Shown here: positions 1 through 64,000 of the stretch, piece after piece
How the letters are laid out: each line of letters opens with the position of its first letter
How positions within the stretch are numbered: the stretch's first letter is position 1
IMG/VR virus record: IMGVR_UViG_3300020039_000031
Origin: a virus
Reading direction: 5' to 3' (one strand)
DNA: 64,000 nt
Notes under the pieces: model-generated
Seen by the model: the letters and a program-made list of their open reading frames with translations, nothing else
What the model was told of the DNA's origin: nothing
Databases searched by the model: none
Position numbers and translations under genes: made by a program

Positions 1-348
1 TGTACCTTTTTCTCGACGTTTATCTGCCATATTCTCACCTCGTGTAGTAAATATGTAGAAGTTCGAGAGCTCTGTACACTATAATGTACACTACTAACTG
101 GTACATTAGTTTACAGGATGTTCAAAAAGAAGTAAAGAGACATCATCAAAAAGCTAATAATTTGTACAAAGATAACAAAAATCCACCGCATTTCTTACGA
201 AATTTGGTGGAAATTTGGCAGGGGAAGAAGGTTTCGAACCCTCGGCCTACGGTTTTGGAGACCGTCGTGAAACGCTTATAATCAACTGCGTTGCAGTATA
301 GTATTGGCTCTATACTGACAAAATGTACACTATCTGTACACTATGTCA

Positions 349-540
349 TTATAAAACGTACTTCCTTCCTTCGTATGCTAGCATCCACTCACGGAGCCTT
401 GTCTCTCTTACATACATTCTATTATTAATATGTATAGTTGGGAAGCAATCTGATTTGAGCAACTCATATACCCTTCCTCTTCCCATATTAAGTATATGTT
501 GCAGGTCTTTACATGTCAATAGCTTATCGTTTCTGTCCAT
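349..540 (-). CDS. small helix-turn-helix DNA-binding protein (excisionase/AlpA-like)
   Basis: 63-aa ORF; LTCKDLQHILNMGRGRVYELLKS...IHINNRMYVRETRLREW looks like a Xis/MerR-type winged HTH. Confidence 0.45.
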   Translation of the reverse strand: MDRNDKLLTCKDLQHILNMGRGRVYELLKSDCFPTIHINNRMYVRETRLREWMLAYEGRKYVL

Positions 541-543
541 AGT

Positions 544-858
544 TTACACACAGTGTATCGGCATACGGTATATATCGGTCAGAATATTATCCGCCTCTTG
601 TTGTGACTTCACTTCGAGCACATCCCTTATAATACTGATCCATGGGTAGTTGTCTTTGAAGTATGCTATCGCTTCGATGTGGTTTTTGGCAAGTGTGTAG
701 TATGTGCTATCGTTGAGTTGTTTTGCGTATGTTGCTCTGATCTCATATAGTCTCATTCCTTCGTGCGGAACTAGCCTTGAAGCACAAAGCACTCCGCTTG
801 CGTCTCGTCGATAAAGGCAATCTGCGCGTCGTCCGCGCGCAATTTTTTCGTATTGCAT
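544..858 (-). CDS. hypothetical protein
   Basis: ORF track 544..924; the ATG at 858 (MQYEK) lies just past the upstream terminator hairpin, so the shorter start is preferred. Confidence 0.35.
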   Translation of the reverse strand: MQYEKIARGRRADCLYRRDASGVLCASRLVPHEGMRLYEIRATYAKQLNDSTYYTLAKNHIEAIAYFKDNYPWISIIRDVLEVKSQQEADNILTDIYRMPIHCV

Positions 859-860
859 AA

Positions 861-888
861 TAAAAAAAAGGGGCGGAATCCCGCCCCA
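861..888 (-). terminator. rho-independent terminator after the dUTPase gene
   Basis: minus-strand hairpin GGGGCGGGATTCCGCCCC followed by TTTTTTTT, directly after the stop at 905. Confidence 0.6.
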
Positions 889-904
889 CTCCTCCAGATG
901 TGTA

Positions 905-1429
905 TTATTTGCCCGTGCTTCCAAAACCGCCGTTTCTTATACCGTCAGCCTCATCATCAATAGTGATGCCGTATACAGTAAAGACGCCTTGCATATAACC
1001 ATCGCCACGCATCACTTCCATCTTCTTCCCTTCCCGGCCATCATTTGTAAGCTTTGCGATGATGTGCCCCTCGTTCTTTTCCGAGCCGTAATAATCACTA
1101 TCGATATTGCCGACAGTGTTGTCTAACTGGACTCTGTACTTGAATCCTTGGCCGCTCTTTGGCATACACATAAGCCACCATTCGTCGTTTATCCAGCATC
1201 GTATGCCAGTAGGAATAACGATGCTCTCACCTGCTTCGAGAGAAAACGGGAATGGCGCCCTAAAATCGTAACCAGATGACCCCCTTGTGGCGCGGGTTGG
1301 TAGCTGAATGATGTCGTATAGGTATTTAAGTTGAGACTTGTCACTGCAACAATCGGGCTGATGTGTTTTCATATCAGTAACCCACTGATCAAAACTTACC
1401 TTTTCAAATTGAGCTATTCGTCTATTCAT
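905..1429 (-). CDS. dut: dUTP diphosphatase (dUTPase)
   Basis: motifs SSGYDFRAP and PKSGQGFKYRVQLDNTVGNIDSDYYGSE match dUTPase motifs II-V. Confidence 0.8.
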   Translation of the reverse strand: MNRRIAQFEKVSFDQWVTDMKTHQPDCCSDKSQLKYLYDIIQLPTRATRGSSGYDFRAPFPFSLEAGESIVIPTGIRCWINDEWWLMCMPKSGQGFKYRVQLDNTVGNIDSDYYGSEKNEGHIIAKLTNDGREGKKMEVMRGDGYMQGVFTVYGITIDDEADGIRNGGFGSTGK

Positions 1430-1540
1430 TCATAATCCCCTTGTGTAAAGATGATTTAATTTCGTGGTGTCATATTGTTGTTGAACACAAACGCAATCGA
1501 GACAAGGTACATGACAAACATGAATACTAGGAAGTATGTA

Positions 1541-1723
1541 TCACCTATTTTTTATGTAGAGCCCACAGCGGCACATGCCGCTGTCCTGCTCTCTGAACTC
1601 TTTGCAGATACATTTTGTGTCTGCATTCCGTTCAAGGCGGCTTGGGCAGTAGCCGCTGTTTTGTTTCAGTTGCTTCTGAACCTCCCTAACATAATCTCTG
1701 TCAGGTTTTTTCTGTATTCCCAT
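1541..1723 (-). CDS. ferredoxin:thioredoxin/disulfide reductase catalytic-subunit-like small protein, paralog 2
   Basis: 60 aa; SGYCPSRLERNADTKCICKEFREQDSGMCRCGLYIK resembles the CPC...CHC spacing of the FTR catalytic chain. Confidence 0.5.
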   Translation of the reverse strand: MGIQKKPDRDYVREVQKQLKQNSGYCPSRLERNADTKCICKEFREQDSGMCRCGLYIKNR

Positions 1724-1864
1724 TGATCTTCTCCGCGAGATATTTCATGTACCTGTCGCATGTACTGAAAAAATTTGTGACGAACATATCATCGATGTTG
1801 CCTCCGTAGTTCTTATAGCTACGCTCACAATCATCGAACGGACAACTGTCGTTCTTACAGCACG

Positions 1865-2053
1865 TCAATCTGAAACCTCCTTGATATAAAGGCCGCAATG
1901 GCAAGTCCCTGACTTCATATCTTTGAAGTCTTTACACATACACTTCGTCTCTGGCACTTTTTCAAGAGCGCAGGGGCAATATCCGTCATTTTTGCGAAGA
2001 GCGTCGAGAATTTTCTCCCGATGCTCATGATTCTCTGTCATTTTGATTTTCAT
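1865..2053 (-). CDS. ferredoxin:thioredoxin/disulfide reductase catalytic-subunit-like small protein, paralog 1
   Basis: 62 aa; DGYCPCALEKVPETKCMCKDFKDMKSGTCHCGLYIK (CPC-x9-CMC-x10-CHC); tandem duplicate of 1541..1723. Confidence 0.5.
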   Translation of the reverse strand: MKIKMTENHEHREKILDALRKNDGYCPCALEKVPETKCMCKDFKDMKSGTCHCGLYIKEVSD

Positions 2054-2538
2054 CAGCTAATCTTCCTTGCGAATTGATTTTCGGATGCGAGTTGGACGCC
2101 AAGCACATCGTCAAATATTGGCTTTATATTGGGAATGTAGCGCCCAAACTTAATAATGATGTTTCCGAATTCCTGTAAGGCGGTCATAAAAGACTCGGTA
2201 ATTTCCTCCGGATAGTATCCTGTGTAAATAACGAAATCACACATCTCTCCGTGCTTACGAAAGGTTCGTACCAGTTCCAAAACTTCATCCGCCTGCAATA
2301 AGGGTTCAAGGCCGCCGATAACGACGGCCTTTGTAATATCATTTGACCTATACATATTTAATATAGTGTCGTCGGAAACATCACGAGGCTTAGATAGAGC
2401 AAGATCTGCGTTCTGACATATACTGATATCCAAGCCCTGCTCTCTACAGCACTTCCAGTCGCATTTTGAGCTGATGATAAACATGGATGGCAATCTGTAG
2501 TTGACGAAATCCTCAATTACAATGTCTTTGACGATCAC
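2053..2538 (-). CDS. nrdG: anaerobic ribonucleotide reductase activating protein (radical SAM)
   Basis: 161 aa, N-terminal Cys cluster KCDWKCCREQG; directly downstream of nrdD and overlapping it. Confidence 0.65.
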   Translation of the reverse strand: MIVKDIVIEDFVNYRLPSMFIISSKCDWKCCREQGLDISICQNADLALSKPRDVSDDTILNMYRSNDITKAVVIGGLEPLLQADEVLELVRTFRKHGEMCDFVIYTGYYPEEITESFMTALQEFGNIIIKFGRYIPNIKPIFDDVLGVQLASENQFARKIS

Positions 2539-4460
2539 TTCATGACTCCGTCGTTCGCCAAAACGTCTATCCAGCGTCGTTTATCGAACTCATTCTTACG
2601 AATTCGCTGATAACTGCTGACTGGCGTGTAAAACCCGACGACTCTTGCATATGTATCAGACACCGGTTTACCGCATTTTGGGCATGTGTTCATACCGATG
2701 AATGCGTGCTTGTCTTCGCAAACGCTGATCTTCGTGGTGAAAGCGAAATAAATAACCCCGTGGGACGCTACATAGTTCAGCATATCCCACGCGGTTTCTT
2801 CATTCTGAAATCTGTTCTCGATGTTGATATGGGCGATACAACCTCCGCCGCACTTCTTATCGAACAGAGAACCAAGCCTACACTTCTCTTGGATTGTGCA
2901 TTTCTCCATCAGCGGAATCCACTGATTCGAATATATAAAGTACTTGTTCTGCTCGAACAGGAGATTGTCCGCTTGGCAGATCACGCCAGCGCAGTTTTCC
3001 GCCGGTATCATTTCGATATTGAAAGAAAAGTCACAATCGAAATTATCTTTCACTTCGTTCATCACATCAAGAATCTCGGTTGCGAATTCAACAGCGGCTT
3101 CAGAATAAAACTTATTGCCAAGAACGTCTGTATCGATCAGGCCAAACAGATCCATGACCTCATACATACCGATACCGCCGATTGTACAGAACTGCTTGTC
3201 AAGCTCGACAGCTCCGTCCTGGTAGTTAGGCAAAAGCCCCTTCTCAATGTTTCGCTTGATGATGTGCCGCATGGAAAACAGTGCTTTACAGTCAAGGGTC
3301 ACGCGATCACGAAGGATGTTCAGATACTTCTTGCGGTTAAATCCGCTCTCATAGGCAATTCGCACGAGATTGATAGTGCTGACGCGGCAGGAACCGACAG
3401 ACAGCGCTGTACCGCCGATGGAGTTGATAAACGCATCGAGCTTTTTCGTATCTGATAACAGGCGGCAGCAGTTTGATAAGACGCCAACATTGTCGCTGAC
3501 GAAGAAGTTGCTGTCAGACCATCTAATGTTATGGTTGGAGCACCATCTGGCGAACTCTTCGTCTACGAATTTCCCGTTCTGATAGAGCAGTGAGTATGTT
3601 AAAACCGGATATGTGAACATATTGGTCTCACGAATCTCGCTGACTACATCCATAAATATCTTCTGCGCTTCGATCAGATCGTTGATGTGGTCAATGGCGA
3701 AAGTGCCGTCCGGGAACTCCACGCCTCCGAACAGCGATTCGAGATATGGATGATCGAAGATCGAAATATTAGTAAAGGCTGATTGATCTATCCTTAGGAA
3801 TGGTTGGTTAAGACGATAGATCAGCTTCTGATACTGCTGGCGAAGGTAGTAATCCGGATCTTTCATGAAGTATCCGTTCTCAACATCCTTCTTCCAGAAG
3901 TACCATGCCCAAATCAGTACATTGGGCATCCCAACTGCTCCGCTCTGGCGGTTTGACAGGAAGGAAACGAACTCGATCACATCATCGAAATATGTTGTAA
4001 GGTGCTTTGGAGCCTCGTTGTTGTAATTACCGAGGAAGAAAAGCCCTTCCTTGGCGAGCCTTGTGAAATCATTTGCCCAACAGTACGGGAAATAACTTGC
4101 TGTTGTACTATCGTTAAGGTAAAACCCCTTGCTGAATTCCTGCTCAAGCCATTGTTTCGCTGTGCGAAGTCCCCACTGCTTCTTGATTGTCATAAAGATC
4201 TTATTTAATCCAAAGAGCTTGTCCTCGCTCTTTGCTTTCTCCGTCATAAAGCTGCGGATATCCTTATGACTCACATTCGCATTTGGATCGATGCTCGCGT
4301 CGGCCACAGTTTCGTGATCAACGAAGTTCTCAATGAACTCCGAGAAATCGAGCTGGCTTGGATGAAGACCGTTGATATACTCAAAGTCCTCACCATATTT
4401 CTTTTTCAGTTCTTCAAGACACCGTTCAAAGTCCTTTGACAGTTTCAGTTCAATGTTCAT
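2535..4460 (-). CDS. nrdD: anaerobic ribonucleoside-triphosphate reductase, class III
   Basis: 641 aa; C-terminal Zn ribbon CPKCG followed by glycyl-radical-like motif ARVVGFYTP; ATP-cone-like N-terminus. Confidence 0.85.
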   Translation of the reverse strand: MNIELKLSKDFERCLEELKKKYGEDFEYINGLHPSQLDFSEFIENFVDHETVADASIDPNANVSHKDIRSFMTEKAKSEDKLFGLNKIFMTIKKQWGLRTAKQWLEQEFSKGFYLNDSTTASYFPYCWANDFTRLAKEGLFFLGNYNNEAPKHLTTYFDDVIEFVSFLSNRQSGAVGMPNVLIWAWYFWKKDVENGYFMKDPDYYLRQQYQKLIYRLNQPFLRIDQSAFTNISIFDHPYLESLFGGVEFPDGTFAIDHINDLIEAQKIFMDVVSEIRETNMFTYPVLTYSLLYQNGKFVDEEFARWCSNHNIRWSDSNFFVSDNVGVLSNCCRLLSDTKKLDAFINSIGGTALSVGSCRVSTINLVRIAYESGFNRKKYLNILRDRVTLDCKALFSMRHIIKRNIEKGLLPNYQDGAVELDKQFCTIGGIGMYEVMDLFGLIDTDVLGNKFYSEAAVEFATEILDVMNEVKDNFDCDFSFNIEMIPAENCAGVICQADNLLFEQNKYFIYSNQWIPLMEKCTIQEKCRLGSLFDKKCGGGCIAHINIENRFQNEETAWDMLNYVASHGVIYFAFTTKISVCEDKHAFIGMNTCPKCGKPVSDTYARVVGFYTPVSSYQRIRKNEFDKRRWIDVLANDGVMK

Positions 4461-4683
4461 TCTGGTCTGCCTCCTCCGCGTCTACCCATCTGCACGCGGC
4501 GGCAAAATCCATCAACGTATCATTGACCTGAAGAACCGGGACATATGTAATACCCATGTCTTGCATGGTCTTTATATCGTTGTTCTCTTTGAACGCCAAT
4601 CCTCTGGCGTTCATCTTTTTCTTCAACACGACGCACTGAGGGCAATCTGTGCTGTAAAGCGTAATATCATACATAGCATTCAA
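4450..4683 (-). CDS. nrdH: NrdH/glutaredoxin-like redoxin
   Basis: 77 aa with CPQC active-site motif; thioredoxin-fold spacing. Confidence 0.7.
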   Translation of the reverse strand: MNAMYDITLYSTDCPQCVVLKKKMNARGLAFKENNDIKTMQDMGITYVPVLQVNDTLMDFAAACRWVDAEEADQNEH

Positions 4684-5231
4684 TTCCTTTGATCTATGTG
4701 CTGAATCACCCGGTAGATGTCATCCCAGTTAAAAACCCGGTGCATACCGTGTATAGCCGCGTCATACCCGCGGTTGTGCGGCGCGTCCATCAGGATTTTG
4801 TGATAATCGCCGCCCTCTAAATTGTGGATTCCGTCGTCGATCAAAACATCGCCACGGATCATTTGTTTCTTTGTCGCCAGGATTACCTTGTCCCATGAAA
4901 GGAATGGATAGTATTTGAACAGCACGGTATCCATCTTCACTTCCACGGTCTTATAGTTGGAGTTCGTGACGATAAAAATATCGTGGCCGTCTGCCATTAG
5001 CTTCTGGAGCACTTCACTTGCTCCAGGAACCGGTTTGACATTCGCCCACAATTCCCCGTCTTTTAAGACGCCATATATTTGTTTGTGCGTAAGACCGGGA
5101 TAAAAATCTGTGATCCACCAACCAGTAACGTCTTCTGGATCAACATTCCGATCGTACTTTTTGTTGAGATATGGTATCCATGCCTGTAATAGCTGATCTA
5201 ATACCTCATCCATGTCTACAAGTATTGTCAA
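4680..5231 (-). CDS. 5'(3')-deoxyribonucleotidase, HAD family
   Basis: N-terminal DMDEVL (DxDxV/T HAD motif I) and VTNS; NT5C-like. Confidence 0.65.
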   Translation of the reverse strand: MTILVDMDEVLDQLLQAWIPYLNKKYDRNVDPEDVTGWWITDFYPGLTHKQIYGVLKDGELWANVKPVPGASEVLQKLMADGHDIFIVTNSNYKTVEVKMDTVLFKYYPFLSWDKVILATKKQMIRGDVLIDDGIHNLEGGDYHKILMDAPHNRGYDAAIHGMHRVFNWDDIYRVIQHIDQRN

Positions 5232-5794
5232 TCTGTCACCTCGTATCCATCTATAAGCGGCATTGGCTCGATCATACTATCGATCAGGTTATGTACATCC
5301 ACAATCAGATCGGACATTGGCCCGTTGTTATGGATCGTATAGTCTGCTTTCACACCGTCAAGCGAAGTCTCGGATGGATGATTCTTTTGCTTTTCGGTGA
5401 GACCGTTATCAAACCCATCACGAATTACACGAAGGAGCGACACATCAAACCCATATCCATTCATAGCACTGATCTCGTTCGGGAACCTTGTATCAGGAAT
5501 CAGAACAAAATCCCATTCGTCAGGGAAAAGATTGAGAACGCTTCCAATGAATCGAACCCAGAAGTTTTGATCCTGCGCACGAATAACGTCTGTGCCAACA
5601 TATTGCAGAAGCTGACGGCCATCCTCATCCTTCTTGCCGTCCCAACCAAAAAACATCTTACAGATGTATTTCAGCAGGTCGGCATAATGCGCAACCAGCA
5701 CACGAAAACCTCTTTCACGCAGCGTACTAGCCATGATCGACGCCGTAGTATCTTTTCCATGCTGCGCTTTCCCAGATATGCAGATTACCTTCAC
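5228..5794 (-). CDS. deoxynucleoside monophosphate kinase (T4 gp1-like)
   Basis: P-loop ISGKAQHGKDT; a start near 5794 avoids the overlap with the upstream gene. Confidence 0.6.
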   Translation of the reverse strand: MKVICISGKAQHGKDTTASIMASTLRERGFRVLVAHYADLLKYICKMFFGWDGKKDEDGRQLLQYVGTDVIRAQDQNFWVRFIGSVLNLFPDEWDFVLIPDTRFPNEISAMNGYGFDVSLLRVIRDGFDNGLTEKQKNHPSETSLDGVKADYTIHNNGPMSDLIVDVHNLIDSMIEPMPLIDGYEVTD

Positions 5795-6432
5795 GCCACC
5801 TCTTCCTCCTTCTCTTCTCTTGGAAGGATGAGCTCGGTTGCCATCGGGAGCGTTTCGACCCATCTGCAAAACTCTCTCCACTCGGGAAGCCGATGGTTTT
5901 TACGCTGCGCATAGACCGTTTTGAGAGCACGGTAGTTTGTCACGATGCCTGCGCGGAGCTTCATGCCGCATGGATTGCTGTACAGAAGCCGGAGGTAATC
6001 CTCTGGATCTCTTGTAGCATTATATCGATCTGCAAGTTCTTTCACGATCTCGATGCAACGTGGATCTGTGTATTTGATATATGATTCGTCGTAGTCGAAT
6101 CTAGCTATGCGGTGCATTGTCGATTGACTGCTGACGAAGTTCATAAACGTGTACCGTTCTTCCTCCGTCCATGCTTTAATCGTAAACTCAAGGTCAAACT
6201 CGACGGTAACGCCCGTCAGCCACTGGTCATGTCCCTCCCCCTTCTCACTCTGCGCAAGACCTCGGATTCCATCCGTCAGCTCTGCATTCAGGCATGACGT
6301 GTCGGTTGACATTGGATATTTTGCAAACCGGATGCTCTCATCGAGGCCGTATACATGCGTGTTTCGGCAACACCCGTAGTCTGTAACTATGTACTCACTC
6401 ATTTTCACAGTCCTCTTCTTCGTCATATTCAT
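5791..6432 (-). CDS. hypothetical protein in the nucleotide-metabolism cluster
   Basis: 213-aa ORF, no motif assigned with confidence. Confidence 0.4.
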   Translation of the reverse strand: MNMTKKRTVKMSEYIVTDYGCCRNTHVYGLDESIRFAKYPMSTDTSCLNAELTDGIRGLAQSEKGEGHDQWLTGVTVEFDLEFTIKAWTEEERYTFMNFVSSQSTMHRIARFDYDESYIKYTDPRCIEIVKELADRYNATRDPEDYLRLLYSNPCGMKLRAGIVTNYRALKTVYAQRKNHRLPEWREFCRWVETLPMATELILPREEKEEEVA

Positions 6433-6631
6433 CCCAGAAGCCGCATTCCGTGATTGGCGAGATCAGACATTCATCGATTATCTTATCCATGCACTCACAG
6501 CAGAGATCGATATCAAGATAATCCTCATCGTACCTTGATCCATACCCAAGACGTGTATGGAATGAGAACTTCTCCTGAATATCATAAACGTCCATGGTTT
6601 TTCCGCACTTATTGCAAATACAAATCCTCAA
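6395..6631 (-). CDS. small Cys-rich zinc-ribbon protein
   Basis: CICNKCGK ... CCEC pairs. Confidence 0.35.
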   Translation of the reverse strand: MRICICNKCGKTMDVYDIQEKFSFHTRLGYGSRYDEDYLDIDLCCECMDKIIDECLISPITECGFWDEYDEEEDCENE

Positions 6632-6652
6632 AGGCGTGTCTCCTGTTATGTA

Positions 6653-7387
6653 TTATTCCTCAAGCTCATCAGCGTGCTGACTAACCCACCCACGGTGATT
6701 GGTATGAAGCTCACAGATAGCAGCACGTTCCTTGCCGGAGAAATGGTTGATGTATCTGACAAATCCACTTGCGTTCGGATCGTCCAGATCGCATTGCTTA
6801 TCATGACCGATCACGATCACTTTGGATCGCGATCCAACTCTTGTAAGCGTTTTCTTGAGTTGCGCCGTCGTGTAGTTCTGCGCTTCGTCAAGAATAATTA
6901 CAGCTCTATCAAGGTTCGTTCCTCTCAGGAACGTATCTGTGATACAGGTGATATACCCAGTTCCGTTTTTCTGGTTCACCATGCTCTCATCGTTGATAGA
7001 TGTTGTCGGATTGACGTTGCAGTTGATGAGCGCCTGATAAAAAGCCTCGAAGTAGACAGCACTCTTTTCCGTGAAGCTACCAGGAAGATACCCTTGCTTT
7101 CGTTCGCCGTATGGCGACATGATGTACACGATCCCGTCGAACATACCGTAATGCACGAGGAGGTTTGCCACACCGGTCGCTATGGTTGTCTTTCCAGTAC
7201 CGGCTGTACTGTTGACAAACACGATATCAATGTCTGGATTCCAGATCGTATTCGCCAGCTCCAGTTGTTCCTTGTCCAGCTTTATACCGTAGAAGCACTC
7301 GTTCGTGATCTTCTCCGGCGGGTCTGGATGTGTCTCAATGTATGGTTTCTTTTTACTTGCCATAAACACCTCCTCTATGAAAACCAA
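6653..7387 (-). CDS. phoH: PhoH-like ATPase
   Basis: Walker A GTGKTT, DEAQN Walker B, and a PhoH-typical C-terminal region. Confidence 0.8.
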   Translation of the reverse strand: MVFIEEVFMASKKKPYIETHPDPPEKITNECFYGIKLDKEQLELANTIWNPDIDIVFVNSTAGTGKTTIATGVANLLVHYGMFDGIVYIMSPYGERKQGYLPGSFTEKSAVYFEAFYQALINCNVNPTTSINDESMVNQKNGTGYITCITDTFLRGTNLDRAVIILDEAQNYTTAQLKKTLTRVGSRSKVIVIGHDKQCDLDDPNASGFVRYINHFSGKERAAICELHTNHRGWVSQHADELEE

Positions 7388-7402
7388 GTTTTATAAGCAA
7401 AA

Positions 7403-8161
7403 TCATGCCAATTTTTCTCCGTTTTCGAGCTTTTTCATAAACGAATCGAACGCTTTCTCATCAATTACGTCCGATTCATCTTTGATTTTGAGCTTTTTCA
7501 GAGCATTTTTGAGCGCATCACTTCGACGCCATGTTTTCCCACGCATGGATTCGTCATACGCATACTGAAATGTTGTACCGGATGAGCACCACGGACCACT
7601 AATCGTGCTTGTTGGTATGGTGGTTGACCTTTCCATGTATGTTGGTGATGTCGTTGTGTGCGCATAAGTTGTAGCAGATGATGTTGTAGGCATACTCCAT
7701 GGTTCATTACTAACAATATAGCGGTAATCAGGAGTCGCATCGACACACATAGATAATGATGGCAACCAATCGCGGAGATCGTATGTATCCTGCATCTTCT
7801 CTAACGATAGAAACGCCATACGATCTATTTCCGGCACAGAAATGTCAAATAGGATTCGATCAAAGTGATGACCAGCTTGGTAAATTGCAGCTCCAGTATT
7901 AGCAGTGGATGAGCTCATCATATAAATGGAGCTGCCATTACTAAACCGAATCCAATCATATCGTGCCATCAGCTCGACATTCACGTCAGACTCGATGCGT
8001 TCAGCACCATCTATCCTACCGGCTCTAATTCCGTCCTCGAAGAGCTTTTTAACACGCTCCACTTCATCTGCGTACCTAAACAATAAACCTCCGACGAACC
8101 CTGGGTTTTCATAGCAATCAGTGAGAAGCTCAGTCAGGCTTTCCGAATCAAATTCCCGCAT
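7403..8161 (-). CDS. hypothetical protein (Thr/Ser-rich C-terminal half)
   Basis: 252-aa ORF. Confidence 0.4.
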   Translation of the reverse strand: MREFDSESLTELLTDCYENPGFVGGLLFRYADEVERVKKLFEDGIRAGRIDGAERIESDVNVELMARYDWIRFSNGSSIYMMSSSTANTGAAIYQAGHHFDRILFDISVPEIDRMAFLSLEKMQDTYDLRDWLPSLSMCVDATPDYRYIVSNEPWSMPTTSSATTYAHTTTSPTYMERSTTIPTSTISGPWCSSGTTFQYAYDESMRGKTWRRSDALKNALKKLKIKDESDVIDEKAFDSFMKKLENGEKLA

Positions 8162-8173
8162 TTGGTCACCGCC

Positions 8174-9163
8174 TTAGTAGACTTTGTCATAAAAAGTGAG
8201 TGTAAAGTATTGTCTATTCCGTTCATATCCTTTGCAGTAGATCACGTCGCCCTTATGTATCGGTTCCTTATCGAATACCCGATTAAAAACCGTGAAGCGG
8301 CTTTCAACGCCGCTTCCGATCGATTTTGTGATGACGGAATACCCAAACTTCTTTCCGTCACTTTTTCTTGCGAGAGGGAAAACATCGAGAACATAGAGCT
8401 TTCTTCTGTCCTCTTCCTTGCCGGATGTGTATCCGACATAGCCCATAGCGTCGTGGAAGTTTTGTATCTTCACAATGTCTGGCAAATCTTCCAGACGAGC
8501 CGCCATGATTGCATCTTCAACTCCGCGCATGATCGCGTGGATATCCTGAATGACGTAGCTTTTGGACTCAGCGCCATTCTTCGTTTTCCCGTTTGAGTAT
8601 TGTGCGATAATCTCACCGAACGGTGTTCCATCGACAGATTCCTTCTTGATCTGTTTGACCTCTCCGTCCTTTAACAACTGACTGAACACATCAATGATGC
8701 GAAGCAATTCTCTTTGATTGCCGAAGTCGGAAAAGAAATCCAGCTTAACGAGGATCTCAAGTTGGCGCGAGTTTATGCTTGTCTTTGACTTAAGATCGGC
8801 GACCAAATCAATGAATCGTTCATAATGATTCTTCGAGAGGATGAACATTTCATCTGCGAGCTGTTCGCTCATGTACTTGATCGATGTGACACCCTTTGCG
8901 ATGATGTTTTTGTCCCGGTCGAAGTAGTACTCACCTTTGGATACGCCCCATTTTGGCATCGTCACTTTGATCCCGACCTTTGTTGCGTATGCAGTACCGT
9001 TTCTGATATCCTCATCGTTTGCCGCATTGTTCAAAAACGACGTGACAAATTCCAAAGGATGATAGTAGCGATAATATCCACACAGATACCCTAGAAGGCA
9101 ATATGCGATTGAATGATTATCACGCATTCCACCATTACTGGTGGCGTAGACTATATCTTCCAC
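8174..9163 (-). CDS. dnaE: DNA polymerase III alpha subunit (DnaE-type), C-terminal part / exon 2
   Basis: NHSIAYCLLGYLCGYYRYYHPLEF matches the DnaE NKSHSAAYAL...AHYPAEF finger motif; the true 5' boundary is near 9130. Confidence 0.7.
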   Translation of the reverse strand: MEDIVYATSNGGMRDNHSIAYCLLGYLCGYYRYYHPLEFVTSFLNNAANDEDIRNGTAYATKVGIKVTMPKWGVSKGEYYFDRDKNIIAKGVTSIKYMSEQLADEMFILSKNHYERFIDLVADLKSKTSINSRQLEILVKLDFFSDFGNQRELLRIIDVFSQLLKDGEVKQIKKESVDGTPFGEIIAQYSNGKTKNGAESKSYVIQDIHAIMRGVEDAIMAARLEDLPDIVKIQNFHDAMGYVGYTSGKEEDRRKLYVLDVFPLARKSDGKKFGYSVITKSIGSGVESRFTVFNRVFDKEPIHKGDVIYCKGYERNRQYFTLTFYDKVY

Positions 9164-9934
9164 TTATTGTGGTCTTTGCGCTTCCGCAGGTAACTCATCT
9201 TCCTGCGTACTCCCTTGCGGGATAGTCGTTGCACTTTCAGATAGTTTTTTCCATACAAAGCCGCCTGCTGAACCACATCTGCCATTCAAGCAGTGTGAAA
9301 TCATTCCGCGCGATACACCTGTTTGCCTCGCGGCTTCGCATGTAGACTGAAATGTGGAAATATAGGAACCGTCCAAAGAATACTGGGCAATACGATTACC
9401 TCTAGGTTGTCTTAACTGGTGCTTTAGCGCATGTACATTATTGTCTGCGTATGAAGCCCACTCCAGATTTGAAACATGATTATTATACTTGTCTCCGTCT
9501 ATGTGGTTCACAGTCGGAAGATTATCGCTGTTTGGTATAAATACTTCAGCAACCAACCTATGAACCGGGCACACGTTCGAAGTATGCTCACGTCTTAGGT
9601 TTACTACATAATAACCGTCTCCGGACCGGTCTTTACCGATCGATTCTGTAACCTTCATTTCACCGCCGTGAAGTGTTCGTATTACCCCGCGTGAGTCTAA
9701 GATTGTGCGAGTGAGGCTCCTCACCCTACCATCGTCGCTCACCTCGTAGTATCCTTCATAGCCACTAATTGATTTCCACATCTTCACTCCTATCTGCTTA
9801 GCACAGGATTGCCCTCAATACAGTAGGGTTCCCCCGTTAGCATATCTTTTAGCCGCCATTTCCTGCGGTTACTCAGCTTCGTAAGATACACACCCCTGAG
9901 TAATAGGGTTCACAAAGAATGGGCTAATCATTAA
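9131..9934 (-). other. ~0.8 kb intervening sequence splitting dnaE (candidate group I intron carrying an HNH homing-endonuclease ORF); boundaries approximate
   Basis: the dnaE frame breaks exactly inside the conserved (A)GYGF|NKSHSAAY motif: exon 1 ends ...SANYQF(G) and exon 2 resumes (G)MRDNHSIAY. Confidence 0.4.
9164..9787 (-). CDS. HNH homing endonuclease (NUMOD4 + HNH_3 + C-terminal HTH)
   Basis: WKSISGYEGYYEVSDDGRVRS (NUMOD4), VNHIDGDKYNNHVSNLEW (HNH), C-terminal ARQTGVSRGMISHCLNG. Confidence 0.8.
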   Translation of the reverse strand: MKMWKSISGYEGYYEVSDDGRVRSLTRTILDSRGVIRTLHGGEMKVTESIGKDRSGDGYYVVNLRREHTSNVCPVHRLVAEVFIPNSDNLPTVNHIDGDKYNNHVSNLEWASYADNNVHALKHQLRQPRGNRIAQYSLDGSYISTFQSTCEAARQTGVSRGMISHCLNGRCGSAGGFVWKKLSESATTIPQGSTQEDELPAEAQRPQ

Positions 9935-12181
9935 CCCAAATTGGTAATTCGCACTGTCTTCTATAATCTGCAAGAACTCTTTCGCTTCGCTCTCCGCCTC
10001 GTCACGAGGTTTTGGAGATTTCCCGCAATAACCTTCAAGGATCGACGGAAGCGCCGCTGCCAGTCTGTCATGCTGTTTTCGTCCTATCGCACGACGCACG
10101 TTATCCGCCTCGCTGCCAGTCAAACCGCAAATCTGCTGCAGGAATTTGATCGTGTCCTCCTGATACACCAGATAACCAAGGTTATCCTTTAGGAGTTCGT
10201 CGATCATTTCGGACGGATTCTTATGCGGTTTTCGTGCAAGAAGCTGATCTCTGTATGACGCACCGGACGGACGTATGCAAGCCGTGACGAGCGACATATC
10301 GAAGATACTCGACGTTTTGAACTTCTTAAAACAGTCTGCGGCAAATGCTCCCTCAAACTGGAAGATCGCAGTCAGGTTTTTCTGCATATCCGCCCACACA
10401 TTTTGATCGTTCCAATCGATTTCGTATGTATGCGGATAGTTCACTCCGAGATATTCGCAAGCATCCCGTATAACCTGCACTGTCTTCAAAACAAGGAAGT
10501 CGTATTTCGCCGCTCCGACCTCATGAGCCTCTTCCATATCCATCATTAGACAGTTCTCTCCGTCCTTATCAAACATCCCATAGTTATCTATAAGCGTGAT
10601 AGGACTGATGACCATGCCGGCCGGATGAACGGACTGGGAAACCTTTGTGTTGAACAAACCATCGAAGTAGTAGAAAACCTGTGGGTACTTTTTCGCAAGC
10701 ACATCGTATTCAGGATAGCTTGTGATCGGCTTCTTTTCTTTCTTGGATAAGTTGTCGATTGGAGTCAATTCTGCCTTAATTTTGTTAACGATATCGTACC
10801 CATACGGATTATCATCAACCTTTTCGCCTTCCTTGTATCCGTGTTCCTTATTCCAGTCGTTCATCTTTGCACGGCAAACCTCGTCGATGACACCCTTGGT
10901 CTGTATCGTGCCGAACGAAGCGACGCGGCCTGTCTTGTCCGCGCCAAATCTTGATATAATATGGCGGAATATCTCCGGACGGTCTTCTTCAATGCAGTCG
11001 ATATCAATATCGCCTATTTCTGTTCTGTCTTCGTTGCAGAAACGCGAGAAAACCGTCTGCCATGTTTCCGGGTTAAGGTCAATGATGTCTGTGACATACG
11101 CCACTCTGGAACCGCCGACGGAGCCGCGGGCAGTACCGATCGCCATGCCATGGTTCTTGCACCAGCATATAAGCTCGGACATAGACAGCATAAAGCCATC
11201 CATTTTGAGCTTTTGGAAAACCCGCATTTCTTCATCGATCGCGGCACGGAACGCATCCTTTTGCTCCGGTGGAATAACGCCGCTCTCAAGTTTTTCAGCA
11301 AACATACGTTCTACTGTTTCTGTAAACTTCGCAGAGTCGGCTTCTCGTGATCCGTACAGGATCGGGTATTTAATGCTTTTATCAAGTTCAAAATTTTCAA
11401 CGAGTTCGTCAAGCATGTTCGTGTTGGTAATAGCCTCCAGATACACATCCTCTGGAAGCGCGTTCTGACGCCGGAACATTTCGACCAGCTCGTCGTATGT
11501 TTTATATGTAAGGTCGAACGCATCTTCATCGCCAAATGATTTGTGCTTTGCTTTCAGAAGGATCGACCTGCACTCCGCTTTATACGGAGAAGAATTGTGT
11601 GTATCTGTTCCTGCGATCAATGGAGTGCCAAGATCCAAAGATAGCTGAAACAACCTTTTATTAAACGCGATCTGATCTGGATGGTTATGGGCTTGCACCT
11701 CCAGGAAGTCGTACTTCTGTGCCAATGCCATATAGTACGGATGACTTTCGGACAACCTGTTCAACGGTGACGCCAGACACGCGCTCGTTGACAAGATATT
11801 ATCGGATATACCGAGAAACTCATCAAAACTAATTCGGTTTGTATAGTAGAAGTGTCGTTTATCGCACGACATTGATACCAGCCTGTTCAGCTCGCGTACA
11901 CCATCCAGATTCCTCGCAAGCAGAACTGTGTGGTAGTTATCTCTGACTTTTTCGTCGAGGTTTTCTGTCAGGTAAATCTCAACGCCGTGGATAAACTTGA
12001 TACCCTGCTTGTCACAGTACAACTTTTTGGAAACCCAACCCATTGGTTTCCCATGCTCTGTAGACGCAATCGCCTTAACGCCGTCACGAACTGCAAGATC
12101 AACGTAATCTTCAAACTTCGTGCAACTATCGAGAAGGCTGTAATCGCTGTGAACGTGATATGGTATGTAGTTTCCTGCCAA
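9869..12181 (-). CDS. dnaE: DNA polymerase III alpha subunit (DnaE-type), N-terminal part / exon 1
   Basis: PHP domain YIPYHVHSDYSLLDS; palm GTARGSVGGSRVAY...DIDIDC. Confidence 0.85.
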   Translation of the reverse strand: MAGNYIPYHVHSDYSLLDSCTKFEDYVDLAVRDGVKAIASTEHGKPMGWVSKKLYCDKQGIKFIHGVEIYLTENLDEKVRDNYHTVLLARNLDGVRELNRLVSMSCDKRHFYYTNRISFDEFLGISDNILSTSACLASPLNRLSESHPYYMALAQKYDFLEVQAHNHPDQIAFNKRLFQLSLDLGTPLIAGTDTHNSSPYKAECRSILLKAKHKSFGDEDAFDLTYKTYDELVEMFRRQNALPEDVYLEAITNTNMLDELVENFELDKSIKYPILYGSREADSAKFTETVERMFAEKLESGVIPPEQKDAFRAAIDEEMRVFQKLKMDGFMLSMSELICWCKNHGMAIGTARGSVGGSRVAYVTDIIDLNPETWQTVFSRFCNEDRTEIGDIDIDCIEEDRPEIFRHIISRFGADKTGRVASFGTIQTKGVIDEVCRAKMNDWNKEHGYKEGEKVDDNPYGYDIVNKIKAELTPIDNLSKKEKKPITSYPEYDVLAKKYPQVFYYFDGLFNTKVSQSVHPAGMVISPITLIDNYGMFDKDGENCLMMDMEEAHEVGAAKYDFLVLKTVQVIRDACEYLGVNYPHTYEIDWNDQNVWADMQKNLTAIFQFEGAFAADCFKKFKTSSIFDMSLVTACIRPSGASYRDQLLARKPHKNPSEMIDELLKDNLGYLVYQEDTIKFLQQICGLTGSEADNVRRAIGRKQHDRLAAALPSILEGYCGKSPKPRDEAESEAKEFLQIIEDSANYQFGLMISPFFVNPITQGCVSYEAE

Positions 12182-12223
12182 CCAACCACCACCTTTCTGT
12201 TCTGATTAAACTAGCGATGTCAT

Positions 12224-12926
12224 TTACTCCACCTTTACACCAATGAAGTCCATGACCTCTCTCATTCCGAGACCTCCCTGATCCCATGGGCGCATACAGT
12301 AGTCCCACAACTGTGGATGTGTTTGTTTTAACCTCTGAAATCTGTTCGGTTCTTTATCTCTGTGACATGCAAAACCGCAAAACACGCATCCTGTTCGATC
12401 ACAGCCGGTTGTCCTGAATTTCCCCTTACTGTTTTTCACGATCGATCCATATACAGATGCGTATGGAATGTTGTATGTATCGAGATATTCCAGCACATCC
12501 TGCTCTGTCCAGAACGACATCGGATTAGAGATTGGCCGCTCACCATCAAAAATGTTGCATCCGTTTTGCGTCCAGGAATTACGGCGCAGACTACTTTCAC
12601 AAGCCATCATTGCTGTGATCGGATGTAGCCCAGATTCTTTCTCAAACTTCTTTGCGGGGCGCTTTTTCATGACCTTGCAGCAATAATTGCTGATGGGAAT
12701 GTCGCTGTCCTTGAGCCATTTCCATTTCGCAACAGAAAAATGCCCGTTGTACTTTAGATCATGCTCGTTATCAGGCTCAAAACGCTGAGCTATCTTTCCG
12801 TCAGGACTATTCCGCGCCGTGTAGATCATAAACGCGACCTCTTTGCTTATCAGAGGATAACCCCATCGCTCTATGACTTTGCGAAAGTTCATTTCAGGTC
12901 TGACTACGATGACGTTTTCCGTAGAA
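12224..12926 (-). pseudogene. PP-loop ATP-pyrophosphatase / PAPS-reductase-family gene, C-terminal fragment (IS-disrupted)
   Basis: the frame stays open up to the IS left end; C-terminal Cys cluster GCDRTGCVFCGFACH. Confidence 0.7.
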
Positions 12927-13033
12927 TGTTTATGGTAATCTAAAAATAGGTCAGCTGGCTCATTGAAAAGTAGGTCACATCCAAGAAGTATGCTATCCTT
13001 GCTGTATCAAGCAGTAAGGAGGCGGAAAGGGAT

Positions 13034-14605
13034 GTGATCACATTGACCAGAAAGCAGCAAATCATCATGAGCCACCTGGCCGGGGTGAGCAACCGGCAGA
13101 TTGCATCGAAGATGCACATCAGCAAGGACACCGTGAACAAGTATGTGAAGGAGTACGATGCACAGCGGGCAGAATTGCTGACTCGGGATCCGGATGCAGA
13201 TCCAGAAGAGATTCTCCAGACCTTCGTAGAAGAACCGAAATACGACGCCAGTAACCGCACCCCGGTCATCGTAACGCCGGAGATGGAAGCCGCCGTGGAG
13301 CAGTGCCTACAGCTCAACGCTGTGAAGCGAGTGTCCGGGATGCGGAAACAGGCGATGAGGAAGAAGGACATCCACGAATACCTGGTTCGGGAAGGCTTTT
13401 CTGTAAGCTATTCCACGGTAAAACGGCTGGTGAACAGACTGGAAGCCCGTCATGAAGAGGCGTATATCCGGCAGGAATATCAGCCCGGTGAAACCTGTGA
13501 GTTCGACTGGGGCGAGGTCAAGCTGGATATAGCGAACAGCGGCTTCAAGAGATACCAGATGGCCGTATTCACAGCAGCATATAGCGGGGAGCGATTTGCC
13601 GTTCTCTACTGTTCACAGGATACGGCAGCATTCCAGGAATCCCATACGACCTTCTTTTCCTTCTGTCATGGAGCATTTCACACCATGGTCTATGACAACA
13701 TGAAGGTCGCCGTGCGGAAATTTGTTGGCCCGACAGAAAAGGAACCCACGAACGCGCTGCTGGAGTTGTCTCTGTATTATGGCTTCCAGTTTCGGTTCTG
13801 CAATGTACGCCGCGGGAACGAGAAGGGGCATGTGGAGCGCAGTGTGGATGTGGTTCGCCACAAAGCTTTCAGTGCACCCGGCTGTGACATTTTTGAATCT
13901 CTGGAGTCTGCCAACCGGTATCTGTTTGGCGTATGTGTCAGGCTGAACCGGGAAACGGCATCCAACGGCCAGGTTCCGGCAGAACTCTTTGAAGAAGAAC
14001 AGCGCTGTCTACTGCCGGCCATGCCGAGGTTCGAGTGCTGTATCCGGACGGAAAACAGCGTGGACAAGTACTCTACAGTCATGGTTGCCGGTAATCATTA
14101 CTCTGTGCCGGACACGCTTGTGGGAAAGCGTGTGCAGGTACGTCTTTACACGAGCAAGCTCGTTGTTTACTACGAAAACCGGATCGTGGCGACTCACAGC
14201 CGGAGTTTCCGCCCTCATGACTGGACGATTGACATCTATCACTATCTCCGAACCCTGAAACGCAAGCCCGGCGCTCTGCCCGGCAGCACGGCACTGCTGC
14301 AGTCCGACTCTGTTGTAAAGCAGATTTACGACACTTATTACACACAGGATGCTCGTACCTTCCTCGAAGTTCTGGAGGTCATATACGAGCTAGGCGCGGA
14401 TACTGTACAGCAGGCGCTTAAACGTATGGAGCGTCTGTCGCCGAAGGATATGAGCGCCCAAAAGATCCGCGTCGTATGCGAGAACACACTGCGTAAGGTG
14501 CCTCAGCAGCCGGGTTCTGACCATCTCAGTGAAAAAGCAAAAAGCACGCTCTCTCAATATGATCTGCTCAGACAACTGCAGATGGAAGGGAGTGTCGCTG
14601 TATGA
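13034..14605 (+). CDS. istA: IS21-family transposase IstA
   Basis: 523 aa, N-terminal HTH (QIASKMHISKDTVNKY); DDE region; overlaps istB by 4 nt. Confidence 0.8.
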   Translation: MITLTRKQQIIMSHLAGVSNRQIASKMHISKDTVNKYVKEYDAQRAELLTRDPDADPEEILQTFVEEPKYDASNRTPVIVTPEMEAAVEQCLQLNAVKRVSGMRKQAMRKKDIHEYLVREGFSVSYSTVKRLVNRLEARHEEAYIRQEYQPGETCEFDWGEVKLDIANSGFKRYQMAVFTAAYSGERFAVLYCSQDTAAFQESHTTFFSFCHGAFHTMVYDNMKVAVRKFVGPTEKEPTNALLELSLYYGFQFRFCNVRRGNEKGHVERSVDVVRHKAFSAPGCDIFESLESANRYLFGVCVRLNRETASNGQVPAELFEEEQRCLLPAMPRFECCIRTENSVDKYSTVMVAGNHYSVPDTLVGKRVQVRLYTSKLVVYYENRIVATHSRSFRPHDWTIDIYHYLRTLKRKPGALPGSTALLQSDSVVKQIYDTYYTQDARTFLEVLEVIYELGADTVQQALKRMERLSPKDMSAQKIRVVCENTLRKVPQQPGSDHLSEKAKSTLSQYDLLRQLQMEGSVAV

Positions 14606-15390
14606 CGAGCGCCAAGACGAACGCCGACATAAAGGAACTGTGCAAGATCCTGCGGCTGAACGGTATCGCGAAGAGCTTTGAGACCATGGAGCAGGAAGCT
14701 GCGGACTACGAGGATTTTCTGTACCGAATATTATCTCAGGAACTGCAGGAAGCCGAGGAACGGATGAAACAGTCCCGAATCCGACGTGCCCACTTTCCGT
14801 ACAAAAAATATCTGGAAGACCTTGAATTGGAATGCTTGCCAAGGGATATGCGCAAGCGGCTGCCGGAGCTCGCTGGATTGGACTTCATCCGCAACGGCCA
14901 AAATCTCATTCTCACCGGCAATCCCGGCACTGGAAAAACACATGTGGCCATTGGCCTCGGTATTCGAGCTTGCGAGCAAGGCTTCCGCGTTCTGTTCACC
15001 ACTGTTCCATATTTGGTAACAGAACTGAAGGAAAATGTGAATGCAAAAACGCTCAAGGCGTTTGAGAAACGGTTTGAAAAGTATGATTTGGTCATAGCCG
15101 ATGAGATGGGCTATGTCTCCTTTGACCGAGAGGGCGCAGACCTCCTGTTTACAAACCTCTCTCTGCGCGCCACCCAGAAATCCACGATTATTACATCCAA
15201 CCTGACCTTTGAGCGCTGGGACGAGATATTTGGCGACGCTGCCATTACCAGCGCCATTGTGGACAGACTCACCTACAAAGCCATCCTGGTAGATATGGAG
15301 GGCGACTCATATCGTTTCCGCGAGACCCTCCGTGCCAATGGAGCTTCTTTTGAACGACTGATGGAGGGTAAGAACGATGCCAAAGCTTGA
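14602..15390 (+). CDS. istB: IS21-family helper ATPase IstB
   Basis: Walker A GNPGTGKTH, Walker B VIADEMGY. Confidence 0.85.
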   Translation: MTSAKTNADIKELCKILRLNGIAKSFETMEQEAADYEDFLYRILSQELQEAEERMKQSRIRRAHFPYKKYLEDLELECLPRDMRKRLPELAGLDFIRNGQNLILTGNPGTGKTHVAIGLGIRACEQGFRVLFTTVPYLVTELKENVNAKTLKAFEKRFEKYDLVIADEMGYVSFDREGADLLFTNLSLRATQKSTIITSNLTFERWDEIFGDAAITSAIVDRLTYKAILVDMEGDSYRFRETLRANGASFERLMEGKNDAKA

Positions 15391-15724
15391 TTCTGAGCTG
15401 CGCCGCGAAGTGCAGAAATATCTTACGGAAATGAACGCCGCCAAATCTGAACGCGCCGACGTATGGTACTGGGTCCACCACGGAGTAGATATCTACGATA
15501 ATCCTTGGTTCTACTACAATGAAGCCGGCTGGCCGGCAGATCTCGTTACCGCTATCCGGATGGACAACGACCGCTTGGAGGAATACGAAGCTATGACCGA
15601 GGAAGAACGCCTTGAACTGAGCCGAGATCACTCTGAGGAGGCGCATGCCTTTGAGCAAAGCCTATGGGAACTGGAAGCCCTACCGAGACCGGCTGACCTA
15701 GTTTTGGATGGACATCTGACCTAA
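15377..15724 (+). CDS. third ORF inside the IS (possible passenger gene)
   Basis: 115-aa acidic ORF overlapping the istB stop and running into the right-end repeat region. Confidence 0.3.
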   Translation: MPKLDSELRREVQKYLTEMNAAKSERADVWYWVHHGVDIYDNPWFYYNEAGWPADLVTAIRMDNDRLEEYEAMTEEERLELSRDHSEEAHAFEQSLWELEALPRPADLVLDGHLT

Positions 15725-15860
15725 TTTTCGATGGCCGCGGAAACGCAGTCCTCACCAGGAGTACGCGCTCGCACCTATATTGCGGGCGCTTCTCCCGCCC
15801 TTGAGTGACCTAGTTTTCGATGAGCGCTTGACCTAATTTTCGATTGACATATACATAGAA

Positions 15861-16117
15861 CGCGCAAATTCCCTGACTTCCGGATACTCAAGACCTGTAT
15901 CTATGAATACAGCGGGGCAATCCGGATACACTTTCCTGACAATATCAAGCAGGACTGTGCTATCTTTGCCACCGCTGAAGGAAACATAGATTTTATCATC
16001 AAATTTGTTTGCAAACTCAATGATTCTGCTCGTTGTGACCTGAATTTTTCGCCATAAAGGCCAGCTCTGCATCTCATAGAGGTCTTCGCTGGTGAATTTT
16101 GGCTGTGATTTAGCCAT
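15861..16117 (-). pseudogene. PP-loop ATP-pyrophosphatase / PAPS-reductase-family gene, N-terminal fragment (IS-disrupted)
   Basis: PP-loop motif SFSGGKDSTVLL; the frame continues into 12926 once the IS and one TSD copy are removed. Confidence 0.7.
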
Positions 16118-16161
16118 GATTTTGGCTTTATCCTCACTTTCTTGTGAATAAAATCTATGTG

Positions 16162-16775
16162 TTACTGATTTGCTCTGAAAAATGCTTGCGCGAAGCCAGG
16201 AGGCGTCATCGCCCTCAGCTCCGCGTCTGTTGCTGGTTTATGGAATGATAACTGCGGGATGTTTTCCCTCGCAGATTTATGTAAAAATGCGAAGTTTGGC
16301 TTCTCTCTACCCTTTCGGGTGTACAACGGGAGTTTTGGAACGTCTTCCCAGTTCTCGTATACCCGCTCCGGTATGTTGAAATTTCCCCAAATATCCGTCG
16401 CTTTTGTCCACGGATCGCCATACCACCATGGCTGGAACGTCAATTTCGGAGCGCCCATATATTTGCGTAGATAGCCTCTTGGGTTCTCCATTGCCCACCA
16501 TACTGGATTACATTCACGGATGATCCGCAGGCAGGCATTAACGATCTCCATTCCTGCTTCTTCGTCACGCTCTCTCGGAGCTGCTACACAATTTAGAACA
16601 GAGAACTCGGTGCATGGCGGAGCCGCTAAAATACCATAAACCTCGCGGGGGGGGCGTAAGTACGCACATCATATTCTGGAAGTGTTATAATCCTGACATC
16701 ATAACCAGCTTCCGCATACGGCCTGCTCCAACTGCCAGTACCTCCGCATAAGTCTAAAATGATTCTGCTTATACT
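16162..16775 (-). pseudogene. DNA (cytosine-5)-methyltransferase, frameshifted at a homopolymer tract
   Basis: motif I DLCGGTGSWS in one frame; motif IV AAPPCTEFS and motif VI ENPRG in the -1 frame after a C8 run; no canonical ATG before motif I. Confidence 0.55.
16647..16654. repeat. G8 (C8 on the coding strand) homopolymer tract inside the methyltransferase gene
   Basis: cctcgc-GGGGGGGG-cgtaag; one extra base would join motif I to motifs IV-VI in frame. Confidence 0.9.
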
Positions 16776-16809
16776 TCGTCCCTCTTCGGAATCTGTTCAT
16801 TTTCCGTAT

Positions 16810-17799
16810 TCATTTGTAAACACACCTTTTTTCGTATAGATCCATGAACACTTCCTTACCTTGATCGACTGGGCTATCCTTCTCATTGAGCAAATTTCTC
16901 TGATCAAACAAAAACGAGACGTTCACATAACGTCTCAGCTTCTCTATATTATGATCGTCAAAGATTCGCACGTCTTTATCCAAGGCAAAAACCACGTCGC
17001 ACCCGAGTTTGGCAAGCAGCTTCATCTGAAACGGATTGACATGGCTTGTGAGTATCGCGCCACAGTTTTCTATTCCCCACGATGAAGCCTTTAACACGCT
17101 TTTACACCCCTCGAAAAGGATGATCTCGTGCTTTTCTTTGATGCTCTTTAGATTCTCTGCATACCCGTAGATTGTCTGCATCGTTCCCCATGGGAAAAAG
17201 TAGCAGTACTTACGCTGCCCCTTCTCCTTCCACTCCGGATCAAGAGCACGACCGCCCACATTGACGATTTTCCCTTCCGGATTGCGTATTGGATACACGA
17301 TCCGATCAGAGAAGCTATCGTATCTGACCTGAAAACGCTCCATGACATCCAGTGAAATGCCCTCGTCTTCCCAGACCTTGAGCTTCTCTGGCTTATTCTC
17401 GTACCGCTCCATATAGTTGTCTGGCAACACAGCCGCTTTTGACTGTCTTTCCCGCGAAATGGGCGGTGAAAACTTCTTGCAGGTCATCGTTGCCGACATT
17501 TTTTCTGATGGACGCATGATTTTCCCATCAAACCCGGCATAAGACTTGATCTTTTCCAGCGCATCACGGCGTGAGCACTTATCGTAAAAGCGTATAAAGG
17601 TGTATAGGTTACCGCCTATGCCTGATGAGAAATCGTAAAACGTACCTTCAGACTGTCTTACAGAAAACGATGGTGTTTTTTCCGGCGGGTAGGTGAATGG
17701 CGAGATTCCCCACCATTCATCCCCTCGCTGTTCGAGTTCCACATACTGTGATATGTATTCGATAATATCGATTTTCGATAAAAGCTCTGATAGATCCAT
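16810..17799 (-). CDS. DnaG-like DNA primase (Toprim)
   Basis: Toprim ILFEGCKSVL...ALDKDV; N-terminal EKTPSFSV...GIGGNLYTF resembles the primase zinc-finger region but lacks the cysteines. Confidence 0.65.
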   Translation of the reverse strand: MDLSELLSKIDIIEYISQYVELEQRGDEWWGISPFTYPPEKTPSFSVRQSEGTFYDFSSGIGGNLYTFIRFYDKCSRRDALEKIKSYAGFDGKIMRPSEKMSATMTCKKFSPPISRERQSKAAVLPDNYMERYENKPEKLKVWEDEGISLDVMERFQVRYDSFSDRIVYPIRNPEGKIVNVGGRALDPEWKEKGQRKYCYFFPWGTMQTIYGYAENLKSIKEKHEIILFEGCKSVLKASSWGIENCGAILTSHVNPFQMKLLAKLGCDVVFALDKDVRIFDDHNIEKLRRYVNVSFLFDQRNLLNEKDSPVDQGKEVFMDLYEKRCVYK

Positions 17800-17805
17800 A
17801 CTGTT

Positions 17806-19134
17806 TTAATATGGGCTGACAGGGATATGCTGTTTTGCCTCTTTGTATAAGATGTGATTCCCGTCGAACAACATATCTATATACTCAGACGACGTATGCT
17901 GCATCCCGTTTCGATTGAATACAACACGGAGCTTTTTGTTGCCACATTCCGGTCCGTCCGCTTCGATTTCCTCTTCTGTCTTGTCCGTTATCATGCAAAT
18001 TGTACTTGCATTCCTGACAATCTTGACGGAATCGGCCAATTTACCGGTTGATGTCGCTTGCGCAGCACCAATTCCAGCAATTTTCATGTCGCCACAGATT
18101 TTGTTCTTAATACAGTCTGTAAATGCTCCTAGTTCTGCATAGCTTGCGAACGCATCGGTTGTACCCTGCCCCTTGAAATAGTCAACGATCAGAACGTCGA
18201 TCCCTTGCGTATGCGCAACCTTTTTGACGGTTGTGTAGATCGTCTGCTGGTCGAACATCGGAATATACAAATGCGTAAATTTCCGTGTTTTCAGCCACTC
18301 ACGCGCCGTGTCGATCTTTGCCGCCTCATTTACGTCATACGCTCCGATTTCCAAACGCTTATACTCCACGCCTGACAGATGCGCCAAAATCCTTTTTGTG
18401 AAAAGCATATCGCTCAATTCGCTGTCTAAATACAAAACTGCTTTGTCCTGTTTTAGAAGATCGACCGCACAATTCAGGAGGAGCATTGACTTTCCCTGCT
18501 TCGCTTCCGCCGCGAATATCACAAGTTCTCCGTCTTCGATCGTTACATACTCATTCAGCGTTGGGAATTTGAAAGGGATACCGGCAAACCCTGTCCCCTG
18601 TCTTGACTGGATTTCTTTCCAGCACTGATCCACAACATCTGAATATGGAAGAATGTCATCGACGGTCGAATAACTTGTGAGGATCTCGTCGATCGTCGCG
18701 TACACCTGTTCCTGGATGTTTTCTGCGTTCCGATCACAACACAAACGCTGGCAATCGGACAGTTTTTGGTACATTTCCCTGCGAAATGCCGCATCAATCA
18801 CGTTTGAAACCAGGATTTTATACTCTTCCGGAGTCCTTCTGGCGAGCACATCGCTCATACTTATGAGCTCCTGCAGCATATCAATGGATAGTTCGCTTGC
18901 AAATTGCCGTGTGGATTCCTCGGTGTTCAAAACCTCGATGATGTTGTAAGGATCTACCGTTGATATTCCGCGCTTCGCAAGATTGCAGATCGCAGTATAA
19001 ACATACCTGTTGTCTTTGCGCGTAAAGTGTTCAGGCAGGAGCTGCTCAGAGTAGAACGACAGCTCCGGGTTATGTATGAGAGACGCAATGATACCGCTCT
19101 CGCTGTCTATGCTGTTGATATCATCAATTCTCAT
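17806..19134 (-). CDS. DnaB-like replicative helicase
   Basis: 442 aa, RecA-like core with AAEAKQGKS Walker A and LIVDYFK Walker B. Confidence 0.65.
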   Translation of the reverse strand: MRIDDINSIDSESGIIASLIHNPELSFYSEQLLPEHFTRKDNRYVYTAICNLAKRGISTVDPYNIIEVLNTEESTRQFASELSIDMLQELISMSDVLARRTPEEYKILVSNVIDAAFRREMYQKLSDCQRLCCDRNAENIQEQVYATIDEILTSYSTVDDILPYSDVVDQCWKEIQSRQGTGFAGIPFKFPTLNEYVTIEDGELVIFAAEAKQGKSMLLLNCAVDLLKQDKAVLYLDSELSDMLFTKRILAHLSGVEYKRLEIGAYDVNEAAKIDTAREWLKTRKFTHLYIPMFDQQTIYTTVKKVAHTQGIDVLIVDYFKGQGTTDAFASYAELGAFTDCIKNKICGDMKIAGIGAAQATSTGKLADSVKIVRNASTICMITDKTEEEIEADGPECGNKKLRVVFNRNGMQHTSSEYIDMLFDGNHILYKEAKQHIPVSPY

Positions 19135-19952
19135 AGTCCACGGACATTCCTCCTCTCATTCATACTTTCAATGTCATATTTGCAATGACGATTGACGCCG
19201 CATATCCAAAAGCATGAGAATAGATCCTGCTTCGGAGGGAACTCCGCTGTGTTCTCGATCTTTTTTACCGTGTCAATTACCCATTGTTTCGCCTCCTCGT
19301 ATGCTTCCTGCTTGAATGGCTCAACGATAAGCTCATTTGACCGGAAGCAGTTGAAGCATAAGTAATTCGGCAATTTCCCGTAATTCTGTTCAACGGCGAT
19401 CGAATAGACATAGAGCTGCCTGAGCATCTTATCTAGTTCTTTGTCCTTCAGTGTCGGCTTTGCCCGATTGCTCCTCGGACTCAATTTCCTGGATTTATGA
19501 TCGACGATATACAATTCGTCGTCCTTCTCTCCAAGATAATCAATAATACCGATCATCTGTATATCCGGTTCCCCATCTCTTTGGATGGAAAACCGGACCC
19601 TTTTCTCAATATCGATCACATTGAACGGAAGCGGGTCAAATGCCTGTAGGTAATTGACTCCGTTCTGAATGTATTTGGACAGGATTTTTTCTGACGGTCT
19701 TTTCCCAACGACCTTCTCCTGAAAATCCGCGATAAACTCCATGACAAGCTCAGACCGATCTTTTTTGCCGGTATAAAACTGTTCGAGCAAATGGTGCATG
19801 AACGAACCGAAGCTCGCGTAGAACTTATCCTCGTCTTGGAAGTTCAGAAGATAATGCAGAAACCATCTATATGGGCAATCCTCAAACGCTTCCAGCCTTG
19901 AGTAGCTCCATACCATGTCCTGAATGAGCGGCTTATAATCGATAGCCGTCAT
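19131..19952 (-). CDS. PD-(D/E)XK nuclease, Cas4/RecB-like with C-terminal Cys cluster
   Basis: IIDYLGE...IVDHKSRK (D..D/E.K) and C-terminal CFNCF...CFWIC...HC cysteines. Confidence 0.55.
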   Translation of the reverse strand: MTAIDYKPLIQDMVWSYSRLEAFEDCPYRWFLHYLLNFQDEDKFYASFGSFMHHLLEQFYTGKKDRSELVMEFIADFQEKVVGKRPSEKILSKYIQNGVNYLQAFDPLPFNVIDIEKRVRFSIQRDGEPDIQMIGIIDYLGEKDDELYIVDHKSRKLSPRSNRAKPTLKDKELDKMLRQLYVYSIAVEQNYGKLPNYLCFNCFRSNELIVEPFKQEAYEEAKQWVIDTVKKIENTAEFPPKQDLFSCFWICGVNRHCKYDIESMNERRNVRGL

Positions 19953-19963
19953 TTAACGACGCC

Positions 19964-20347
19964 TCAGAACGGCAGACGGCTATCAGAGCCAGACGCTTCC
20001 GGCTCTCCATCATCTACGCCACCGGCAGATCCGTTGTTTGAGCCTTTCGCATCCCGATCACTGACATCAAACGAAAAAACCTTGAAGTCAGTATAGGTGA
20101 CCTTCTTCTCCTTGTCGTATGTAGTGGAAACATCCACATCACCGAGCTTGATCGTATCTCCGACGCTCAAACGCGACGCCTTATCGGCGGCCGCCGTTCC
20201 GATGCACGCTACATATCCGCTGAAATCCTGGACGTATTCGTCCTCGCCGCGTTTCTTACGGCTGATGGAAATACGGATTTTCGTCATCGAGTTGGAGATC
20301 GGCTTGATTTCCCAGATTTTGCAGTAGGCTCCAGTACGAAAACCCAT
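19964..20347 (-). CDS. ssb: single-stranded DNA-binding protein
   Basis: OB-fold size, Gly/Asp-rich tail ending DSRLPF (SSB-type D-D-I-P-F tail). Confidence 0.6.
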   Translation of the reverse strand: MGFRTGAYCKIWEIKPISNSMTKIRISISRKKRGEDEYVQDFSGYVACIGTAAADKASRLSVGDTIKLGDVDVSTTYDKEKKVTYTDFKVFSFDVSDRDAKGSNNGSAGGVDDGEPEASGSDSRLPF

Positions 20348-20350
20348 CTC

Positions 20351-21028
20351 TCACGCCTCCTTCTTAAAAGTATTCTTGAAATCTTCAAGCATCTTTGCCG
20401 CTACCGCAGACTCTTTGATGTTGAAGTAATTTCCGCCCTTCACATACTTACTTGCAAAGTCGCGGATCTCTTCGGTGGAACCACCGTTCGAGATATAATC
20501 CTTGAATTCTTTATCGATGATATTGACGATCTGCTCTGCAAGCGCACGATCTTCCGCGGCTTCCGCCTCGCGCTGCTTGTTTCGCCAGTTGTCAGGATCA
20601 TCGTTCGGAGTGGCGACCCCGAAGTATTTCAGAAGGAAGTAGCGATAGGCATACGTCAGACCGGAACCAAAGCTCTGCGACGCATCGCTCTGCTGACCGG
20701 TAAGCGCCCACGGCACACGAATCACCTCATTCGGCGCGTCGTTATTGATCCAGACAAATTCCATGTCTGCGTTGACGAGGATCTCATTGACGATCTCTTC
20801 TTCGCCCTTTTTGATCTTCGTATATGTATAAGGCTCTACTGTGAATGTGTTCGGCACGATACTTGGGATAAGCGAGAGCCCATGCTTATCCATAACGCCC
20901 GTGATGCGAGCAAGTAACTCGTCATCTGTGACGTATTTGTACCCATAACCGCTGGCATTCTTCTGCACGACCTCGACGGCCTTGCGGACCTTTGCCAATT
21001 TCTGATAGATGTTCAGCGTTTCTGCCAT
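20351..21028 (-). CDS. ERF-family single-strand annealing protein
   Basis: N-terminus IYQKLAKVRKAV...YGYKYVTDDELL matches the ERF signature. Confidence 0.5.
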   Translation of the reverse strand: MAETLNIYQKLAKVRKAVEVVQKNASGYGYKYVTDDELLARITGVMDKHGLSLIPSIVPNTFTVEPYTYTKIKKGEEEIVNEILVNADMEFVWINNDAPNEVIRVPWALTGQQSDASQSFGSGLTYAYRYFLLKYFGVATPNDDPDNWRNKQREAEAAEDRALAEQIVNIIDKEFKDYISNGGSTEEIRDFASKYVKGGNYFNIKESAVAAKMLEDFKNTFKKEA

Positions 21029-21196
21029 TCAATTCCTCCAATACAAGAAATTTGTTATCTGATCGCCATGCTAACCAGCTACATTCTTCATGGAGCACCT
21101 TCCTTTCCGTTCTGCGTTTTTGATGCAGATAATTTTATTGTTTTGATATATGTAAAGAAAAGCACCCGCCGAAGCGGGTGTTTCGTTCACTCGTTA

Positions 21197-22183
21197 TTAA
21201 AGGATCACCCATGCTACTTTCCAGCGTTCATAATCCCGCATGTAGTCTCGTTCGATCTGACGTTGTTTTGCCTCAATCGTGTTTCTTCCGCTGTCCAGTT
21301 TATACGACTCGCCTTTTCGCCGCTCGACGCTGTGTTCCATAAATCTCGCGGCGTCTTCCGAGAAGTCTACCGGTAATCCTCGAACTTCCCGTTCATACAT
21401 ACGGTAGAAAATCCCGGATATTTGTACGCGATGATGGCTGAGCTTCATTTTTGTCCGCCCACTGTCTATCGCGTCCTTGGTGCGATGCGAAAGCTCGCCT
21501 CTTATACCTTTGCTTGTCGGTTTTGATGTAAAACCGCGAATCAACGTATCGCCTTGAGCTCTGATGCGCGTGATAATCTTCTTATCTGCCGTGTAATTAC
21601 TGTTCTTATAAACGAATGTCGGCAGTGTTGCCGCATTTCTAAAAGCAAGGAGTCCCTCTTCGTAGATGCGATATGTCTCGCCGCCAAATGTGACGGTTAA
21701 GTGATCCAGATCAACATCGGAGCATTTCACGCTCAGTATATCCTGTTCTCTGAGTCCGGCATACGCAAGCCAGTAGAAGCAGCGATGGATATTGCTTACC
21801 ATCTGCTCTGTTTCCGGCTCAAAAATTTCGTTCAGACATTGTTGCAGATGTACCGGGTTCTTTACGGTCATATTCCTGATATTGCCGAGGCCGAGCGTAT
21901 CAATAGACAAGATACCCCTCTGAACTGTGTTGTCCCCTTGACCGATCAGCCACTTGATATAGTTCCTGATAATGATCATGTAATTCATCCGAACTCGCTC
22001 GCGAAGTCCTGCGATCTGCTCGAATATGGGACGCAATTCTTCCGGTGACCTTGTTGAAAAATCGGCTCCCCATTCTTCCTCATATGGAGCCAGCGCCTCA
22101 AAAACCTGTTCGCATGTGCGCGCACGTTTTGAGTTCTCTATCTGTTCCGAGATATAGCGGCGCTTTTGTTCTTCATTGTACAT
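21197..22183 (-). CDS. MYNEE-paralog 1, divergent tyrosine-recombinase-like protein
   Basis: AGLREQDILSVKCSDVDLDHL resembles integrase box I; the C-terminal LSHHRV...IFYRMY is only loosely box II-like; paralog of 60346..61287. Confidence 0.3.
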   Translation of the reverse strand: MYNEEQKRRYISEQIENSKRARTCEQVFEALAPYEEEWGADFSTRSPEELRPIFEQIAGLRERVRMNYMIIIRNYIKWLIGQGDNTVQRGILSIDTLGLGNIRNMTVKNPVHLQQCLNEIFEPETEQMVSNIHRCFYWLAYAGLREQDILSVKCSDVDLDHLTVTFGGETYRIYEEGLLAFRNAATLPTFVYKNSNYTADKKIITRIRAQGDTLIRGFTSKPTSKGIRGELSHRTKDAIDSGRTKMKLSHHRVQISGIFYRMYEREVRGLPVDFSEDAARFMEHSVERRKGESYKLDSGRNTIEAKQRQIERDYMRDYERWKVAWVIL

Positions 22184-22211
22184 AGCAACACCTCCAGTCT
22201 ATGTAGGGGCG

Positions 22212-22637
22212 TTATGCCGGAAGAACTGCGTTCATCCTTGCCGCCCTTTCCCACAGAGCCTTCAGTATCTCTGGGTTTATATAGCATATGGCCGATGATG
22301 CCAGAAGATTTGCCTCCGCAACCTTCGCCATATACTCTTGTGGTAGTGTCGTCATGTACTTTTGGAGCTTTTGCTTCGATATACATACCGGATTTTCACA
22401 GAGAACCATACTGTCCATCTTCAATCCGGTTCCCTTCGCCGGTACCAGCACATGCGTTGGCTGATTTGTCTTCTTGTATTTACTTGTGAGTGGAAGAACT
22501 ATGACATTCGGACTGTGCATATTCCCGATATTGTTCTGGAATATCACTGCTGGTCGCACTCCGGTCTGTTCGCTGCCAGATCCTTCAAATCGGACCATAT
22601 ACACCTCGCCTATGCGGGGAGTCTTGCTTGTATTCAT
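22212..22637 (-). CDS. MazF/PemK-family mRNA interferase toxin (with a C-terminal extension)
   Basis: IGEVYMVRFEGSGSEQTGVRPAVIFQNNIGNMHSPNVIVLPLTSK is a classic PemK core; M at 22637 is preferred over the TTG at 22700. Confidence 0.55.
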   Translation of the reverse strand: MNTSKTPRIGEVYMVRFEGSGSEQTGVRPAVIFQNNIGNMHSPNVIVLPLTSKYKKTNQPTHVLVPAKGTGLKMDSMVLCENPVCISKQKLQKYMTTLPQEYMAKVAEANLLASSAICYINPEILKALWERAARMNAVLPA

Positions 22638-22765
22638 TTGTGGGCGTGTACTCCTTTGCTTTATGTACGGAGTATAGCACGACCCGTGGTCGAATGTCAA
22701 GTCAATTTTTTCGTTTACATGCCACCCATATCTGTTTTACCTTGCGAGAGTAAGAAAAATAGTTC

Positions 22766-22978
22766 CTACCCGCTTATAACATCCATCACGTTGAATTTGG
22801 ATTCCAGTTCCATTGGCGATCTTGTTTTGCCGAGCTTCTTCAGCTCGGCATCGACCACTTCGTATAAGAAATAATAATCGCGCAACGGCTTACTTGTAAC
22901 AATGAACTTGAGCTCGTGGTTTTTGTTGTAGTAACCCGTCCAAACGATCTCACCGCGTGGGTATCTCATTAAGTACAC
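22766..22978 (-). CDS. hypothetical 70-aa protein upstream of the MazF-like gene
   Basis: sits where an antitoxin would be, but has no recognisable MazE/AbrB fold. Confidence 0.3.
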   Translation of the reverse strand: MYLMRYPRGEIVWTGYYNKNHELKFIVTSKPLRDYYFLYEVVDAELKKLGKTRSPMELESKFNVMDVISG

Positions 22979-23043
22979 CCCATCAAGCAGGGTCTAATCC
23001 TCTGCGGCGCAGAGGATTAGACCCGGTAATTATTTCTAACAAC

Positions 23044-24207
23044 TCAAATTTTTCTCAAAACGGATACGCAAGACGCCATGATCTGGCCGGCGCTGTCCGC
23101 GTCGTCCAGTGTCGTATTCTTAGAGAAAGACACACGGATCGTGTTCCTGGCATCGCTTTCGCTCAGACCTGCGGCCATCAAAACACGACTCGGCTCGGAG
23201 CTGTGTCCGTGACACGCGGAACCAGCGGAGGCGCACACTCCCTTTGAGTCCAACATCAAAAGCAATGCCTCGCTATCCACCCTGTCGAACCGCAAGCTCA
23301 CGATTTTCCCTTTATGGATAACAGGGTCTCCGTTTACATGTACTACACTATCGAGATCGAGCTGATGCAAAGATTCCATCAGCGAAGTGTAAAACTGTTG
23401 CTTTACGGCCTCAATTCGTACCTCTGTATCATGAAACTCCGTCTGTGCAATTTCGCACGCCTTACCAAAGCCTACGATACCGGCCACATTCTCTGTACCG
23501 CCTCTCAGACCGTACTCCTGCTCTGACCCGCCATAGATCATCGGCATAATAATGTGTTTGTTTTTCGCAAAAACCGCACCGACACCTTTCGGTCCGTGGA
23601 TCTTATGAGCCGATATGGTTAAGAAATCACATCCCAGCTCATTGGCATCGAGTTCATATGTCCCGGCCGCCTGAACACAGTCTGTATGGAGCAGTACTCC
23701 ATACCTGTTGCACAGATCCGCGATGCTCGAAATTTCATTGACTGTTCCGAGCTCGTTATTGACATACATGATGCTGCAAAGCCCGCTTTCAAGCAGTTTT
23801 TCCTTGGAAAAGTCACGCAAATTGACCTTTCCGCCCATAAAAATGGGTAAAAACTCTGTATGAAAGACAGGTTTCATAGCCAGTGCTTTTACTGCGCGAA
23901 TGACGCTGTCGTGCTCGCCCATCGATGTGATGATCCCGGTTCTTCCGATCTTCTCCAAATAGGGAGCGACGCCCTGGATCACCAGATTGTTCCCTTCACT
24001 CCCGCCGGATGTAAATATCACCTGATCCGGTTCGCAGTTCAGGAATTTCGCTACCTGCTCCCTCGCATGGTCGATCGCCTGACTCGCCTTTCGTCCAAGG
24101 CTATGCAAAGAACCGGCGTTGCCGTATTCGTTTGTGAGATATGGAAGCATAGCTTCAAGTACCTGCGGATCGATCTTCGTCGTGGCGGCGCTGTCCAAGT
24201 AGATCAT
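23044..24207 (-). CDS. cysteine desulfurase (NifS/IscS, class V aminotransferase)
   Basis: SGGSEGNN, PLP-lysine SAHKIHGPKG, C-terminal SAGSACHG persulfide cysteine. Confidence 0.85.
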   Translation of the reverse strand: MIYLDSAATTKIDPQVLEAMLPYLTNEYGNAGSLHSLGRKASQAIDHAREQVAKFLNCEPDQVIFTSGGSEGNNLVIQGVAPYLEKIGRTGIITSMGEHDSVIRAVKALAMKPVFHTEFLPIFMGGKVNLRDFSKEKLLESGLCSIMYVNNELGTVNEISSIADLCNRYGVLLHTDCVQAAGTYELDANELGCDFLTISAHKIHGPKGVGAVFAKNKHIIMPMIYGGSEQEYGLRGGTENVAGIVGFGKACEIAQTEFHDTEVRIEAVKQQFYTSLMESLHQLDLDSVVHVNGDPVIHKGKIVSLRFDRVDSEALLLMLDSKGVCASAGSACHGHSSEPSRVLMAAGLSESDARNTIRVSFSKNTTLDDADSAGQIMASCVSVLRKI

Positions 24208-24788
24208 TACAGACCAGTCCTTTCCAGAATTTCCTCAAGAGTCCTCGGCGTGTAGTCCATCCACGGCATCATGCACCCAACATTGATAATTCGTCCGCGG
24301 TTGTCGCCACCGCCCTCGTAGTTTGCACGTATCATATCGCGGAAAGCCTCCAGATATAGGTTCTCCCTCGTTACATGAACGTGGCCGCACAGCATGATCG
24401 TGTTAGGATTGTAGCTGTGTGGATAGAAGAGGATCGGGTAATGGCACATGACAACTTCGTAATCGCCATCATGGATTGTTTTGAGCTCCTTGATATCTTG
24501 GAAGCACTTGCGCACTTTCCCAGAATAGTGTTTCAGATCATGGTTGCCAATAATAAGAACTTTGTTGCCCTTTAACTCTTTCAGGAGTTCAGGCCAGCGA
24601 GCCTCATTCTTCCATATCATATCCCCGAGAACGTAGACTGTATCCCCAGGTAAGACGACAGAGTTCCACCGGCGCATCAGTTCCAAATCCATCTCCTCCA
24701 CCGAATTGAATGGGCGGTTGTCAAACTTAATGACGTTTGCATGTCCGAAGTGTAGGTCAGATATGTAGTAGTTCGCTATGTAGCTCAC
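24207..24788 (-). CDS. calcineurin-like metallophosphoesterase
   Basis: DLHFGH, GDMIW, GNHD, CGHVH motifs. Confidence 0.7.
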   Translation of the reverse strand: MSYIANYYISDLHFGHANVIKFDNRPFNSVEEMDLELMRRWNSVVLPGDTVYVLGDMIWKNEARWPELLKELKGNKVLIIGNHDLKHYSGKVRKCFQDIKELKTIHDGDYEVVMCHYPILFYPHSYNPNTIMLCGHVHVTRENLYLEAFRDMIRANYEGGGDNRGRIINVGCMMPWMDYTPRTLEEILERTGL

Positions 24789-25390
24789 CTGCCTTTCATC
24801 ATTTCCAGTTGGTTCATCATTTCATCAAGAGCCTGCTCGCGTTCTCTGCCCGCAAGCTCCTGTATGCGATCGATATCTTTTTGTACGACTTGCGCAAAGC
24901 TCTCCATCTCAGCGTTTTGTCTATCTATTTCTCTGCGCAGTTTAAGTTCCCTCTCGACCTTTCGTCTGAAGCGATTGTATTTCAAGGCCTGAAAATAGTT
25001 TTTGAAGTATATACGCTGTTTACCTTTGTAGATCGGTTGTGACGTAGGAGAATACGTCAGTGTTATGTATTTTTCTCCATTGGGGATGGTTTTCTCACAA
25101 AAAACCCTTCTCGTTTCGTACTCTTCGTCACAGTAGGCAACCGCGTACCAGTCGTTGTCAATCTCGTATCGGTTAGGATTGATAGCGAAAAAAGAGGCGA
25201 ACTGATCAAATGTCAATTTAACAGAAGAATCGTACTCTCCGTCCGTTTTTGATTTTCTGTAACTCATTGGACTGTTTGAACAAAACAGATCTAGCAAGAA
25301 AATAGGCAACCCAAGCACCATCGTGAATGCCCAAAATAATACAAAAAGCCTCAACTTACATACCCTCGGTCGTGATGAATTCCCGCCCAT
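24785..25390 (-). CDS. membrane-anchored coiled-coil protein
   Basis: N-terminal TM helix, C-terminal heptad-rich region. Confidence 0.35.
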   Translation of the reverse strand: MGGNSSRPRVCKLRLFVLFWAFTMVLGLPIFLLDLFCSNSPMSYRKSKTDGEYDSSVKLTFDQFASFFAINPNRYEIDNDWYAVAYCDEEYETRRVFCEKTIPNGEKYITLTYSPTSQPIYKGKQRIYFKNYFQALKYNRFRRKVERELKLRREIDRQNAEMESFAQVVQKDIDRIQELAGREREQALDEMMNQLEMMKGR

Positions 25391-27584
25391 CGTCCGATGC
25401 GTAAAACATCTTGCGGAGCGTGCAGATATCCTTCGGGATCGTGTCTACATCATCACGGTCATGGAGTGTGCGTACCCAACCGTAAAAACGATTGGCAAGC
25501 GCTGTCGTCAGAGCTGATGTACGTTTACCGTCAATATGACCTTTGCGGATAGCCTCGTGCGCAACGCCGCGCATAAATTTCCAGAAGTTGTAGTAAGCCA
25601 GCTTGAGCTTAATCATATACCCTGTTGAATCTTCGATTACAAAGCCTTCGATATGGCGTCCTTGGTACATGTATTCCGGGTCTGTTACTTCGTAATACCA
25701 GTCAAAGAATTCGGGCCACTCATGAAGCACGAACGCTTTTTCCTTGCAGCGCAGGCTAAAAGCGGCGGCGACCTCTTTCAGTTGCTCATACGGCATCTTC
25801 GTGCATTTCAGGTCGTTTTTGATAATGTCCAGCAGGTAGAGACAGTTACCTGAATACTCAATGATGTGTGGATCATGAACCATGTCCACACACTCGAAGA
25901 CCATCGTGACATCATTCTCTTTCAGATATTGCTTGATGCGCTCGCGAACACCGGGAGCGACCGTCTCAAAAATCCCGCGCAGCCAAACAGCGTAGTCTCC
26001 GTCCGGAGAGGATTTGGTTGTGATAAATAGATTATCCTTGTCATGGTCATAGCTGATCAGGCTGAGGAACCCGTTTTCTTTCACATACGCAGTTACCGGG
26101 AAGACCAGCTTGGATTCCAGCATATCGAATTTCGTCTCGGGGCGCTCATTGATATTGAAGAACTTATCGTAAGCTCTTGCCACGATCTTTGCCTTTGGGA
26201 CATTAATGTAAAGCCCGCGTGCCTTCATCGTCTGCTCGTCCCACACCTTATCGTAGAATGCGCTCTTGGTGAAATTAAAGGATGAGATGTCTCCGTAACG
26301 TTTCTCTTGAATGTACTTGTTCTCCCGCATTTCGAGGATCACATCAGCAACATTCGTTGTCTTTTTGGGCTCATATACAACGACCTCTTCCGGCTCACGA
26401 AAAACCGTGTTCTTGATTTCCACCGTCTTGAAACCATCCGCTGACAACTGGACTACACGGAGCTCACCGCCAAACTCGACCCGTCCTTCCAGATTGAACA
26501 CTCTCTCATTCACCTGAACCGGCAGATGCTTTGTGTTCCGATGCCCGTGAATTTGATATGTATTCTCTGGTGTATTCGCAACAAAAGCGTTGGCGACCTT
26601 CTCGAAATCGTTATAGTTCCCCACGCCCTTGATCATCTGCTGAGTAGCTACGAGCGTCATGTTCTCTGGAATACAGCTCAGGCCGGCATGAGTTACGAGA
26701 ACCGTCTTATCACCGTATGAGTACCAAGCGCACTGTCCCATACGCCGGTAAAGTTGTCTCATTGCCTTTCGGTCAATCTTCGCGTCCTGAAGTTCTGCCT
26801 TCGTGTGCAGTTCAAAATCCTTGGATTTCGCCACTCCATCACATCCATACGTCCAGAGCCAACGCTCATGATTGCCCTCAAGGAGAAGTACGTTATCACG
26901 CCCGACAATATCCATGAGGAAGTTGATCACCTGTACATTCTCGATCCCTCGGTCAATGTAGTCTCCGCAGAAGATGTAGAACTCATCATCTTTTAGCGTC
27001 CCCTCATTATTGAAGTACTGTTGAAGTACTGTCCAGCATCCGTGAATGTCACCGATATGATGAATCTTCTTATAGTTGGAAAGATCGATCTTCCGCATCC
27101 ATATCTTATCCAGCTCATCCGGCTGGATGACCGTGATACCGGACGGGATCTTCTGCGTGGCAAACCTCGCGTACATACGGTCGATCGCCTCGTCAGGAAC
27201 CTGTTTGATCTCGGGACGCATCTTGTTCTGTGCCTTGCACCATTCGATAGGCAATCCGGTGAAGTCAACGCAGTAGATACGGTACCGGTATGTATCGCAC
27301 ATGTCTTTATAACGCTTCATCTCGATCGTTTTGGAGTTCGTGGCGTCGATCACCGTGAACGCGCCGTTCTGCATACGAGTTTCCAGCAGGCGAAACAGCG
27401 TATTCCAAACCACCTGATCGCTCGTGACATTGATCGCCCGCCCTCCGTCAACCGTCATGACCGGTCCGGCGCACATCAGACGAATATCATCAGCGGACAG
27501 CGCGTATGGCGTCAGCCCGTGTTCTTTGATCCATGTCGTCTTGCCGCAGCCAGGAGCTCCGCGCAGCAAAAGCAATACTCTCAT
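25356..27584 (-). CDS. polynucleotide kinase-phosphatase with ligase-like C-terminal domain (Pnkp-like RNA repair enzyme)
   Basis: P-loop GAPGCGKTT; calcineurin motifs GDIHGC/GDYIDRG/GNHE; ligase motif I KENG, EGFVIED, KLKL. Confidence 0.65.
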   Translation of the reverse strand: MRVLLLLRGAPGCGKTTWIKEHGLTPYALSADDIRLMCAGPVMTVDGGRAINVTSDQVVWNTLFRLLETRMQNGAFTVIDATNSKTIEMKRYKDMCDTYRYRIYCVDFTGLPIEWCKAQNKMRPEIKQVPDEAIDRMYARFATQKIPSGITVIQPDELDKIWMRKIDLSNYKKIHHIGDIHGCWTVLQQYFNNEGTLKDDEFYIFCGDYIDRGIENVQVINFLMDIVGRDNVLLLEGNHERWLWTYGCDGVAKSKDFELHTKAELQDAKIDRKAMRQLYRRMGQCAWYSYGDKTVLVTHAGLSCIPENMTLVATQQMIKGVGNYNDFEKVANAFVANTPENTYQIHGHRNTKHLPVQVNERVFNLEGRVEFGGELRVVQLSADGFKTVEIKNTVFREPEEVVVYEPKKTTNVADVILEMRENKYIQEKRYGDISSFNFTKSAFYDKVWDEQTMKARGLYINVPKAKIVARAYDKFFNINERPETKFDMLESKLVFPVTAYVKENGFLSLISYDHDKDNLFITTKSSPDGDYAVWLRGIFETVAPGVRERIKQYLKENDVTMVFECVDMVHDPHIIEYSGNCLYLLDIIKNDLKCTKMPYEQLKEVAAAFSLRCKEKAFVLHEWPEFFDWYYEVTDPEYMYQGRHIEGFVIEDSTGYMIKLKLAYYNFWKFMRGVAHEAIRKGHIDGKRTSALTTALANRFYGWVRTLHDRDDVDTIPKDICTLRKMFYASDDGREFITTEGM

Positions 27585-27596
27585 TGCATACCTCCT

Positions 27597-28202
27597 TTAA
27601 TGTTCGTGGAAAACCACCTGCTCGCCAAGTCCTAAGACCCAACATCCACAGTCTGTTATGGCACAGTCCGTACAATTTCCCGGACATTCCATCGCGTCGT
27701 CTCTCGCCGTAGTCGTCCCATCCTTGTATCGGACATGCGCTTCCGGCAAGAAAAATGGATTGACCATCTCAAGGCCAACCCAACCGCTGAAAACGATATG
27801 TAAATTGTCTGGCAAATACCCGTTTGTTTGACCGAGCCATCTGTTTACGATCTCGTACTTCTTTGTGAAGCACAGGATCTGACAGTGTTCATTCCTTTTG
27901 GCGATCTCTACCATGTGCTTGAAGTACTCTTCATCCGGTATGTCGCCGGATACATGGAAACGAAAGAAGCGGCTCATCATGATCGCCGCTTCGATTTCTC
28001 TCCAATATGTTTTTGGATCTTCCCGCAAAATCCTCAGATTGTTTTGATATGCGTTCAGAACAGAGGGGCGAAGCCGCTCCAGTTTATGCGCATAGCATTT
28101 CTTCTGACACGCACACTCCCTGCATGTTACGATGGATGGGAGTGACACACTCGGGATAGAACCCATTTTTGAATTTCCGTTACTGATCGATACTTGTCCC
28201 AT
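27597..28202 (-). CDS. phage Gp37/Gp68-family protein
   Basis: N-terminal CRECACQKKCYA resembles the GC..GC.NCYA signature. Confidence 0.4.
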   Translation of the reverse strand: MGQVSISNGNSKMGSIPSVSLPSIVTCRECACQKKCYAHKLERLRPSVLNAYQNNLRILREDPKTYWREIEAAIMMSRFFRFHVSGDIPDEEYFKHMVEIAKRNEHCQILCFTKKYEIVNRWLGQTNGYLPDNLHIVFSGWVGLEMVNPFFLPEAHVRYKDGTTTARDDAMECPGNCTDCAITDCGCWVLGLGEQVVFHEH

Positions 28203-28584
28203 TCTCGTCCTTCTGTTCTAAACTCACACTCGCATATTTTACAACGCGAACAGGGATTCCTTTCCCTTTTGCGATTTCTATCATATGTTTGGTACCTGCG
28301 GAGCGCTCGTCCCAAAACGCGACGAGCGCATCCGCGTGTTCCAGCATTGCTCGATTGCGGAGCATACCGGCAGATTTACCGTATTTACTCCATTCAGCCG
28401 GGAACGAGCCGACTTCGATGCCGCGCTCTTCCGCATATCTGCGTCCAAGGGCGTCTGCTCCCCTTGCCTCTCCGCAGAGGATCATCGTCGGCGTTTTTCT
28501 TGCGAAGAACTTATCACATTTTATACAAAGAAGATCATAATCATTGAAGCCGCGTGATCCGGCGATGATGACGTTAAATCTCAT
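28180..28584 (-). CDS. SLOG-family (DUF2493/YpsA-like) protein
   Basis: IIAGSRGFNDYDLL ... CGEARGADALG ... GMLRNRAML Rossmann-like LOG/SLOG pattern. Confidence 0.5.
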   Translation of the reverse strand: MRFNVIIAGSRGFNDYDLLCIKCDKFFARKTPTMILCGEARGADALGRRYAEERGIEVGSFPAEWSKYGKSAGMLRNRAMLEHADALVAFWDERSAGTKHMIEIAKGKGIPVRVVKYASVSLEQKDENGTSIDQ

Positions 28585-28689
28585 TTTACTCTCCTATTTT
28601 CAGTCGTTTCCGGGGAAAAGCTCCATCGTCTCATAGATCAGGAAAAGGATGCACATGATGAGCGAAAACAGAATGACTTCGGTGTACCG

Positions 28690-29391
28690 TTATATCTCCA
28701 CGATGTCCTGATAGAGGCATCTGTATTTCCCATCATCGAATATCGCATCCTGATGATGGTGCCCGAAAAACCACGACTTGAACGTAAGATTATGATCCTT
28801 CTCCAGCTCCCAGAAGAAATTTGTGAGCGCATCTGGCTGCGAGTGGTGCGTATACATTCGATGGAGGAGCTGTGTCCCGCAGCAATGTGTAATGACGTAA
28901 TCAACATTGAAACCGGCTCTCTCCAGATTCTCCATCGCCTCTGTGTACTCGGCGATGTTTGGCATTTCTTCCGGCCACCAGCTTACGCCAGGTTTACGCC
29001 ACAGTTTATCAACGGAGTCTGCGCCTCCCATTGTAAAGATGGTGCGTCCGTCGATATTGAAAACCTGACCGCGCATCAGATGGAAGATGGAATCGGACAC
29101 CCTATGTATTTTGCCGCCGTTCCATTCCTCGACCGGGAGTGTGGCGTAGTAATCATGACGGTCATGGTTTCCATCGACAAACAGCGTCGTGAAATTCCTG
29201 CTGTTGTAGACCTCAATACAGTATGCGCTTTCGCCTTCATCGACAGGCATACTCCAGATACCTCCCCAGTCGCCAGCAATGATCAGGTAATCGTCCTTCG
29301 TGAGTTTCTTCTGTTCAGGCCATCTAGCCGTATTGATTTTTCCCCAGTCGTAATCTCCATGCGTATCACCGGTCACAAAGATTCTGGACAT
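28690..29391 (-). CDS. calcineurin-like metallophosphoesterase
   Basis: GDTHGD, GDWGG, GNHD, ITHC motifs. Confidence 0.7.
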   Translation of the reverse strand: MSRIFVTGDTHGDYDWGKINTARWPEQKKLTKDDYLIIAGDWGGIWSMPVDEGESAYCIEVYNSRNFTTLFVDGNHDRHDYYATLPVEEWNGGKIHRVSDSIFHLMRGQVFNIDGRTIFTMGGADSVDKLWRKPGVSWWPEEMPNIAEYTEAMENLERAGFNVDYVITHCCGTQLLHRMYTHHSQPDALTNFFWELEKDHNLTFKSWFFGHHHQDAIFDDGKYRCLYQDIVEI

Positions 29392-29425
29392 AGCGTCCTC
29401 CCTATAGATATATTGGTCGACACCA

Positions 29426-29797
29426 TTACTGACATCGGCACCTCCGTTTGTAATCGACCATCTTCATTGGATCATATGGCGGAATCTCCGCCGCACAATG
29501 CTGTGTTTTACCGTTCTGCCAGTGTTCTTCCCATAGGTCGTCTGCACTTTCTCCATCACCCCACAGGTGGAACACCACATCGGGGAACTGTACGGAGAGA
29601 TCGTACATATCTTCACTGTAGTCGTACCACTTGGCTTCTGAGATATAAATGCTGTCATCGCTATCAACATCAAAGCCGCCGGCTGACCAGTACGGAAGAT
29701 CGGCAAAGGCATTGATGATTCTTTCGGAAATCTCTGCCTGTGTCGTGTCCGTTCCCTTGTATTCCCAAGTAAGCGCATATGTAGAATAATATCCCAT
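29426..29797 (-). CDS. hypothetical acidic protein
   Basis: 123-aa ORF. Confidence 0.35.
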   Translation of the reverse strand: MGYYSTYALTWEYKGTDTTQAEISERIINAFADLPYWSAGGFDVDSDDSIYISEAKWYDYSEDMYDLSVQFPDVVFHLWGDGESADDLWEEHWQNGKTQHCAAEIPPYDPMKMVDYKRRCRCQ

Positions 29798-30053
29798 TGT
29801 TTTACCTCATCACAAAAAAAACACGGCGTCGGCCGTGGTTCCATCATATTGTTTTCAGATGATATTTCTACTGCCCGGCTGTCACGGTGCGCCCAGATGG
29901 TGGACACGCTCAGAATTTCACTGGAATCACAGAATTTAAGGTCTCCGTGCCGACCTGCTTCCAACTGGTGGGAGCGTGGTGGTGAGCTAAGGGGCTTTTT
30001 GTTTATTTGTCCTCTCACCTTCCTGGGCGACTATTCTCCCCGCCGCCATGGGA

Positions 30054-30138
30054 TGGTGCCGGCAGAGAGACTCGAACTCTCAAGCCATGCGGCATCGGTA
30101 CTTGAGGCCGACGTGTTTGCCAATTTCACCATGCCGGC
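30054..30138 (-). tRNA. class II tRNA (long variable arm), anticodon probably CAA (Leu)
   Basis: 85 nt GCCGGCA...TGCCGGCACCA, encoded CCA, T-arm GAGTTCGAGTCTC, anticodon loop cTCAAgt; next to a tyrosine integrase. Confidence 0.55.
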
Positions 30139-30150
30139 GTCTTACTTGCG

Positions 30151-30705
30151 TTATCTGGACAGCTCATCTAGTCGTTTCATAATGCTGTCCACATCTTCTG
30201 TGTACCAATAAAGCTCCGGAACTCCACGCTCTTCCAATAACTTTACGATAAGTTCCTGTACAGGCTTTTCCTGCTGCTGGAACAGATTCCCCGATGGGAC
30301 TCTCCTTACAGGATGCAAATCTCCGAACCTCGTAATATTCGCCGCCTGCCCCAGGCAAGCATAGTAGATCATCGTCATAGGATATCCGTGGTTTCTATAG
30401 CGAGGCATCCTCGGGTTTTTCAGCATATCTTCGATATACTCATTATCCGGCGTGACCACGCTGCGCACATAATCGATCCATGAATCATCGTAGTAAGCAA
30501 GTTTGCAGGCGTCGAGAACCTTCTTGCTTGTGTCATTCACAGACGACCCGTATTTCGCCCACCACGTATCCAATGGAGCATAATACCGGTTTGTTACCGT
30601 CTGTGCGTGCTTAGCGCGAGCGTGATCAACACCATGCTTTGTGAGCATACCAACTCCGACCGCTTGCCAAGCAAGCGCTTTGAGAATTACACCGACATGA
30701 ATCAT
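30151..30705 (-). CDS. hypothetical protein
   Basis: 184-aa ORF between the tRNA and the integrase. Confidence 0.35.
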   Translation of the reverse strand: MIHVGVILKALAWQAVGVGMLTKHGVDHARAKHAQTVTNRYYAPLDTWWAKYGSSVNDTSKKVLDACKLAYYDDSWIDYVRSVVTPDNEYIEDMLKNPRMPRYRNHGYPMTMIYYACLGQAANITRFGDLHPVRRVPSGNLFQQQEKPVQELIVKLLEERGVPELYWYTEDVDSIMKRLDELSR

Positions 30706-30808
30706 TGAAATATCACCACCATATATGATTTATACTATTTATAATACCTTAAAAACTATTATCCTGACAAGTCGGATAAAAACAAAACCCTATATGACCG
30801 TCAAAACT

Positions 30809-31624
30809 TTATACGGCACACATTTCTTCTTCTTTGATATTGGAGTTTAAATAGTTGTATGTCTCACTTCCGAGATTGAGATTCCTGTACGCCTCCTCGA
30901 TCTCTTCGCCTGTGATCCCGATGTAATCCAAAGTAATTGCTACCGATGAATGGCCGAATATCTTGGACAGAAGCAGGAGCTTTCTCGGATCGTTGTTTGA
31001 CATCACCATCTGGTGATACGCGAATGTCTTGCGAAGCGTATGCGTTGACATATGGATGTTCAGGTTAAGATCTCTTGCGATCCCCTTCAATATGTCGTCG
31101 ATTGCGCTCCTGTGGAGCGGGACGTTCTTGTTGCCGCTATTCCTTGACTGACTGCGGAACATATAGTCACTCAGACATATGCCCGGTGTATGCTCAAGAT
31201 AAAGAGTGACCGCCTCGATTACCGCTGTATTGATCGTTATGTAGCGGTTCTTTTTCCTTGTTCTTGTATTTCTCGTCTTCTGTTCAAAAACCGGGAAGCT
31301 GTCCTTGAACGTCAGATTGTCGTTGATAAGATTTGTGAACCGCAAGAGCCGCAGATCGCTGACACGCAGCCCGAAGTTAATACCGACGATAAACAGCATG
31401 TTATCCCTGTACCGTCCCTTGGATATCAGATACTTCGATATTCGCATGATATCATCCATGCTTTTAATCGGTTCCGCCGCGTGCTCCGGTGCAATATCAG
31501 GAGTCACGACCTCTTTCGCTGGTTCGATCATACCGGCTTGCAGTTTTCTGTTGTTCTTCTGTAATGCGGAGACATCGATCGTTTGACGAGCTTTGAACTC
31601 CGACAGGTTGATTACGTCCGCCAT
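30809..31624 (-). CDS. int: tyrosine recombinase / phage integrase
   Basis: box I GLRVSDL, box II HTLRKTFA, LGHSSVAITLDY with catalytic Tyr. Confidence 0.8.
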   Translation of the reverse strand: MADVINLSEFKARQTIDVSALQKNNRKLQAGMIEPAKEVVTPDIAPEHAAEPIKSMDDIMRISKYLISKGRYRDNMLFIVGINFGLRVSDLRLLRFTNLINDNLTFKDSFPVFEQKTRNTRTRKKNRYITINTAVIEAVTLYLEHTPGICLSDYMFRSQSRNSGNKNVPLHRSAIDDILKGIARDLNLNIHMSTHTLRKTFAYHQMVMSNNDPRKLLLLSKIFGHSSVAITLDYIGITGEEIEEAYRNLNLGSETYNYLNSNIKEEEMCAV

Positions 31625-32399
31625 ACGTTAGCCTCCTATAGATGTCCATTGCATCTAGCATCAACTTCTGGCATGGAAATAGTTTTAGTCCAAGAACCTC
31701 TTCTACAAACCTTGGCTTTGTCGATTGCTTTACTCAGTGGAACAATCTTCATAAAATTTCACTTTCATTACAGTTTCCAAGACGATTCAATGAACCGCTC
31801 CGTAAAGATGCTTTCTGGCGGATCGAGAGGATTTGCTTTGAAGGCTGCTAGCGCCCTGCTCAATCTCACCATATACAAATCGTCATCCATCATACGCGCT
31901 CCTGTATAACACGTTTCGAGATAATCCACTATCTTTTGTTCCTGCTCTGTCAGTCTTGATGACCCGAAAATAATGTGTGGCTCGTACTCTGGACATCCAT
32001 GTATAACATTGCGCCAGTCTTTGCACCCGGACTGCTTTAGGCAATTTCTACAATACTCGTGTTCATCCATCATAAAAATCCCTTTTCATATATCACCAAC
32101 CAGACCATGCACTATCGTCTGTTGGATCGATATAATGATTTGAACTCATTTTTACACTATTACAGCACTTGCATTTAACTACATATCCACAACCATCATG
32201 ATCTTTCTCGACATAACAATGTTTAAGATCAAGCGGCTGTCTACACCAATAACCAGCTTGTGTCTTTGAATGACCGCACGGGTCTTTTGGCTTTGCGCCA
32301 ACCGTCTTATATAACGCCCATTGGATTTTAGCAAGCGCGTAATCGTTAACTCGGATTTCCCATATCAAGAATTTCATATGTTGTTATCAAAATCCACTT

Positions 32400-32849
32400 T
32401 CATTTTCGTTCTTTTAAAATGACATGAACGTCAAACTCGTGAATATCTCTCCCGTAAAGATATAAATGCATTCCTGTCGAACCATCATTGAAGATATACT
32501 TACCGATCCAGGATCGACGAGATAAATGACCTGCCTTACGGAATTCATTCACATTGCGTTTGGCAAGCGCATCTACCTCGCGCTGTGTCTCGCACCAGCA
32601 GCCATCATCGAAATAATCTTGCCATACACATGTTGATATTCGCTTGTCCCATGTTACCGGTGCAAATTCACTCCATGAAGAATCCATATCATAGAAGTCG
32701 AATACCAGACAGTCTGTATAGTAATGTCTGAATAGCCAGGAAATAAATCGCTTCGTCAGTTTGACCTCGTGAACATCTATGTCTCTTTTAGTTTGCCCGT
32801 CTATGAATTCTTGGCGTATATCAACGCGGGTATTCTTGTTCATATACAT
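32400..32849 (-). CDS. hypothetical protein
   Basis: 149-aa ORF in a run of small co-directional genes. Confidence 0.35.
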   Translation of the reverse strand: MYMNKNTRVDIRQEFIDGQTKRDIDVHEVKLTKRFISWLFRHYYTDCLVFDFYDMDSSWSEFAPVTWDKRISTCVWQDYFDDGCWCETQREVDALAKRNVNEFRKAGHLSRRSWIGKYIFNDGSTGMHLYLYGRDIHEFDVHVILKERK

Positions 32850-32861
32850 AAAAATCTTCTT

Positions 32862-33362
32862 TCATTTAACGTATTCGGCCTTCAATGGGAGCAACACCGT
32901 CGTTCGTTGTTGCATCCACGGTTTGTCTTCCGGCGCGATTTCTTTCCCGTATTCATTCAAAGAAACGAAATTCCCAACCGTAAATCTGACATGATCGCCA
33001 GTCTTCGGAGCGTCCAGCAGGTTGTACCATGTTTTAAGGCAGCAAACCTTCGCAACGCACCTTGTGTACAGCTCATCTACGAATAGAAGAGTACCATCAT
33101 GTTTGCAAGATTCAGAGGTAAAGAATTGGAAGTCTGCCGATGGATCAAATACTAAGTCGAGACGAGCCGAAAACCGCTCCCCTCTGTCGTCCGTCCCCGT
33201 CACGGTTAGCTCGCGCTCGCCTTCAAGTTGCAGATCAAAAATTGGTTCCGCTTCATACTCTGTTGCTTTACTCCAATCCCTGTCGGCGTAAGATGAACGA
33301 GTTTTGTCGGAAGCAACGACGCAACAATATTCTAATGACTTGCTCATCAAAACCTCTTTCAT
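32862..33362 (-). CDS. hypothetical protein
   Basis: 166-aa ORF. Confidence 0.35.
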   Translation of the reverse strand: MKEVLMSKSLEYCCVVASDKTRSSYADRDWSKATEYEAEPIFDLQLEGERELTVTGTDDRGERFSARLDLVFDPSADFQFFTSESCKHDGTLLFVDELYTRCVAKVCCLKTWYNLLDAPKTGDHVRFTVGNFVSLNEYGKEIAPEDKPWMQQRTTVLLPLKAEYVK

Positions 33363-35038
33363 TCGTACAAATATTTCCCACGTTCTCGAACAGGAGCCAT
33401 GTTTCGGTTTTTAATATCTTCAAACACCTTTGAGTTGTATGGCATCGAATACGCAAAGCCCGATGAAAAATATACGTAGCATGTCGTATGCTCGTCGAAT
33501 GTAATGATGACGTATGTGTTTGCCCTTGTTATAGCTTGACCACCTAACCCGCCAAACCCAAGCGCGGTACTTGACCAAACCTGCTCAAAGGTATGAACTT
33601 CAATATCATCCAGTAAAGCCCCTCGTTCTGTGAGGTCTTTTTCGATAGCGTGAAGCTCGTTAACTATTTGCTCAAACCGATTGTTCATAAAAAGCCTCTT
33701 TCATTTCATTTCAATAGGTTCGACTTCCATATAGTAGTCACCATAGAACCAGCTTGTCCACGGACTCTCATGTTTAGCTCTTGCCGAGGCAATCTCGCCA
33801 TTAAACTCCCCAACTGCATCTCCTAAAAACATATTGTTTTCAAGCTGGTACACAAGGGCTTCCCTTTTAGCCTGGAGATTTGAAAGATTTGCATCGTGAT
33901 TGATCCGCTCATCAACGATACAGATGCCAGACACAAAGATGGCAATAATGGCAAGCACACAAAGAGTTACTGCAATTAAACTTGTGGTATCCCAACCATG
34001 TTCCGACGCTGACTTAGCAATAAGTCCGCTACCAACAGCCACGCTAATGAATATCAATGTTAGAATCATTTAATACCTCTCTCCCGCCAGTTGTTACAGC
34101 CGTTCTGCTCGTTCTTGAATCTCCCATACGGCGGTTCGATGGGGCACTTGCATTCTCCTAGCCCGCAGGACAACCAAGGACGCTGATATCTTGCACCATC
34201 AGAAGTAACACCGCCATTCGGCACGAAATATTTACAGTGCCCACATAGCTTAATAGCCATAAAAATATCCTTTCATTCCTCTCTGCGCTGACCGAAAGCA
34301 CAGTAAAACCCATCGCCAGTGTGCCGTTCGAGTTCGATGCAATACGTCTTACCCTTTGGTCTAAACCAGCACTCGTCGCACCGCACGACATGGACGGCAT
34401 CGATGGTGGGAGCGTTAAGCAGCTGCCTAATAACAATGTTCATCCCATTTGTTCTTTCCCATATTCTGATACCATCTTCTGTATCACATTTTTCCTCGGA
34501 AGTGGGGAGCGCATCCGCATCAATTAGCCTCATAAAAATCGCCTTTCATCATAATCCAGATCAGAAGTCGCCACGGATTGCTTTACGGACTTCATCCTGC
34601 CAGTATCTGATGGTCCTCACAACAGCCGCACACTCCTTAGCTTCGTCGTCTCGGCCTTCTTTTTCTAGCCATTCTGAACGACTGGCCAGCAACTCAATCT
34701 GCACCTCCATGCACTGATCGATCATATGTAACCCGCGAGATTGCTTTTCAAGTAACTTACGTCTTTTGAATAAGGTCATAAAAGCCGCCTTTCATCCGCA
34801 CGCATCCATTACCCAAGCAATAAATACGAAGAACCTGACAACCGGTAGATTACTGATAATAACCGTGAGGATAAGCGCCCACCCCTTTTCTCGGTTATCA
34901 TCAGACGTGATTTTCTCTGGAAGATCGCTCCAAAAATCATCTTTATGCACATTTGCAAATGCGACCAATACAAGATACCAGAAAGAGATACCAATGTGTG
35001 AATGACATACCAATGGTTGGTCAATATTTCTTCTTTTA

Positions 35039-35737
35039 TCATTTTCCCTTTCCCCGGAAAGAAACCTTGGCGTCAAAACCGTGGTTTTCGATCTTTTCTT
35101 TATCCGTAAGCCCAACTGAGGCAATGCGCTCTTGTGACTGCCTCTCCAATGAGAAATACTCCTCGAACGAGAGATAGATATCCAATGGATCAATGCAATT
35201 CCCGATCCCGCACGCCTTCAATAGCGGCAGATGCTTCTCCGTTCTCACATTGGTGCCGTGGAATATCGTATGATGATCGATACTTTTGATGACCTTGAAG
35301 TCGTTTTGGTCGATTGCACGAGTAAGAACATCAACCTTTTTCAGAATGGTTGCCCTGTCGTATCGCCAGAAGGATGTGCTGATTTGCCCGCTCACCGCGA
35401 AACCGAAAGAAATTACATCCAGTTTGTTCAGACGACGCTGTTTAGAGTAGTTCTTCCATGTCGTCAGCAACTCAACCTTATAGTTCGTCGGTATACCGTA
35501 ATCATTCTTATCTGTAATCTCGAACAGGAACAGCCAGAAGGTGTTGCATACTTGCAACAAGACAAACCTATATCGATCACGATCGTCCGAACGCCAACGT
35601 GTTAGTACGCTGAAATACTCGCACATCAAATCCTTCGTAAGAACGAAAGAGTCGGTGCGATCAAACGTCGTTGAGTTGTCACGGTATATATTTTGCAAAT
35701 AATCATAGAAGTCCGTGTTCTTATCAATGATCCTCAT
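35039..35737 (-). CDS. hypothetical protein
   Basis: 232-aa ORF. Confidence 0.4.
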   Translation of the reverse strand: MRIIDKNTDFYDYLQNIYRDNSTTFDRTDSFVLTKDLMCEYFSVLTRWRSDDRDRYRFVLLQVCNTFWLFLFEITDKNDYGIPTNYKVELLTTWKNYSKQRRLNKLDVISFGFAVSGQISTSFWRYDRATILKKVDVLTRAIDQNDFKVIKSIDHHTIFHGTNVRTEKHLPLLKACGIGNCIDPLDIYLSFEEYFSLERQSQERIASVGLTDKEKIENHGFDAKVSFRGKGK

Positions 35738-35754
35738 CTGATGGTCCTCATCTC

Positions 35755-35961
35755 TTAGATACTCCTGTTCTCGAACAGAATTTTCTCCGCTTTTTTGAGC
35801 TCACACGTTGGGCAGACCCAGCGTCCCTCCGGGACGGGTTCACCACAGCATACACAGAAAGAGTCATTGTGATAACTCACCTTCTCGCCGATTGACAGAC
35901 CAGAATCCCGCCATTTGATGGATTTGGCGTCGTCGGCCTTACTTCCCTTTGGAGCTCTCAT
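35755..35961 (-). CDS. small zinc-ribbon protein
   Basis: CVCCGEPVPEGRWVCPTCE, same module as the N-terminus of 36179..36835. Confidence 0.4.
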   Translation of the reverse strand: MRAPKGSKADDAKSIKWRDSGLSIGEKVSYHNDSFCVCCGEPVPEGRWVCPTCELKKAEKILFENRSI

Positions 35962-36178
35962 GCGAAATATGTATCAAGAGTTTTCTTGAGATTACGGAGC
36001 GCGTCTACTTCGTCATGCCCTATGGCAATGTGGCGACTCGTACCAACACGCGCTTCAATACCGATCGCGTGCTCGCCGGTGATCTTATGCATCAGATCGC
36101 GTTTCCCAACGAAATCCACGCCGCGTTCGTGGAGATACCGGCGCATCTCCTTTGCCTTTTTCATGCGATGTTTCCGCA

Positions 36179-36835
36179 TCATATCACCTCAATCTGACAG
36201 GATTTCATTACGAGCAGCGCTGCGTTGTGCGCCTCCTCCGATGTTCCCGCACAACACTTTGAGTCAACCACAATATCGTTTTCCTTGAAAGCGGAACGAA
36301 GATATAGTGCGTTGGAAACCACGCAGATGTCGGTGCAAAACCCGACCACTTCGATCACAGCATCATGGAAAAGATCGTAGTACAGCTTCCAGTGTATGTA
36401 TGCGAAGGCAGGTTTTCTGATATGCGGCTCATCAGATATAAGCGCCTCAATTCTATCATCTATTTCCCACCCGCGTGTTCCGTGCATACAGTGTTCAATA
36501 GGGAACAACTTACCCTCGTGCGTATCTGAGTAGTTTTCCCAATGCGTGTCCTGCGTGGCAACGATAGGCCAGCCATTCCTTTTATACTCCTTTATCTTTC
36601 GGACGATATTGGGAACGGCAGCTCGCGCATTTTCTGATCCGAGACGACCTGTGATAAAATCGTTCTGCGCATCGACAACTACCAGCACACGGTATGGCTT
36701 CTTCTGCGCTTTCTCTTTGCGTTCTGCGCTGAAAAACTCATTCGGATCATATCTTGCTGTTTTCTCTTCACAGGATCGGCACACCTGCCGCCCCTCCGGT
36801 ACATATGTACCGCAGCATACACATACGTCCTGCAT
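36179..36835 (-). CDS. isochorismatase-family hydrolase, nicotinamidase (PncA)-like, with N-terminal zinc ribbon
   Basis: VLVVVDAQNDF (Asp), ATQDTH, GFCTDICVVSNA (catalytic Cys); N-terminal CVCCGTYVPEGRQVCRSCE. Confidence 0.6.
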   Translation of the reverse strand: MQDVCVCCGTYVPEGRQVCRSCEEKTARYDPNEFFSAERKEKAQKKPYRVLVVVDAQNDFITGRLGSENARAAVPNIVRKIKEYKRNGWPIVATQDTHWENYSDTHEGKLFPIEHCMHGTRGWEIDDRIEALISDEPHIRKPAFAYIHWKLYYDLFHDAVIEVVGFCTDICVVSNALYLRSAFKENDIVVDSKCCAGTSEEAHNAALLVMKSCQIEVI

Positions 36836-36836
36836 A

Positions 36837-37232
36837 TCAGTCGATCAGCGCAACGGTGTCATACGGAATCCACATCTTCGGATTGAAGTACAGCGTGTAA
36901 TGATACTTCCCGACGAAATTCGATGACACATCTTCTACGACATATGTAACATTGTCGCTCAGACCGACAAAATGCTTCTGATATGACCCGTCGTCGTTCT
37001 CGACAATGATCTCAAGCTGGTTATCCGCTGTATCCGCCTTGATCGACATTTTCCCTGTCATCTGGAAGAGCGTGTCTCCCTGGATGCAGTTGATAACCGT
37101 GAGCTGGCGCACAACATTGAAGTTATCCGCCTGCTGAGACAGATTGTAAGAAACCTTATTCGCTTCTGTCTCGCATCCGCAGAGCGCGAACGCGATCACA
37201 GCGCACAACAGAATTGAGATAATCTTTTTCAT
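36837..37232 (-). CDS. lipoprotein
   Basis: signal peptide MKKIISILLCAVIAFALCGC with lipobox. Confidence 0.5.
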   Translation of the reverse strand: MKKIISILLCAVIAFALCGCETEANKVSYNLSQQADNFNVVRQLTVINCIQGDTLFQMTGKMSIKADTADNQLEIIVENDDGSYQKHFVGLSDNVTYVVEDVSSNFVGKYHYTLYFNPKMWIPYDTVALID

Positions 37233-38060
37233 CTAAGTATTTCCCTTCTTTAACGATGTATTCGGGCCGGGATTTCCACCCGACATACCAGCCGCTTAAA
37301 TGGCCGCTCTGTTACATAGCGTCTACTGACAGGGTCAACTTCGTGTAACGTCGCCCTCCCTGCCGCCTCCGGTTTATCATGCTTACGCATATTCGCTCCG
37401 GTCAGCTCTATTCCGCCACCGAATACTATATTAAGCAGTCAGCCGCTTGTTCTCACGGCGGACCTTGCGTTTCGCGGCTTTCTTGTCAGCACGGAGCTGG
37501 TTGAGCCGCGCATGATCACACCAATAGTGCCTCGCAAACCTGTCGATGTGATAGCTTTTCTTATATGCGTTATTTTTCATCAAGATATTCTGTCATTGAA
37601 GCTCTTTGGCATCAATATATTGTGTTATTTTGACGATGAAACACTCGTTTTATACACTTCCGATGATTTGAAACAGCTCGTCCGTAAAACTATCGTCGAT
37701 CTGGTTCTCTTCATCGCATCCGAAGAAATCATCGAATTCTACACGTTCAAAACGCTCATGCGGATTCGCCATTCCGACAACACTTTTGTGTGGTATATCA
37801 TAATGCACAAACGGGTAGCTCATATTAGTTTGGTCGGGAAACTCTAATGTCGTCTGAGCAGAACGACTAAGATCAAGGCCGCATTCTCGTGCCCACAAAA
37901 AAAACGAAACTTTTTCGTTTTCGCTATTACAGTGAACAACAAGTCTGCCTTTAATAAATTCTCTATACTGTTCCTCGGAAGCTATCATTACTTTCCTCCG
38001 TATGGGCGGTCTAAAGCCGCCCGATCGATTCTTTTCTTTTCGTAGCGACTCGTTTCAAAA

Positions 38061-38717
38061 CTAGAACAAAATTTCATTTTCTTCGATAGAGAAGCCGAGG
38101 CACACGCCATAGTTGGAGCTCGCGCCGGTGTAGTAGTAGAGGTTGCCGCCGTTGTTGACAAACATGAAGTAGGTGGTGTAGCCAAGGGCGGGAGAGCGAA
38201 GCCAATACCAGCACGGATCGCCGCCACGCGCCTTGACACGATCCAAATTACAATGAAAGATGTCGAGCTGCGTATCTTCCGGCTCTGCATCAGAGTAGTC
38301 TCCGATGCCAAACATTTGTGTACGAGAAGGAATGAACAGCTTATCAAGCGTTTCGATGCGCTCGCCGTTCAAAACCTGAACGATGCGTGTCGGCTGTATC
38401 ACAGACCGAAGCTCATCAGACAGCAATGGGTAGATCTCGTCCTGAAGATAACTGCGCATCTCGCTGTCACGCCATCCTCCGGCGTTCGTATCGCGCTCGT
38501 TCATCCGATGCCTGAATGTGATGTTGTTGGACAGGAAGAATACCTTGCCTCTTTCATCACGACATACTTTGAACTCAATGACACGTCCATCGGTTAAGCG
38601 GGCGTCCACGATGCTCCCGCTATTGAGCGCATAGTTCTCTGTACCGGTCCGCAGATCGTCTGCCATCTCACGCCACGACGTTTCGTATCCGATATTGATT
38701 TTAGCGATCATACCCAA
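38061..38717 (-). CDS. C-type-lectin-fold (DUF1566/Lcl-like) protein with GC-rich Asn/Tyr-rich C-terminus
   Basis: GGWRDSEMRSYL ... CWYWLRSPALGYTTYFMFVNNGGNLYYYTGASSNYGVCLGFSI; the 3' end is conspicuously GC-rich with AAC/TAC codons. Confidence 0.4.
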   Translation of the reverse strand: MGMIAKINIGYETSWREMADDLRTGTENYALNSGSIVDARLTDGRVIEFKVCRDERGKVFFLSNNITFRHRMNERDTNAGGWRDSEMRSYLQDEIYPLLSDELRSVIQPTRIVQVLNGERIETLDKLFIPSRTQMFGIGDYSDAEPEDTQLDIFHCNLDRVKARGGDPCWYWLRSPALGYTTYFMFVNNGGNLYYYTGASSNYGVCLGFSIEENEILF

Positions 38718-39040
38718 ATATCCTTTCTCGCAAATTCCAGAATCGACATGATCTCATCATCGTCTATCTCGTAATCGCCGTCGTCGATATTATCTATATC
38801 CTCAGCCCGAAGCACGACATAATCGATCGCGTCTGCGAACCAATGCCACCCATCACAGCCCATGCGGTCGTCTTTATCTTCCTCCATGTACGCATATTTG
38901 CCTTCGTACAATTTGCGCACCGTCATTGTCTTTCCGAGCCAATGATCCATCAGACCATATGGATTTTCGCAACAGCCACGTCCCCACTGGTCAACGATCT
39001 TTACTACGTCGCCGGGAGAAAGCGTAGAAATATCTACCAT
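38708..39040 (-). CDS. hypothetical acidic protein
   Basis: 110-aa ORF. Confidence 0.35.
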   Translation of the reverse strand: MVDISTLSPGDVVKIVDQWGRGCCENPYGLMDHWLGKTMTVRKLYEGKYAYMEEDKDDRMGCDGWHWFADAIDYVVLRAEDIDNIDDGDYEIDDDEIMSILEFARKDIWV

Positions 39041-39046
39041 ATCGCA

Positions 39047-39307
39047 TCACCTACTAAATGCCACGGCAATATACGGAGACTCACCATCTTCAAGGTCGTC
39101 ACCTTCAACACCGCGTGCCTTAATCTTTGGATAGTTGATCCATGCCTCCTCGTCCAAAACCGAAACTCTTATATCGCCGTACTTTGCGTACAGCCCCTCA
39201 AGCGCAACGATCAGTTCAACTACGCTCATCTGTTTACCTCCTTGTCTAAATCGCTTCATCTTACCAAGCTCTTCCTTGGTGCAAATAAGCATCGGTCCTC
39301 CAAACAT
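39047..39307 (-). CDS. hypothetical protein
   Basis: 86-aa ORF. Confidence 0.35.
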   Translation of the reverse strand: MFGGPMLICTKEELGKMKRFRQGGKQMSVVELIVALEGLYAKYGDIRVSVLDEEAWINYPKIKARGVEGDDLEDGESPYIAVAFSR

Positions 39308-39329
39308 ATTTACCTCCCAGTATGTATCG

Positions 39330-39406
39330 TGGTGCGCCAGAGAGGACTCGAACCTCCGACAGGCAGATTAAAAATCAGCTACTCTAACCATCTGAGTTAC
39401 TGGCGC
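39330..39406 (-). tRNA. tRNA-Lys (anticodon TTT)
   Basis: GCGCCAG...CTGGCGCACCA; D-arm ACTCAGATGGTTAGAGT; anticodon loop tTTTTaa; T-arm GGAGGTTCGAGTCCTCT. Confidence 0.65.
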
Positions 39407-39673
39407 ATATGAGAGAGCCTAACCACCAAAACCCTCGTGTCGCACCTCCCTTTCCATCTCTCTTCCCATTGGCTCCGCAGATGATTCGGATGCCAGAGGC
39501 CGCCTATGTGCGATTCCGTTCAATAACATCAGCCTCCAAACTATAACTGCGGCGAAACACATTGTACTTCTGTGCTTCGGAGTCCGCAGGTATTACAACG
39601 CTTGGCTGACGGGCGGCCGGAAGGATCGCGTATCTTTCCGGAGCGTTTCCTGCAAATGATTGGTTTCTACCGG

Positions 39674-39762
39674 TGGCGCCAGCGGAGGGGCTCGAACCCA
39701 CATAGACTTTCATCTACTCTCGGTTTTCAGGACCGGGCTGTTACCAGTTACAGTACGCCAGC
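39674..39762 (-). tRNA. class II tRNA, probably Ser (anticodon TGA)
   Basis: 89 nt, 3-bp D stem, long variable arm, loop ccTGAaa, encoded CCA. Confidence 0.5.
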
Positions 39763-39767
39763 ATAAT

Positions 39768-39844
39768 TGGAGCGATCTGCGGGATTTGAACCCGTACTCC
39801 CGGTTTGGAAGACCGGTGTGCTGACCGTTAAACACCAAGACCGC
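39768..39844 (-). tRNA. tRNA-Gly (anticodon TCC)
   Basis: anticodon arm CCGGT-cTTCCaa-ACCGG, T-arm GGGTTCAAATCCC, encoded CCA. Confidence 0.7.
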
Positions 39845-39848
39845 ATGA

Positions 39849-39924
39849 TGGTGGCACGCCAGAGACTCGAACTCTGAACTTGCCGGTTATGAGCCGGTGG
39901 TTCTACCCATTGAACTAACGCACC
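39849..39924 (-). tRNA. tRNA-Met (anticodon CAT; could be an Ile-lysidine type)
   Basis: loop cTCATaa, T-arm CAGAGTTCGAGTCTCTG, encoded CCA, several G-U pairs in the acceptor. Confidence 0.6.
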
Positions 39925-39998
39925 ATAATATCTTGGCTTTTTCTGCCCGAGACAGAGGAAAACCAAGGAACCTTGGGAAGTGTATTATAAAAGGAGGC

Positions 39999-40074
39999 TG
40001 GTCTGAGTGGAGGGTCTCGAACCCCCGGCCTCGTGGTCCCAGGCCACGCGCTCTGCCAACTGAGCTACACCCAG
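39999..40074 (-). tRNA. tRNA-Pro (anticodon TGG)
   Basis: CTGGGTGTAGCTCAGTTGGCAGAGC...CGTGG-ccTGGga-CCACG...GGTTCGAGACCC...CACTCAGACCA. Confidence 0.6.
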
Positions 40075-40108
40075 ATATGTGGGGCGGAAAACCGCCCCTA
40101 AATCGGGT

Positions 40109-41092
40109 TTACTCACCCGAGGCTGAGGAACGCGGAGTCGAACTATCGGTCAAATCGATCATAAACGAGGAATCCGATCCGAGAACGGTTGACGGGAGCA
40201 TACCGTCCCACTGTTTGATCCAGTAGTAGCTGATCAGTTCTCTCGTCAGGGCCCCAGCAATCCGCTGGTTCATTTCCGCCTCACGCTCACCGGCATACAG
40301 CGCCGCCTCCGCCTGGATCTTAACGACCTCCAGATCCGCATTTGCGGCAATGATAGCCTTCTCTGCTTCGGCGTTCGCGGCGATCACAGAACGATCTGCG
40401 GCGGCCTGTTCCTCCATCGTCATACGAGCCTGCTCAGTTTCCGCAGTCAGCTTGTTCTGCGCAGCTACCTGCTTCGCTTCGACCGCGTTAGTAAACGCAT
40501 CGGTGAAGTCAATATCCTCGATAGCGATAGAGACGATTGTGATGCCGTAGGATGCCATATCCGTCGTAGTGCTCTCTGCGATCAGATCGGACAGCGTATC
40601 ACGGCTGGCAATCAGATTCTCCGCCGTGTACTGCGAAAAGATCGCCTTTGTGTTCTCGATCACACGGGGATACATGACGTTCTCGTAATAGTTCAGACCA
40701 ACTGTGCGGTACAGTTCCTGCGCCGTTGCCTGATCGATGCAATAGTTCACAGAAAGCTGAAGATCCACCTGCTGGATATCGCTGGAGAATGCCGAGGTTT
40801 CAATCTGCACCTTTTGCGTTCGATTATCCATCTTCACAACCTTCTGCCAGGGGGCGATGAAGTTCGCACCAGCATTGACGGTTCTGTTCTCAACCCTGCC
40901 GAACGTCGTCAGGATTCCCGTATACCCGGTAGGTACGACTGCCATACATGAACCGAGAAGCATCAAGACGGCTACCACGATAGCAACAGAGCGGATTGTC
41001 TTACCGATCTTTGCCTCATTGGCGTTCTTGAAGCACGCACCGGCCACAATTCCGGCCACCATGACAATGATTGCGAGAATGAAAAGAAACAT
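40109..41092 (-). CDS. SPFH/band-7 (prohibitin/HflK-like) membrane protein
   Basis: N-terminal TM helix, then an SPFH domain and a C-terminal Ala/Glu-rich coiled coil. Confidence 0.7.
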   Translation of the reverse strand: MFLFILAIIVMVAGIVAGACFKNANEAKIGKTIRSVAIVVAVLMLLGSCMAVVPTGYTGILTTFGRVENRTVNAGANFIAPWQKVVKMDNRTQKVQIETSAFSSDIQQVDLQLSVNYCIDQATAQELYRTVGLNYYENVMYPRVIENTKAIFSQYTAENLIASRDTLSDLIAESTTTDMASYGITIVSIAIEDIDFTDAFTNAVEAKQVAAQNKLTAETEQARMTMEEQAAADRSVIAANAEAEKAIIAANADLEVVKIQAEAALYAGEREAEMNQRIAGALTRELISYYWIKQWDGMLPSTVLGSDSSFMIDLTDSSTPRSSASGE

Positions 41093-41115
41093 GTACTTAC
41101 TCCTTATGATAGTTA

Positions 41116-41631
41116 TTACAAATAGGCGTACTGTCCACGCCCAATTTGATCAACAAGCTCAAAACCGCTATTGTTTTTATTGCGATAATGAGAAAACGTA
41201 TGATAACGATCGTCCTCATCAAAAGACGGCGGTTCAAATACGCGAATCATGCGATCCATTTCCTGCTCTGGGATGACACGACGACGCGACCTGTTGTTCT
41301 CTCGGCACAGCTCTTTGTCTGTCTCAATGTAAATAAGATGTGTTTCAAAACCCGGAAACCAGTCAAGGAGCTGGATTCTACCAACATACGTTGGATTATT
41401 CGTATCGAAGATCGTATCGATTCCCTGTTGCTCTGCCATATGGAGCGCACGGAACAATGCCATCCAGATCTCAAACTCATTGATGTGTTTACGATCATCG
41501 CCGTTGAATAGGCGATAGAAATCATCAGGGCAGAGATAATGCAAATGATCTTCCTCAGCGTAGCTCTTAGCGAAGGTGGTCTTGCCGCTTCCGCTAAGAC
41601 CGCACATCATGTAGAGCTTCGGCTTACTCAT
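41116..41631 (-). CDS. P-loop kinase, ribosylnicotinamide-kinase (NadR C-domain)-like
   Basis: MMCGLSGSGKTT Walker A; sits directly downstream of PnuC and the NMNAT. Confidence 0.45.
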   Translation of the reverse strand: MSKPKLYMMCGLSGSGKTTFAKSYAEEDHLHYLCPDDFYRLFNGDDRKHINEFEIWMALFRALHMAEQQGIDTIFDTNNPTYVGRIQLLDWFPGFETHLIYIETDKELCRENNRSRRRVIPEQEMDRMIRVFEPPSFDEDDRYHTFSHYRNKNNSGFELVDQIGRGQYAYL

Positions 41632-42379
41632 TGGTCGCGTTCCTCGATTTGTTGAGCTTATACCAGTTGATAAGACCGATTACAGCCATAATCAGGTAGA
41701 TGGATTTCTTGGTCAGATACACGGTATCGAAGTGTACGATGTACATAGCCACCGCGACGATATCCGTAACGATCCAGAGAACATACTGCTCACGATACCG
41801 GAACAGCTCAAGGAACGTGGCAATGATGCCGATCGCGACCGTTGCCGCGTCAAGCCACGCAACCGTACCGCCGACGCGAACAAGGATCGCGTGATAGATC
41901 ACCGTAGAGATACCGACGACGCCGACCACAATGGCGTCCTGCCACCATGTCATTTTCCTCGCCTTTGTCAGCTCCTGCTGCGTCTCATCACGATGCCTCG
42001 ACCATGCGATCCACGAAATGATATTTAGAGGGAGATAAAGGAGGAGTTCGAGACACATCGTGCCGTAGATCTTCCAGTACGCCAGATACACTATGTACAC
42101 GACCGTATTGACGAGGCCGAACCCGAAGTTTGAGATACTCGCTCTGGCACAGAAGAAAATGCAGACGACGCCACAGACCGCGCTGACAAAGTTGACGATC
42201 GTGAGCCACGCAGGATTCTCGCTTGACGCAGGATCAACGAACGCCGTTACCATCGCGTATGCGGCGATCACGACCATGATGCCGGCCATGACCCATTCGT
42301 ACCATTTCAGGCTCTTGAAAGAACGGATCAGATTGCGCTCACTCTTTTTGATGCTCATATTGCCTCCTAAATAATCCAT
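41624..42379 (-). CDS. pnuC: PnuC-family nicotinamide riboside transporter
   Basis: 7-TM profile with Trp-rich helices typical of PnuC. Confidence 0.55.
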   Translation of the reverse strand: MDYLGGNMSIKKSERNLIRSFKSLKWYEWVMAGIMVVIAAYAMVTAFVDPASSENPAWLTIVNFVSAVCGVVCIFFCARASISNFGFGLVNTVVYIVYLAYWKIYGTMCLELLLYLPLNIISWIAWSRHRDETQQELTKARKMTWWQDAIVVGVVGISTVIYHAILVRVGGTVAWLDAATVAIGIIATFLELFRYREQYVLWIVTDIVAVAMYIVHFDTVYLTKKSIYLIMAVIGLINWYKLNKSRNATNE

Positions 42380-42882
42380 TGTTTTGCTTCTTCGATTCCC
42401 ATTTCGCGAACCGCTGTCGCGCTGATGGGAACTTCTTTTCTCTCTGGATCAACTAGTTCGTAGGTCGCCCACGGATAGGCTCTTTTGAAATACGGCGCGT
42501 ATTCCGGCTCGCTGCCAAATACAGCGTCGAACCGACCGCACGCCTCAAGAACGATCGGCGTTTCCATATCCCAGCTTTCCTCACCGTTCTCATCCCGACA
42601 TGACGAAACGTCAATGACAACCGGGATCACGTTATCAAACATGGCGGCAACCTTTTCGATCTGTTGCTTACGCGGCTCAGGATCGGTAAGAACTCTATGG
42701 TAAATCCCCATAAAACTCTTACGCCTGATCTCTTCTTCCTGTTTCCCGCCAAGCACCAGCAAAAGATAAACCACGTCGCAGAGCGACGCGGCGTATTCGA
42801 GGCAATGTAAATGCCCCTTATGGAACGGCATAAACTTGCCGCCATACATACCTGATTTGTATTTCTTCATAGCACAGCACAC
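42367..42882 (-). CDS. nicotinamide-nucleotide adenylyltransferase (cytidylyltransferase fold)
   Basis: GGKFMPFHKGHL = (H/T)xGH nucleotidyltransferase motif. Confidence 0.65.
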   Translation of the reverse strand: MCCAMKKYKSGMYGGKFMPFHKGHLHCLEYAASLCDVVYLLLVLGGKQEEEIRRKSFMGIYHRVLTDPEPRKQQIEKVAAMFDNVIPVVIDVSSCRDENGEESWDMETPIVLEACGRFDAVFGSEPEYAPYFKRAYPWATYELVDPERKEVPISATAVREMGIEEAKQWII

Positions 42883-43226
42883 ATAAAAGTATTCAGCATA
42901 TCGCAGAAGTCTTCATCCGGCTGGTCGTCGTCCTCTACTCCTGTGAGAGCACTTACGGCATCTTCATATGAAAGCGTGGTTTCAGAAGGGATGTATCTGC
43001 CGCTCCAAAGCACAAAGCAGATTCCCTCCTCATCATCATTATCCATACCGATGTGCATGTATGTCGTGTCCGTCGGGTTGTTCTCCACATACTCAACGGA
43101 TAGCGGGTGATGCTTGAAGCCGTATTCGACCAGCAGATCGACCATCATATTGCGTTCCTCAACGGTCTCGCATCGGATGAAGTAATGATCTTGTATAAAG
43201 CATTTGTCAAATTCTTCTCGTGTCAC
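42867..43226 (-). CDS. hypothetical protein, tandem paralog A
   Basis: shares T(R/H)(E/D)EF...CETVEER...L(L/V)E.G with 43223..43600. Confidence 0.4.
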   Translation of the reverse strand: MTREEFDKCFIQDHYFIRCETVEERNMMVDLLVEYGFKHHPLSVEYVENNPTDTTYMHIGMDNDDEEGICFVLWSGRYIPSETTLSYEDAVSALTGVEDDDQPDEDFCDMLNTFMCAVL

Positions 43227-43600
43227 CTGTACGCCACTCCCATCAGCGAGGCGAGCTCGTCATCGAAACCTTCCAACAACACGCCATCTTCATCGTCTGG
43301 GCTTGAAAGCACCTCGACAGCTTCTTTGTAAGAAATCACAGACGAAAAACTGGACGCATGTGCCCATAAGCAGAATGTTTTGCCATTACTGTCGATTCCG
43401 GGATACATGTACATTTTACTCGCCGGATTTCTGATATAGTTTTCTTTTGACTCCGGATTTCTTGGTATTCCGTTTTCCTCAAGAAGCTCACAGATATGCT
43501 CTCGTTCTTCGACCGTCTCGCATTTTACGCTGATCTTATGTTCTGTATCAATGAACGCTCTTAAGAATTCGTCGTGTGTCATTCTCAGATCGCCTTTCAT
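43223..43600 (-). CDS. hypothetical protein, tandem paralog B
   Basis: see paralog A; overlapping stop/start. Confidence 0.4.
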   Translation of the reverse strand: MKGDLRMTHDEFLRAFIDTEHKISVKCETVEEREHICELLEENGIPRNPESKENYIRNPASKMYMYPGIDSNGKTFCLWAHASSFSSVISYKEAVEVLSSPDDEDGVLLEGFDDELASLMGVAYR

Positions 43601-43705
43601 TCAGAATAATGGGGCTGGGAGACCAGCCCCACGATGTACCCCATCCGTGTGCTGACACACGTGTTAGTCAAGTCAGCACATGCACTGAGCCGCCGTCGGA
43701 GACAT

Positions 43706-43744
43706 TTTAATTTTCAATTTCGCTGAAATTGAAAATTAAAATAA
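43706..43744. repeat. perfect 18-bp-arm palindrome ATTTTAATTTTCAATTTC-gc-TGAAATTGAAAATTAAAAT
   Basis: read directly from the sequence. Confidence 0.9.
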
Positions 43745-43883
43745 GGCACCGACGCAGCTACCATTCCGAAACTTCTGCGGAGCGCAGAAGCAACTGCCGA
43801 AGCGGATATGTATCGACAATTCATCTGCATGGGGTACAAAAGCCGCGCCTGCGGTTTCGCCTCCCGCCTGACGCGGCCTATTA

Positions 43884-44432
43884 TCAAACCGGTGATAGGA
43901 TAAGGTCGGCCGCTTCATCTACGAGAGCGGCGTCCTCTTCATCCGCCTTTACAGCATCCTCCATAAGCATCTGGAGATGACCCTGGCCGGAAGAAATCAC
44001 GAACGCGAAGTCGATTTCCACGACGGGCTCATCGTCATCTTCCGGTTCTTCGTCACATTCTCCGCCGACGAATTCATCGTACCAGTCGTACTCGTCTTCT
44101 TCATCCTCTTCCTCTTCATCCCATTCGCCGTAATGGTCCATCCAGTCAAGGACATCCTGCTTATAGGCGCGGAAATCTCCGTATTCGTCAAGACCTTCAT
44201 AGTCGAGCCAGCCATTGCGGTGGTAATACGAGTAATCGCCCTCCGGAAGATCGTTCAGGCAATCCCGAAGAGTGCTCCAGCCGCAGTCGCGGTCGCAGAT
44301 ATCGTCTTCCACATTGCTTTCATAGTCTTCTTCGTCAATGACATCATCACACACTTCAATGCCGTAGTCCTGGCAGAACTCCATGAGCTCATACCATTCA
44401 GTCACGCCATCGACAAATTCCTGCCTTGTCAT
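43884..44432 (-). CDS. highly acidic protein
   Basis: start moved to MTRQEF, which has a GGGAGG RBS; the longer ORF start would overlap tRNA-Thr. Confidence 0.45.
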   Translation of the reverse strand: MTRQEFVDGVTEWYELMEFCQDYGIEVCDDVIDEEDYESNVEDDICDRDCGWSTLRDCLNDLPEGDYSYYHRNGWLDYEGLDEYGDFRAYKQDVLDWMDHYGEWDEEEEDEEDEYDWYDEFVGGECDEEPEDDDEPVVEIDFAFVISSGQGHLQMLMEDAVKADEEDAALVDEAADLILSPV

Positions 44433-44458
44433 AATAATACCTCCCATAGTATTTTGAA

Positions 44459-44534
44459 TGGAGCTGGTAGGGGGACTCGAACCCCCGACCTGCTGATTAC
44501 AAATCAGCTGCTCTACCAACTGAGCTATACCAGC
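44459..44534 (-). tRNA. tRNA-Thr (anticodon TGT)
   Basis: GCTGGTATAGCTCAGTTGGTAGAGC...GCTGA-tTTGTaa-TCAGC...GGGGGTTCGAGTCCCCC...CCAGCTCCA. Confidence 0.75.
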
Positions 44535-44535
44535 A

Positions 44536-44611
44536 TGGCGGCGGCGGTCGGAATCGAACCGACATCGTTGGAGTCAAAGTCCAATGCACTAACCGATTGT
44601 GCTACGCCGCT
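44536..44611 (-). tRNA. tRNA-Gln (anticodon TTG)
   Basis: anticodon arm TTGGA-cTTTGac-TCCAA, T-arm GTCGGTTCGATTCCGAC, encoded CCA; position 1-72 looks like an A-C mismatch. Confidence 0.6.
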
Positions 44612-45234
44612 GTTCACTATCTGCAATCGATATAGTTGTTCCTGTTTCGTACTGAAGTATCCAAGCGGGAGAGTCTCCTCTGGTTTCCGGCTATGCAGTG
44701 CAGCCGATTCCGGTTTGCTTTGTTTTATGTTAGCCTTGGATCTTAGGATCCGAGAGCTTCGTCCAACTCGGTACTGGGCCCGGCTCGCTTGTTTCATCGC
44801 CTTGGTGTCTTCTTCGTCGCCAGATCTAGGCGGCACTTCTGCGGAGCGCAGAAGCATACATCTCTCGATGTATCATTGCATTGCAGATAGTTGTTATTTC
44901 CTATGATCTACATAGAGATAGCCTTGCAAGTTACCAGGTGCTGCGGCAGCCAACTGCGCACATACAGATGATCTTCCATCTTCAGAAAAAGGTTTCTTGG
45001 TGTCGTCGAGACTCGCATGTCCATTGCAGTGCAGGCGTCTTCAGGGATGCTCGCTATTACTCCTTTTCCTGTCTTCAGGTTAGATGATCCGTCGCTCGTG
45101 GGGCGGCGCAAGGCTACGGCCGCGGCCGTAACCTGCCTGACATCGTCACCGTAACTTTTCGTAACTTCTGCGGAGCGCAGAAGCACCGCCAAAAAAAACA
45201 TGGCGGTTATTTCATCATAGGAATTATCCTTTGA

Positions 45235-46374
45235 TTATCGCTTTAAGTCCTTTCGGATCATCGCAACGATATCCGCGTTGTATTTTTCTCCGATGTGCTT
45301 CACCATATCGTCGATCGCCTCGCGTTCCACATTGCGATAGTAGTTGCGAAGACCCTCCATAACTTGGATATCATGGAGATCCCACTCGATCCCGTGTTGC
45401 TTATCTGACACATACGCCGTGATCATTCCACGGAACTGCCTTCGCGCCTGAAGCCCGATGGTGATCTCGTTGTCTCTTGTAAGCATCAGACCGAGATTCC
45501 AGTTTGAGCCGGACGATGAGCCGTACCGCGTCTTTTTCTCATTCAAAACGTGTGGAGAGTTGAATTGCTTATGTACGTCCTTGATGAGTCGTTCAACAGC
45601 GTGGATATCAAAGTCATACTTCGACGATACGATCGTATCGTCAGAATACCTTGTGTAAACGAACTGCTGCTTCTGAAAATCCCGGAACGCATTGGCGAGC
45701 GTATAGTCGATGGGGATCATCAGGATGTTCGTGAGCGTCGGAGAGAGCGGAGTCCCCTGCGGGAGACCTCCATTCAAGAAACCGAGCTCCACAGCTTTTT
45801 CGAGCTGTTCCTTTCCCTGGTCGATCTTCATGACCTCCGAAAACGGGAAAATCATTGACAGCATCTGCATCGACCATTCCAGCGTCGTGTTGCCGAAGAA
45901 ATTTGATAGATCCAGCTTGCCAAACCACTTGCTTTCGTTGGCCTGATGGCGCTTAACGGCGTCGATCGTACAGCGCTTTTTGACATACGCAAACGCTGAC
46001 GTGTGATACAGCGCCCTGAAATCAGACTCGAACATCCGTTTCAGATCACGAAGTGCCGTCATCAAATCCTCACACGGCGCGTCGATCCTGCGAAGTCCAC
46101 CGGATTTCTTGGGGATATAGAATTCATAATAGAGTTCTTTGCGCGGCTGCTGACGGAGAAACTCCGTCCGTTCATTGAACTTTATGAGCTGTGAGATCAG
46201 ATATGGAACGCTGATCGTGCGCAGAAAATTGTTGCTGACATGCTCAACAGCGTATGTTCGTGTATTTGCCGTGCTGTCGTTTATCATCAGATTTCCGCGC
46301 CGCTTCTCAAATAAGAATTCCTCCAATGTAAGCTGATGATACATCGGAGACTGCATAACCGTTATATACGTCAC
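45235..46374 (-). CDS. reverse transcriptase (non-DGR, class unassigned)
   Basis: IPKKSGGLRRI (motifs 1/2), LDLSNFF (A), GLPQGTPLSPTLTNI (B'), YTRYSDDTIV (YxDD); GTG start with AAGGAGG RBS 7 nt upstream. Confidence 0.85.
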   Translation of the reverse strand: MTYITVMQSPMYHQLTLEEFLFEKRRGNLMINDSTANTRTYAVEHVSNNFLRTISVPYLISQLIKFNERTEFLRQQPRKELYYEFYIPKKSGGLRRIDAPCEDLMTALRDLKRMFESDFRALYHTSAFAYVKKRCTIDAVKRHQANESKWFGKLDLSNFFGNTTLEWSMQMLSMIFPFSEVMKIDQGKEQLEKAVELGFLNGGLPQGTPLSPTLTNILMIPIDYTLANAFRDFQKQQFVYTRYSDDTIVSSKYDFDIHAVERLIKDVHKQFNSPHVLNEKKTRYGSSSGSNWNLGLMLTRDNEITIGLQARRQFRGMITAYVSDKQHGIEWDLHDIQVMEGLRNYYRNVEREAIDDMVKHIGEKYNADIVAMIRKDLKR

Positions 46375-46682
46375 TCGATCACCTCCTTATTCAGTAGTGT
46401 GATTGTAACCTTTGTTGAGTATTGCTGACCGCTTGCCAGGTCGGCGCCAATTGCACGCTCGAGCTGGATGTCTGAGACCAGATCCATTCTGAGGATGAGG
46501 ATCGGTTCCAGAAAGCTGCAGTGCAATTGCTTCCCGTGCGTGTCTGCTGATGAGATCGCGATGACTGCAGTTGTACAACTCGGAGGTGGGTCGTCATCTG
46601 GCGGACTGATTTCGATCGAGTCTGACCATCGTCCCCTTGTCGCCTTACCTTTTCGATACTCCTGCGGAGCGCAAGAGTTCAC
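46371..46682 (-). CDS. possible small ORF in the RT leader (overlaps the RT start as GTGA)
   Basis: 103-aa ORF with weak coding character; the region may instead be non-coding RNA. Confidence 0.2.
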   Translation of the reverse strand: MNSCAPQEYRKGKATRGRWSDSIEISPPDDDPPPSCTTAVIAISSADTHGKQLHCSFLEPILILRMDLVSDIQLERAIGADLASGQQYSTKVTITLLNKEVIE

Positions 46683-46726
46683 TCTAACGAATGAAATACG
46701 TTACAATCTTGTTGGCGGTTTAAGGA

Positions 46727-47488
46727 TCACCGCAAACCGAGGAAACTGAAAAGATCGTCGTCGCTGTATACTTCCTCTGTATCATCGACCTCGAAAGCTC
46801 TTAACGTGTAGACGCCATCCGCTGTGATATCCACGATCAGATCTCCGCTGATCCGGCATTTTGGACGAAGACCAGCGCGATGAGCCGGTTCAGCAGACGA
46901 TCCGTAACCGTCTCTGCCTACCACATGAACCCTCGTTGACGCCTCCTTCGGCGTAGAAGTCCAATATGATACATAGGACGATGCCTCATAGCCCTCACGC
47001 CAGAATCGATTGCGGAAATCTTGTGACGGATGCGGACGAATGCCCTTCCGCTTGAACAGAGCAAAATTGCTTCCATACACATTAAAGATGTCATTGAATT
47101 CCGGCAGTTGAACGCCGCCGGATATTGCCGCGATCTCATAAGGCTCGAAGGCGTAAAGAAATCCGCGACGGTTCGCATAGTCGCCGTGAAGCACGTCGTA
47201 CTCGTGCATATTATGGAACCAGACCGCGTCCTCGCTGTTGAGGAACTGATAGATATTGGACAGTTCGTATGTATTGTTGCCGTACCATTTGTGATCGTTG
47301 ATCGGCGAACCGCGTTCGCGGGCGTCAAAAACCAACGAATCGAGCGCGTATTCCGATATAAAATCGCAATTTGGACTGGCTTTCAACCAAATGATCGGCA
47401 CGCCGGCTGCGTTCGGCGAGGGATCGCATGTGTAGCGTCCGAACTGAAGCCTTGTGCCGACCTTCAGGTCTTTGATTTTCCTATCCAT
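46727..47488 (-). CDS. C-type-lectin-fold (DUF1566/Lcl-like) protein
   Basis: FWREGYEASSYVSYWTSTPKEASTRVHVVGRDGYGSSAEPAHRAGLRPKCRI resembles the YWSST...AW.V.F..G...G.RPV.R signature. Confidence 0.4.
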   Translation of the reverse strand: MDRKIKDLKVGTRLQFGRYTCDPSPNAAGVPIIWLKASPNCDFISEYALDSLVFDARERGSPINDHKWYGNNTYELSNIYQFLNSEDAVWFHNMHEYDVLHGDYANRRGFLYAFEPYEIAAISGGVQLPEFNDIFNVYGSNFALFKRKGIRPHPSQDFRNRFWREGYEASSYVSYWTSTPKEASTRVHVVGRDGYGSSAEPAHRAGLRPKCRISGDLIVDITADGVYTLRAFEVDDTEEVYSDDDLFSFLGLR

Positions 47489-47510
47489 GGGGTACCTCGC
47501 CTTCTGCGCC

Positions 47511-48182
47511 TCAGAATGCGTCGCACATCATGCCGAACGCATCGTCGAGCACCAACTTCTTCAGAGGCTTGCCATTGATGAAGTTCATGAAGTTCGCCAC
47601 GCCTCTCGCACAGATGATGCGAACCGTCGGGCACACGCCCAGCGTGACATTGCAGGCGGACACCGGCGTCTCTTCCTTCGCCTCATCGTGAGAGAACTGC
47701 ATGGAGTTGAGCAGATCCTTCTTCATCTTCTCGTCGTTCCAGTCGGCGGCGTAGTGCTGCGCGTCCTCCAGACGAGTGCGGAAGTCGAAGATCGCCTTGA
47801 CGAACGTAGAGTCCATGTGCTTTTCCACGATCTCCCGGCGCAGATCGATATTGTCCACACACAGGAAGATATACCCGGACAGGAGCTTGCCCTTCCAACC
47901 ATCCGGCTGGAGAACCAGATCGTCCACGATGTCCGGGTTGATATCCATGAGGATATCCTTCAGCGCTTCGACCTTCGGCATCCCGATGTGGCGGGCGAAG
48001 AACATCTGATTGACGATGTTGTGCGCCTCCACCGTGTCAAAATCCCAGAGCGTCATCTTTGTGACGCCGCTTCTCGCGAGGTTCTCCGCGACGGTCGAGC
48101 CTACGGAACCACATCCGATGATGTGTACCCTCGCGTCATCCTGATCGGGATTGAAATACTCGTAGCTTTTCGATAAGTCCAT
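47511..48182 (-). CDS. minimal E1-like enzyme (ThiF/MoeB family)
   Basis: VHIIGCGSVGSTVAENLARSGVTKMTLWDFDTVEAHNIVNQMF = Rossmann GxGxxG plus the DxDxVE.SNLNRQ-like ThiF signature. Confidence 0.7.
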   Translation of the reverse strand: MDLSKSYEYFNPDQDDARVHIIGCGSVGSTVAENLARSGVTKMTLWDFDTVEAHNIVNQMFFARHIGMPKVEALKDILMDINPDIVDDLVLQPDGWKGKLLSGYIFLCVDNIDLRREIVEKHMDSTFVKAIFDFRTRLEDAQHYAADWNDEKMKKDLLNSMQFSHDEAKEETPVSACNVTLGVCPTVRIICARGVANFMNFINGKPLKKLVLDDAFGMMCDAF

Positions 48183-49126
48183 TACTTATCCTCCCTGAAG
48201 AATACGTCGGAATAACCGAACGGGCCATACGGATCTTCATCCTCGTCAGAAAACCCGGCGAGCGTTGTCTGACCGCTCGCGTTCGCGCCAGCCCACCCGG
48301 CTCCGTACTTGGTCCGCTTCTTGTCCTTCTTGTTCTTTTTGGAGTTGGCCGGTTTCTCAGGGGGCGTGCTCGGAGCCTTGAGCTGCGTCACGTTGTTGAC
48401 AACGGACGTTGCCGGCGTCGGAGCGGGGACGGACGACGAGGGAGGCGGTCCCTTATATGTCGGCGCAGTGTATACGCGATCCTTGACCATTTCCTTCGCC
48501 TCGCGGATGAACTTGGCAATCCCGTCTTCGCTTTCGACCACATGCACGACCACATCGCCTGTCTCAAACAGCGTGTTCTTCTGGAGATCGAAGATCTTGA
48601 TCGTCTTTTCGCCGCGCTTGTTCCAGATCAGGAAGATGTAGAACATGTCGTCGTCGAGCTGCTCCAGGATCTTCTCCTGATGCGTGACATCGACACCCGA
48701 AGGAGCCGGATTCATATACACATGGCTGTGACCCTGCATACGAATGTTGTTGAACACATCGTCGTCGAACTGGTAGAGCCAGTCCTGATAGCGCTCCTGA
48801 TCCGTGTTGACTGTCGCGCCAGTCACTTCCTGGGGGTAGACGAGAATGTCCTCGATGTAGTAGTCGTCGCCTTCACCCTCTCCGCGATGCGCGACGCCGT
48901 GCCACGCGACCTCCTTGTCGAACTCACGAAGAAGCGCCCACATCTTCTCCCACGCTTTCTCCGAGAAGTACAGATTTGCCTTCCGATCAATCGCGTCGAA
49001 GGTTCTTGTGAAGCTCATCTTTCCATCCGTGCAACGGACGGAGAGGATCGCCTCCGCAAATTCACGCTTGAGCTGTTCCCGGTACTCGTCCGTCATTTTG
49101 ATGATCTTACTCATCTGCCGCCTCAC
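48182..49126 (-). CDS. JAB/MPN (JAMM) metalloprotease-domain protein with Pro/Lys-rich tail
   Basis: GHSHVYMNPAPSGVD = HxHx7Sx2D JAMM motif; overlaps the E1 gene start. Confidence 0.7.
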   Translation of the reverse strand: MRRQMSKIIKMTDEYREQLKREFAEAILSVRCTDGKMSFTRTFDAIDRKANLYFSEKAWEKMWALLREFDKEVAWHGVAHRGEGEGDDYYIEDILVYPQEVTGATVNTDQERYQDWLYQFDDDVFNNIRMQGHSHVYMNPAPSGVDVTHQEKILEQLDDDMFYIFLIWNKRGEKTIKIFDLQKNTLFETGDVVVHVVESEDGIAKFIREAKEMVKDRVYTAPTYKGPPPSSSVPAPTPATSVVNNVTQLKAPSTPPEKPANSKKNKKDKKRTKYGAGWAGANASGQTTLAGFSDEDEDPYGPFGYSDVFFREDK

Positions 49127-50594
49127 TTTCTGTATTTTCCGTTGTGGTACTCGCCTTTTCCTGTTCCTCCAGCCACTTGATCGCCTCGATCGGCGTCACT
49201 ACGCGGCCGTCAGGAAGCTCGAATGCCTTGTTGTTGTAGTTTTCTCTGCCGCATACCGTCTTCAGGAACGTGCCCATCACCGTACCGTCTGTCCAGTTCA
49301 AGCTCTTGGCAGACGCGACACACTGTTCCAGCGCCGCGATGTAGTTGTTTTCCTTGAGCAGGTTGTTTACCTTCGACAGGTAATTCCCCATACAATGCCA
49401 GCGATTGATATGCGGATTCGGCATATAATGCCGAAACTCCTGTCCGAAATCGTGGTTTGTCTGCGGATCGACGTTCCCGTTCAAAGAGAAGCAATACGCA
49501 GCGCAGAACCGGAGACGGATCGACTGATCGATGAATACCGCACGCAGGAGCTTTTCCATCTGATCCAGCGTGAAGCCTCTCGGCTCGTTTTGATAAACGA
49601 AACTGCCGTGATTGTTGAGATACTTGTTGACGACATCCTCGTCGAAGTACTCCATATAGGTCTTCACTGAGAAGTAGATCGTATCGTTAACCACATCCTC
49701 GATAACGAGCTGGCGGTTGCACAGAAAATACTCCATCAGCTCGGAGTCCTCGTCGGAATAGCCGGCGATCTTTGCCTGCAATCCAAGGAGGCGAATATTT
49801 TTCTCGTTGATCATGCGCATTTTTGTTCCGATATCTGTATTCAATATGGCGATGTTTTCATACAGATTGGCGATTTCGCGCTCGACCTTCTGCACTTCAT
49901 TGCGCTCATACCTCGTCTCAAAACCACGGAGCAGCGTCTTGATGCGGATCGTCTCGAAATCGTACTGCGATGCGATCTTATTGATGCACTCGATGTACTT
50001 ATCCGGCGTGGTTTCTTTGAAAGACTGCATCAGCTCCTTATCGAGATCAGACCACCCCTTGTCCGGGCTGAAATACCACGGCAGGATGCCGAGCGTTATG
50101 CTCTGCAGGAAGTGCATTCGCTTCATGTTGAGCGATTCCACGAACAGAATCGTACTCTTCTGCTCGGCGTTGATATAGCAGAGCACGTTGAAGTTCTTTC
50201 GGAACAGATTGGTGATCTCTTCGATCTGCCGCCATCCGTGATATGTGGCGGCGAAGTATGAATGCAGGCAGTGATAGCACGCCAAGTTGTTCGCGGAGAT
50301 CGGGCTGCCAAGATTGTGGATCTGGAGATAGCCATGGCTCGTCACATCCCACGAGCCGCAGATTGCGCGAATGATAGCATCGGCGCTATTGTTTTTGACA
50401 TGATCTTCTGTTATGTTCGAGGTAGAAAACCTCAGCTCGATCGACTCGTTCTCCGGGATACGCTGTCCCATAAACGCACGCAGGGTGGCGAGGAACGAAT
50501 AGTCTCCCTGATACGCCTGACCGCGAATGTTCTGGAAGTATCCGTTTGCCGCATCCGTTGTGAACGGCGTCGATGTGATCGGCGTCTTGAACAC
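49107..50594 (-). CDS. hypothetical 495-aa protein, first gene of the JAB-E1 cassette (possible E2-like)
   Basis: C-terminal region PNPHINRWHCMGNYL faintly resembles a UBC HPN...C segment; overlaps the JAB start. Confidence 0.4.
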   Translation of the reverse strand: MFKTPITSTPFTTDAANGYFQNIRGQAYQGDYSFLATLRAFMGQRIPENESIELRFSTSNITEDHVKNNSADAIIRAICGSWDVTSHGYLQIHNLGSPISANNLACYHCLHSYFAATYHGWRQIEEITNLFRKNFNVLCYINAEQKSTILFVESLNMKRMHFLQSITLGILPWYFSPDKGWSDLDKELMQSFKETTPDKYIECINKIASQYDFETIRIKTLLRGFETRYERNEVQKVEREIANLYENIAILNTDIGTKMRMINEKNIRLLGLQAKIAGYSDEDSELMEYFLCNRQLVIEDVVNDTIYFSVKTYMEYFDEDVVNKYLNNHGSFVYQNEPRGFTLDQMEKLLRAVFIDQSIRLRFCAAYCFSLNGNVDPQTNHDFGQEFRHYMPNPHINRWHCMGNYLSKVNNLLKENNYIAALEQCVASAKSLNWTDGTVMGTFLKTVCGRENYNNKAFELPDGRVVTPIEAIKWLEEQEKASTTTENTESEAADE

Positions 50595-50630
50595 TTACTT
50601 ACACCTCACTTTTATAAAACTCGATGGTAC

Positions 50631-50706
50631 CGACGGAGGGATTTGAACCCTCAACTTACCGGGTTTAAACCGGATGTGTCTTCCGATTGCACCACGTCGG
50701 CATATA
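50631..50706 (-). tRNA. tRNA-like gene, anticodon loop tTTAAac (reads as UAA, Leu) but with a short variable arm
   Basis: GCCGACG...T-arm GAGGGTTCAAATCCCTC...CGTCGGTACCA; structure atypical for tRNA-Leu. Confidence 0.5.
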
Positions 50707-50766
50707 GCACGGCGGGGCTTTACGGCCCCGCCTATCGCTTAGCTCTTTCTTGAGTTGCTTCTGCTA

Positions 50767-50997
50767 TCAGGCCGCGTTGTCAGCCTTGACGACGTTCAGG
50801 AGGAAGCACTTCTCGGTGATGCCGAAGGACTCGAAGGTCTTGTCCAGATCGCCGGGGTTCAGGGAGGAACCGTCGAGGTGCATGACGCCGCGGGTGTAGT
50901 CGATGCCGTTGTTCTCCAGAACGGAACGCAGGGTGGTGTTGGGGCTGACGATGACGGACTCGCGCTTGACGTTGTTGCCGACAGTGACTTTGATCAT
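50767..50997 (-). CDS. ThiS/MoaD-like beta-grasp (ubiquitin-like) protein ending in Ala-Ala rather than Gly-Gly
   Basis: 76 aa MIKVTVG...TTLRSVLE...MHLDGSSLNPGDLDKTF...CFLLNVVKADNAA follows the ThiS/MoaD pattern; GC-rich gene. Confidence 0.4.
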   Translation of the reverse strand: MIKVTVGNNVKRESVIVSPNTTLRSVLENNGIDYTRGVMHLDGSSLNPGDLDKTFESFGITEKCFLLNVVKADNAA

Positions 50998-51081
50998 TTT
51001 TGATGTCTCCTTTATGTAGGTTTTATTGTTGATTGGTTGATGAATTAGGACTGGAGGGGCGGTAAACCCGCCCCGATCCGA

Positions 51082-51480
51082 TCACTCCGCGACGGAGATG
51101 TTGGAGAGGACGGTCGCCTTCTCCGCCTCGATCTCGGCCAGAACCGCGGGCAGGGTGGCCTCAAGCTGGTTCAGCTTGATGAGAGCGCCGCCGAGCTTGT
51201 CAGCGATGGCCTCCTTCACGTCGCCGGACACGCCGGAGGTGACCAGGGTGATCATGGCGACCTTGGACTCGTCGTGGGACTCACGACCGAAGCTCGCGCC
51301 GTAGGCGTTGATCTCACCGGTGCCGGTGGTCACGTCGATGGCGAAGATAGGCTCCTTGCCATTCTCGCCGCCCTTCAGGACGAGAGCCTGGGGACGATAG
51401 CGCTTGATGGTCTTGAGCTGCTCCAGGGTGAGTTCGGACTTGACGACGGCCGCGTCGCCAGCGATGATGACTTTGGACAT
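51082..51480 (-). CDS. hypothetical protein (GC-rich gene)
   Basis: 132-aa ORF. Confidence 0.4.
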   Translation of the reverse strand: MSKVIIAGDAAVVKSELTLEQLKTIKRYRPQALVLKGGENGKEPIFAIDVTTGTGEINAYGASFGRESHDESKVAMITLVTSGVSGDVKEAIADKLGGALIKLNQLEATLPAVLAEIEAEKATVLSNISVAE

Positions 51481-51544
51481 AATGTTTCTCCTTTTTGGAT
51501 GTATATTTCCATGCGGTATGTCAGCCGCTATGGTTCAGAATGAT

Positions 51545-52150
51545 TCAGGTTCCGGCCTGTGCCGGACCTCCGCTCAGGTCGTAATCCTCATACGGATACT
51601 CGGTGTATACCTCGTTGCCTGTCTCTTCCTCGACGATAAACATCGGGCGATAAACGGGAATGTCATGCTCTGTTGCGAGCTTCAGCAGGATCTCCTCGAA
51701 GACATCGTCCAGATCGGATGAATACCCGGCGTCATACGCCGAACTCATATCGCAGTCGCAGACGGCGGACAGAAAATCGATAAACGCATAGTGAAGATAG
51801 TCTTCTCTGTCCTCGATTTCCGCTTCCTTATCGAGACGATCCATGTCTTCGTCATCGTCGTCTTCCTTCGGAAGATACTTGTCGAACAGCTTCTGCGCTG
51901 TGCGCTGGCAGTCACCGGTGGATACGACCGCCTCGTTGTACACTCTCTTATCGCCGTCGTACACATACAGCGTGACGAGATTGGACTCGACTGAAACGCA
52001 AATTTCGTATCCGGTCAGACCGCTTTCCGCGATAGATACGATCTCCGATTTCAGCCTCTTCTTCACATCCGGGCGCTGTGTCCACTCCCAGATATCTTTA
52101 GGCCAGAGTGACACCTGCACTCCCGGTCCCATGATGGCTTCGTCAGCCAT
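51545..52150 (-). CDS. hypothetical acidic protein
   Basis: start set at MADEA, which has an AAAGGAGG RBS. Confidence 0.45.
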   Translation of the reverse strand: MADEAIMGPGVQVSLWPKDIWEWTQRPDVKKRLKSEIVSIAESGLTGYEICVSVESNLVTLYVYDGDKRVYNEAVVSTGDCQRTAQKLFDKYLPKEDDDDEDMDRLDKEAEIEDREDYLHYAFIDFLSAVCDCDMSSAYDAGYSSDLDDVFEEILLKLATEHDIPVYRPMFIVEEETGNEVYTEYPYEDYDLSGGPAQAGT

Positions 52151-52216
52151 ACATTCACCTCCTTTATTCAGCAAAGCAGAGCAGAGGCCGCTGTCCGCAG
52201 CCTCTGCGTGCTCAGT

Positions 52217-52360
52217 TGTGACACCATTCCGCGACTTTACGACCGTACTTCCAGTACTCGATCGTGTCGCCGTTTGCTTCGTACCAAAACGCGGCCTCGC
52301 CGCGTGACTCCGTGATCTCGCCGGTTTCCACGCTTTTGTAGAACACACGCTCGTTCATAT
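52217..52360 (-). CDS. small 47-aa protein
   Basis: ATG with GGAGG RBS 7 nt upstream; MNERVFYKSVETGEITESRGEAAFWYEANGDTIEYWKYGRKVAEWCHN. Confidence 0.3.
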
Positions 52361-52793
52361 CGAACCTCCGATCAACAGGGTAGGCAGTTTACCACGCCGG
52401 CTCTAGCGGCTCTCCACTGCCAGGATGCACTTCTTCATTTTCCCCTGCGCCAAGCAGCATTTCTTGACTTGCCCTCGTCACGCCGGGCCATGCGCTACTC
52501 CGGCCAGCATTGCCCCTGATCCTTGGGGAGCTCTTACCGTTTCGATTCATATGTTTGAGGAGGAGCGGACTCGAACCGCATCCGACGCACCTGACTCCTC
52601 ATAAAGGCGAGGCGCGATCTCATGGTCGCGCCTCTTTAGATAACAACTCAACGCCGTGATGTAGGTTATGCGCTGCTGCCGCCCGCAACAACAAAAGGCG
52701 GCGACTCTAATGGCGTCTGCCTCGGAAACAGATTGTTGGAGAACTTAGAAAGGAGGTGTCAGAAAGGAGGATGGCATTGAGTTGTGTGGTTGG

Positions 52794-53066
52794 TTATGTC
52801 AGTCTGTCCTTAAAACACTGACTCGGCGTAAACCACGGAAGATCCCGAGCGGGAATATCCACGGCCTCGCCCGTCGCCGGCACCCTGCCGGTCCTCGGAT
52901 TCCTGTGCTTCCGCTCAAAGGTTCCGAAGTTATTGAGCGTTACCCTTTCGCCGTCCTCGACCGCGGCCATGATCGTATCAATAACCGCTTCGACAGCGGC
53001 CTCCGCCACGCGCTTGGTGACGCCAGCCTGCGCCGCCACTTCGGAGACAAGTTCTTCTTTGACCAT
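52794..53066 (-). CDS. hup: HU/IHF-family DNA-binding protein
   Basis: MVKEELVSEVAAQAGVTKRVAEAAVEAVIDTI...RNPRTGRVPATGEAVDIPARDLPWF; AGGAGG RBS; the longer ORF start is rejected. Confidence 0.8.
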   Translation of the reverse strand: MVKEELVSEVAAQAGVTKRVAEAAVEAVIDTIMAAVEDGERVTLNNFGTFERKHRNPRTGRVPATGEAVDIPARDLPWFTPSQCFKDRLT

Positions 53067-53170
53067 TATGGATACCTCCTGTGATCTGTGTTGATTACAG
53101 CGAACATGATCGGGAATACGATCAACCCGAAAAGAATGCTGTCCATTTTTATCACTCCAATTTATGTATT

Positions 53171-53262
53171 TGGTGCCGGGAGCAGGATTCGAACCTGCAA
53201 CAAGGGAGCGACCCTCACCGCAATAAAAGAGCGGCGCGTCTAACCGGTTCCGCCATCCCGAC
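53171..53262 (-). tRNA. class II tRNA (long variable arm), anticodon not confidently assigned
   Basis: 92 nt GTCGGGA...3-bp D stem...variable stem AGGGTCGCTCCCT...GCAGGTTCGAATCCTGC...TCCCGGCACCA. Confidence 0.5.
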
Positions 53263-53551
53263 ATAAACGGGGCCGGGAAAAATCCCGGCCGTTTATATAT
53301 AATCAAACTCGCTGTCATGCAGCCATGCGGTACTCCCTGCGGCAGCATATACATCCGACAAACCGAAAACCATGGGTTTTGTAAAGTGTTACACCTAGTA
53401 AACTTTACCGCCCAACCATATGGCGGTGTGCTTTGAGATTTCTTCAAACAAAAACTTTAAGCGTTCAATCTTAACGACTGAGCTTTTACGATTGAGTTTT
53501 ACAGCATGGAGCGGGACTAAAGACTCCCGCAGTCTTCAATAATTTGTTTCG

Positions 53552-53624
53552 ATCCAAAACTGGGACTCGAACCCAGATTTCCGAATTTTACATTCAGCGC
53601 CTTAACCTATTTGGCTATTCTGGA
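53552..53624 (-). tRNA. tRNA-like gene without encoded CCA, atypical anticodon loop
   Basis: TCCAGAA..GCC-AAATAGGTTAA-GGC..T-arm CTGGGTTCGAGTCCCAG..TTTTGGA. Confidence 0.4.
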
Positions 53625-53761
53625 AACAAATTTGCAAAACCCATATTCGCAAATCTTGTTAGAAGGAGATGCTTTTTTATTCATTTTCTCTTCGATGGAA
53701 GCATCAAAAACACAGAAGGTATATGGTTTCGGGTTTTCGCATGACAGCGAGTATTGATGGC

Positions 53762-54406
53762 TTAGTACTCGATTTCGATGCTCGTCAGAGCGTTGGACAC
53801 GGACAGAGCGGAGTCAATGTTGACGATGAACCCGTTGATCCGATCCTCCAGCTCCTTCATCCTCGCCGTGATATCCAGAGGATCGACGATCTCGACCGTC
53901 TGCTGCCGGATGAACTCCTCGCGGGTCTTCCGGATTTCCTCGCTCATGTTCTTGAGGTCGGTCTTATCGCCGTACAGGGATTTGATGTACCCGTCGGCAC
54001 GAGCCTCCAGAGCATCGCCGTTGGAACGGTCGGCCTCACGCCGCGCATACTCAAGCTGCATCTGCATCTTCTTGAGAATCCGCTGGAGAATGGGGATCTG
54101 ATGGTTCTTGAGCTCAATCGCCTCGGCCACGGTATACTGCTGGCCGTCGATCGTCACCATCGTAGCCGCGTTCGACAGCACGACAGTACGCTTGATGGCG
54201 TCGCGGCGGCGGATCAGATCGTTCGCCTGATCGTACTTGGCCTTGATCTCGTCGCAGATCTTGCCGATCTCCACACCGCCAACCTTGGTATTGGCGTGCT
54301 TGTTGGCGAACACATAGCTGTTTGCCTCGATCGCACTGAGAATACGGGAGTCGAGAGTCTTGAGCTCGCACAGAGCCTGATGAATCGTCATTGTCTCCTT
54401 AGTCAT
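53762..54406 (-). CDS. hypothetical coiled-coil protein
   Basis: 214-aa ORF. Confidence 0.45.
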   Translation of the reverse strand: MTKETMTIHQALCELKTLDSRILSAIEANSYVFANKHANTKVGGVEIGKICDEIKAKYDQANDLIRRRDAIKRTVVLSNAATMVTIDGQQYTVAEAIELKNHQIPILQRILKKMQMQLEYARREADRSNGDALEARADGYIKSLYGDKTDLKNMSEEIRKTREEFIRQQTVEIVDPLDITARMKELEDRINGFIVNIDSALSVSNALTSIEIEY

Positions 54407-54669
54407 GTTGCTTCTCCTTTTTGATGATTGATTTTTAATAAATGGGCGGATTAACGTACCGCCCGATGCTCAAAGCACGCCCGCCAAGATGACGAGTTAC
54501 CGTCTCACCAGCGGCGGGTCGGAGTTGAACCGACGTTCCGGTATACAAACCGGAAAACCATCACCGCATGTTTTTGTTCTTTATTTCAGCCAGCATATCG
54601 CCGATCGCCCACAGCTCCAGGGCGATAAACACCAGCACGAAGAAGATCGCATACTGCATGTCTTTCCTC

Positions 54670-55368
54670 CTAGTGAAGCTCGACATAAGCGCCGCACTCA
54701 ACCATAGCCTTGTAGTGCTTGGCAACCATATCTCCATACGCCTCTGTCTTCGACAGCGTATCGAAAGCCGCCATTCGCTCCTCACTGTGCGCGATGTCAT
54801 GGACTTCCTTGAGCGTCGCGCCGCTCGCTATGGAGCGCCCTGTCATCTTGTCGATGGCGAACCATTTCTCGCTTCCCTTGTGCCAGTAGTACTGGAAGTT
54901 GAAGGGCTTGTCCTCTTCGAGGCCGCGAACGCGGTCGATCTTGCTCTTCTTTGTCACCGGATCACCGCGATATGTATACACCGTCGTTTCGCGGTAACCC
55001 TTGGGGATGCCGGGTTTTGACACGCTCGTTGCCTCCTTTGCGTGATCTCTTTTGAGCTTCTCCAGGCTCTCAATGAACCATGGATCGGGTTGATAGTGAT
55101 CCAGATGCTCCGACGCCAGACATGTCAGACACGTTTCCGTGTTGAGATTGAGGTGATACCGCTCACATGTGATACACCCCTTGTAGCTCCCGGACGGATC
55201 AAATGCCGCGCCCTTGACGCATTGATGCTGCGTACATCGCGGAGGGATTTCCACCTCCAGCCGCTTCGTCAGCCAATCGGTCATATCGTCGCGGGAGGAT
55301 CGTCGTTCTCCCACCATCCGACGCTCACCTCGCCCGTGACAGAGTTCCTGAGAACCTGCACGGTACAA
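54670..55368 (-). CDS. hypothetical protein with Cys pairs
   Basis: 232-aa ORF; the true start may be internal. Confidence 0.35.
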   Translation of the reverse strand: MYRAGSQELCHGRGERRMVGERRSSRDDMTDWLTKRLEVEIPPRCTQHQCVKGAAFDPSGSYKGCITCERYHLNLNTETCLTCLASEHLDHYQPDPWFIESLEKLKRDHAKEATSVSKPGIPKGYRETTVYTYRGDPVTKKSKIDRVRGLEEDKPFNFQYYWHKGSEKWFAIDKMTGRSIASGATLKEVHDIAHSEERMAAFDTLSKTEAYGDMVAKHYKAMVECGAYVELH

Positions 55369-55450
55369 TTCTCATGGATCTCCTCGATGTCGAACATGTT
55401 GGTCTGCACGACCTCATAGGACTTCGAGCGGCGTCTGCCAAAAAGCCATT

Positions 55451-55579
55451 TCATTTGCGGCACCTCTTGTCTTTCTTTTCCTCGTGCTTGATAAGGCAAA
55501 CGAAGATCACAGCGCAAATCACGAGGAGCGAGATAACGATCGCACCAACGATGTCTTTCACGGTCAAGACAATTACCAT
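55451..55579 (-). CDS. small hydrophobic membrane peptide (42 aa)
   Basis: AAGAAGGAGG RBS then ATG; MVIVLTVKDIVGAIVISLLVICAVIFVCLIKHEEKKDKRCRK. Confidence 0.35.
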   Translation of the reverse strand: MVIVLTVKDIVGAIVISLLVICAVIFVCLIKHEEKKDKRCRK

Positions 55580-55951
55580 TGCAAATCCTCCTTCTTTTTA
55601 GCGGGGCGCGGTTCACCTGTATTCTCCACCGCAAGGATGCACATTTATTGATACTCCCGCCGCCAGGACAGCATTTCCCTGACTTGCTCGTTTGTGAGCC
55701 ACACACCCGCTGGAAAGATAGCTACTCTGCCCCGGAACGCGGGATTTCCTCCGGATTGCAACCGGCACCGGCTGGAGGGCTCGAACCTCCACTCCATTCG
55801 TACTGCCGCCGTGATCTTCGGCGACCCAATGGCTGCTACACCCTGACCGGCATATATGGTGGGAGGGGATGGATTTGAACCACCGTACCATTTTGGACTC
55901 ATTTTACACACGTTTACCGTGCGGCGCGCCTGAGTGGGTTTGACCGCTTCC

Positions 55952-56227
55952 CTACCCTCCCATAGTATGTCGAAGATACTCGGCAACCAGATTGTTGTAC
56001 CGAGCACCCTCATCGTACAGTCGCTCAGCTTTGGCTAATTTCCAGCCAAACCAGTGATAAGCCGCGATGTATGTCTCGCGGTCATACAGAACGATATTAC
56101 CGTGTTTTACTCTGTCTCGAACCTCCGCTTGCTTGGCTTTGTTGAACCTGTCCAGCGTTCCGAGATACCCCGTGACCCGGCGAACACGCTCGAAGTTTAC
56201 GCCATTTCCTATGTCCATAGGAGCCAC
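55952..56227 (-). CDS. stand-alone glycyl-radical-motif protein resembling the NrdD C-terminus, copy 1
   Basis: FERVRRVTGYLGTLDRFNKAKQAEVRDRVKH matches the RVCGYLG...FN.GK..E...RVKH tail of enterobacterial NrdD. Confidence 0.55.
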   Translation of the reverse strand: MAPMDIGNGVNFERVRRVTGYLGTLDRFNKAKQAEVRDRVKHGNIVLYDRETYIAAYHWFGWKLAKAERLYDEGARYNNLVAEYLRHTMGG

Positions 56228-56230
56228 ACT

Positions 56231-56638
56231 TCAGTTATGATGCTCTTCCCGCGGAGCAAATAAGCGCTCCCCGATTTCTTTCGGAAGCGGATAAACCAGC
56301 TCATCAACTCCGGTGAAGAGCAGCGGACAGCCTGCACTGTCGTAGGCCGGAATGAGTTTCTCATTTCCTTTGCCAGGACGCATATATGTGTTCATAGACG
56401 TTGGCGGAAGTTCCGCACTGAAAAACTCACCAACCTGAATATCTTTAAGTTTCTTCGGCGTGATAAGGCCAAGGTTGTATTTCTTGTACATATCAACGAT
56501 GTAGTCCACCTCTTTTTCGCTCCTATCGTTGTACCGCTTCATGCGCTTTGTCAGGCGGCCGGAGCACGGCTCCGTGCGAGTTGTAACACCGCACGCATCG
56601 AAGTAGACACACCTAACGCAAGGATGTTTTACCGTCAT
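56231..56638 (-). CDS. zinc-ribbon protein paired with glycyl-radical copy 1
   Basis: N-terminal CVRCVYFDACGVTTRTEPCSG. Confidence 0.4.
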   Translation of the reverse strand: MTVKHPCVRCVYFDACGVTTRTEPCSGRLTKRMKRYNDRSEKEVDYIVDMYKKYNLGLITPKKLKDIQVGEFFSAELPPTSMNTYMRPGKGNEKLIPAYDSAGCPLLFTGVDELVYPLPKEIGERLFAPREEHHN

Positions 56639-56834
56639 AGAAACCTCATTTCATGTGCTCGTGGCACCACGCCAACGACTCGTTGATCCCGGCCAGAACC
56701 CACGCGCCGTCGTCGTCGGGGCCGAGTTCCTCCCTCATGCCCTCCGGAAGTGTATTAATAAACGGCTGACCAGTGCTGTCGTGCTGGATGGGAAGCTCAT
56801 TCCAGTAGAAATCTCGCATTATAGAACACCTCTT

Positions 56835-57293
56835 TTACAGATATTCCATAGGACATAGCCCGAGAATACAGAACCCGGACATCAACCCGTACTCGCTTGC
56901 ATTCCGCAAGATGTATGTGATGCGATGAACCGTATAAGCGCCGGTATAATCTGTGCCGTCCCACTCGCGCAGGACTAAGATATCTCCGGTTTCAAAACCG
57001 CGGTCATCACGACGGATTTCAAAGTTCTTGTCTCTTGCGTGAAAATACCGAGGAAGCGTTTTTAGTTCATGGAATCGTGTTCCAAGTTCCTCAACAATCC
57101 CGTCCTTAGCAGGCTCGAACCCGATGGCGTGGCATCCGTAAAACCCGGTGCGAGAAATGCCAGGGATACATGATTTGCACGGCTCCTCATCGTATCGAAC
57201 ATTGTAGTTGGCGCACATATTGCATGTGCAACGCCTGTCACCAACCTCGAAGCTCAACGGATTTTGGGCTGGATATAACCACGGAAATTGCAT
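56835..57293 (-). CDS. ASCH/PUA-like domain protein with N-terminal Cys cluster
   Basis: CTCNMCANY..CKSC; GDILVLREWDG...YTGAYTVHRI. Confidence 0.3.
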   Translation of the reverse strand: MQFPWLYPAQNPLSFEVGDRRCTCNMCANYNVRYDEEPCKSCIPGISRTGFYGCHAIGFEPAKDGIVEELGTRFHELKTLPRYFHARDKNFEIRRDDRGFETGDILVLREWDGTDYTGAYTVHRITYILRNASEYGLMSGFCILGLCPMEYL

Positions 57294-57347
57294 TGAATCA
57301 TCCTCCGTAGCAAGTATAGTTTTGTTATTGAACTTTACGTATCTACT

Positions 57348-57755
57348 TCATTCTTCAATATCCAAACATGAGATGCCGGTGGATGCAGTGAATATTCGCT
57401 CGCACTCTTCCACAGCGCCATCCCATCCTTTGGAATACTCGTCCGTCGCACCTGCGCCGCCAGCTTCGTGTATATCTCGGAAGAGGTTTGCGAGAAAGGT
57501 GCTATCTGTCACTTCAACCGTTGTTCCAAAACCATTCGATTCTCCGAGCACAATGCTTAGTTTATTTGCGTCCTGAAGATCATCAGATATGATGATTTCA
57601 TTTTCTACAAAGGGGCGGCTTCCCACAAGCGCATCGCAAATCGAATTCCGTAGTGTCTCATAGTTATTACCGTCCGTATGAATTATTAATTCGACCATAA
57701 AAAGAATCCTTTCATCAGACATCGAAAAACCACTCGTCCAAACATCCAACCACAT
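57348..57755 (-). CDS. hypothetical protein
   Basis: 135-aa ORF. Confidence 0.35.
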   Translation of the reverse strand: MWLDVWTSGFSMSDERILFMVELIIHTDGNNYETLRNSICDALVGSRPFVENEIIISDDLQDANKLSIVLGESNGFGTTVEVTDSTFLANLFRDIHEAGGAGATDEYSKGWDGAVEECERIFTASTGISCLDIEE

Positions 57756-58171
57756 CAGAAGAAGACGCGGCGAAGCCCAGCCGCAACCGTTCGTTCCACA
57801 GTGATGCTGCCAAACTCGGGACAGATCGGATCGTCGTGGTTATACACATAAGCAAACACGATCCCGTCAGTGATATCCTCGTTGTCGTAATCCCACTCTT
57901 CCTCGCAGTCGCTTACCCACAGGTAGGCGTCCATCTTCCCATCGGTCGTATAACTGCGGACGACCAGATATACGAGACCGTTGTTTTCCTCTTCGATGGC
58001 GCGGATACGCTCAAGATCCTCGCCCTCAGCCCAGTAGAACGCTCCGAAAGGCGGCTCACTGATGCTGATATACCCGTCCTTCTCAAACTGTTTGATCGTC
58101 TGAGGGAAAATGCCGAGCTTCTTCATGCGGGCAACGGCCTCTGCTTTCTTTGCCTCGATAGGCACTCTCAC
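57755..58171 (-). CDS. hypothetical protein
   Basis: 138-aa ORF. Confidence 0.35.
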   Translation of the reverse strand: MRVPIEAKKAEAVARMKKLGIFPQTIKQFEKDGYISISEPPFGAFYWAEGEDLERIRAIEEENNGLVYLVVRSYTTDGKMDAYLWVSDCEEEWDYDNEDITDGIVFAYVYNHDDPICPEFGSITVERTVAAGLRRVFF

Positions 58172-58605
58172 GCCGGGATCACCTCGTTTCCTTCACGGTG
58201 CGGCTGGCATTTTCCGTACCGCTCATAGTTTTCCCTGATCTTGTCATAGAGCTTCATCGGATCGAAAGACATGAGAGCCGCTGCGCGTTTCGACCGGAAG
58301 AAGTCATCCACATCGGCAAGATTGGCAAGAGCTGTGAACCGATACATCCTTTCGCCGTGCACCGACACAAATTCCCTGCCCGTTTCTTCGATTCGCTTGA
58401 GTGCGTCTTTTGCGTCCTCATAATCCTGAACCGCTCTATCAATGACAGCGGCGGCGAGCAGTACATACCCGTCGTCGCCGGTCATCGTGTGCTTTACGCG
58501 ATCTTTTTCCTCGGCCTTCTTCGCATCATTGAACCTATCGAGAGTGCCGAGATACCCGGTCACACGCCGGACTCTCTCGAAGGCGACGCTCTGCCCCGCG
58601 CTCAT
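58168..58605 (-). CDS. stand-alone glycyl-radical-motif protein resembling the NrdD C-terminus, copy 2
   Basis: AFERVRRVTGYLGTLDRFNDAKKAEEKDRVKH; ATGA overlap with the upstream Zn-ribbon gene. Confidence 0.55.
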   Translation of the reverse strand: MSAGQSVAFERVRRVTGYLGTLDRFNDAKKAEEKDRVKHTMTGDDGYVLLAAAVIDRAVQDYEDAKDALKRIEETGREFVSVHGERMYRFTALANLADVDDFFRSKRAAALMSFDPMKLYDKIRENYERYGKCQPHREGNEVIPA

Positions 58606-58784
58606 GCGTTGCAGAACTGTTTCTTGCCCTTCCTCCCGGTATCAGGGCAGATTCCGCCGTTGTGCTTATAGCACCGCTCACAGAAATACTTGTGAGCATC
58701 GGGACGGTAGTTCGTCGGAGAGCCGTCCACATGCAGGACGGGCGCTGTCGTGATCTTTTCCAGCGCATTGGTATACGTTGCCAT
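58602..58784 (-). CDS. zinc-ribbon protein paired with glycyl-radical copy 2
   Basis: 60 aa, CERC...C...C. Confidence 0.4.
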   Translation of the reverse strand: MATYTNALEKITTAPVLHVDGSPTNYRPDAHKYFCERCYKHNGGICPDTGRKGKKQFCNA

Positions 58785-59479
58785 TGTTGTTCCTCCTTAT
58801 CGTTTTGTATTTCTGACAACTCCACTCTGCATTACTCGCGGGCTTGTGACCGCCGTTGGCTGCATTAAAGCCGCGCCTCCATTTAGAGGCGCGGGAATGT
58901 CAAAAGCCGCGCCCCGGGAAGTCGAAAGGGTGCGGGAAATGTGTATTTTATTCAATCTGGTTTTAAGCATATGTGCGTTGCTAGGGAACCGAGCGAGTCT
59001 TCACAGAAAACCCGCGATACCTTCGTGTGGGAGGCGCACCTATTCGCATACGGCGAGGGATGCCGCTGCCCGGTGGAATGTCAGGCTTGTCGAAGTAGGA
59101 GGAGAGCGAATCATCGTTCCAGTCCAACCATTGCCGGTAATCCACATAGTCATAACAGGTGCAATCCGTATACACAATCACCACCTCCTTCCGTTTGATG
59201 CTTTTTGTAAGGCGCGGCTCAACCATGTCAAATCCGCTCCGCTGGGCAGAGGTCGGACCGTTAGCGGCGGCGTTTCAGGGCGATGGAAAACACCAAAAAC
59301 CATCGCACTGGGTGTTTTTTTGCCGCTATTTCTAGGCCCTCTCTGCGTTTACACGGACTTGAGACCGCTCAACCATCGGCGTTCATGGCTGAGTCGCATT
59401 AGACATAGGAAATTGGGGCGGACCGTGTTGATCCGCCCCTGGGGAGAAAGGAGGTAAACCATGAAAAACAAACCCTGGC

Positions 59480-59704
59480 TTATATCATTGCCGGCGCGGT
59501 ATGCCCGGAACCCCACCGGAATAATACCTTATACTGGTCGTTCTCGTCCGGCTTTGTTCCGCGTGTGCCGATGATTTTCGTGCCGTCGGAGACTCTGGCT
59601 GTGAACTTGCCGTTCTCCGCGGAGAACTCAGCATATAGCCGACCGTCAATCTTGTGCAGGAGACGCTCGACCCGCTGCTTGAATTCCAGACCGTTGAGAC
59701 CCAT
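59480..59704 (-). CDS. hypothetical protein
   Basis: 74-aa ORF. Confidence 0.35.
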   Translation of the reverse strand: MGLNGLEFKQRVERLLHKIDGRLYAEFSAENGKFTARVSDGTKIIGTRGTKPDENDQYKVLFRWGSGHTAPAMI

Positions 59705-59963
59705 TATGTATCACCGCCTTCCACTTAAATATGGTTAAAGCCTCGTAGGTGTTGTTACACTTACGAGGCTCATTCCTATATATTTTTGCTATACTGGTAT
59801 TATTTTTATGTCGAACTATTTTCAAGTATAGTTTGCGCTATTACCAATATAATGCACAATCTCGTGGTAAATCACGCCTTGTCAAGTGGTTATTTCCATT
59901 GAAAATCCGTAATGATTGTTATACAATTACCACAAAACTGCCGGTGAAACTAGAAAAACCGTT

Positions 59964-59992
59964 GACTTTTGAAATATACACGAGTATAGTTT
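59964..59992 (+). promoter_or_regulatory. sigma70-like promoter (TTGACT-17-TATAGT) for the plus-strand gene
   Basis: ttgactTTTGAAATATACACGAGtatagt; followed by inverted repeat TTGCAAT-n6-ATTGCAA at 60038-60057. Confidence 0.45.
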
Positions 59993-60082
59993 TGTGCTAG
60001 TTACTGCTCTTTTCGTGGGTGGCATATCAATTCACGATTTGCAATTCATAAATTGCAACCAATTACAATGGGAGGTATTGCT

Positions 60083-60310
60083 ATGACTTTGAAACTTGGC
60101 AAATTGGGTGAGATTGAAGTCGAGGAACTCCGCATTATGGACAACCATGCTCTGCAGAAAATTGCAAACCTCACTGGATTGGACGTAACAAGCGCATACA
60201 TAACCGAATATGATGCGGAACTGTGCTGCGTTGTTTATCCTCGCATCCCGGATGAACTTAATAACCTTGTTGAGGACGCTGTGACTTACTGCGTCGTGTT
60301 ATCCCTATAA
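60083..60310 (+). CDS. small plus-strand protein
   Basis: MTLKLGKLGEIEVEEL... with a GGGAGG RBS; one of the few plus-strand genes. Confidence 0.45.
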   Translation: MTLKLGKLGEIEVEELRIMDNHALQKIANLTGLDVTSAYITEYDAELCCVVYPRIPDELNNLVEDAVTYCVVLSL

Positions 60311-60345
60311 AGAAAAGCCGTCGGAGAAATCCGGCGGCTTATTGT

Positions 60346-61287
60346 TTACAGATTGAATGCCCGTTTATAGGCTTTGTAAAACCAGATGATACTGGCATAA
60401 TTGGCAGAATTTCGGAAGATTTCCAGAACTTTTCCCTGATTTTCAGACTTAAATGCGTCTAACCCTGACACTTGCTCCCATTCCCATAGAGCATGATATC
60501 GTCCGGATTTCCAGACGTTTGAGAACGTGAGACGAGATGGAAAACCCTGCTCTCTATACTTGAGATTGTACCTATTCAGTGCGGAATACACCTGACTTGT
60601 GGTATATTCCCCGCCGAATTTCTCGGAGTTCCTCGGCAGAAACCTTTTGAGATAGGCGTCCGTCGAACGGTCCTTGATAACCTCGTAGACCGTCGTATGG
60701 TTTTCCCTCTGGCCTACGGTCGTTTCCTCAAATTCCTGCAAAATATCCGCAATTCGATCGGAAAAGCCGTCCACGATTATATTCCCGGCTGCATCATAAA
60801 CCCGTCTTACATTTAGATCGACATGAGCTTCCCGCAAATCTATGATTTCTTTTTGCTGCAAACCAAGCCAAGCAAAAGCCATGATTACAGGCTGCGGATA
60901 CCCTTCATTGAACGCACAAACCTTGCGCATGGAGTATATCAGATCGTTTTCATCGCGGAATAAAACCCTTGAAATCGACGGAGAAATATCCAAATCCGGG
61001 TTACAAACCTGCAAAAACCCGTCGTTTGTCTCCATAATTCCGTTGGTTTTACACCATTCGATATATGCTTTGATTACTATGCGAAGATTATAAATCATCT
61101 GTATGCCCGTCATATCCATAGAATCAATAGCAAGCATAGCCTGATTAACCGTCATCACCGCAACATCTGCTCCGACTGCAATTTCCCCAGGCTCTGTCCT
61201 ACTGAAAAGCCCGTGTGTTGTGCGGTAGTCCTTGTGCTGTGGACAGTATTCATTCAAAAACCGCTCTTTGATTTCCTCATTATACAT
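60346..61287 (-). CDS. MYNEE-paralog 2, divergent recombinase-like protein
   Basis: shares the N-terminus MYNEE.K.R(Y/F) and overall layout with 21197..22183; the box-I Arg position reads GLQQKE. Confidence 0.3.
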   Translation of the reverse strand: MYNEEIKERFLNEYCPQHKDYRTTHGLFSRTEPGEIAVGADVAVMTVNQAMLAIDSMDMTGIQMIYNLRIVIKAYIEWCKTNGIMETNDGFLQVCNPDLDISPSISRVLFRDENDLIYSMRKVCAFNEGYPQPVIMAFAWLGLQQKEIIDLREAHVDLNVRRVYDAAGNIIVDGFSDRIADILQEFEETTVGQRENHTTVYEVIKDRSTDAYLKRFLPRNSEKFGGEYTTSQVYSALNRYNLKYREQGFPSRLTFSNVWKSGRYHALWEWEQVSGLDAFKSENQGKVLEIFRNSANYASIIWFYKAYKRAFNL

Positions 61288-61653
61288 AAGCTATCACCGA
61301 TGTGATGATAGCACAAACCCGAGTCAAAGTCAAAGACGATTGTTTATAATACCCTGTTGTGTAGATCACTTCCCTTGCCGTGGACGTATAGCAAACGACA
61401 GTATTCCCGTCGTGTGTATGTAAATCCGCGGTTTGTTGAACGATACCGCAAAACGCTTGACTATACGCTATGTATAGAAATCCTGCGGGTTCTAAGGGAT
61501 TGCCCGCTTCGCCGCATACTCATTCATCCCTGATATGCCGGTGCCGTTCCTGCTACTCTCACAGTAGAACGAGCCAATCACCGTGACGAAAACCTTATAC
61601 AGGTATGGAATACCGCTTGTTTAGGGGACAAACGGTCGAGAAACCCCGCCGGA

Positions 61654-61908
61654 TCACCTGACAAACCCGTTATAACGGATTGATACGATCGCGTCGTCGA
61701 AAACCTCCGGCGTGCCATTGTCGTACATAATCATGGCACACCCATCCCCGACGCACCAGTCCTCGATTTCTTCGATTTCCCACAGAAAACCGGAGGCGTC
61801 CTCAATGATGACCGTATCGTTTTCCCGGTCAAGCTCGCAGACATACCCGGCCCGCGGGTAAAGCCCCAGTGCTGCTATCAGGGTCATGACCAGAGTGATT
61901 ATCTGCAT
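61654..61908 (-). CDS. small membrane/lipoprotein-like protein
   Basis: 84 aa with hydrophobic N-terminus. Confidence 0.35.
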   Translation of the reverse strand: MQIITLVMTLIAALGLYPRAGYVCELDRENDTVIIEDASGFLWEIEEIEDWCVGDGCAMIMYDNGTPEVFDDAIVSIRYNGFVR

Positions 61909-61917
61909 CAGAAATCC

Positions 61918-62073
61918 CCCTTGTCCGACAGGCCGTCAATCCACGCATCAAGGCGCGGAAATGCCCTGCAAAGCCCGTCCATGATCGCGTCGCTGGCTGC
62001 AAGGATCAGGCAGAATACGCCCGTAAACCCGCACAGCATGAACAGTTTCCAGAATATCTCCATAGTTCTCCCT
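61918..62073 (-). CDS. small membrane peptide (51 aa)
   Basis: MEIFWKLFMLCGFTGVFCLILAAS...; TGATG overlap with the downstream gene. Confidence 0.3.
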
Positions 62074-62187
62074 TTCCGCACAATCGGTTGGTTATCCAGC
62101 TCCGCCGCGTGGAGGCTTGTGCATGGAGCCTGAGCGGGGATTATATTCCCCGCCCTATGATGAAGGAGGACTCCGATGAAATTCCGA

Positions 62188-63168
62188 TTAGGCCGCGGTC
62201 GCTTCCTTCTTCGTCGCGGTCTTGCGCGTGGTTTTCCGCGCAGGCTTCTTTTCCTCAGCCGCGGGGATCTCCACCTTTTCCGCCGTCACCTTGTCCGCCT
62301 TGGGCGTCTTGGGCTCGACTTCGGCCATGTCCTTGTTGGCCTTTTCGCTTTCCGGCGTCTTTTCCCCGCGGGTCTGGCTCTGGAAGTCATACGGGAGCTT
62401 GTTGAACCGGGTATAAGCCGCCCGATACAGGTAGTTGACGATAGTTTCCTCGTTCCGCATGGTATACGCGCCGGCCTTGTCCGCGATTGCCTTGCCCTGA
62501 ATGATGGACGTTTCCAGGAACGTCACGTCGGCGTTAATCATGGTAATGTCGAGCCCAGGGCACACCCATCCCACGATCTGCGTGAGCTGTGCCGCGAGCG
62601 CAGACTTGCTGCACTTCGCCGCGTTGATTTCCCAGCCCATGCGCTTACGCAGGGCGATATACTGCTCAGAAAGCCCCTTACGATTGACGGCAGACTTCTC
62701 GTCGTTCTTGAAGTGCCACTTCGCCACGTTGTCCGCGAAGATGCAGCAGGCGTCCGTGATAGTCGCCTTTTCCACGGGGAATAGAGACTTCACCATGTCA
62801 TACGGGGACACGGCGACGGCAGTATCCTCCGTGATTTCCCATGCCTTGTCCTTGTTGCGGCCGACGGTGAACCCCTTGACGCACTGGGTCCGCATGAAGT
62901 CACGGACGGCGTCAGCCTGCGGCATGGCCTCAAGCTGCTCCAGACGCTCCCGGCGCGCCTCATCGTTGAACAGGGAGATTGCGTCATTCACGGGCTTGAG
63001 CGCGAGGGTGATTTCCTCGTCGGTATGCCCCTCCTCCACGAAAGCGCGGAAGATACCGAAAACGCGCTGGATGTTGGCTGCGAACACGGCAGGGCAATCC
63101 CCCGTGAAGCCGTACTTGTTGCGGAGCTCACCCGCAGTCTTGTTGAGAGCAGACCTATCCTGTGCCAT
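62188..63168 (-). CDS. hypothetical protein with Lys/Ala/Glu-rich C-terminal tail
   Basis: 326-aa ORF, GC-rich; tail KTPKADKVTAEKVEIPAAEEKKPARKTTRKTATKKEATAA. Confidence 0.45.
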   Translation of the reverse strand: MAQDRSALNKTAGELRNKYGFTGDCPAVFAANIQRVFGIFRAFVEEGHTDEEITLALKPVNDAISLFNDEARRERLEQLEAMPQADAVRDFMRTQCVKGFTVGRNKDKAWEITEDTAVAVSPYDMVKSLFPVEKATITDACCIFADNVAKWHFKNDEKSAVNRKGLSEQYIALRKRMGWEINAAKCSKSALAAQLTQIVGWVCPGLDITMINADVTFLETSIIQGKAIADKAGAYTMRNEETIVNYLYRAAYTRFNKLPYDFQSQTRGEKTPESEKANKDMAEVEPKTPKADKVTAEKVEIPAAEEKKPARKTTRKTATKKEATAA

Positions 63169-63479
63169 TTTTCTTTACCTCCATAAAATTTGATTGTTAA
63201 AAATGCACACGTTGACACACTTCGGCAGTATGCCGGCGTATAAATTTTCGTCGCTTTGCTGTTTGCTTTCAGAAGTAAAGACGGACGGCGGCAGGGTATG
63301 GTGATCCCGTCGCCGTCCGATATGTTCACGCCCTATTCATAGGGCTATTGTTTACACTTGTACCTTGTCTTTTTACGCTACGGCTTTTAAGACACTGCGC
63401 CCCTTGCTAACTATACTGGACAAGTCAACAGTATAGCGGCGTCAACCTTAAAGCTACTCACACAGCTAACCGCGCCCAC

Positions 63480-63760
63480 TTCACAACGTATCGAATTTAC
63501 CCACAGCGCCATTGACGGGTTTTCACCGCCAGAGTGGTACGGGACTACTTAACTTGCTATCGTTTTTCGTCCGGCAGGGTAGACTACTCCCCTTATAATC
63601 GCCACGTTGGTACGGACCTTATCAATGTACAGGGCTACTCCATTCGCCTTTTCGCACAGTTTGAAGTTTATAACGGCCACAGACCTACCCACAGGGTAAA
63701 CTTCTCCCCTTGCTAGTCCCATTCTTTCACCGCTATTGTAGGGCATTTACTCCCATAGCT
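63480..63760. repeat. array of degenerate ~20-nt direct repeats (iteron-like)
   Basis: CAGGGTAGACTACTCCCCTT, CAGGGTAAACTTCTCCCCTT, CAGGGCTACTCCATTCGCC, TAGGGCATTTACTCCCATAG, ACGGGACTACTTAACTTGC. Confidence 0.6.
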
Positions 63761-63795
63761 ATTTACGGCTGCTTTCAAGGTACACTTCTGGATAT

Positions 63796-64000
63796 AGCGC
63801 GGGCTCTGCTTTTCGTCGCTTCGCTTGTTGCGCTTTACCGCTTCGCCCTGTCCCCCGTTCGCTGTCGCTGTCCGCCGTTCGTCGGGCTTCAAGGCTCTTT
63901 CAGTATAGCACATTTTGCGCTGCTTGTCAAGCTCTGCTTTTCGTCGCTTCGCTTGTTGCGCTTTACCGCTTCGCCCTGTCCCCCGTTCGCTGTCGCTGTC
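63796..64000. repeat. long direct repeat of ~136-bp period (two copies; the second is truncated by the window end)
   Basis: CTCTGCTTTTCGTCGCTTCGCTTGTTGCGCTTTACCGCTTCGCCCTGTCCCCCGTTCGCTGTCGCTGTC occurs at 63796 and 63932. Confidence 0.85.

What the first reader, a model, noticed from the sequence alone, without database searches (positions are those of the whole stretch)
41116..42882. Phage-encoded nicotinamide-riboside salvage: PnuC transporter, NMN adenylyltransferase and an RNK-like kinase (a split NadR)
Three consecutive genes reproduce the functions of the PnuC/NadR pathway: uptake of nicotinamide riboside, phosphorylation, and adenylylation to NAD+. Phage NAD+ reconstitution pathways have recently been shown to counter NAD-depleting immune systems (Thoeris, DSR, Sir2-type effectors). 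A PnuC plus split-NadR version, together with the upstream PncA-like gene, would be a distinct route to the same end.
Basis: partly seen in the sequence, partly recalled or inferred. Interest (0 to 1): 0.6.

Follow-up and report, generated by a model that had tools for sequence, protein, structure and literature searches.

The report
Phage NAD salvage operon, unusual kinase
A large uncultivated gut or rumen phage carries a tightly packed operon for importing nicotinamide riboside and turning it into NAD+; this pathway type is already published as NARP3, but here the kinase step is apparently done by a phage-specific enzyme related to RNA-repair kinases instead of the usual NadR kinase domain.

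Summary
Window 41116-42882 contains three overlapping minus-strand genes.

- **NMNAT:** a NadR-type NMN adenylyltransferase domain on its own, with both catalytic motifs intact.
- **PnuC:** a clear PnuC transporter (Pfam 1.7e-35; PDB 4QTN 9e-27).
- **KIN:** a 171-aa P-loop kinase.

The "RNK-like / split NadR" reading is wrong on homology.
- Its match to phage RNK domains covers only the P-loop.
- The NMNAT-PnuC pair exists without any kinase in 75 of 80 gut and rumen bacterial genomes sampled, so nothing was split.

KIN is nevertheless linked to NAD salvage. In 14 of 25 dereplicated phage loci it sits beside PnuC plus NMNAT, in five different gene orders. One of these is a jumbo-phage cluster that also has PncA, PncB and NadE. 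KIN replaces the phosphodiester-binding Arg of polynucleotide kinases with an invariant Tyr. The same phage also carries a canonical Pnkp-RNA ligase.

Best reading (about 0.55): a three-gene variant of NARP3 (Sci Adv 2026) in which a PNK-derived kinase traps imported NR as NMN.

Main caveat: two phage lineages carry KIN next to a full NadR with an apparently intact RNK domain, so KIN may do something else in NAD metabolism. This is a new variant of a known kind, of moderate interest.

The parts
42367..42870 (-). Stand-alone NadR-type NMN adenylyltransferase (NMNAT-only, about 167 aa; the longest ORF reaches 42882 from a GTG)
   Evidence: Family hits: PF01467 7.3e-7, TIGR01526 1.7e-14 (NMNAT half only), phrog_3462 2.3e-21. 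PDB 9x6f 2.5e-7 and NadR 1lw7 4.3e-5. The HxGH and ISxTxxR motifs are invariant in a 26-member family alignment. The ATG at 42870 overlaps the upstream stop codon.
41624..42358 (-). PnuC-family nicotinamide riboside transporter (244 aa from the RBS-preceded ATG; the longest ORF reaches 42379)
   Evidence: Family hits: PF04973 1.7e-35, TIGR01528 at 114 bits (cut-off 42.45), phrog_1880 5.1e-35. PDB 4QTN 8.8e-27. The TM6 motif is YxxWxxxD rather than WxxWxxxN; the D variant also occurs in PnuCs paired with a full NadR.
41116..41631 (-). KIN: a phage-specific AAA_33 (polynucleotide-kinase-clade) P-loop kinase, the candidate nicotinamide riboside 5'-kinase
40109..41092 (-). Band_7/SPFH membrane protein, 23 nt downstream of KIN; a recurrent companion of phage PnuC modules (role inferred, possibly membrane scaffolding for PnuC)
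   Evidence: PF01145 3.9e-31, phrog_200 2.3e-51. It recurs near the module in L001, L002, L010, L050/51 and L077, and was detected in none of the 80 bacterial NMNAT-PnuC loci.
36179..36835 (-). PncA-like nicotinamidase (isochorismatase fold) with a Cys-rich N-terminal extension; 4.3 kb downstream in the same transcriptional direction
   Evidence: PF00857 2.7e-25. PDB 1ilw/1im5 pyrazinamidase/nicotinamidase 2e-8, with aligned D55, K141, C171 and metal ligands D96, H98, H115. A PncA homologue is directly fused into the module as NMNAT-PnuC-KIN-PncA in L046-L048.

Best explanation
The three genes form a phage nicotinamide-riboside (NR) salvage operon, a three-gene variant of the published NARP3 pathway.

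**Proposed steps**
1. PnuC lets external NR diffuse into the infected cell.
2. The AAA_33 kinase (KIN) phosphorylates the ribose 5'-OH of NR to give NMN. This traps the substrate, because Pnu transporters are facilitators that depend on phosphorylation of the imported vitamin.
3. The stand-alone NadR-type NMNAT adenylylates NMN to NAD+.

**Origin of the parts**
- The NMNAT-PnuC pair was taken from Clostridia-type hosts, where it is a kinase-less two-gene operon.
- KIN is a phage-specific addition derived from the polynucleotide-kinase clade. Its phosphodiester-binding Arg is replaced by an invariant Tyr, which fits a nucleoside acceptor rather than a polynucleotide.
- The nearby PncA-like nicotinamidase would feed nicotinamide, the product of NADase defence, into the host Preiss-Handler route.
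- The net effect would be to keep NAD+ available during infection, plausibly against NAD+-depleting defences.

**Shown versus inferred**
- Shown: family assignments, intact motifs, operon structure and conserved linkage.
- Inferred: the substrate of KIN, the substrate of this PnuC subfamily, and the anti-defence role.
For: **Family assignments and motifs**
- PnuC and NMNAT assignments and their motifs are well supported.

**Operon structure**
- Start and stop codons overlap, which implies co-translation.

**Conserved linkage of KIN to PnuC+NMNAT**
- KIN homologues of 33-77% identity lie next to PnuC+NMNAT in five arrangements:
  - NMNAT-PnuC-KIN
  - NMNAT-PnuC-KIN-PncA
  - KIN-NMNAT-PnuC
  - KIN-NadR-PnuC
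  - NadR-KIN-PnuC
- Linked members are spread across the whole KIN tree.
- In jumbo-phage locus L046, KIN sits inside an NAD cluster with NrtR-like Nudix, PncA, PncB and NadE.

**Distribution relative to RNK and to bacteria**
- In the NMNAT-seeded viral sample, KIN accompanies 12 of 20 RNK-less modules and 0 of 6 RNK-fused ones.
- It is absent from all 80 bacterial NMNAT-PnuC loci.

**KIN is not the phage's RNA-repair kinase**
- The same phage has a canonical Pnkp-RNA ligase at 25356-27584 that keeps the D-x-x-R motif. KIN is only 24% identical to its kinase domain and has D36-x-x-Y39.

**Published background**
- Pnu transporters are facilitators whose genes are typically co-located with the kinase that traps the imported vitamin (PMC5749112).
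- PnuC + NadR (NARP3) restores NAD+ and defeats Sir2-HerA and DSR1 (PMC13464706).
Against: - Two independent lineages (L004, L077) carry KIN beside a full NadR. The RNK Walker A, Walker B and lid motifs of that NadR look intact, so KIN is not simply a replacement for a missing RNK.
- 11 of 25 dereplicated KIN loci have no PnuC or NMNAT within 4-8 kb.
- Six dereplicated phage modules, including the syntenic relative L056, and all 80 bacterial operons work without KIN. The pair may therefore not need a dedicated linked kinase.
- After dereplication, the complementarity between KIN and RNK is not significant (9/15 against 0/4, p = 0.087).
- No biochemical data exist for this kinase family.
Confidence: 0.55

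Rival explanations
1. KIN belongs to the NAD module but catalyses a different step from NR to NMN. Candidates are phosphorylation of NAD+ to NADP+, of nicotinic acid riboside, or of ADP-ribose or an NAD-derived immune signal. In this reading, the NR-kinase step is supplied by the host, or by the RNK domain where one is present.
For: - KIN co-occurs with full NadR proteins whose RNK motifs are intact, in two lineages and two gene orders.
- Bacterial and some phage NMNAT-PnuC pairs function without any linked kinase.
- Solo KIN genes exist in many phages.
Against: - KIN is nearly always placed directly beside pnuC or the NMNAT gene, the position expected for the trapping kinase (PMC5749112).
- It is enriched with RNK-less modules in the unbiased sample.
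- PNK-clade kinases act on a ribose 5'-OH, which is exactly the NR reaction.
- No NADP-dependent function is evident in the neighbourhood.
Confidence: 0.22
2. KIN is an ordinary polynucleotide 5'-kinase for RNA/tRNA or DNA end repair, working with the phage ligases. On this view its position beside PnuC and NMNAT reflects the general clustering of nucleotide-metabolism genes rather than a shared function.
For: - Ligase genes often lie near the module: an RNA ligase in L004, Pnkp-Rnl in L031, LigA in L077 and a DNA ligase in L001.
Against: - The window and its relatives already encode a complete Pnkp-RNA ligase with the canonical D-x-x-R motif.
- KIN has lost the acceptor-phosphodiester Arg, which is an invariant Tyr39.
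- KIN is translationally coupled to pnuC and inserted between nadR and pnuC in L077.
- Linkage to PnuC/NMNAT persists through five rearrangements.
Confidence: 0.08
3. This rival concerns purpose, not chemistry. The module would be a general auxiliary metabolic function that raises NAD+ supply for phage enzymes in NAD-limited gut or rumen hosts, not a counter-defence against NAD+-depleting immunity.
For: - The same NMNAT-PnuC pair is ordinary housekeeping equipment in the likely host bacteria.
- Gut jumbo phages carry whole NAD synthesis clusters, interpreted as independent NAD+ supply (PMC11662467; L046).
- An NAD-dependent DNA ligase sits beside the module in L077.
- No defence system or host is known for this phage.
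Against: - PnuC + NadR was shown experimentally to overcome Sir2-HerA and DSR1 (PMC13464706).
- The two purposes are not mutually exclusive.
Confidence: 0.35

Closest known systems
NARP3 (phage Bas30_87 PnuC + Bas30_86 NadR-like NMNAT-RNK; Sci Adv 2026, PMC13464706; PDB 9x6f is probably Bas30_86)
   Same: Phage-encoded and operonic. It has a PnuC-type NR transporter plus a NadR-type NMNAT. The expected chemistry is the same: NR to NMN to NAD+. The window NMNAT's best solved relative is 9x6f.
   Different: There is no RNK (AAA_28) domain. The kinase is a separate gene from the unrelated AAA_33/PNK clade, giving three genes instead of two. The NMNAT and PnuC belong to a Clostridia-type subfamily, only about 33% and 29% identical to those of enterobacterial phages. 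The host range is rumen and gut anaerobes rather than Enterobacteriaceae.
Bacterial NadR/PnuC salvage (H. influenzae NadR 1LW7; L. lactis NadR 6GYE; N. mucosa PnuC 4QTN)
   Same: The NMNAT fold motifs (GxFxPxHxGH, ISxTxxR) and the PnuC fold are shared. So is the logic of facilitated diffusion followed by metabolic trapping.
   Different: NadR fuses NMNAT to RNK, with or without an HTH domain. Here the NMNAT stands alone, as in 75 of 80 sampled Clostridia, Bacilli and Treponema operons, and a PNK-like kinase is added only in phages.
Polynucleotide kinases (C. thermocellum Pnkp kinase domain 4GP6/4GP7; T4 Pnk 1LTQ)
   Different: The Arg of the D-x-x-R acceptor motif is an invariant Tyr. There is no phosphatase or ligase partner domain. 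KIN is genomically tied to PnuC/NMNAT rather than to an RNA ligase. The phage also has a separate canonical Pnkp-Rnl.
NAD gene clusters of gastrointestinal jumbo phages (Microbiome 2024, PMC11662467)
   Same: The ecosystem and theme are the same. pnuC, nadR/nadM, pncA, pncB and nadE cluster on large gut phages, and L046 is such a cluster.
   Different: That paper does not mention any kinase (0 occurrences of the word). The AAA_33 kinase embedded in these clusters appears not to have been described.

Membership tests
NARP3 (phage PnuC + bifunctional NadR-like enzyme) | PnuC-type NR transporter encoded in the same operon | tested here: met
   PF04973 1.7e-35, TIGR01528 above its cut-off, 4QTN 8.8e-27; its coding sequence overlaps both neighbouring genes.
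NARP3 (phage PnuC + bifunctional NadR-like enzyme) | NadR-type NMNAT domain with catalytic motifs | tested here: met
   TIGR01526 1.7e-14 over the NMNAT half; 9x6f 2.5e-7; HxGH and ISxTxxR motifs invariant.
NARP3 (phage PnuC + bifunctional NadR-like enzyme) | RNK (AAA_28) domain fused to the NMNAT | tested here: not met
   The protein ends after the NMNAT domain (167-171 aa). There is no AAA_28 hit in the operon. TIGR01526 scores 53.8 against a full-length cut-off of 341.
NARP3 (phage PnuC + bifunctional NadR-like enzyme) | Restores NAD+ and rescues phage from Sir2-HerA/DSR1 | not testable with these tools
   This needs infection and metabolite assays like those in PMC13464706.
NadR ribosylnicotinamide kinase (RNK, Pfam AAA_28) | Sequence or profile similarity beyond the P-loop | tested here: not met
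   No AAA_28 hit at E <= 0.01. hhalign to six phage RNK domains gives 70% probability over 41 P-loop columns only.
Polynucleotide 5'-kinase (AAA_33 / PNK clade) | P-loop kinase fold of the PNK type | tested here: met
Polynucleotide 5'-kinase (AAA_33 / PNK clade) | D-x-x-R acceptor motif (general-base Asp plus an Arg that binds the phosphate 3' of the terminal nucleoside; the roles are from published T4 and Cth Pnk work, recalled from my own knowledge) | tested here: not met
   The Asp is kept (D36) but the Arg position is an invariant Tyr39 in 23 of 23 family members. The phage's own Pnkp keeps D32-x-x-R35.
Polynucleotide 5'-kinase (AAA_33 / PNK clade) | Genomic or physical association with a 3'-phosphatase and an RNA ligase | tested here: not met
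   KIN is a single-domain protein coupled to pnuC. The fused kinase-phosphatase-ligase is a different gene, 25356-27584.
PnuC (NR-specific Pnu transporter) | WxxW(x)3[D/N] ligand-binding motif in TM6 | tested here: inconclusive
   The window has YVLWIVTD, with the first Trp replaced by Tyr and Asp at the last position. Asp also occurs in PnuCs paired with a full NadR (L004, L050, L077). The NR-versus-NMN specificity of this subfamily is unknown.
PncA nicotinamidase | Asp-Lys-Cys catalytic triad plus an Asp/His/His metal site | tested here: met
   Alignment to P. horikoshii PncA (1ilw/1im5, 2e-8) conserves D55, K141, C171 and D96, H98, H115. The NCBIfam nicotinamidase hit is well below its cut-off (23 against 174 bits), so this is family-level support only.

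The most novel reading that the evidence does not exclude
KIN may not be an NR kinase at all. It could be a phage-invented small-molecule kinase acting downstream or alongside NAD+ synthesis, for example on NAD+ (making NADP+ or 3'-NADP), on ADP-ribose, or on an NAD-derived immune signal. That would explain three observations: it is kept next to NadR proteins with an intact RNK domain; it occurs alone in many phages; and the Clostridia-type NMNAT-PnuC pair needs no linked kinase, perhaps because that PnuC subfamily imports NMN and traps it by adenylylation.
Probability: 0.15. Interest if true: 0.8.

Novelty: new variant of a known kind. Interest (0 to 1): 0.5.

Why it matters
NAD+ depletion is a major bacterial anti-phage strategy, and three phage NAD+ reconstitution pathways are now known. 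This locus has several implications.

- **Wider distribution of the NR route.** The NARP3 route exists well outside Enterobacteriaceae phages, in large phages of rumen and gut anaerobes. There it has a different enzyme make-up, apparently with the kinase step supplied by an enzyme recruited from the RNA-repair kinase clade.
- **A likely case of non-orthologous displacement.** If confirmed, it adds a new NR kinase family that current NARP3, NadR and RNK searches would miss.
- **An open question about the hosts.** The likely host bacteria, across 75 of 80 sampled genomes, run a kinase-less NMNAT-PnuC operon, and it is unclear how they trap NR.
- **Directly testable proteins.** KIN is a 171-aa protein with a confidently predicted fold, and its co-occurrence with an intact RNK domain gives a sharp biochemical question.

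Tried and rejected
- **Near-identical GenBank phage.** None found. Megablast matched only a 65-bp tRNA stretch. Cultured-phage relatives of the NMNAT and PnuC are at most 34% and 32% identical.
- **Fusion ('Rosetta-stone') evidence for KIN.** 210 profile hits are all single-domain proteins of 150-250 aa, with no fusion to NMNAT, PnuC or Nudix.
- **BFVD fold search.** It gave only PNK, zeta-toxin and AAA names, with no NR kinase.
- **'Degenerate RNK' explanation for KIN + NadR co-occurrence.** Rejected. Walker A, the DxD motif and the lid DDGxR are intact in the L004 and L077 NadR proteins.
- **PnuC motif Asp versus Asn as a substrate discriminator.** Rejected. Asp also occurs in PnuCs paired with a full NadR.
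- **DGR template/variable repeats around the RT.** A repeat search of 37.5-48.5 kb found only tRNA similarity and a four-copy hairpin.
- **PncB and NadE homologues in the window.** tblastn with the L046 proteins found none.
- **Statistical complementarity of KIN and RNK.** It is significant only before dereplication (p = 0.017 against 0.087), so I treat it as suggestive.
Full report
**1. What is at the coordinates**

Window 41116-42882 holds three consecutive minus-strand ORFs whose ends overlap.

- **NMNAT, 42367-42882.** This is a stand-alone NadR-type NMN adenylyltransferase.
  - Hits: PF01467 7.3e-7, TIGR01526 1.7e-14 over the NMNAT half only, and phrog_3462 2.3e-21.
  - Its best solved relatives are NadR-type enzymes: 9x6f at 2.5e-7 and H. 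influenzae NadR 1lw7 at 4.3e-5.
  - The GGKFxPxHxGH and ISxTxxR motifs are invariant in a 26-sequence family alignment.
- **PnuC, 41624-42379.** This assignment is clear.
  - Hits: PF04973 1.7e-35, TIGR01528 at 114 bits against a cut-off of 42.45, and phrog_1880 5e-35.
  - It matches N. mucosa PnuC 4QTN at 8.8e-27.
- **KIN, 41116-41631.** This is a P-loop kinase of Pfam AAA_33 (2.3e-19). It has no hit to AAA_28, the family of the NadR RNK domain.

Reading the DNA refines the gene starts.
- NMNAT probably starts at the ATG at 42870, an ATGA overlap with the upstream stop codon.
- PnuC probably starts at the ATG at 42358, behind an AGGAGG site.
- The KIN ATG overlaps the PnuC stop (ATGAGTAA).
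- A Band_7/SPFH gene follows 23 nt later.
- The genes therefore form part of one co-directional, translationally coupled array.

**2. The setting is a large phage**

- The window encodes DNA polymerase, primase, a DnaB-like helicase, ERF, an exonuclease, NrdD, a fused polynucleotide kinase-phosphatase-RNA ligase, HU and 11 tRNAs.
- An identical KIN protein is on record from a 119.6-kb metagenomic contig.
- Syntenic relatives are IMG/VR viral contigs of 75-250 kb from rumen and gut samples.
- No cultured phage is close.

**3. The kinase is not RNK-like**

- By sequence, its best solved relative is the kinase domain of C. thermocellum Pnkp (5e-4).
- Its nearest annotated phage relatives, at about 30% identity, are Bacillus phage polynucleotide kinases beside RNA ligases.
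- Profile-profile comparison gives 97.4% probability over 127 columns against the Pnkp kinase domain of these same phages. Against six phage RNK domains it gives only 70% over 41 P-loop columns.

**4. The kinase is also not the phage's RNA-repair kinase**

- The window already encodes a complete Pnkp-RNA ligase at 25356-27584 (phrog_8238, 1e-218).
- KIN is only 24% identical to its kinase domain.
- The Pnkp keeps the canonical acceptor motif D32-x-x-R35. All 23 aligned KIN family members have D36-x-x-Y39.
- In T4 and Cth Pnk this Arg binds the phosphate 3' of the terminal nucleoside (published work, recalled from my own knowledge). Losing it fits a nucleoside acceptor rather than a polynucleotide. 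This is an inference, not a demonstration.

**5. Gene neighbourhood ties KIN to NAD salvage**

I mapped KIN, NMNAT, RNK, PnuC, PncA and Band_7 on loci fetched through KIN or NMNAT homologues. KIN lies beside PnuC+NMNAT in five arrangements.

| Arrangement | Loci |
|---|---|
| NMNAT-PnuC-KIN | window, L001-3, L031-34 |
| NMNAT-PnuC-KIN-PncA | L046-48 |
| KIN-NMNAT-PnuC | L015-17, L035-39, L042 |
| KIN-NadR(full)-PnuC | L004-6 |
| NadR(full)-KIN-PnuC-LigA | L077 |

- That is 14 of 25 dereplicated KIN loci, and the linked members are scattered over the whole KIN tree.
- In the 253-kb contig behind L046, KIN sits inside a cluster of NrtR-like Nudix, NMNAT, PnuC, KIN, PncA, a second NMNAT, PncB (NAPRTase, 3.7e-143) and NadE.
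- In the NMNAT-seeded viral sample, which is not biased by KIN, KIN accompanies 12 of 20 RNK-less modules and 0 of 6 NMNAT-RNK fusions (p = 0.017).
- After dereplication the figures are 9 of 15 against 0 of 4 (p = 0.087), so the complementarity is only suggestive.

**6. The pair comes from the hosts; the kinase is a phage addition**

- A scan of one genome per species found the NMNAT-only gene in 80 rumen and gut Clostridia, Bacilli, Erysipelotrichaceae and Treponema genomes.
- In 75 of these loci, PnuC is also detected, immediately downstream of the NMNAT gene.
- One example sits beside tuf/fusA/rpoC and is clearly chromosomal.
- None has a KIN or RNK homologue within 5 kb, whether tested by tblastn or by HMM.
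- 'Split NadR' is therefore the wrong history. The phage acquired a kinase-less two-gene operon (56-67% identity) and, in many lineages, added a PNK-derived kinase.
- All 210 profile hits to KIN are short single-domain proteins, almost all from metagenomic, phage-sized contigs.

**7. Most likely mechanism**

- Pnu transporters are facilitators. Their genes typically sit with the kinase that traps the imported vitamin (PMC5749112).
- PNK-clade kinases phosphorylate a ribose 5'-OH, which is the NR to NMN reaction.
- I therefore favour this sequence: PnuC imports NR, KIN makes NMN, and NMNAT makes NAD+. My confidence is about 0.55.
- The nearby PncA-like protein would convert nicotinamide, the NADase product, to nicotinate for the host Preiss-Handler route.
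  - It lies at 36179-36835 (PF00857 2.7e-25).
  - It has the triad D55/K141/C171 and metal ligands D96/H98/H115, aligned to P. horikoshii PncA.
  - No PncB or NadE is present in the window.

**8. What argues against this**

- Two independent lineages keep KIN next to a full NadR whose RNK Walker A, DxD and lid motifs are intact. KIN is then either redundant or does something RNK does not.
- 11 of 25 dereplicated KIN loci show no NAD gene within the 4-8 kb available.
- Several phage modules, including the syntenic L056, lack any kinase, as do all the bacterial operons.
- The rivals I keep are these:
  - a true polynucleotide kinase (0.08).
- Whether the module serves counter-defence or general NAD+ supply cannot be decided here.

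**9. Comparison with what is known**

- A phage PnuC + NadR operon was predicted in 2024 (bioRxiv 10.1101/2024.02.11.579819).
- It was published in August 2026 as NARP3. That work shows NR import, NR to NMN to NAD+ conversion, crystal structures, and rescue from Sir2-HerA and DSR1 (PMC13464706).
- Gut jumbo-phage NAD clusters with pnuC, nadR and nadM are also described, but that paper never mentions a kinase (PMC11662467).
- The pathway idea is therefore known.
- What seems new is the three-gene architecture, the PNK-clade kinase family embedded in phage NAD modules, its absence from the bacterial operons, and its co-occurrence with an intact RNK domain.
- I rate this a new variant of a known kind, with interest 0.5.

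**10. Limits**

- Only flanks of 4-10 kb were available, so 'KIN alone' may be an artefact of the window size.
- The loci are phylogenetically related.
- No ligand modelling or biochemistry was possible.

Noticed in passing
window 43772-43790, 44836-44854, 45165-45183, 46659-46677: A 19-nt perfect hairpin, CTTCTGCG-GAG-CGCAGAAG, occurs four times in intergenic spots just upstream (in the direction of transcription) of the NAD operon region. Three copies are exact and one has 3 mismatches; 0 matches are expected by chance. It could be a phage terminator, a processing site or a regulatory element.
   Followed up: partly
window 25356-27584 (and 28690-29391): A 742-aa fusion of polynucleotide kinase (AAA_33), metallophosphoesterase and T4-type RNA ligase (phrog_8238, 1e-218), with a second metallophosphoesterase nearby. 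Together with the 11 tRNA genes this looks like a full RNA/tRNA repair kit.
   Followed up: partly
window 40109-41092; also L001, L002, L010, L050/L051, L077: A Band_7/SPFH membrane protein recurs next to phage PnuC modules, and next to solo KIN in L010. It was detected in none of the 80 bacterial NMNAT-PnuC loci. It may be a phage-specific membrane partner of the transporter.
   Followed up: partly
loci L078-L157 (bacterial genomes) and L026: A two-gene NMNAT-only + PnuC operon with no RNK or other kinase within 5 kb is the norm in rumen and gut Clostridia, Bacilli, Erysipelotrichaceae and Treponema (both genes detected in 75 of 80 loci). How NR is trapped there is unclear. This PnuC subfamily has its own motifs (YGTxxLE, YxxWxxxD, TKK), so direct NMN import is conceivable.
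   Followed up: partly
L046 4616-11579 (253-kb IMG/VR contig): A jumbo-phage NAD cluster: NrtR-like Nudix, a small radical-SAM protein, NMNAT, PnuC, KIN, PncA, a second NadR-type NMNAT, a GIY-YIG endonuclease, PncB and NadE. Together these make a complete Preiss-Handler route plus an NR route on one phage.
   Followed up: yes
window 45235-46374, 47511-48182, 46727-47488, 38061-38717: A reverse transcriptase (RVT_1 5e-17; phrog_2825), a ThiF/E1-like protein and two DUF6273 proteins flank the NAD operon. This set is conserved in relatives L001, L002, L031 and L056. A search of 37.5-48.5 kb found no DGR-like template/variable repeat.
   Followed up: partly
window 13034-15390 (+ strand): A transposase (phrog_1157, 7e-63) and a second ORF lie on the opposite strand, in a stretch with higher GC and no GC skew (12-16 kb). 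This looks like an IS element inserted into the phage replication region.
   Followed up: no
window 9869-12181 and 8174-9163: The DNA polymerase (phrog_405) is split into two ORFs covering profile positions 43-792 and 794-1045, with a 207-aa ORF (9164-9787) between them. This may be an intervening mobile element or a genuinely split polymerase.
   Followed up: no
window 42867-43226 and 43223-43600: Two tandem paralogous small genes (119 and 125 aa, shared CETVEER motif, no Pfam hit) directly precede the NMNAT gene and overlap it. Two small genes of similar size occupy the same position in L001 and L031.
   Followed up: no
window 36700-36835: The PncA-like ORF has a 45-residue N-terminal extension with CxCC...CxxC cysteines, like a zinc ribbon. 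This extension is absent from the 170-184 aa homologues in L001 and L046, and it is unclear whether it is translated.
   Followed up: no
L075 7972-8507; L077 5357-7294: In relatives, an ADP-ribosylglycohydrolase lies 3.5 kb from a solo KIN gene, and an NAD-dependent DNA ligase lies directly after the NadR-KIN-PnuC module. Both are further NAD-related neighbours.
   Followed up: no

Follow-up and report, generated by a model that had tools for sequence, protein, structure and literature searches.

The stretch of viral DNA analyzed here, referred to as the window, comprises 64,000 nt (IMG/VR record IMGVR_UViG_3300020039_000031). All genes at the locus lie on the minus strand, and they include a reverse transcriptase (RT) gene, two tRNA genes, and a gene for an acidic protein. 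The locus also contains four tandem non-coding units of 204 to 326 nt, U4 to U1, all of them likewise on the minus strand (Table 1). Each unit consists of a terminal helix (a2/a1) of unit-specific sequence, a G/G pair of positions, two hairpins designated SL1 and SL2, and a fast-diverging interior, with SL1 being a variable hairpin that precedes SL2.

Table 1 Features of the locus, listed in the direction of the minus strand. Component coordinates are given 5' to 3' on that strand.
Feature	Position	Strand	Description
U4	46401..46708	−	RT leader, msr-msd-like ncRNA, 308 nt; perfect 9-nt closing complement and MFE fold
U4 a2 (5' arm)	46708-46700	−	GATTGTAAC; candidate branching G at 46699, unpaired
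U4 SL1	46694-46679	−	
U4 SL2	46677-46659	−	Palindrome copy 4
U4 interior	46658-46411	−	TTGCACTGCA at 46526-46517
U4 a1 (3' arm)	46409-46401	−	GTTACAATC; opposing G at 46410
RT gene	45235..46374	−	Retron-type RT, 379 aa, GTG start, YSDD active site; begins 26 nt after U4 a1
U3	44898..45223	−	326 nt; starts 11 nt past RT stop codon
U3 a2	45223-45214	−	TTCCTATGAT; G at 45213
U3 SL1	45207-45185	−	
U3 SL2	45183-45165	−	Palindrome copy 3
U3 interior		−	Single rod, long and imperfect, tipped by CTGCACTGCA (45034-45025)
U3 a1	44907-44898	−	Opposing G at 44908
U2	44616..44891	−	276 nt; separated from U3 by 6 nt and from tRNA-Gln by 4 nt
U2 a2	44891-44880	−	ACTATCTGCAAT; G at 44879
U2 SL1	44873-44856	−	
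U2 SL2	44854-44836	−	Palindrome copy 2
U2 interior		−	CTGCACTGCA at 44703-44694
U2 a1	44627-44616	−	Opposing G at 44628
tRNA-Gln	44611-44536	−	Directly after U2; ARAGORN and Rfam
tRNA-Thr	44534-44459	−	Follows tRNA-Gln; ARAGORN and Rfam
Acidic-protein gene	43884..44435	−	Between tRNAs and U1; conserved neighbor
U1	43635..43838	−	204 nt; distal subclass with GATACATA before SL2; 3' of acidic-protein gene
U1 a2	43838-43829	−	TGTACCCCAT; G at 43828
U1 spacer hairpin	43821-43792	−	
U1 SL2	43790-43772	−	Palindrome copy 1
U1 interior	43759-43688; 43680-43648	−	Long A+T-rich hairpin; second hairpin
U1 a1	43644-43635	−	Opposing G at 43645
G+C-rich hairpin	43611..43632	−	GGGGCTGG/CCAGCCCC, just past U1; read from sequence

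The acidic protein yielded no match in Pfam, PHROG, or PADLOC, and its homologues occupy the same place in two related loci, L002 and L174. The same tRNA pair follows the corresponding unit in L174, in which an additional DNA ligase gene adjoins the U1 homologue (U1'). A PADLOC search of 10 neighboring proteins revealed no retron effector, the sole match being a ThiF/E1-like protein. Given that only about one third of annotated retrons have accessory ORFs (Simon et al., PMC6868368), the absence of an effector does not exclude membership among retrons.

Scans for sigma-70 promoters and terminators detected nothing tied to the units, and the gaps to neighboring features, of 18, 11, 6, and 4 nt, leave no room for separate promoters. 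The G+C-rich hairpin just past U1, which has a weak T-tract, possibly marks the transcript end; it was not called by the terminator scan. ORFs of 97 to 110 aa span U4, U3, and U2 in the window. A coding function for the units was rejected, with 24 open frames in the sense orientation compared with 19 in the antisense orientation among 113 non-redundant units; the interiors are T-poor and show slight depletion of stop codons.

A palindrome recurs within the units

A first-pass annotation of the window had described a palindrome of approximately 30 nt that brackets discrete cassettes. The palindrome is real, but its actual length is 19 nt (8+3+8). A search of the window sequence identified CTTCTGCGGAGCGCAGAAG as an exact match at copies 1 to 3 and CTCCTGCGGAGCGCAAGAG, a variant with three mismatches, as the fourth copy. 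No further copies were present in the 64 kb at up to three mismatches, and the expectation by chance is zero copies (100 shuffles), so that the repeat is non-random, as had been claimed. The positions given for the copies relative to genes were likewise correct. The quoted flank, (T)TTCG(A/T)A(A/T)A, was found at three copies, whereas copy 2 carries GGCGGCA instead. On the minus (coding) strand, about 25 nt located 3' of the hairpin are also conserved (T.[AT]CGAAAAGGTA.GGCGACGA).

A covariance model built on the 80-nt module around the palindrome, searched unfiltered against both strands, detected only the same four sites, which were in its training set, all on the minus strand and with no further copies in the window. 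The model captures only six SL2 base pairs, and it scored the distal subclass poorly: U1 received 19 bits, and U1' of L174 was missed. The single match to the exact 19-mer in IMG/VR (L001) falls within an ORF on an unrelated contig, and the model did not recognize it.

Each copy read on the minus strand forms the hairpin SL2, with an 8-bp stem and a 3-nt loop. All three differences in copy 4 retain pairing on this strand (T-A to C-G, C-G to U.G), whereas on the plus strand a C.A mismatch results. The sequence after SL2 is TTTCGG, TGCCGC, TTACGA, or TATCGA, with no U-tract at any copy, and no SL2 copy was called by the intrinsic-terminator scan. A role for SL2 as an intrinsic terminator was therefore rejected, in agreement with the first-pass annotation.

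The proposed bracketing of cassettes did not hold, given that SL2 is located 31 to 48 nt past the 5' end of its own non-coding unit and is thus an internal hairpin of that unit. Copies 4 and 3 do not flank an RT cassette; copy 4 is in the RT leader, and copy 3 is in the next unit, beyond the RT stop codon. Copies 2 and 1 similarly do not delimit a cassette of the acidic-protein gene and tRNAs, with these genes merely being situated between units U2 and U1.

The reverse transcriptase resembles those of retrons

The RT matched RVT_1 in Pfam (5e-17), and its best 25 matches in PADLOC were all retron RT models, with RT_II-A at the top (4e-41). The best NCBIfam match was the retron St85 family (1.3e-45), with group II and Drt2 models scoring 1.3e-20 and 9e-11, respectively. 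The St85 score of 156 bits is below the cut-off of 235, which places the RT outside every named retron RT family. The closest solved structures were those of the retron RTs Ec83 and Ec78. In an alignment with Ec83, NAKIH (the NAXXH motif of region X) is replaced by AVKRH and VTG (region Y) by NLG, so that only the H of NAXXH and the G of VTG are retained; these are the most conserved residues of the two motifs according to Mestre et al. (PMC7736814). The YSDD/YADD active site is intact in the RTs of all relatives, and the RT carries a conserved NH2-terminal extension of about 60 aa. On the basis of the matches to models and solved structures, the enzyme can be assigned to the retron or retron-like clade. 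No second copy of any unit interior was found within the 64-kb window, and a diversity-generating retroelement was rejected on this ground and because the RT is a retron-type rather than a DGR-type enzyme.

The units share a conserved fold on the minus strand

An unconstrained MFE fold of each window unit recovered the closing helix, SL1, and SL2. The terminal helix comprises 9 to 12 perfect pairs in all four units, with an unpaired G directly after a2 facing a G before a1 in every case. SL2 is identical or nearly so across the four units, whereas the surrounding sequence differs. Interiors fold as one long rod in U3, as a hairpin of about 30 bp in U1, and as branched structures in U2 and U4. 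Their stability was only modestly above that of shuffled sequences (mean z of −1.35), and z-scores for single-sequence folding of leaders (−1.1 to −1.4) were uninformative alone. In the U2 homologue of L174, a2 and a1 have changed together (ATTATCTGCAAT with ATTGCAGATAAT), and its U1 homologue also shows compensating changes in a2 and a1 (ATCCCCAT with ATGGGGAT); the interior hairpin of the latter differs from that in the window, yet it is again long and perfect.

Comparison of 23 diverse leaders revealed that 92% of cells in the closing helix and SL2 were paired and that 13 of the 18 pairs had undergone double changes. These values were reached by none of 500 shuffles, and slid controls gave 24 to 42%. 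RNAalifold predicted the same helices unaided in each of two independent alignments, one of leaders and the other of post-RT units; in the latter, made up of 13 homologous units, SL1 and SL2 were predicted along with the closing helix, and 18 of the 26 pairs showed compensatory changes. Across units, SL2 contains 88 single G.U pairs and 11 single A.C mismatches, an asymmetry indicative of an RNA structure on the sense (minus) strand. The units thus have a conserved folded anatomy, and the strand that folds is the minus strand.

This strand assignment bears on two readings of the palindrome as a DNA element. Promoters of the phage N4 type have a short stem and a 3-nt loop with a purine at its center and act on the template strand. 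Single-strand DNA promoters of this type, each driving the unit downstream, would account for the clustering of the hairpins upstream of units and for stem and loop dimensions similar to those of N4 early promoters. The template strand here is the plus strand, however, on which copy 4 has a C.A mismatch, whereas wobble pairing favors the sense strand by 88 to 11. The commonest lineage would show TTT in the template-strand loop rather than a purine-centered loop. Moreover, SL2 is enclosed in the fold closed by a2 and a1, so that the 5' arm would be untranscribed, and a gene for a giant virion RNA polymerase was not seen within the 64-kb window. We therefore consider such promoters highly improbable.

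Recombination sites (attC-like or similar) that delimit mobile cassettes, another suggestion of the first-pass annotation, would be in keeping with the variation in unit number among relatives (two to seven) and with the presence of the extra DNA ligase gene by U1' of L174. No integrase or recombinase is present nearby, however, with no integrase being found within 30 kb, and the only transposase is that of an IS21 element 30 kb from the locus. The segments are not exchanged as blocks, the window and L174 being syntenic in order and content, and the repeat, which is internal to the units rather than at their edges, is a strand-specific structure with G.U pairs. A recombination site is thus extremely improbable, and an integron attC or cassette site was rejected on the same grounds of the missing integrase and the internal position of the palindrome.

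Related phages carry the same array

The same layout, with two to seven units each, was found at more than 170 related loci of gut and rumen phages. Members of the RT family were detected in at least 401 stretches from metagenomes and 132 from IMG/VR. A search of RT protein clusters at E ≤ 1e-10 gave 4641, with a single identical RT protein occurring on at least 1000 contigs. The RT of this lineage ranks among those assembled most often from human gut metagenomes. In a blastn search of GenBank phages only the tRNAs matched, indicating the absence of a cultured relative.

The structural pattern of SL2 had 415 matches on the RT strand and 10 on the opposite strand. The module is positioned 250 to 420 nt upstream of the RT start in 85 of 87 loci, an SL2 copy is found 25 to 75 nt past the RT stop in 84 of 89 loci, and approximately 67 loci have another copy roughly 290 nt further downstream. 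A closing helix of at least 9 nt followed by G was identified in 271 of 478 units, compared with 7 of 478 shuffled controls. The G after a2 was imposed in this search, whereas that before a1 was not, and yet 106 of 115 non-redundant units had G as the base before a1. An SL1 hairpin of at least 5 bp was present in 104 of 113 units, with SL2 being present in all collected units by construction, and the median unit length was 299 nt.

When loci were located instead through the neighboring ThiF-like gene, an RT was present in all 20, with no relative lacking the RT, and units were detected in all five of the loci searched with the model. The apical 9 nt of SL2 differ at an average of 1.36 positions within a genome and 3.40 between genomes, and the GCG-CTC-CGC apex of the window is confined to its own four units. 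This likeness within genomes suggests that SL2 may have one shared reader in each genome, and the identity could arise partly from gene conversion.

Given that gaps of only 4 to 18 nt separate the units from genes and tRNAs, the primary transcript must be processed, and SL2, the terminal helices, or both might be processing or stability signals (for RNase III or a similar enzyme) that separate RT mRNA, tRNAs, and further segments of a long transcript. Closing helices of 9 to 12 bp could indeed serve as nuclease substrates, and these long helices may be RNase III processing sites. We found no support for such processing at the hairpin itself, as had been proposed in the first-pass annotation, with 8 bp being short for RNase III. 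Processing also does not account for SL1 or the conserved G/G pair, for the fixed arrangement of the elements, for the consistent co-occurrence with the RT at all 20 loci found via the neighboring gene, or for the genome-specific apex. A role of these elements as processing or stability signals is accordingly quite unlikely.

Comparison with retrons and proposed mechanism

Retrons are known as bacterial anti-phage systems that consist of one RT, one ncRNA, and an effector. Like retrons, of which the nearest are St85/Sen2 with a type II-A RT, the phage locus has an RT of the retron clade that is immediately preceded by an ncRNA in the same orientation. The units further resemble retron RNAs in their a1/a2 terminal repeats, in the two opposing Gs at the end of the helix, in the short hairpins after the G, and in a variable, structured region that would by analogy be the template. 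The definition of a retron RNA calls for inverted repeats at the termini, a pair of opposing Gs, one to three msr hairpins, and an msd stem-loop (PMC7736814). For the RTs of Ec86 and Ec73, the msr must contain a stem of 8 or 9 bp capped by a loop of 3 bases (PMC6868368), and SL2 has the dimensions of these recognition elements. Because known retron RTs bind such hairpins, SL2 is most likely the recognition hairpin of the phage RT.

The phage locus also differs from retrons in several respects. Retrons occur in cellular defense islands or as prophage cargo, whereas this locus belongs to large phages of the gut and rumen. Each RT is accompanied by two to seven units rather than a single ncRNA, and the majority of these lie beyond the RT gene, with tRNA genes among them. 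There is no recognizable effector. The RT is longer and has the NH2-terminal extension, its scores do not reach family cut-offs, and AVKRH and NLG stand where NAXXH and VTG would be expected. The units are long, some with branched interiors. The Rfam retron msr model was not among the matches listed for positions 43400 to 46800 at E values of up to 5, and Rfam returned only tRNAs and noise at both gathering and permissive thresholds.

Natural retrons that are phage encoded or that have multiple ncRNAs per RT were not found in the searchable literature, which covered papers outside subscription-only access and contained only engineered arrays. A single RT can serve tandem msr-msd arrays in such a construct, the multitron, which like the phage locus places several complete units in tandem on a single transcript (PMC10370050). 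The multitron was built in the laboratory from Ec86 with an identical msr repeated, whereas the phage arrays are natural and have unit-specific closing helices, with only SL2 in common. Defense RTs that use an ncRNA as template, such as DRT2 and DRT9, are likewise encoded beside a structured ncRNA, but the phage RT fits retron models far better (156 bits versus 41.5 for Drt2 and 27.6 for Drt3a), the a2-G/G-a1 priming geometry is specific to retrons, and the interiors of the phage units show no sign of an open reading frame.

We consider it probable that the palindrome is SL2 in the sense of the conserved second hairpin of four tandem retron-type ncRNAs (msr-msd units) that act as templates for the neighboring RT. 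The interpretation given in the first-pass annotation is thus partly supported: its suggestion of binding sites for a single protein comes close to this explanation, with the protein being the RT, whereas the bracketing of cassettes was mistaken. From characterized retrons, we infer that the units would undergo RT binding, priming, and cDNA synthesis as follows. The units would be transcribed together with the flanking genes, and each would fold through pairing of its own terminal inverted repeats a2 and a1, setting the unpaired G after a2 opposite the G before a1. The RT, encoded after the first unit, would bind SL2, and the 2'-OH of the unpaired G would prime cDNA synthesis into the variable interior. 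One enzyme could in this way yield as many as four distinct RNA-DNA molecules resembling msDNA.

Structured ncRNAs that are not reverse transcribed and whose SL2 binds a protein, such as regulatory RNAs, sponges, or operon-control sites for the RT or another phage protein, would fit the fold, strand, and conservation of the units equally well; the departure of the RT from NAXXH and VTG, its scores below family cut-offs, and the absence of an effector also favor this possibility. A helix with G facing G, as found in 106 of 115 units, nevertheless has no known role outside retron priming, and this geometry is located directly upstream of a retron-type RT whose YSDD/YADD motif is intact in all relatives. 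In addition, a regulatory site would have no need of two to seven complete units with individual closing helices. We therefore regard RNAs of this kind as unlikely.

Significance

The locus places a retron priming architecture on the side of the phage, with no effector and with several putative templates per enzyme, in a lineage that is very common. Annotation of the units as RNA genes accounts for about 1.1 kb of previously unexplained intergenic sequence in these phages. If the retron-type reading is correct and the units are reverse transcribed, they would constitute the first natural retron array in the literature searched, and their compact orthogonal closing helices and defined docking hairpin would be of use for multiplexed retron engineering. 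Phages would then make msDNA for their own purposes, and our guess is that the products act against host defenses or competing phages. An array of two to seven RNAs that share only the RT-docking hairpin, and whose interiors have diverged to saturation even between close relatives while retaining their folds, may tentatively be viewed as a repertoire of msDNAs made during infection, a possibility that we put forward as speculative. Such molecules might serve as interchangeable, fast-evolving effectors, for example as decoys for DNA- or RNA-sensing host defenses or as guides against competitors.

Results

The palindrome noticed in the first-pass annotation is present at all four positions claimed, as three exact copies of CTTCTGCGGAGCGCAGAAG and a variant with three mismatches. 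No further similar copy was found elsewhere in the window, with 0 expected by chance. The element is 19 nt long (8+3+8) rather than ~30 nt as had been proposed, the additional 5' flank being present in only three of the four copies. A single exact 19-mer was also observed in an unrelated 170-kb IMG/VR contig (L001, 3096-3114), within an ORF and without the surrounding module. All genes surrounding the repeats are on the minus strand, on which the copies read CUUCUGCG-CUC-CGCAGAAG followed by an additional conserved stretch. The substitutions in copy 4 comprise one compensatory pair (U-A to C-G) and a change of C-G to U.G; pairing is therefore intact on the minus strand but broken (C.A) on the plus strand. 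The copies lack a U-tract, as the annotation had noted, and are not classical terminators.

Relatives were searched for the hairpin, designated SL2, with a structural pattern (CU..., 5 bp, optional bulge, 3 bp, 3-nt loop, ...AG-U), which gave 415 matches on the strand of the reverse transcriptase (RT) gene versus 10 on the opposite strand. A copy was located 250-420 nt upstream of the RT start in 85 of 87 loci and 25-75 nt past the RT stop in 84 of 89, with an additional copy ~290 nt beyond the latter in about 67 loci and up to seven copies in some. Stem sequence varies among phages with compensating changes, and hairpins with one non-Watson-Crick pair contained G.U in 88 cases versus A.C in 11. 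The SL2 structure is therefore selected in sense-strand RNA, not in duplex DNA or the template strand. The apical 9 nt differ at 1.36 positions within genomes versus 3.40 between genomes; the version in the window was found only in its own four units, and SL2 is the sole element common to all units of one genome.

An alignment of 23 diverse RT leaders placed SL2 inside a larger fold. A conserved CUGUAAY-G ~25 nt upstream of SL2 complements a conserved G-RUUACAG just ahead of the RT ribosome-binding site. For this long-range helix together with SL2, 92% of alignment cells were paired and 13 of 18 pairs showed double changes, values reached by none of 500 shuffles; sliding the helix partners reduced pairing to 24-42%. 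Unguided RNAalifold predicted the closing helix, a variable hairpin (SL1) and SL2 both for 12 leaders and for 13 post-RT units including window copy 3. Among all 478 detected hairpins, with a G imposed after the 5' arm, a perfect closing complement of at least 9 nt was found for 271, compared with 7 of 478 shuffled controls. The 115 non-redundant units have a median length of 299 nt; a G immediately precedes the 3' arm in 106 of them, a feature not imposed by the search, and in 104 of 113 units SL1 is a hairpin with 5 bp or more. When a covariance model was built on the 5' module, with the four window sites among its training sequences, it detected those four and no others in the window; in loci outside its building set it found 24 sites, all on the RT strand. 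The wobble asymmetry contradicts an N4-type hairpin promoter, in which SL2 would form on the template strand, as does the position of SL2 inside a fold whose 5' arm comes before it.

The window contains four such units, U1 to U4, and unconstrained folding recovered the closing helix, SL1 and SL2 for each. Between SL2 and the 3' arm, the interior of U3 is one long rod, U1 holds a hairpin of ~30 bp, and U2 and U4 are branched. A second repeat, (C/U)UGCACUGCA, occurs in three of the four units 149-151 nt after the SL2 start, at the tip of the long stem in U3; a related UGY-NNN-RCA hairpin was found in 35 of 115 units, mostly at 100-175 nt, versus 9 in shuffled interiors. Units distant from the RT constitute a subclass in which GATACATA precedes SL2 and the spacer that follows the G is longer (U1; L005:12011 and 12400, L133:7271, L159:7216 and L163:2188); these score poorly with the covariance model, which missed the L174 member. 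On the sense strand, interiors of the 115 units (L002-L164) are rich in A and C and poor in T (A 0.305, C 0.265, G 0.227, T 0.202), and any cDNA would therefore be G/T-rich. No unit interior has a second copy within the window, which argues against a DGR, and open frames are hardly commoner on the sense than on the antisense strand, which argues against coding units.

Features of the repeat region and of other parts of the window
Feature	Position	Strand	Details
ThiF/E1-like protein, two proteins without family match, DUF6273 protein	46727-50594	-	directly upstream of RT
DUF6273 protein	46727-47488	-	
U4	46708-46401	-	5' arm GAUUGUAAC-G; 3' arm after G GUUACAAUC; SL2 = copy 4 (46659-46677); RT next
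RT	45235-46374	-	379 aa
U3	45223-44898	-	5' arm UUCCUAUGAU-G; 3' arm after G AUCAUAGGAA; SL2 = copy 3 (45165-45183); begins 11 nt past RT stop
U2	44891-44616	-	5' arm ACUAUCUGCAAU-G; 3' arm after G AUUGCAGAUAGU; SL2 = copy 2 (44836-44854); ends 4 nt before tRNA-Gln
Second repeat (C/T)TGCACTGCA	46517-46526, 45025-45034, 44694-44703	-	
tRNA-Gln, tRNA-Thr	44459-44611	-	
Acidic protein	43884-44435	-	
U1	43838-43635	-	5' arm UGUACCCCAU-G; 3' arm after G AUGGGGUACA; SL2 = copy 1 (43772-43790)
G+C-rich hairpin	43632-43611	-	follows U1
Two adjoining small paralogous proteins	42867-43226, 43223-43600	-	just after U1; no family match
NAD salvage-like trio	41116-42882	-	AAA_33 kinase, PnuC-type nicotinamide mononucleotide transporter, cytidylyltransferase-like protein
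742-aa fusion	25356-27584	-	AAA_33 kinase, metallophosphatase, T4 Rnl1-type RNA ligase
tRNA-Lys(UUU)	53171-53262	-	92 nt, unusually long
Second tRNA-Lys(UUU)	39330-39406		normal length
IS21-type insertion sequence	13034-15390	+	IstA-like transposase, IstB ATPase

The closest relative, L174, encodes an RT 84% identical in protein sequence and shares the four units, two tRNAs, acidic protein and NAD salvage-like trio. Nucleotide identity is 77% for the RT gene, 64-65% for flanking genes, 69-83% for unit 5' modules and 51-57% for interiors, against a shuffled baseline of 50%; sequence divergence of the interiors has therefore reached saturation, with the folds retained. Closing helices show compensatory changes, the SL2 3' arm reads CGUGGAAG in place of CGCAGAAG, yielding two G.U pairs, and the U1 interior hairpin differs in sequence, being likewise long and perfect. 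A DNA ligase gene (L174 7782-9047) is inserted directly after the fourth unit, with no window counterpart there. The proposal that the palindromes could be recombination sites delimiting mobile cassettes is not supported: no recombinase lies close by, comparison of the window with L174 shows no block exchange of the bracketed segments, and the SL2 structure is strand-specific.

By sequence comparison, the window RT is a retron-type enzyme. Its best 25 PADLOC matches were all retron RT models (top, 4e-41), and the nearest NCBIfam model was the retron St85 family (1.3e-45; 156 bits, below the family cut-off of 235), with group II intron (73.9 bits) and Drt2 (41.5 bits) models far lower. The closest solved structures are the retron RTs Ec83 and Ec78. 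The window enzyme has an intact catalytic YSDD (YADD in relatives). From the retron signature motifs NAXXH and VTG it retains just the H and the G, respectively, the most conserved residues of these motifs (Mestre et al., PMC7736814). The family was detected in at least 401 metagenome stretches and in 132 IMG/VR stretches, of human gut and rumen origin, with contigs reaching ~250 kb. It comprises 4641 protein clusters, with one exact protein on at least 1000 contigs; source labels do not go beyond "RNA-directed DNA polymerase" or "hypothetical protein". Reference genomes with the RT were exclusively MAGs (eight of nine assigned to Clostridia, one to Alistipes), and no similar cultured phage was found in GenBank. 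The RT was present in all 20 relatives located via the ThiF-like gene, whose product matched CBASS-type E1-E2 models over ~70 residues.

Discussion

Retron ncRNAs are closed by terminal inverted repeats and contain two opposing G residues, one to three msr hairpins and an msd stem-loop, adjoining a specialised RT (Mestre et al., PMC7736814). The Ec86 and Ec73 RTs require an msr hairpin with a three-base loop and a stem of 8 or 9 bp, respectively, bound by their C-terminal region with cognate specificity (Simon et al., PMC6868368); the dimensions of SL2 match. The most economical reading of our comparisons is that SL2 would be a docking hairpin for the RT and each unit a separate template: the RT would bind SL2, prime from a 2'-OH on the unit and synthesize cDNA. 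With an engineered Ec86 "multitron", one retron RT has been shown to serve msr-msd units arranged in tandem on one transcript (PMC10370050). One alternative raised at first pass, RNA processing, is possible for the closing helices, given gaps of only 4-18 nt to neighbouring genes, but leaves the G/G geometry and the association with the RT unexplained.

As a set of putative RT templates, the phage units differ from canonical retrons in that several are present per RT, no retron effector was found among ten neighbouring proteins, the RT signature motifs are weak, and two of the four window interiors are branched. The Rfam retron msr model did not match the window units among the matches listed. 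In the literature searched, which omits most subscription-journal papers, we found neither natural multi-ncRNA retron arrays nor this phage RT family described.

The window carries 11 tRNA genes, and the kinase-metallophosphatase-RNA ligase fusion resembles a tRNA repair enzyme. The IS21-type genes are among the few long plus-strand ORFs. We can only guess at a counter-defence role for the unit/RT locus, with which the nearby tRNAs, the kinase-phosphatase-RNA ligase fusion and the NAD salvage genes would be compatible.

Follow-up and report, generated by a model that had tools for sequence, protein, structure and literature searches.

The locus described here lies in a 64,000-nt stretch of viral DNA (IMG/VR virus record IMGVR_UViG_3300020039_000031; hereafter, the window) and is centered on a reverse transcriptase (RT) gene accompanied by non-coding units on both sides. 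The RT and the genes around it, all on the minus strand, are as follows.

45235..46374, minus strand: retron-type RT, 379 aa, with a GTG start and a YSDD catalytic motif (profile searches)
46727..47488, minus strand: DUF6273 protein, 253 aa, between the E1 gene and unit U (Pfam DUF6273, 3e-7)
47511..48182, minus strand: ThiF/E1-like adenylyltransferase (E1), 223 aa (Pfam ThiF, 4e-22)
48182..49126, minus strand: JAB/MPN-like protein (JAB), 314 aa (weak PADLOC JAB match, E 0.003; motif present in the translation)
49107..50594, minus strand: 495-aa protein (p495), restricted to the same phage family
44459..44611, minus strand: tRNA-Gln(ttg) and tRNA-Thr(tgt), directly past unit B (ARAGORN, Rfam)

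Other genes in the window encode a DNA polymerase, a primase, DnaB, NrdD, an RNA ligase/polynucleotide-kinase fusion, an NMN adenylyltransferase, PnuC and 11 tRNAs, and the retron lies among the replication and tRNA genes of a phage of ~120 kb. A protein with 35% D+E is also encoded in the window. GenBank held no close phage, the best match there being a human-faecal contig with an RT 39% identical. The relatives are of two kinds, IMG/VR contigs 50-130 kb long and MAG contigs, most of which were binned as Clostridia; the latter come from the guts of humans, ruminants, rabbits, chickens and termites. Membership of the family is restricted to these uncultivated gut phages and MAG contigs; a homologue of p495 is deposited under the name Acutalibacter muris (WP_290461268.1), and some RT clusters of the family occur on 1000 or more contigs from gut metagenomes.

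We compared the RT with profile and structure collections. The open reading frame, its GTG start, its strong ribosome-binding site (RBS; AAGGAGG, 8 nt ahead of the GTG) and the four RT motifs (IPKKSGGLRRI at residue 87, LDLSNFF at 154, GLPQGTPLSP at 203 and YSDD at 243) were all present as the initial annotation had reported them, and the protein matched Pfam RVT_1 (5e-17). In PADLOC, the top 25 models were retron RTs without exception (25/25), with RT_II-A scoring best (4e-41) and I-A and III-A at 8e-33 and 3e-32, respectively. The top NCBIfam match was retron_St85_RT (NF038233; 1e-45), at 156 bits below its curated cut-off of 235, and a PDB sequence search returned the Ec83 and Ec78 retron RTs as the closest structures. 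When the protein was aligned to Ec83, the NAXXH position read AVKRH, with the H alone kept and N and A replaced, and the VTG position read NLG, with the G alone kept. The H of NAXXH and the G of VTG are the most conserved residues according to Mestre et al. (PMC7736814), and H143, N293, L294 and G295 were invariant across the family of the present RT. Scores stayed under the curated cut-offs of every named family. Since retron models gave the top matches, the scores lay below cut-off and the signature motifs are partly kept, the RT is, judged by its sequence, a divergent retron-type enzyme outside all named families.

These results also settle most of the earlier class assignment. Typing with RT HMM sets, as the initial annotation had proposed, put retron models on top in both PADLOC and NCBIfam; among the classes it had offered (retron, G2L or DRT/UG), retron was borne out by these two collections and by the PDB matches, whereas DRT/UG fell away, with Drt2 at 41 bits against a cut-off of 390 and Drt3a at 28 against 200. 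Its view that the enzyme is not a group II intron RT holds, since the maturase profile TIGR04416 reached 74 bits where 300 are required and no intron domains came up in Rfam at E values up to 5. A DGR is likewise ruled out, as had been suggested, because the msd parts of the units described below have no matching repeat elsewhere in the 64-kb window. What had to be given up is the picture of a stand-alone RT of unknown class with one leader: the enzyme is retron-type, and further template units lie downstream of it.

The non-coding stretches flanking the RT gene, 46375-46726 (352 nt) and 44612-45234 (623 nt), contain no conserved ORF, and a 103-aa ORF at 46371-46682, over unit U, was not called in the closest relatives. 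Four units were found around the RT:

46401..46708, minus strand: unit U, an msr-msd-like RNA forming the 5' leader of the RT (covariance model, fold, conservation); a1 46708-46700 (GATTGTAAC), candidate branch G 46699, H2 46677-46659, a2 46409-46401
44895..45226, minus strand: unit A, starting 8 nt past the RT stop; a1 45226-45214, G 45213, H2 45183-45165, a2 44907-44895
44615..44892, minus strand: unit B, 2 nt past unit A and 3 nt ahead of tRNA-Gln; a1 44892-44880, G 44879, H2 44854-44836, a2 44627-44615
43634..43839, minus strand: unit D, a probable divergent unit (fold, hairpin repeat, ortholog); a1 43839-43829, G 43828, H2 43790-43772, a2 43644-43634

Read along the RT strand, a unit runs from a1 and the G through a variable hairpin (H1), a conserved hairpin (H2), a short conserved linker and a free stretch of ~120-250 nt to an ATGTAG-like end and a2. 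Three copies of the 19-nt hairpin CTTCTGCGCTCCGCAGAAG (RT strand) were found, at 43772, 44836 and 45165, and position 46659 has a variant with compensating changes; inverted repeats enclose the regions around each copy. Thus, unit A is bounded by inverted repeat I6, and unit B carries a perfect 12-nt inverted repeat, I4. In unit U, the RBS of the RT comes right after a2. In the predicted folds of all four units, a1 and a2 close the stem and the two hairpins form; the z-scores were -3.1 (U), -3.9 (A), -4.8 (B) and -8.3 (D). When the units were compared with contigs carrying an RT 76-85% identical, their ends were conserved and their middles were unalignable, unit U showing the same conserved ends and diverged middle; unit A has orthologous units in loci L005, L007 and L009. 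No nucleotide similarity was detected between the non-coding parts and the first four related loci, because relatives with 60% identical RTs are too distant, and in an Rfam search of the window, the tRNAs alone passed, with nothing credible up to E 5. U, A, B and D are predicted retron-type msr-msd RNAs. Unit D sits 1.4 kb beyond the downstream pair (A and B), has an H2 identical to theirs, bears a 19-bp hairpin in its msd part and has an ortholog in L005-L007; it is probably a divergent unit of the same plan, less certain than the others because it reached 8 bits (E 1.3) with the distant-clade model described below, run with filters off.

The structured-looking leader of 350 nt with weak ORFs that had been singled out at the start therefore corresponds to unit U, and the search for a1/a2 repeats suggested for 46375-46726 turned out positive. 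The downstream 620 nt, described as non-coding, do lack a conserved ORF; they hold template units A and B. The palindromes quoted for the leader exist as well, nine of 6 nt being present within 239 nt of unit U. As a family feature, palindromes were rejected: the msd parts contained 458 overall, compared to a shuffled expectation of 481 ± 24, and since the counts are at expectation, palindromes are not a family trait.

To place the units on a statistical footing, we used a covariance model (R1) of 30 msr modules drawn from distant clades only, free of window-clade sequences, whose alignment combined a hand-set structure with Infernal re-alignment. On both strands of the 64-kb window (128 kb), R1 returned U (34 bits, E 3.7e-5), A (29.5 bits, E 3.5e-4) and B (25.2 bits, E 3e-3) only, up to E = 10. 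Across about 150 related loci, it gave 204 matches in 729 kb of viral loci and 68 in 530 kb of MAG loci, the latter having had no role in building the model, and 272/272 matches were on the RT strand. In the R1 alignment, H2 was paired at 99.8%, with compensatory changes at 7/8 pairs, and H1 at 80%, with compensatory changes at 5/5 pairs. The covariation score was 0.71 in this alignment, which is fitted to the structure, compared to 0.26 when shuffled and 0.09-0.19 with slid partners; an unfitted MAFFT alignment pointed in the same direction (0.63 versus 0.25). RNAalifold recovered H2 in part only from a plain MAFFT alignment, because 19- and 20-nt hairpins fall out of register there.

The pairing of a1 with a2 could be assessed with unit positions set by the msr model alone. 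An exact reverse complement of the 8 nt preceding the G was found 150-420 nt downstream for 110 of 141 unique R1 hits, while four control searches yielded 0, 0, 1 and 1 of 141. The base following a1 was G in 102/116 cases, and the base preceding a2 was G in 135/144, inside an ATGTAG consensus that formed part of no search rule. For the G after a1, what is seen is a conserved position, and a 2'-5' branch is predicted at it. A strict descriptor, consisting of the H2 shape plus TnnC, matched 237 times on the RT strand versus 31 times on the opposite strand in 88 related viral loci; when flanking a1-G...a2 was included, the numbers were 197 and 9. On the whole window, the descriptor found the four units and no other complete match.

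Since H2 is G+C-rich and intergenic and units abut tRNA genes, we considered whether the hairpin units might be intergenic elements that phages use generally, as terminators or processing sites for instance, with no tie to the RT. However, no such units were found in the 64 kb away from the RT; in about 150 loci, their presence and strand go with those of the RT, loci with other retron RT families have none, and H2 is not followed by a T-run. We regard this explanation as scarcely credible.

We also analyzed the number and arrangement of units across the family. By the strict descriptor, a locus contained 0 to 5 complete units. When loci with an RT at least 35% identical were considered, 99/130 had at least one complete unit and 74/130 at least two, and a single descriptor call fell on the opposite strand. 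In the typical layout, one unit ends ~27 nt ahead of the RT start, and past the stop come one to four more, arranged head to tail and sometimes interspersed with tRNA genes. Of the descriptor-called units, 106 were downstream of the RT and 58 upstream. Consecutive units were back-to-back (within 10 nt) in 37/139 cases. A few units touch tRNA genes, and the tRNAs were on the RT strand in 317/319 cases. The 9-nt tip of H2 was identical in 71% of unit pairs from the same locus (on average, 8.2 of 9 positions), compared to 14% between loci (4.8 of 9 positions), with tips such as GCGCTCCGC and GCCAAAGGC in different phages. The a1 arms within one locus were unrelated (1% identical). A shared H2 tip combined with private a1 arms is the pattern expected if one RT reads a common hairpin while each unit closes on itself.

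This arrangement bears on whether unit U is the sole working template, with the downstream units being duplicated relics or RNAs with another role. In canonical retrons, a single ncRNA does precede the RT, and the R1 score of unit D is poor. In contrast to what is expected of relics, the downstream msr parts are under purifying selection, with an identity of 0.93-1.00 where 4-fold sites are at 0.88; the downstream units retain private, compensating a1/a2 arms together with the G, carry the H2 tip of their own phage and outnumber the upstream ones by the counts given above. We therefore consider a sole role for unit U quite improbable. With a retron-class RT, an RNA architecture supported by covariation, shared tips alongside private arms, and units that co-occur with the RT and its strand, the locus is probably a phage-borne retron whose single RT works on several template RNAs.

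The template (msd) part behaves differently from the msr. In pairs of loci with RTs 98-99.5% identical, 4-fold sites were 84% identical, the msr 100% and the msd 78%; over the distance from the window to L005, 4-fold sites and msd were both saturated. Active diversification of the msd is ruled out, as its identity (0.78) tracks that of 4-fold sites (0.84), and the middle of the unit is thus unconstrained in sequence rather than actively diversified. Since the template drifts at an approximately neutral rate, the presence of the product, or its ends, probably matters more than its sequence. Classical msd regions are long hairpins, for which the criterion is a stem of 10-50 bp. Here, the msd parts are A+C-rich, and family-wide, their folding had a median z of -0.9, with 22% below -2, most being no stabler than shuffles. 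A coding role of the units was rejected as well: stop-free frames were hardly enriched (28 units versus 17.6 expected on the RNA strand; 19 versus 17.4 on the other), and the 103-aa ORF that overlaps unit U lacks conservation.

Templates that are unusually long and weakly structured, together with retron signature residues that are kept in part only, raise the prospect of a non-retron use of the RNAs, either by repeated copying that creates a gene, as in DRT2, or by making cDNA for replication or recombination. The frame counts just given provide no coding signal for such a gene, and the Drt2 profile score is far from its cut-off; moreover, the msd parts are unmatched elsewhere in the window, and retron priming has just the a1-G...G-a2 geometry seen here. 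A use of this kind is therefore very unlikely.

We then turned from the RNAs to the proteins encoded next to them. The JAB-like protein contains an exact JAMM motif, HSHVYMNPAPSGVD (HxHx7SxxD). Among viral loci, a gene for E1 was present upstream of the RT in 80/80, for JAB in 77/80 and for p495 in 76/80; the E1/JAB/p495 block was likewise upstream of the RT in 48/52 MAG loci. Overall, it adjoins the RT in about 95% of loci over RT identities of 35-100%, usually with E1 directly ahead of unit U, and the downstream flank is variable. The DUF6273 gene was found in 42/80 viral loci and is missing in most MAG loci; it looks like a variable insertion between E1 and unit U rather than a core component. 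Of the partners proposed in the initial annotation, E1 and JAB are therefore upheld by synteny, whereas the "lectin-fold" protein, which is the DUF6273 product, is not. Searches for a known retron effector among the neighbors (PADLOC; types I-XIII) returned none, the E1 and weak JAB matches being the only ones. Going by the predicted protein families, the E1/JAB/p495 block may be a ubiquitin-like conjugation set, and its synteny within one phage lineage makes it a lead as a candidate partner of the retron. Since all relatives belong to one phage lineage, the adjacency of E1 and JAB could reflect inherited gene order rather than function.

In four MAG loci (L092, L102, L103 and L116), the 4 kb upstream of the RT contained no such block. 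In L092, L103 and L116, R1 matches to the msr module were at the expected positions; in L102, the sole R1 match lies ~900 nt upstream of the RT and is a candidate only. These loci fit an explanation in which the retron has several templates and no protein effector, its abundant msDNA acting as a decoy or sponge for host sensors or nucleases, and in which E1 and JAB are unrelated to it: the block is lacking near the RT in all four, and three of the four have R1-supported units. The explanation draws further on the absence of a known effector in PADLOC, on a template free of sequence constraint, on several different predicted products from one RT and on surroundings that look like counter-defence cargo (the 11 tRNAs, the ligase/kinase fusion, the NMN adenylyltransferase with PnuC, and the 35% D+E protein); effector-less cassettes are, moreover, known from clades 2 and 11 (PMC7736814). 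However, an unrelated E1 is hard to square with its place directly ahead of unit U in about 95% of loci at RT identities of 35-100%, where the downstream side varies, and pro-viral retrons were not described in the literature searched. We regard effector-less decoy DNA as rather unlikely and favor a conflict function together with E1/JAB, itself a tentative proposal.

Under the favored reading, one RT working on several templates, the following sequence of events can be proposed. The units would be transcribed together with the RT, and a1 would pair with a2, presenting the G that follows a1, both as in retron biology (PMC7736814). The RT would recognize H2 through the tip common to the units of one phage, prime on the 2'-OH of this G and copy from the ATGTAG|a2 junction back toward H2, the priming and copying steps again being modeled on retrons (PMC7736814). 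The predicted outcome is one branched RNA-DNA molecule (msDNA) per unit and, hence, up to four different ones. It is possible, if somewhat speculative, that complexes of the RT with these msDNAs act with the E1/JAB/495-aa block as a phage-borne conflict system, in which case the block would be a new accessory module.

In a broader formulation, the locus could conceivably represent a natural "retron array" that makes several msDNAs for the benefit of the virus, either as decoys or as the partner of the adjacent Ubl-type set, whose protein arm would comprise a small beta-grasp-like ORF, the 495-aa protein, JAB and E1. If this were true, it would represent a retron function and a type of partner not described before. 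With this family, it can be tested directly whether retrons are able to serve viruses. The family also illustrates how an RT can be made specific for its templates, by a common hairpin tip combined with private a1/a2 arms, and for DNA-writing tools, it provides a natural design in which several templates are served by one RT.

To our knowledge, the retrons studied so far have been viewed as bacterial defence systems in which one RT is combined with one ncRNA and one effector. The present family departs from three expectations, having several templates per RT, a location among the replication and tRNA genes of large phages, and a constant E1/JAB neighbor but no known effector. The nearest systems by RT are the type II-A/I-A retrons (Sen2/St85, Eco1/Ec86, Ec78 and Ec83), which gave the best profile and PDB matches. 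In Ec86, the RNA consists of a1, the branch G, two msr hairpins, the template and a2, and the ncRNA lies in the leader of the RT; the units described here appear to follow this plan, including, for unit U, the position in the RT leader. Compared to these retrons, the present RT has ~60 extra N-terminal residues and reads AVKRH for NAXXH and NLG for VTG; the templates number two to five instead of one and mostly follow the RT; the template is long and weakly structured; and an NDT or PtuAB effector is absent.

Precedents exist for retrons borne by phages or satellites, for cassettes lacking an effector and for a jumbo-phage RT of retron-like type. The retronphage phiR73 (retron Ec73) and the P2/P4-type prophage retrons are likewise viral or satellite-borne. 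Those are temperate, occur in Proteobacteria and combine a single ncRNA with a defined effector, whereas the present family has several ncRNAs and resides in a ~120 kb phage with relatives on contigs binned as Clostridia. Stand-alone msr-msd-RT cassettes with no recognized effector make up retron clades 2 and 11 (Mestre et al. 2020, PMC7736814). An effector-less retron RT with its ncRNA is common to those cassettes and the present locus, but the cassettes are bacterial (Gammaproteobacteria and Actinobacteria), have a single ncRNA and have no reported E1/JAB neighbor (PMC7736814). In Staphylococcus jumbo phages, MarsHill gp206 is a retron-like RT with no effector and a long adjacent non-coding region; an ncRNA was hypothesized only, and repeated units were not described (bioRxiv 10.1101/2020.12.14.422802). 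The RTs of these jumbo phages are 24-29% identical to the present one and have an N-terminal domain of 200 residues. In the literature, covered incompletely at full-text level, natural retrons with more than one ncRNA, with an ncRNA on the downstream side of the RT or with a link to E1/JAB did not turn up. A parallel in layout comes from engineering, where retron arrays presumably supply one RT with several ncRNAs. Engineered "retron arrays" for simultaneous multi-site genome editing are named in the title of one report (PMC10370050); as far as that title goes, such arrays are man-made, whereas the multi-unit layout described here is natural.

Six-nucleotide palindromes were strongly depleted in the genes for the retron-type reverse transcriptase (RT), with 884 observed against 1427 expected; the window as a whole also has few of them, at 9.4 per kb. 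The msd parts, i.e., the free-sequence template stretches of the retron RNA units, showed no such depletion family-wide, with 458 palindromes observed against 481 expected; unit U, the RNA in the RT leader, holds nine in 239 nt (46410-46648).

Some of these units have boundaries close to tRNA genes. In the window, tRNA-Gln begins 3 nt past the point where unit B ends (junction at 44612-44615), and in the related locus L111 a unit begins 2 nt past tRNA-Ser (junction at 7070-7072), within a 12-tRNA array. Five units end at most 10 nt from a tRNA. Since unit ends and starts abut tRNAs in this way, tRNA processing enzymes might trim the retron RNAs to size.

Unit U is also crossed by an ORF, which ends over the RT start through GTGA:

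46371-46682, minus strand: 103-aa ORF, GTG start, across unit U

No such ORF was called over the unit in the closest relatives. A comparable ORF (4676-4996) covers the unit in the related locus L004, so ORF callers may annotate these retron RNAs as proteins.

Elsewhere, profile matching pointed to a divided polymerase and two integrase-like genes:

8174-12181 and 13034-14605: DNA polymerase match (phrog_405), split
21197-22183 and 60346-61287: two integrase-family-like ORFs, weak matches to an integrase-annotated PHROG family (E 7e-10 and 9e-9)

Profile positions 43-792 lie in a 770-aa ORF and positions 794-1045 in a 329-aa ORF. The split may reflect an intervening mobile element. A 207-aa ORF sits between the two, and the opposite strand carries a transposase-like ORF close by.

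Two further gene groups were noted:

43884-44447 and 42867-43600, minus strand: 187-aa acidic protein and two small acidic proteins, by composition
41624-42882 and 25356-27584: NMN adenylyltransferase and PnuC transporter; RNA ligase fusion

The 187-aa protein (Asp+Glu 35%, Lys+Arg 4%), placed between the tRNAs and unit D, the probable RNA unit at 43634-43839, is followed by the two small ones (D+E 20-24%). Family matches were found for none of the three, which in composition recall DNA-mimic anti-restriction proteins. The adenylyltransferase gene adjoins that for PnuC, and the 742-aa fusion joins RNA ligase, phosphatase and polynucleotide-kinase. Together with 11 tRNAs, these genes look like a NAD-salvage and tRNA-repair set, functions that resemble the kind employed by phages against host defences.

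Follow-up and report, generated by a model that had tools for sequence, protein, structure and literature searches.

Stand-Alone Glycyl-Radical Tails of Class III Ribonucleotide Reductase Encoded by a Large Phage: Divergent Members of a Family of Candidate Spare-Part Proteins

Introduction

Why does a phage that carries a complete anaerobic ribonucleotide reductase (RNR) of its own also encode, twice over, the glycyl-radical tail of another type of that enzyme on small proteins that have no catalytic core? Class III RNR is the source of DNA precursors for strict anaerobes, and a single hit by oxygen destroys the enzyme. The autonomous glycyl radical cofactors GrcA/YfiD from Escherichia coli and phage T4's Y06I serve as spare parts for pyruvate formate-lyase (PMC8683613), and a review of June 2026 gives the formate lyases as the only class of glycyl radical enzymes (GRE) with identified spare-part proteins (PMC13450708). 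Whether other glycyl radical enzymes have such spare parts is openly asked in the field (PMC8683613; PMC13450708). A text search of the literature for an NrdD equivalent of these proteins found no report, and the remark in the initial annotation of this locus that no such module had been characterised for class III RNR agrees with the scope given in the 2026 review (PMC13450708).

The window analysed here is a stretch of 64,000 nucleotides of IMG/VR virus record IMGVR_UViG_3300020039_000031 and belongs to a phage contig of 119.6 kb. It covers the part of a large gut-type phage genome that is devoted to replication and nucleotide metabolism, has nearly all of its genes on the minus strand, and encodes a DnaE-type DNA polymerase, a primase, a DnaB-type helicase, a fusion of polynucleotide kinase and RNA ligase, and 11 tRNAs. 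The region around the two tail genes is a mosaic of small shuffled ORFs, and positions 54000–61500 gave no megablast match among cultured phages. The DNA polymerase is closest, among cultured phages, to that of the large Clostridioides difficile phages (43%), and a Clostridia-type host is therefore likely.

Two Small Phage Genes with the C-Terminal Tail of NrdD

Both genes are present as first described. ORF A (55952..56227, minus strand) encodes 91 amino acids from a GTG codon, or 88 from the ATG at 56218 (P0005), and consists of a short leader, an NrdD glycyl-radical tail and a 49-residue C-terminal extension without homologue. Its tail module, NFERVRRVTGYLGTLDRFNKAKQAEVRDRVKH, occupies 56102..56197 on the minus strand, as located by the direct repeat D1, the tail HMM and the Pfam NRDD model, and the predicted radical glycine is Gly20 of the 91-residue form (codon 56168..56170). 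ORF B (58168..58605, minus strand) encodes 145 amino acids (P0001) and consists of a leader of eight residues, the tail and a folded helical C-terminal domain. The tail module of this protein, FERVRRVTGYLGTLDRFNDAKKAEEKDRVKHT, lies at 58486..58581 on the minus strand according to the direct repeat, the tail HMM and an alignment with the NrdD of Prevotella copri, and Gly17 (codon 58555..58557) is the predicted radical glycine; residues 44–128 (58222..58476, minus strand) match phrog_7024, a family of unknown function (E 9.9e-08).

After 8–11 leader residues both proteins share the sequence (N/A)FERVRRVTGYLGTLDRFNxAKxAExxDRVKH. Positions 532–562 of the 562 positions of Pfam NRDD (PF13597) correspond to residues 11–42 of ORF A with 32.5 bits, and positions 533–562 to residues 9–39 of ORF B with 30.6 bits, both above the gathering score of 26.2. 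The PHROG families of NrdD likewise match both proteins, and the best solved structure for the tail is that of P. copri NrdD, in which chain residues 707–739, radical glycine included, are the matching part. The assignment to the glycyl-radical tail of NrdD thus stands, with the correction that the tail starts at residue 9–12 and not at the first residue, as had been stated.

The rest of the enzyme is missing from both chains. About 31 of the 562 NRDD profile positions are matched, the last ones, and the ten-stranded alpha/beta barrel core with its Cys finger loop is absent; the NCBIfam models of NrdD score ORF A and ORF B at ~40 bits against cut-offs of 326–764. The RxxGY glycyl-radical motif and the conserved C-terminal helix and strand are all present but stand at the N-terminus of the two proteins, and a Cys4 zinc site before the Gly loop is absent from the same chain, the 8–11 preceding residues containing no cysteine. 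When the whole window was searched in six frames with a tail-only HMM, two sites alone were found (74.8 and 71.1 bits; E ~1e-22 and ~1e-21); the next match has E >1, and this search detected neither a third copy of the tail nor a tail-less NrdD in the window.

The best full-length model for both tails is PRK07111, which describes NrdD of Bacillota/Bacteroidota length (E ~2e-10), while the 712-position model PRK09263 is far weaker (E 0.002 and 0.06). Judged by these profiles, the tail type is that of Bacillota NrdD and not the enterobacterial one, and the E. coli-type tail that had been proposed is rejected. The 787-residue enzyme encoded in contig L002, which ends with ...FERIRRITGYLVGTVDRFNNGKRAEERDRVKH, is an example of a Bacillota-type NrdD. 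A host with an NrdD of this type would agree with the closest cultured relatives of the phage, which infect Clostridioides.

The two tails are 87% identical in protein and 71% identical in DNA over 101 nt, with a pS of 0.81, which is saturated, and a pN of 0.136. Since the synonymous sites are saturated while the protein remains 87% identical, the tail peptide is under selection. A recent duplication was considered and is rejected on the DNA identity and the saturated synonymous sites. ORF B has an orthologue in contig L009 (P0002) with 71% identity and a dN/dS of ~0.13. Both window tails and P0002 have a common one-residue deletion after GYL, which makes the two tails paralogues within this phage lineage; full-length NrdDs with the same shorter loop, GYLGTLDRFN, exist as well. 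The C-terminal extension of ORF A has no homologue among 5.8 billion proteins, and the sole homologue of the full-length protein is itself. A Foldseek comparison of the C-terminal domain of ORF B with the PDB and BFVD gave nothing at E<=0.001.

The RNR of the phage itself is of another kind. It comprises a complete class III catalytic subunit, NrdD (2535..4460, minus strand), of the PRK08271 type (562.9 bits against a cut-off of 545), and an NrdG-like activase (2053..2538, minus strand), which overlaps the end of nrdD and is recognised by Fer4_12 with 29.4 bits and weakly by NrdG models. As the initial annotation had observed, this NrdD has a different tail: it ends with ...ARVVGFYTP..., a glycyl-radical tail of its own that is unrelated to the tails of ORF A and ORF B and to which the tail HMM is blind. 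Because they are unrelated to the phage's own tail, the two small proteins would seem to be aimed at a host-type NrdD, and from the sequences the phage's own NrdD is not their likely client. Profile searches revealed no other glycyl-radical enzyme core or partner encoded nearby.

A Family of Stand-Alone NrdD-Tail Proteins

Searches with ORF A and ORF B retrieved dozens of proteins of 85–116 amino acids in which a domain of ~55 residues is followed by the tail at the C-terminus. The family profile A4, an alignment of 38 stand-alone tail proteins, has the invariant tail R-R-x-T-G-Y ... N-x-A-K-x-x-E-x-x-x-R-V-x-H, and both phage proteins keep every one of these invariant residues. Among 1.84 billion cluster representatives the profile found 2,763 matches at E<=1e-3 and 1,786 at E<=1e-10, the best 150 of which are nearly all 84–140 amino acids long and cover the whole profile. 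The unnamed family, spread over Clostridia-type bacteria and their phages, comprises about 1,800 clusters at 50% identity. Neither Pfam (2025) nor NCBIfam (June 2026) has a model for it beyond the NrdD tail, and GrcA and PFL domain models found no match in representative members. The profile comparison suggested at the outset, with the NrdD C-terminus on one side and GrcA on the other, came out in favour of NrdD: the match to the NrdD C-terminus holds, and PF01228/GrcA gives no match at E<=1 in ORF A, ORF B or representative members.

At least 596 matches were found in species-representative genomes (one per species). The best 80 of them are all full-length small genes, and nearly all of their genomes are labelled Bacillota; they include the cultured Ruminococcus flavefaciens FD-1 and ATCC 19208, Christensenellales, Oscillospiraceae, Faecalibacterium, Lachnospiraceae and Erysipelotrichaceae. 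Family members are found both in the core bacterial chromosome and in phages. IMG/VR phages of ~40–50 kb encode tail-only proteins of 52 amino acids; one of the contigs with such a protein (L025) also has a reverse transcriptase, and the flanking DNA examined there contains no NrdD. Tail-only proteins of 42–70 amino acids occur in other phages without a nearby NrdD.

The typical family member has an N-terminal beta-alpha-beta-beta domain of ~55 amino acids and places the glycine ~25–35 residues from the C-terminus. ORF A and ORF B are atypical in that the N-terminal domain is missing, the tail is N-terminal, and 71 and 128 residues, respectively, follow the glycine versus about 25. Extensions after the tail are seen elsewhere in the family (P0100, P0203, L034), and forms without the N-terminal domain were seen in this analysis in phage-like contexts only. 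By their sequences, ORF A and ORF B are classed as odd-shaped, divergent members of the stand-alone NrdD-tail family.

Genomic Links of the Family to Class III RNR

The most direct link is found in L015/L016, where a NrdD of 764 amino acids ends right after the zinc ribbon (...CPKCGRVLETVTHEELTTWQDIMQEGKE, followed by the stop codon) and has no Gly tail. A small ORF encoding the domain and the tail, with an AGGAGGG Shine-Dalgarno sequence, starts at a GTG that overlaps the NrdD stop and is translationally coupled to it, and its product, a subunit of 91 amino acids, was found on 16 contigs. The arrangement of these genes indicates a natural two-piece NrdD, whose tail would be supplied in trans. 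A second example is L091, in which the small gene lies 30 nt after a complete NrdD and the two 32-residue tails are identical, although 9 of the 96 nucleotides differ, all of them synonymously.

In bacteria the small genes have no recurrent neighbour of the NrdD or NrdG kind, NrdD lying within 3 kb in one of 80 loci. The upstream regions of these genes carry the mark of RNR regulation. Boxes that agree with the NrdR consensus at 13 or more of 16 positions occur in 38 of 79 upstream regions versus 9 of 1,795 controls, and tandem boxes with correct spacing in 32 of 79 versus 8 of 1,809 controls. The consensus used for this scoring is reportedly that of Rodionov and Gelfand in 2005, and the published pattern is the firmer test. 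NrdR is the dedicated repressor of RNR, and its binding sites are paired boxes of 16 bp set apart by 15–16 or 24–27 bp (PMC12051234). The published box-pair pattern (PMC12051234) was found upstream of 28 of 79 bacterial small genes versus 15 of 1,433 control windows drawn from those loci. The frequency of NrdR box pairs among the bacterial members is thus 35–48%, the pattern search giving 35% versus 1% of control windows. No NrdR box pair was found upstream of ORF A or ORF B by the pattern search, as may be expected of genes inside a phage operon. A regulator of the Crp/Fnr family adjoins 12 of the 80 loci and also the small gene of L014, and a rubrerythrin gene adjoins nine of the 80. The grcA gene of E. 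coli is FNR-regulated. Taken as a whole, the comparative genomics of the family points to action in trans on NrdD.

Structure and Proposed Role in Trans

In the AF2 model of ORF B the pLDDT averages 70.8. Residues 1–20, including the Gly loop, are of low confidence and flexible and are followed by a helix at 22–35 and by a confident helical domain with a beta-hairpin at 45–130 (pLDDT 85–96). For the typical member P0021 the model consists of the beta-alpha-beta-beta N-terminal domain (pLDDT ~80) and a flexible tail with one helix. The radical domain (GRD) of P. copri NrdD has a zinc site, a buried Gly loop and a tail that runs with a short helix across the barrel surface, and the whole GRD is highly dynamic (PMC11226230). 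A lone tail, disordered in the models, that docks into a partner would fit this picture. The shorter loop and the C-terminal extension of the phage proteins are not incompatible with such docking, since genuine NrdDs have the same loop and other family members have extensions.

The most economical reading of the family is that it supplies the radical tail of NrdD in trans, as a spare part after oxygen cleavage or as a small subunit in split enzymes. For ORF A and ORF B themselves there is, in our estimate, about an even chance that they serve NrdD in trans as autonomous glycyl-radical modules, of the class III RNR type, made by the phage. The original proposal of autonomous radical modules is carried forward in this form, backed by the stand-alone NrdD-tail proteins under purifying selection and by the genomics of the family, while the pairing with zinc ribbons that formed part of it is given up (see below).

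We only infer activation by NrdG, docking to NrdD, the identity of the client and the benefit to the phage, and the steps may be pictured as follows. The NrdG activase would recognise the tail of ~32 residues and place the radical on the tail glycine. The client would be a host NrdD of the Bacillota type that lacks a tail of its own or has lost it through oxygen cleavage at the radical glycine. The Gly loop would then enter the barrel of this NrdD, the helix and strand after the loop would take the place on the barrel surface that they have in the native enzyme, and the phage C-terminal extensions would remain outside. As an outcome, the dNTP supply for phage replication would be maintained.

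Several points weigh against this trans-acting role or qualify it. The phage has a complete NrdD and NrdG of its own, and a need to repair the host enzyme is not obvious. The zinc site of NrdD is reportedly needed for radical formation, according to work by Luttringer et al. in 2009. Because the small proteins have no zinc site, activation would need the zinc ribbon of the core or some other arrangement. The tail also appears to be dispensable, since some related phages have it and another, L010, is without it.

Alternative Explanations

The main rival is that the two proteins are decoys or modulators, in which a tail resembling that of the host NrdD would bind the host's NrdG, or else the barrel of NrdD, and not sustain catalysis. 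Host ribonucleotide reduction would be damped or rewired while the phage uses its own differently tailed NrdD and NrdG, and the appended C-terminal domains might obstruct or change either the active-site flap or the allosteric control. Such a role would agree with the presence of a phage NrdD/NrdG whose tail is unrelated, with the missing N-terminal domain of ORF A and ORF B and the bulky domains that these proteins carry beyond the tail, with the restriction of forms without the N-terminal domain to phage-like contexts, and with the dynamic nature of the NrdD GRD, which makes the entry of a competing tail plausible (PMC11226230). What makes it unlikely is that the radical glycine and the entire surface-helix segment are invariant, well beyond the loop that binds the activase. 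Tail proteins are also found in small phages with no NrdD in flanks of up to 5–7 kb, for which lowering the host dNTPs would be self-defeating. Furthermore, the bacterial homologues are chromosomal and NrdR-regulated, and one is essential as the subunit of a split enzyme, implying a productive role of the family.

Another reading, in which the phage forms would be hijack modules and more than plain spare parts, is suggested by their lack of the N-terminal domain and by the phage-specific domains after their tails. The phage-made radical loop would be plugged into host NrdD, the added domain would come to lie where the native tail passes over the active-site flap and the route to the ATP-cone, and the enzyme could be kept running despite oxygen damage or feedback inhibition by dATP. 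We consider this distinctly unlikely; if true, a virus would be exchanging the domain that bears the cofactor of a host radical enzyme and reprogramming the enzyme in this way.

It is improbable that the tails are captured fragments of nrdD of ~100 nt, brought in by recombination, for example at the site of a homing endonuclease or intron, which now form a mere N-terminal leader on proteins that act through their C-terminal parts. The possibility has precedents, in that nrdD is interrupted just before the tail in Eggerthella phage EL753P1 and a GIY-YIG endonuclease adjoins P0055, and it would suit both a region made of small shuffled ORFs and the occurrence of the C-terminal domain of ORF B alone in L010. 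A mere leader, however, would not be expected to keep 87% peptide identity and all invariant residues at synonymous saturation, and the tail is the sole conserved part of ORF A, whose extension has no homologue. Contig L142 moreover has, at the equivalent position, an ORF of 42 amino acids that consists of the tail only.

The genes upstream of the two tails bear on a third alternative, in which each Cys4 protein would join the tail protein encoded downstream in a complex of two and so restore the zinc ribbon and the Gly loop of NrdD. The initial annotation had described each tail gene as coupled to a small protein opening with a Cys4 zinc ribbon, the pair recreating the NrdD C-terminus. The coupling is confirmed: the start codon of ORF B and the stop of the gene before it overlap in ATGA, the distance from the preceding stop to the start of ORF A is 3 nt for the GTG or 12 nt for the ATG, and a good Shine-Dalgarno sequence of their own is missing for both. 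The Cys4 opening applies to one of the two neighbours. The 135-residue ORF upstream of ORF A (56231..56638, minus strand) has an N-terminal CxxC-x5-C-x8-C pattern, whereas in the 60-residue ORF upstream of ORF B (58602..58784, minus strand; strong Shine-Dalgarno sequence AAGGAGG) the cysteines C35, C38, C46 and C58 lie at the C-terminal end. Pair B is the better case for a complex, since, with its two products taken as one continuous chain, the last cysteine falls 19 residues before the glycine, compared with 18 in Clostridial NrdD, and the pair is kept in L009, whose counterpart of the 60-residue ORF gives a dN/dS of ~0.1.

The designation as zinc ribbons, on the other hand, is not borne out, as neither upstream ORF has a zinc-ribbon match in the profile libraries searched and the Cys4 pattern stands by itself; the two show no similarity to the zinc ribbon of NrdD or to one another, and a search of IMG/VR for relatives of the two Cys4 ORFs found none. 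Nor is the pairing constant in related phages. L010 keeps the 60-residue ORF, followed by an unrelated ORF of 144 amino acids and then by the C-terminal domain of ORF B without its tail (P0003), and no tail was found across the 9.5 kb examined. In L142, a relative with the DUF3850 gene in common, the homologue of the 135-residue ORF, an ORF of 58 amino acids similar over the N-terminal 35 residues only, has no adjoining tail gene but is followed by an unrelated gene, and the tail-only ORF stands after a protein without the Cys pattern. The zinc ribbon is also absent from the wider tail family, of which hundreds of members were examined, and small Cys-rich ORFs are frequent in this region. A complex of this kind is therefore quite improbable. 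The tail is a swappable module of ~40 residues in a mosaic region, its Cys4 neighbours are probably merely upstream genes of the same operon, and a functional partnership between the 60-residue ORF and the tail is unlikely.

Lastly, a tail that is activated and then passes its radical to another target through the C-terminal domain, or that acts as a self-cleaving switch triggered by oxygen, would make use of the different C-terminal domains of the two paralogues and of the backbone cleavage that oxygen causes at glycyl radicals (PMC12288474; PMC13450708), but it is very improbable given that no other glycyl-radical enzyme core or partner is nearby, that a cut at Gly17 or Gly20 would remove a short leader only, and that the genomic links of the family are all to RNR.

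Significance and Comparison with Known Systems

By analogy with the spare parts of pyruvate formate-lyase, the tail family that includes ORF A and ORF B looks like the first spare-part system for class III RNR. If that is true, the continued DNA synthesis of Clostridia in the gut and rumen, and of their phages, during pulses of oxygen would be explained by a widespread NrdR-regulated protein that bears the very piece which oxygen removes, phage biology would gain a new class of auxiliary genes, and the ~1,800 unnamed protein clusters would receive a name. Material for experiments is at hand in the natural two-piece NrdD and in the NrdD with an adjacent small gene of identical tail, and the existence of spare parts beyond the formate lyases becomes a directly testable question with defined natural constructs.

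Split RNRs provide one point of comparison. NrdA of Aeromonas phage Aeh1 is split by a homing endonuclease. The class II enzyme NrdJa/NrdJb is likewise a split RNR made of two separately encoded polypeptides (PMC9669993), and the L015 element would add a class III case, with the tail borne by a small subunit of its own. Unlike in these split enzymes, the NrdD of the window phage is complete, and ORF A and ORF B match another NrdD type, from which it follows that they are extra modules and not the halves of a split gene.

Compared with the GRD of NrdD itself, as known from P. copri (8P23) and T4 NrdD (1H7A), the two phage proteins have the homologous Gly loop, which is buried in the enzyme, the short helix and the extended end, and keep the residues of RRxTGY and N.AK..E...RVKH. 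In contrast to NrdD, the chains lack the barrel, the Cys finger loop and the zinc site, measure 91 and 145 amino acids rather than ~640–790, and have extra unrelated sequence after the tail.

GrcA/YfiD and Y06I are the closest parallel in design. They differ from the proteins described here in belonging to PF01228 (IPR011140) rather than to the NrdD tail of PF13597. The copied piece is ~32 residues here versus ~60 and is N-terminal in ORF A and ORF B, and the proposed client is a class III RNR. As with GrcA/YfiD and Y06I, however, a small stand-alone protein has the radical glycine motif of a GRE and no catalytic core, is encoded by both bacteria and phage, and is flexible in its remainder. 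The mode of action would also be the same as that of GrcA/YfiD, with the cognate activase installing the radical and the piece replacing a domain that oxygen has cleaved (PMC8683613; PMC13450708).

Separation of the glycyl-radical tail from NrdD

The glycyl-radical tail is separate from the rest of NrdD in L015 (4740..7306) and also in L016, which are Rep3-type plasmid- or phage-like elements. The NrdD core of 764 aa terminates past its zinc ribbon, and the Gly tail is carried by a separate small subunit of ~91 aa that is translationally coupled to the core. Judged from sequence, this arrangement is predicted to be a natural two-piece class III RNR. Alternatively, a programmed frameshift may join the core and the small subunit into one product. 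Assembly error as the source of the split is ruled out because the same small protein is present on 16 contigs.

The cultured Eggerthella phage EL753P1 (OP172808.1) has an interrupted gene. Its annotated nrdD region (L001, 664..4116) contains an intein-like insertion and reaches a stop past the zinc ribbon, and the Gly tail lies ~450 nt downstream of nrdD, beyond a 102-aa ORF. Within this tail, a 5-base insertion (TGACC) between RRI and TGYL shifts the reading frame; for a cultured phage, the break could be a sequencing artefact, or the gene could be a pseudogene or subject to recoding.

A tail-only protein of 52 aa, MYTRLHAVNGIVGKGVKFERIRRVTGYLVGTLDRFNDAKKAEVHDRVKHMHA, recurs close to one contig end (about 4956..5123) in IMG/VR phages of about 25–50 kb (L019–L029 and L032). 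In L025, the one locus of this set studied closely, genes for a reverse transcriptase and for a transposase-like protein are also present.

In many NrdDs and small tail proteins a short Cys pair lies beyond RVKH, as in SECNC, LECSC, TSCCESTEGR and FSCSTK (L091, which has a complete NrdD followed by a small gene with an identical tail, 2945..2968 and 3256..3282; proteins P0045, P0049, P0051–P0054, P0023 and P0010). The pair has the appearance of a CxC/CC motif conserved at the C-terminus of these sequences.

Mosaic region and other features of the window

In relatives, a secreted or lipoprotein-like ORF (L010, 2692..3126; L139, 4061..4603) occupies the exact position of the window's tail module or lies immediately upstream of a tail-only ORF, a placement that shows module exchange at the domain boundary. 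Cys-rich N-termini are frequent among the small ORFs around 56835..57293 (minus strand), which itself encodes a 152-aa protein that joins a Cys-rich N-terminus (CxCxxC...CxxC) to a DUF3850 domain (77 bits; ASCH-like, RNA-binding) and is almost identical to its counterpart in the related contig L142 (911..1369).

Two plus-strand ORFs at 13034..15390, in an arm that is otherwise minus-strand, are probably an insertion sequence within the phage genome. A transposase (phrog_1157, E 7e-63) is encoded by the first of them, and GC content reaches about 0.52 locally. The 379-aa ORF at 45235..46374 (minus strand) matches the phage polymerase and reverse-transcriptase families phrog_2825 and phrog_1423 and may be part of a retron or of a diversity-generating retroelement. 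A 742-aa polynucleotide kinase/phosphatase-RNA ligase fusion (25356..27584, minus strand; phrog_8238, E 1e-218) is accompanied by 11 tRNA genes, and the combination suggests a tRNA repair system.

NrdR boxes at bacterial tail-protein genes

Pairs of NrdR boxes with correct spacing precede many of the bacterial tail-protein genes (L040–L119), 200–250 nt upstream, and through them the NrdR regulon would gain a gene that is not annotated as RNR.
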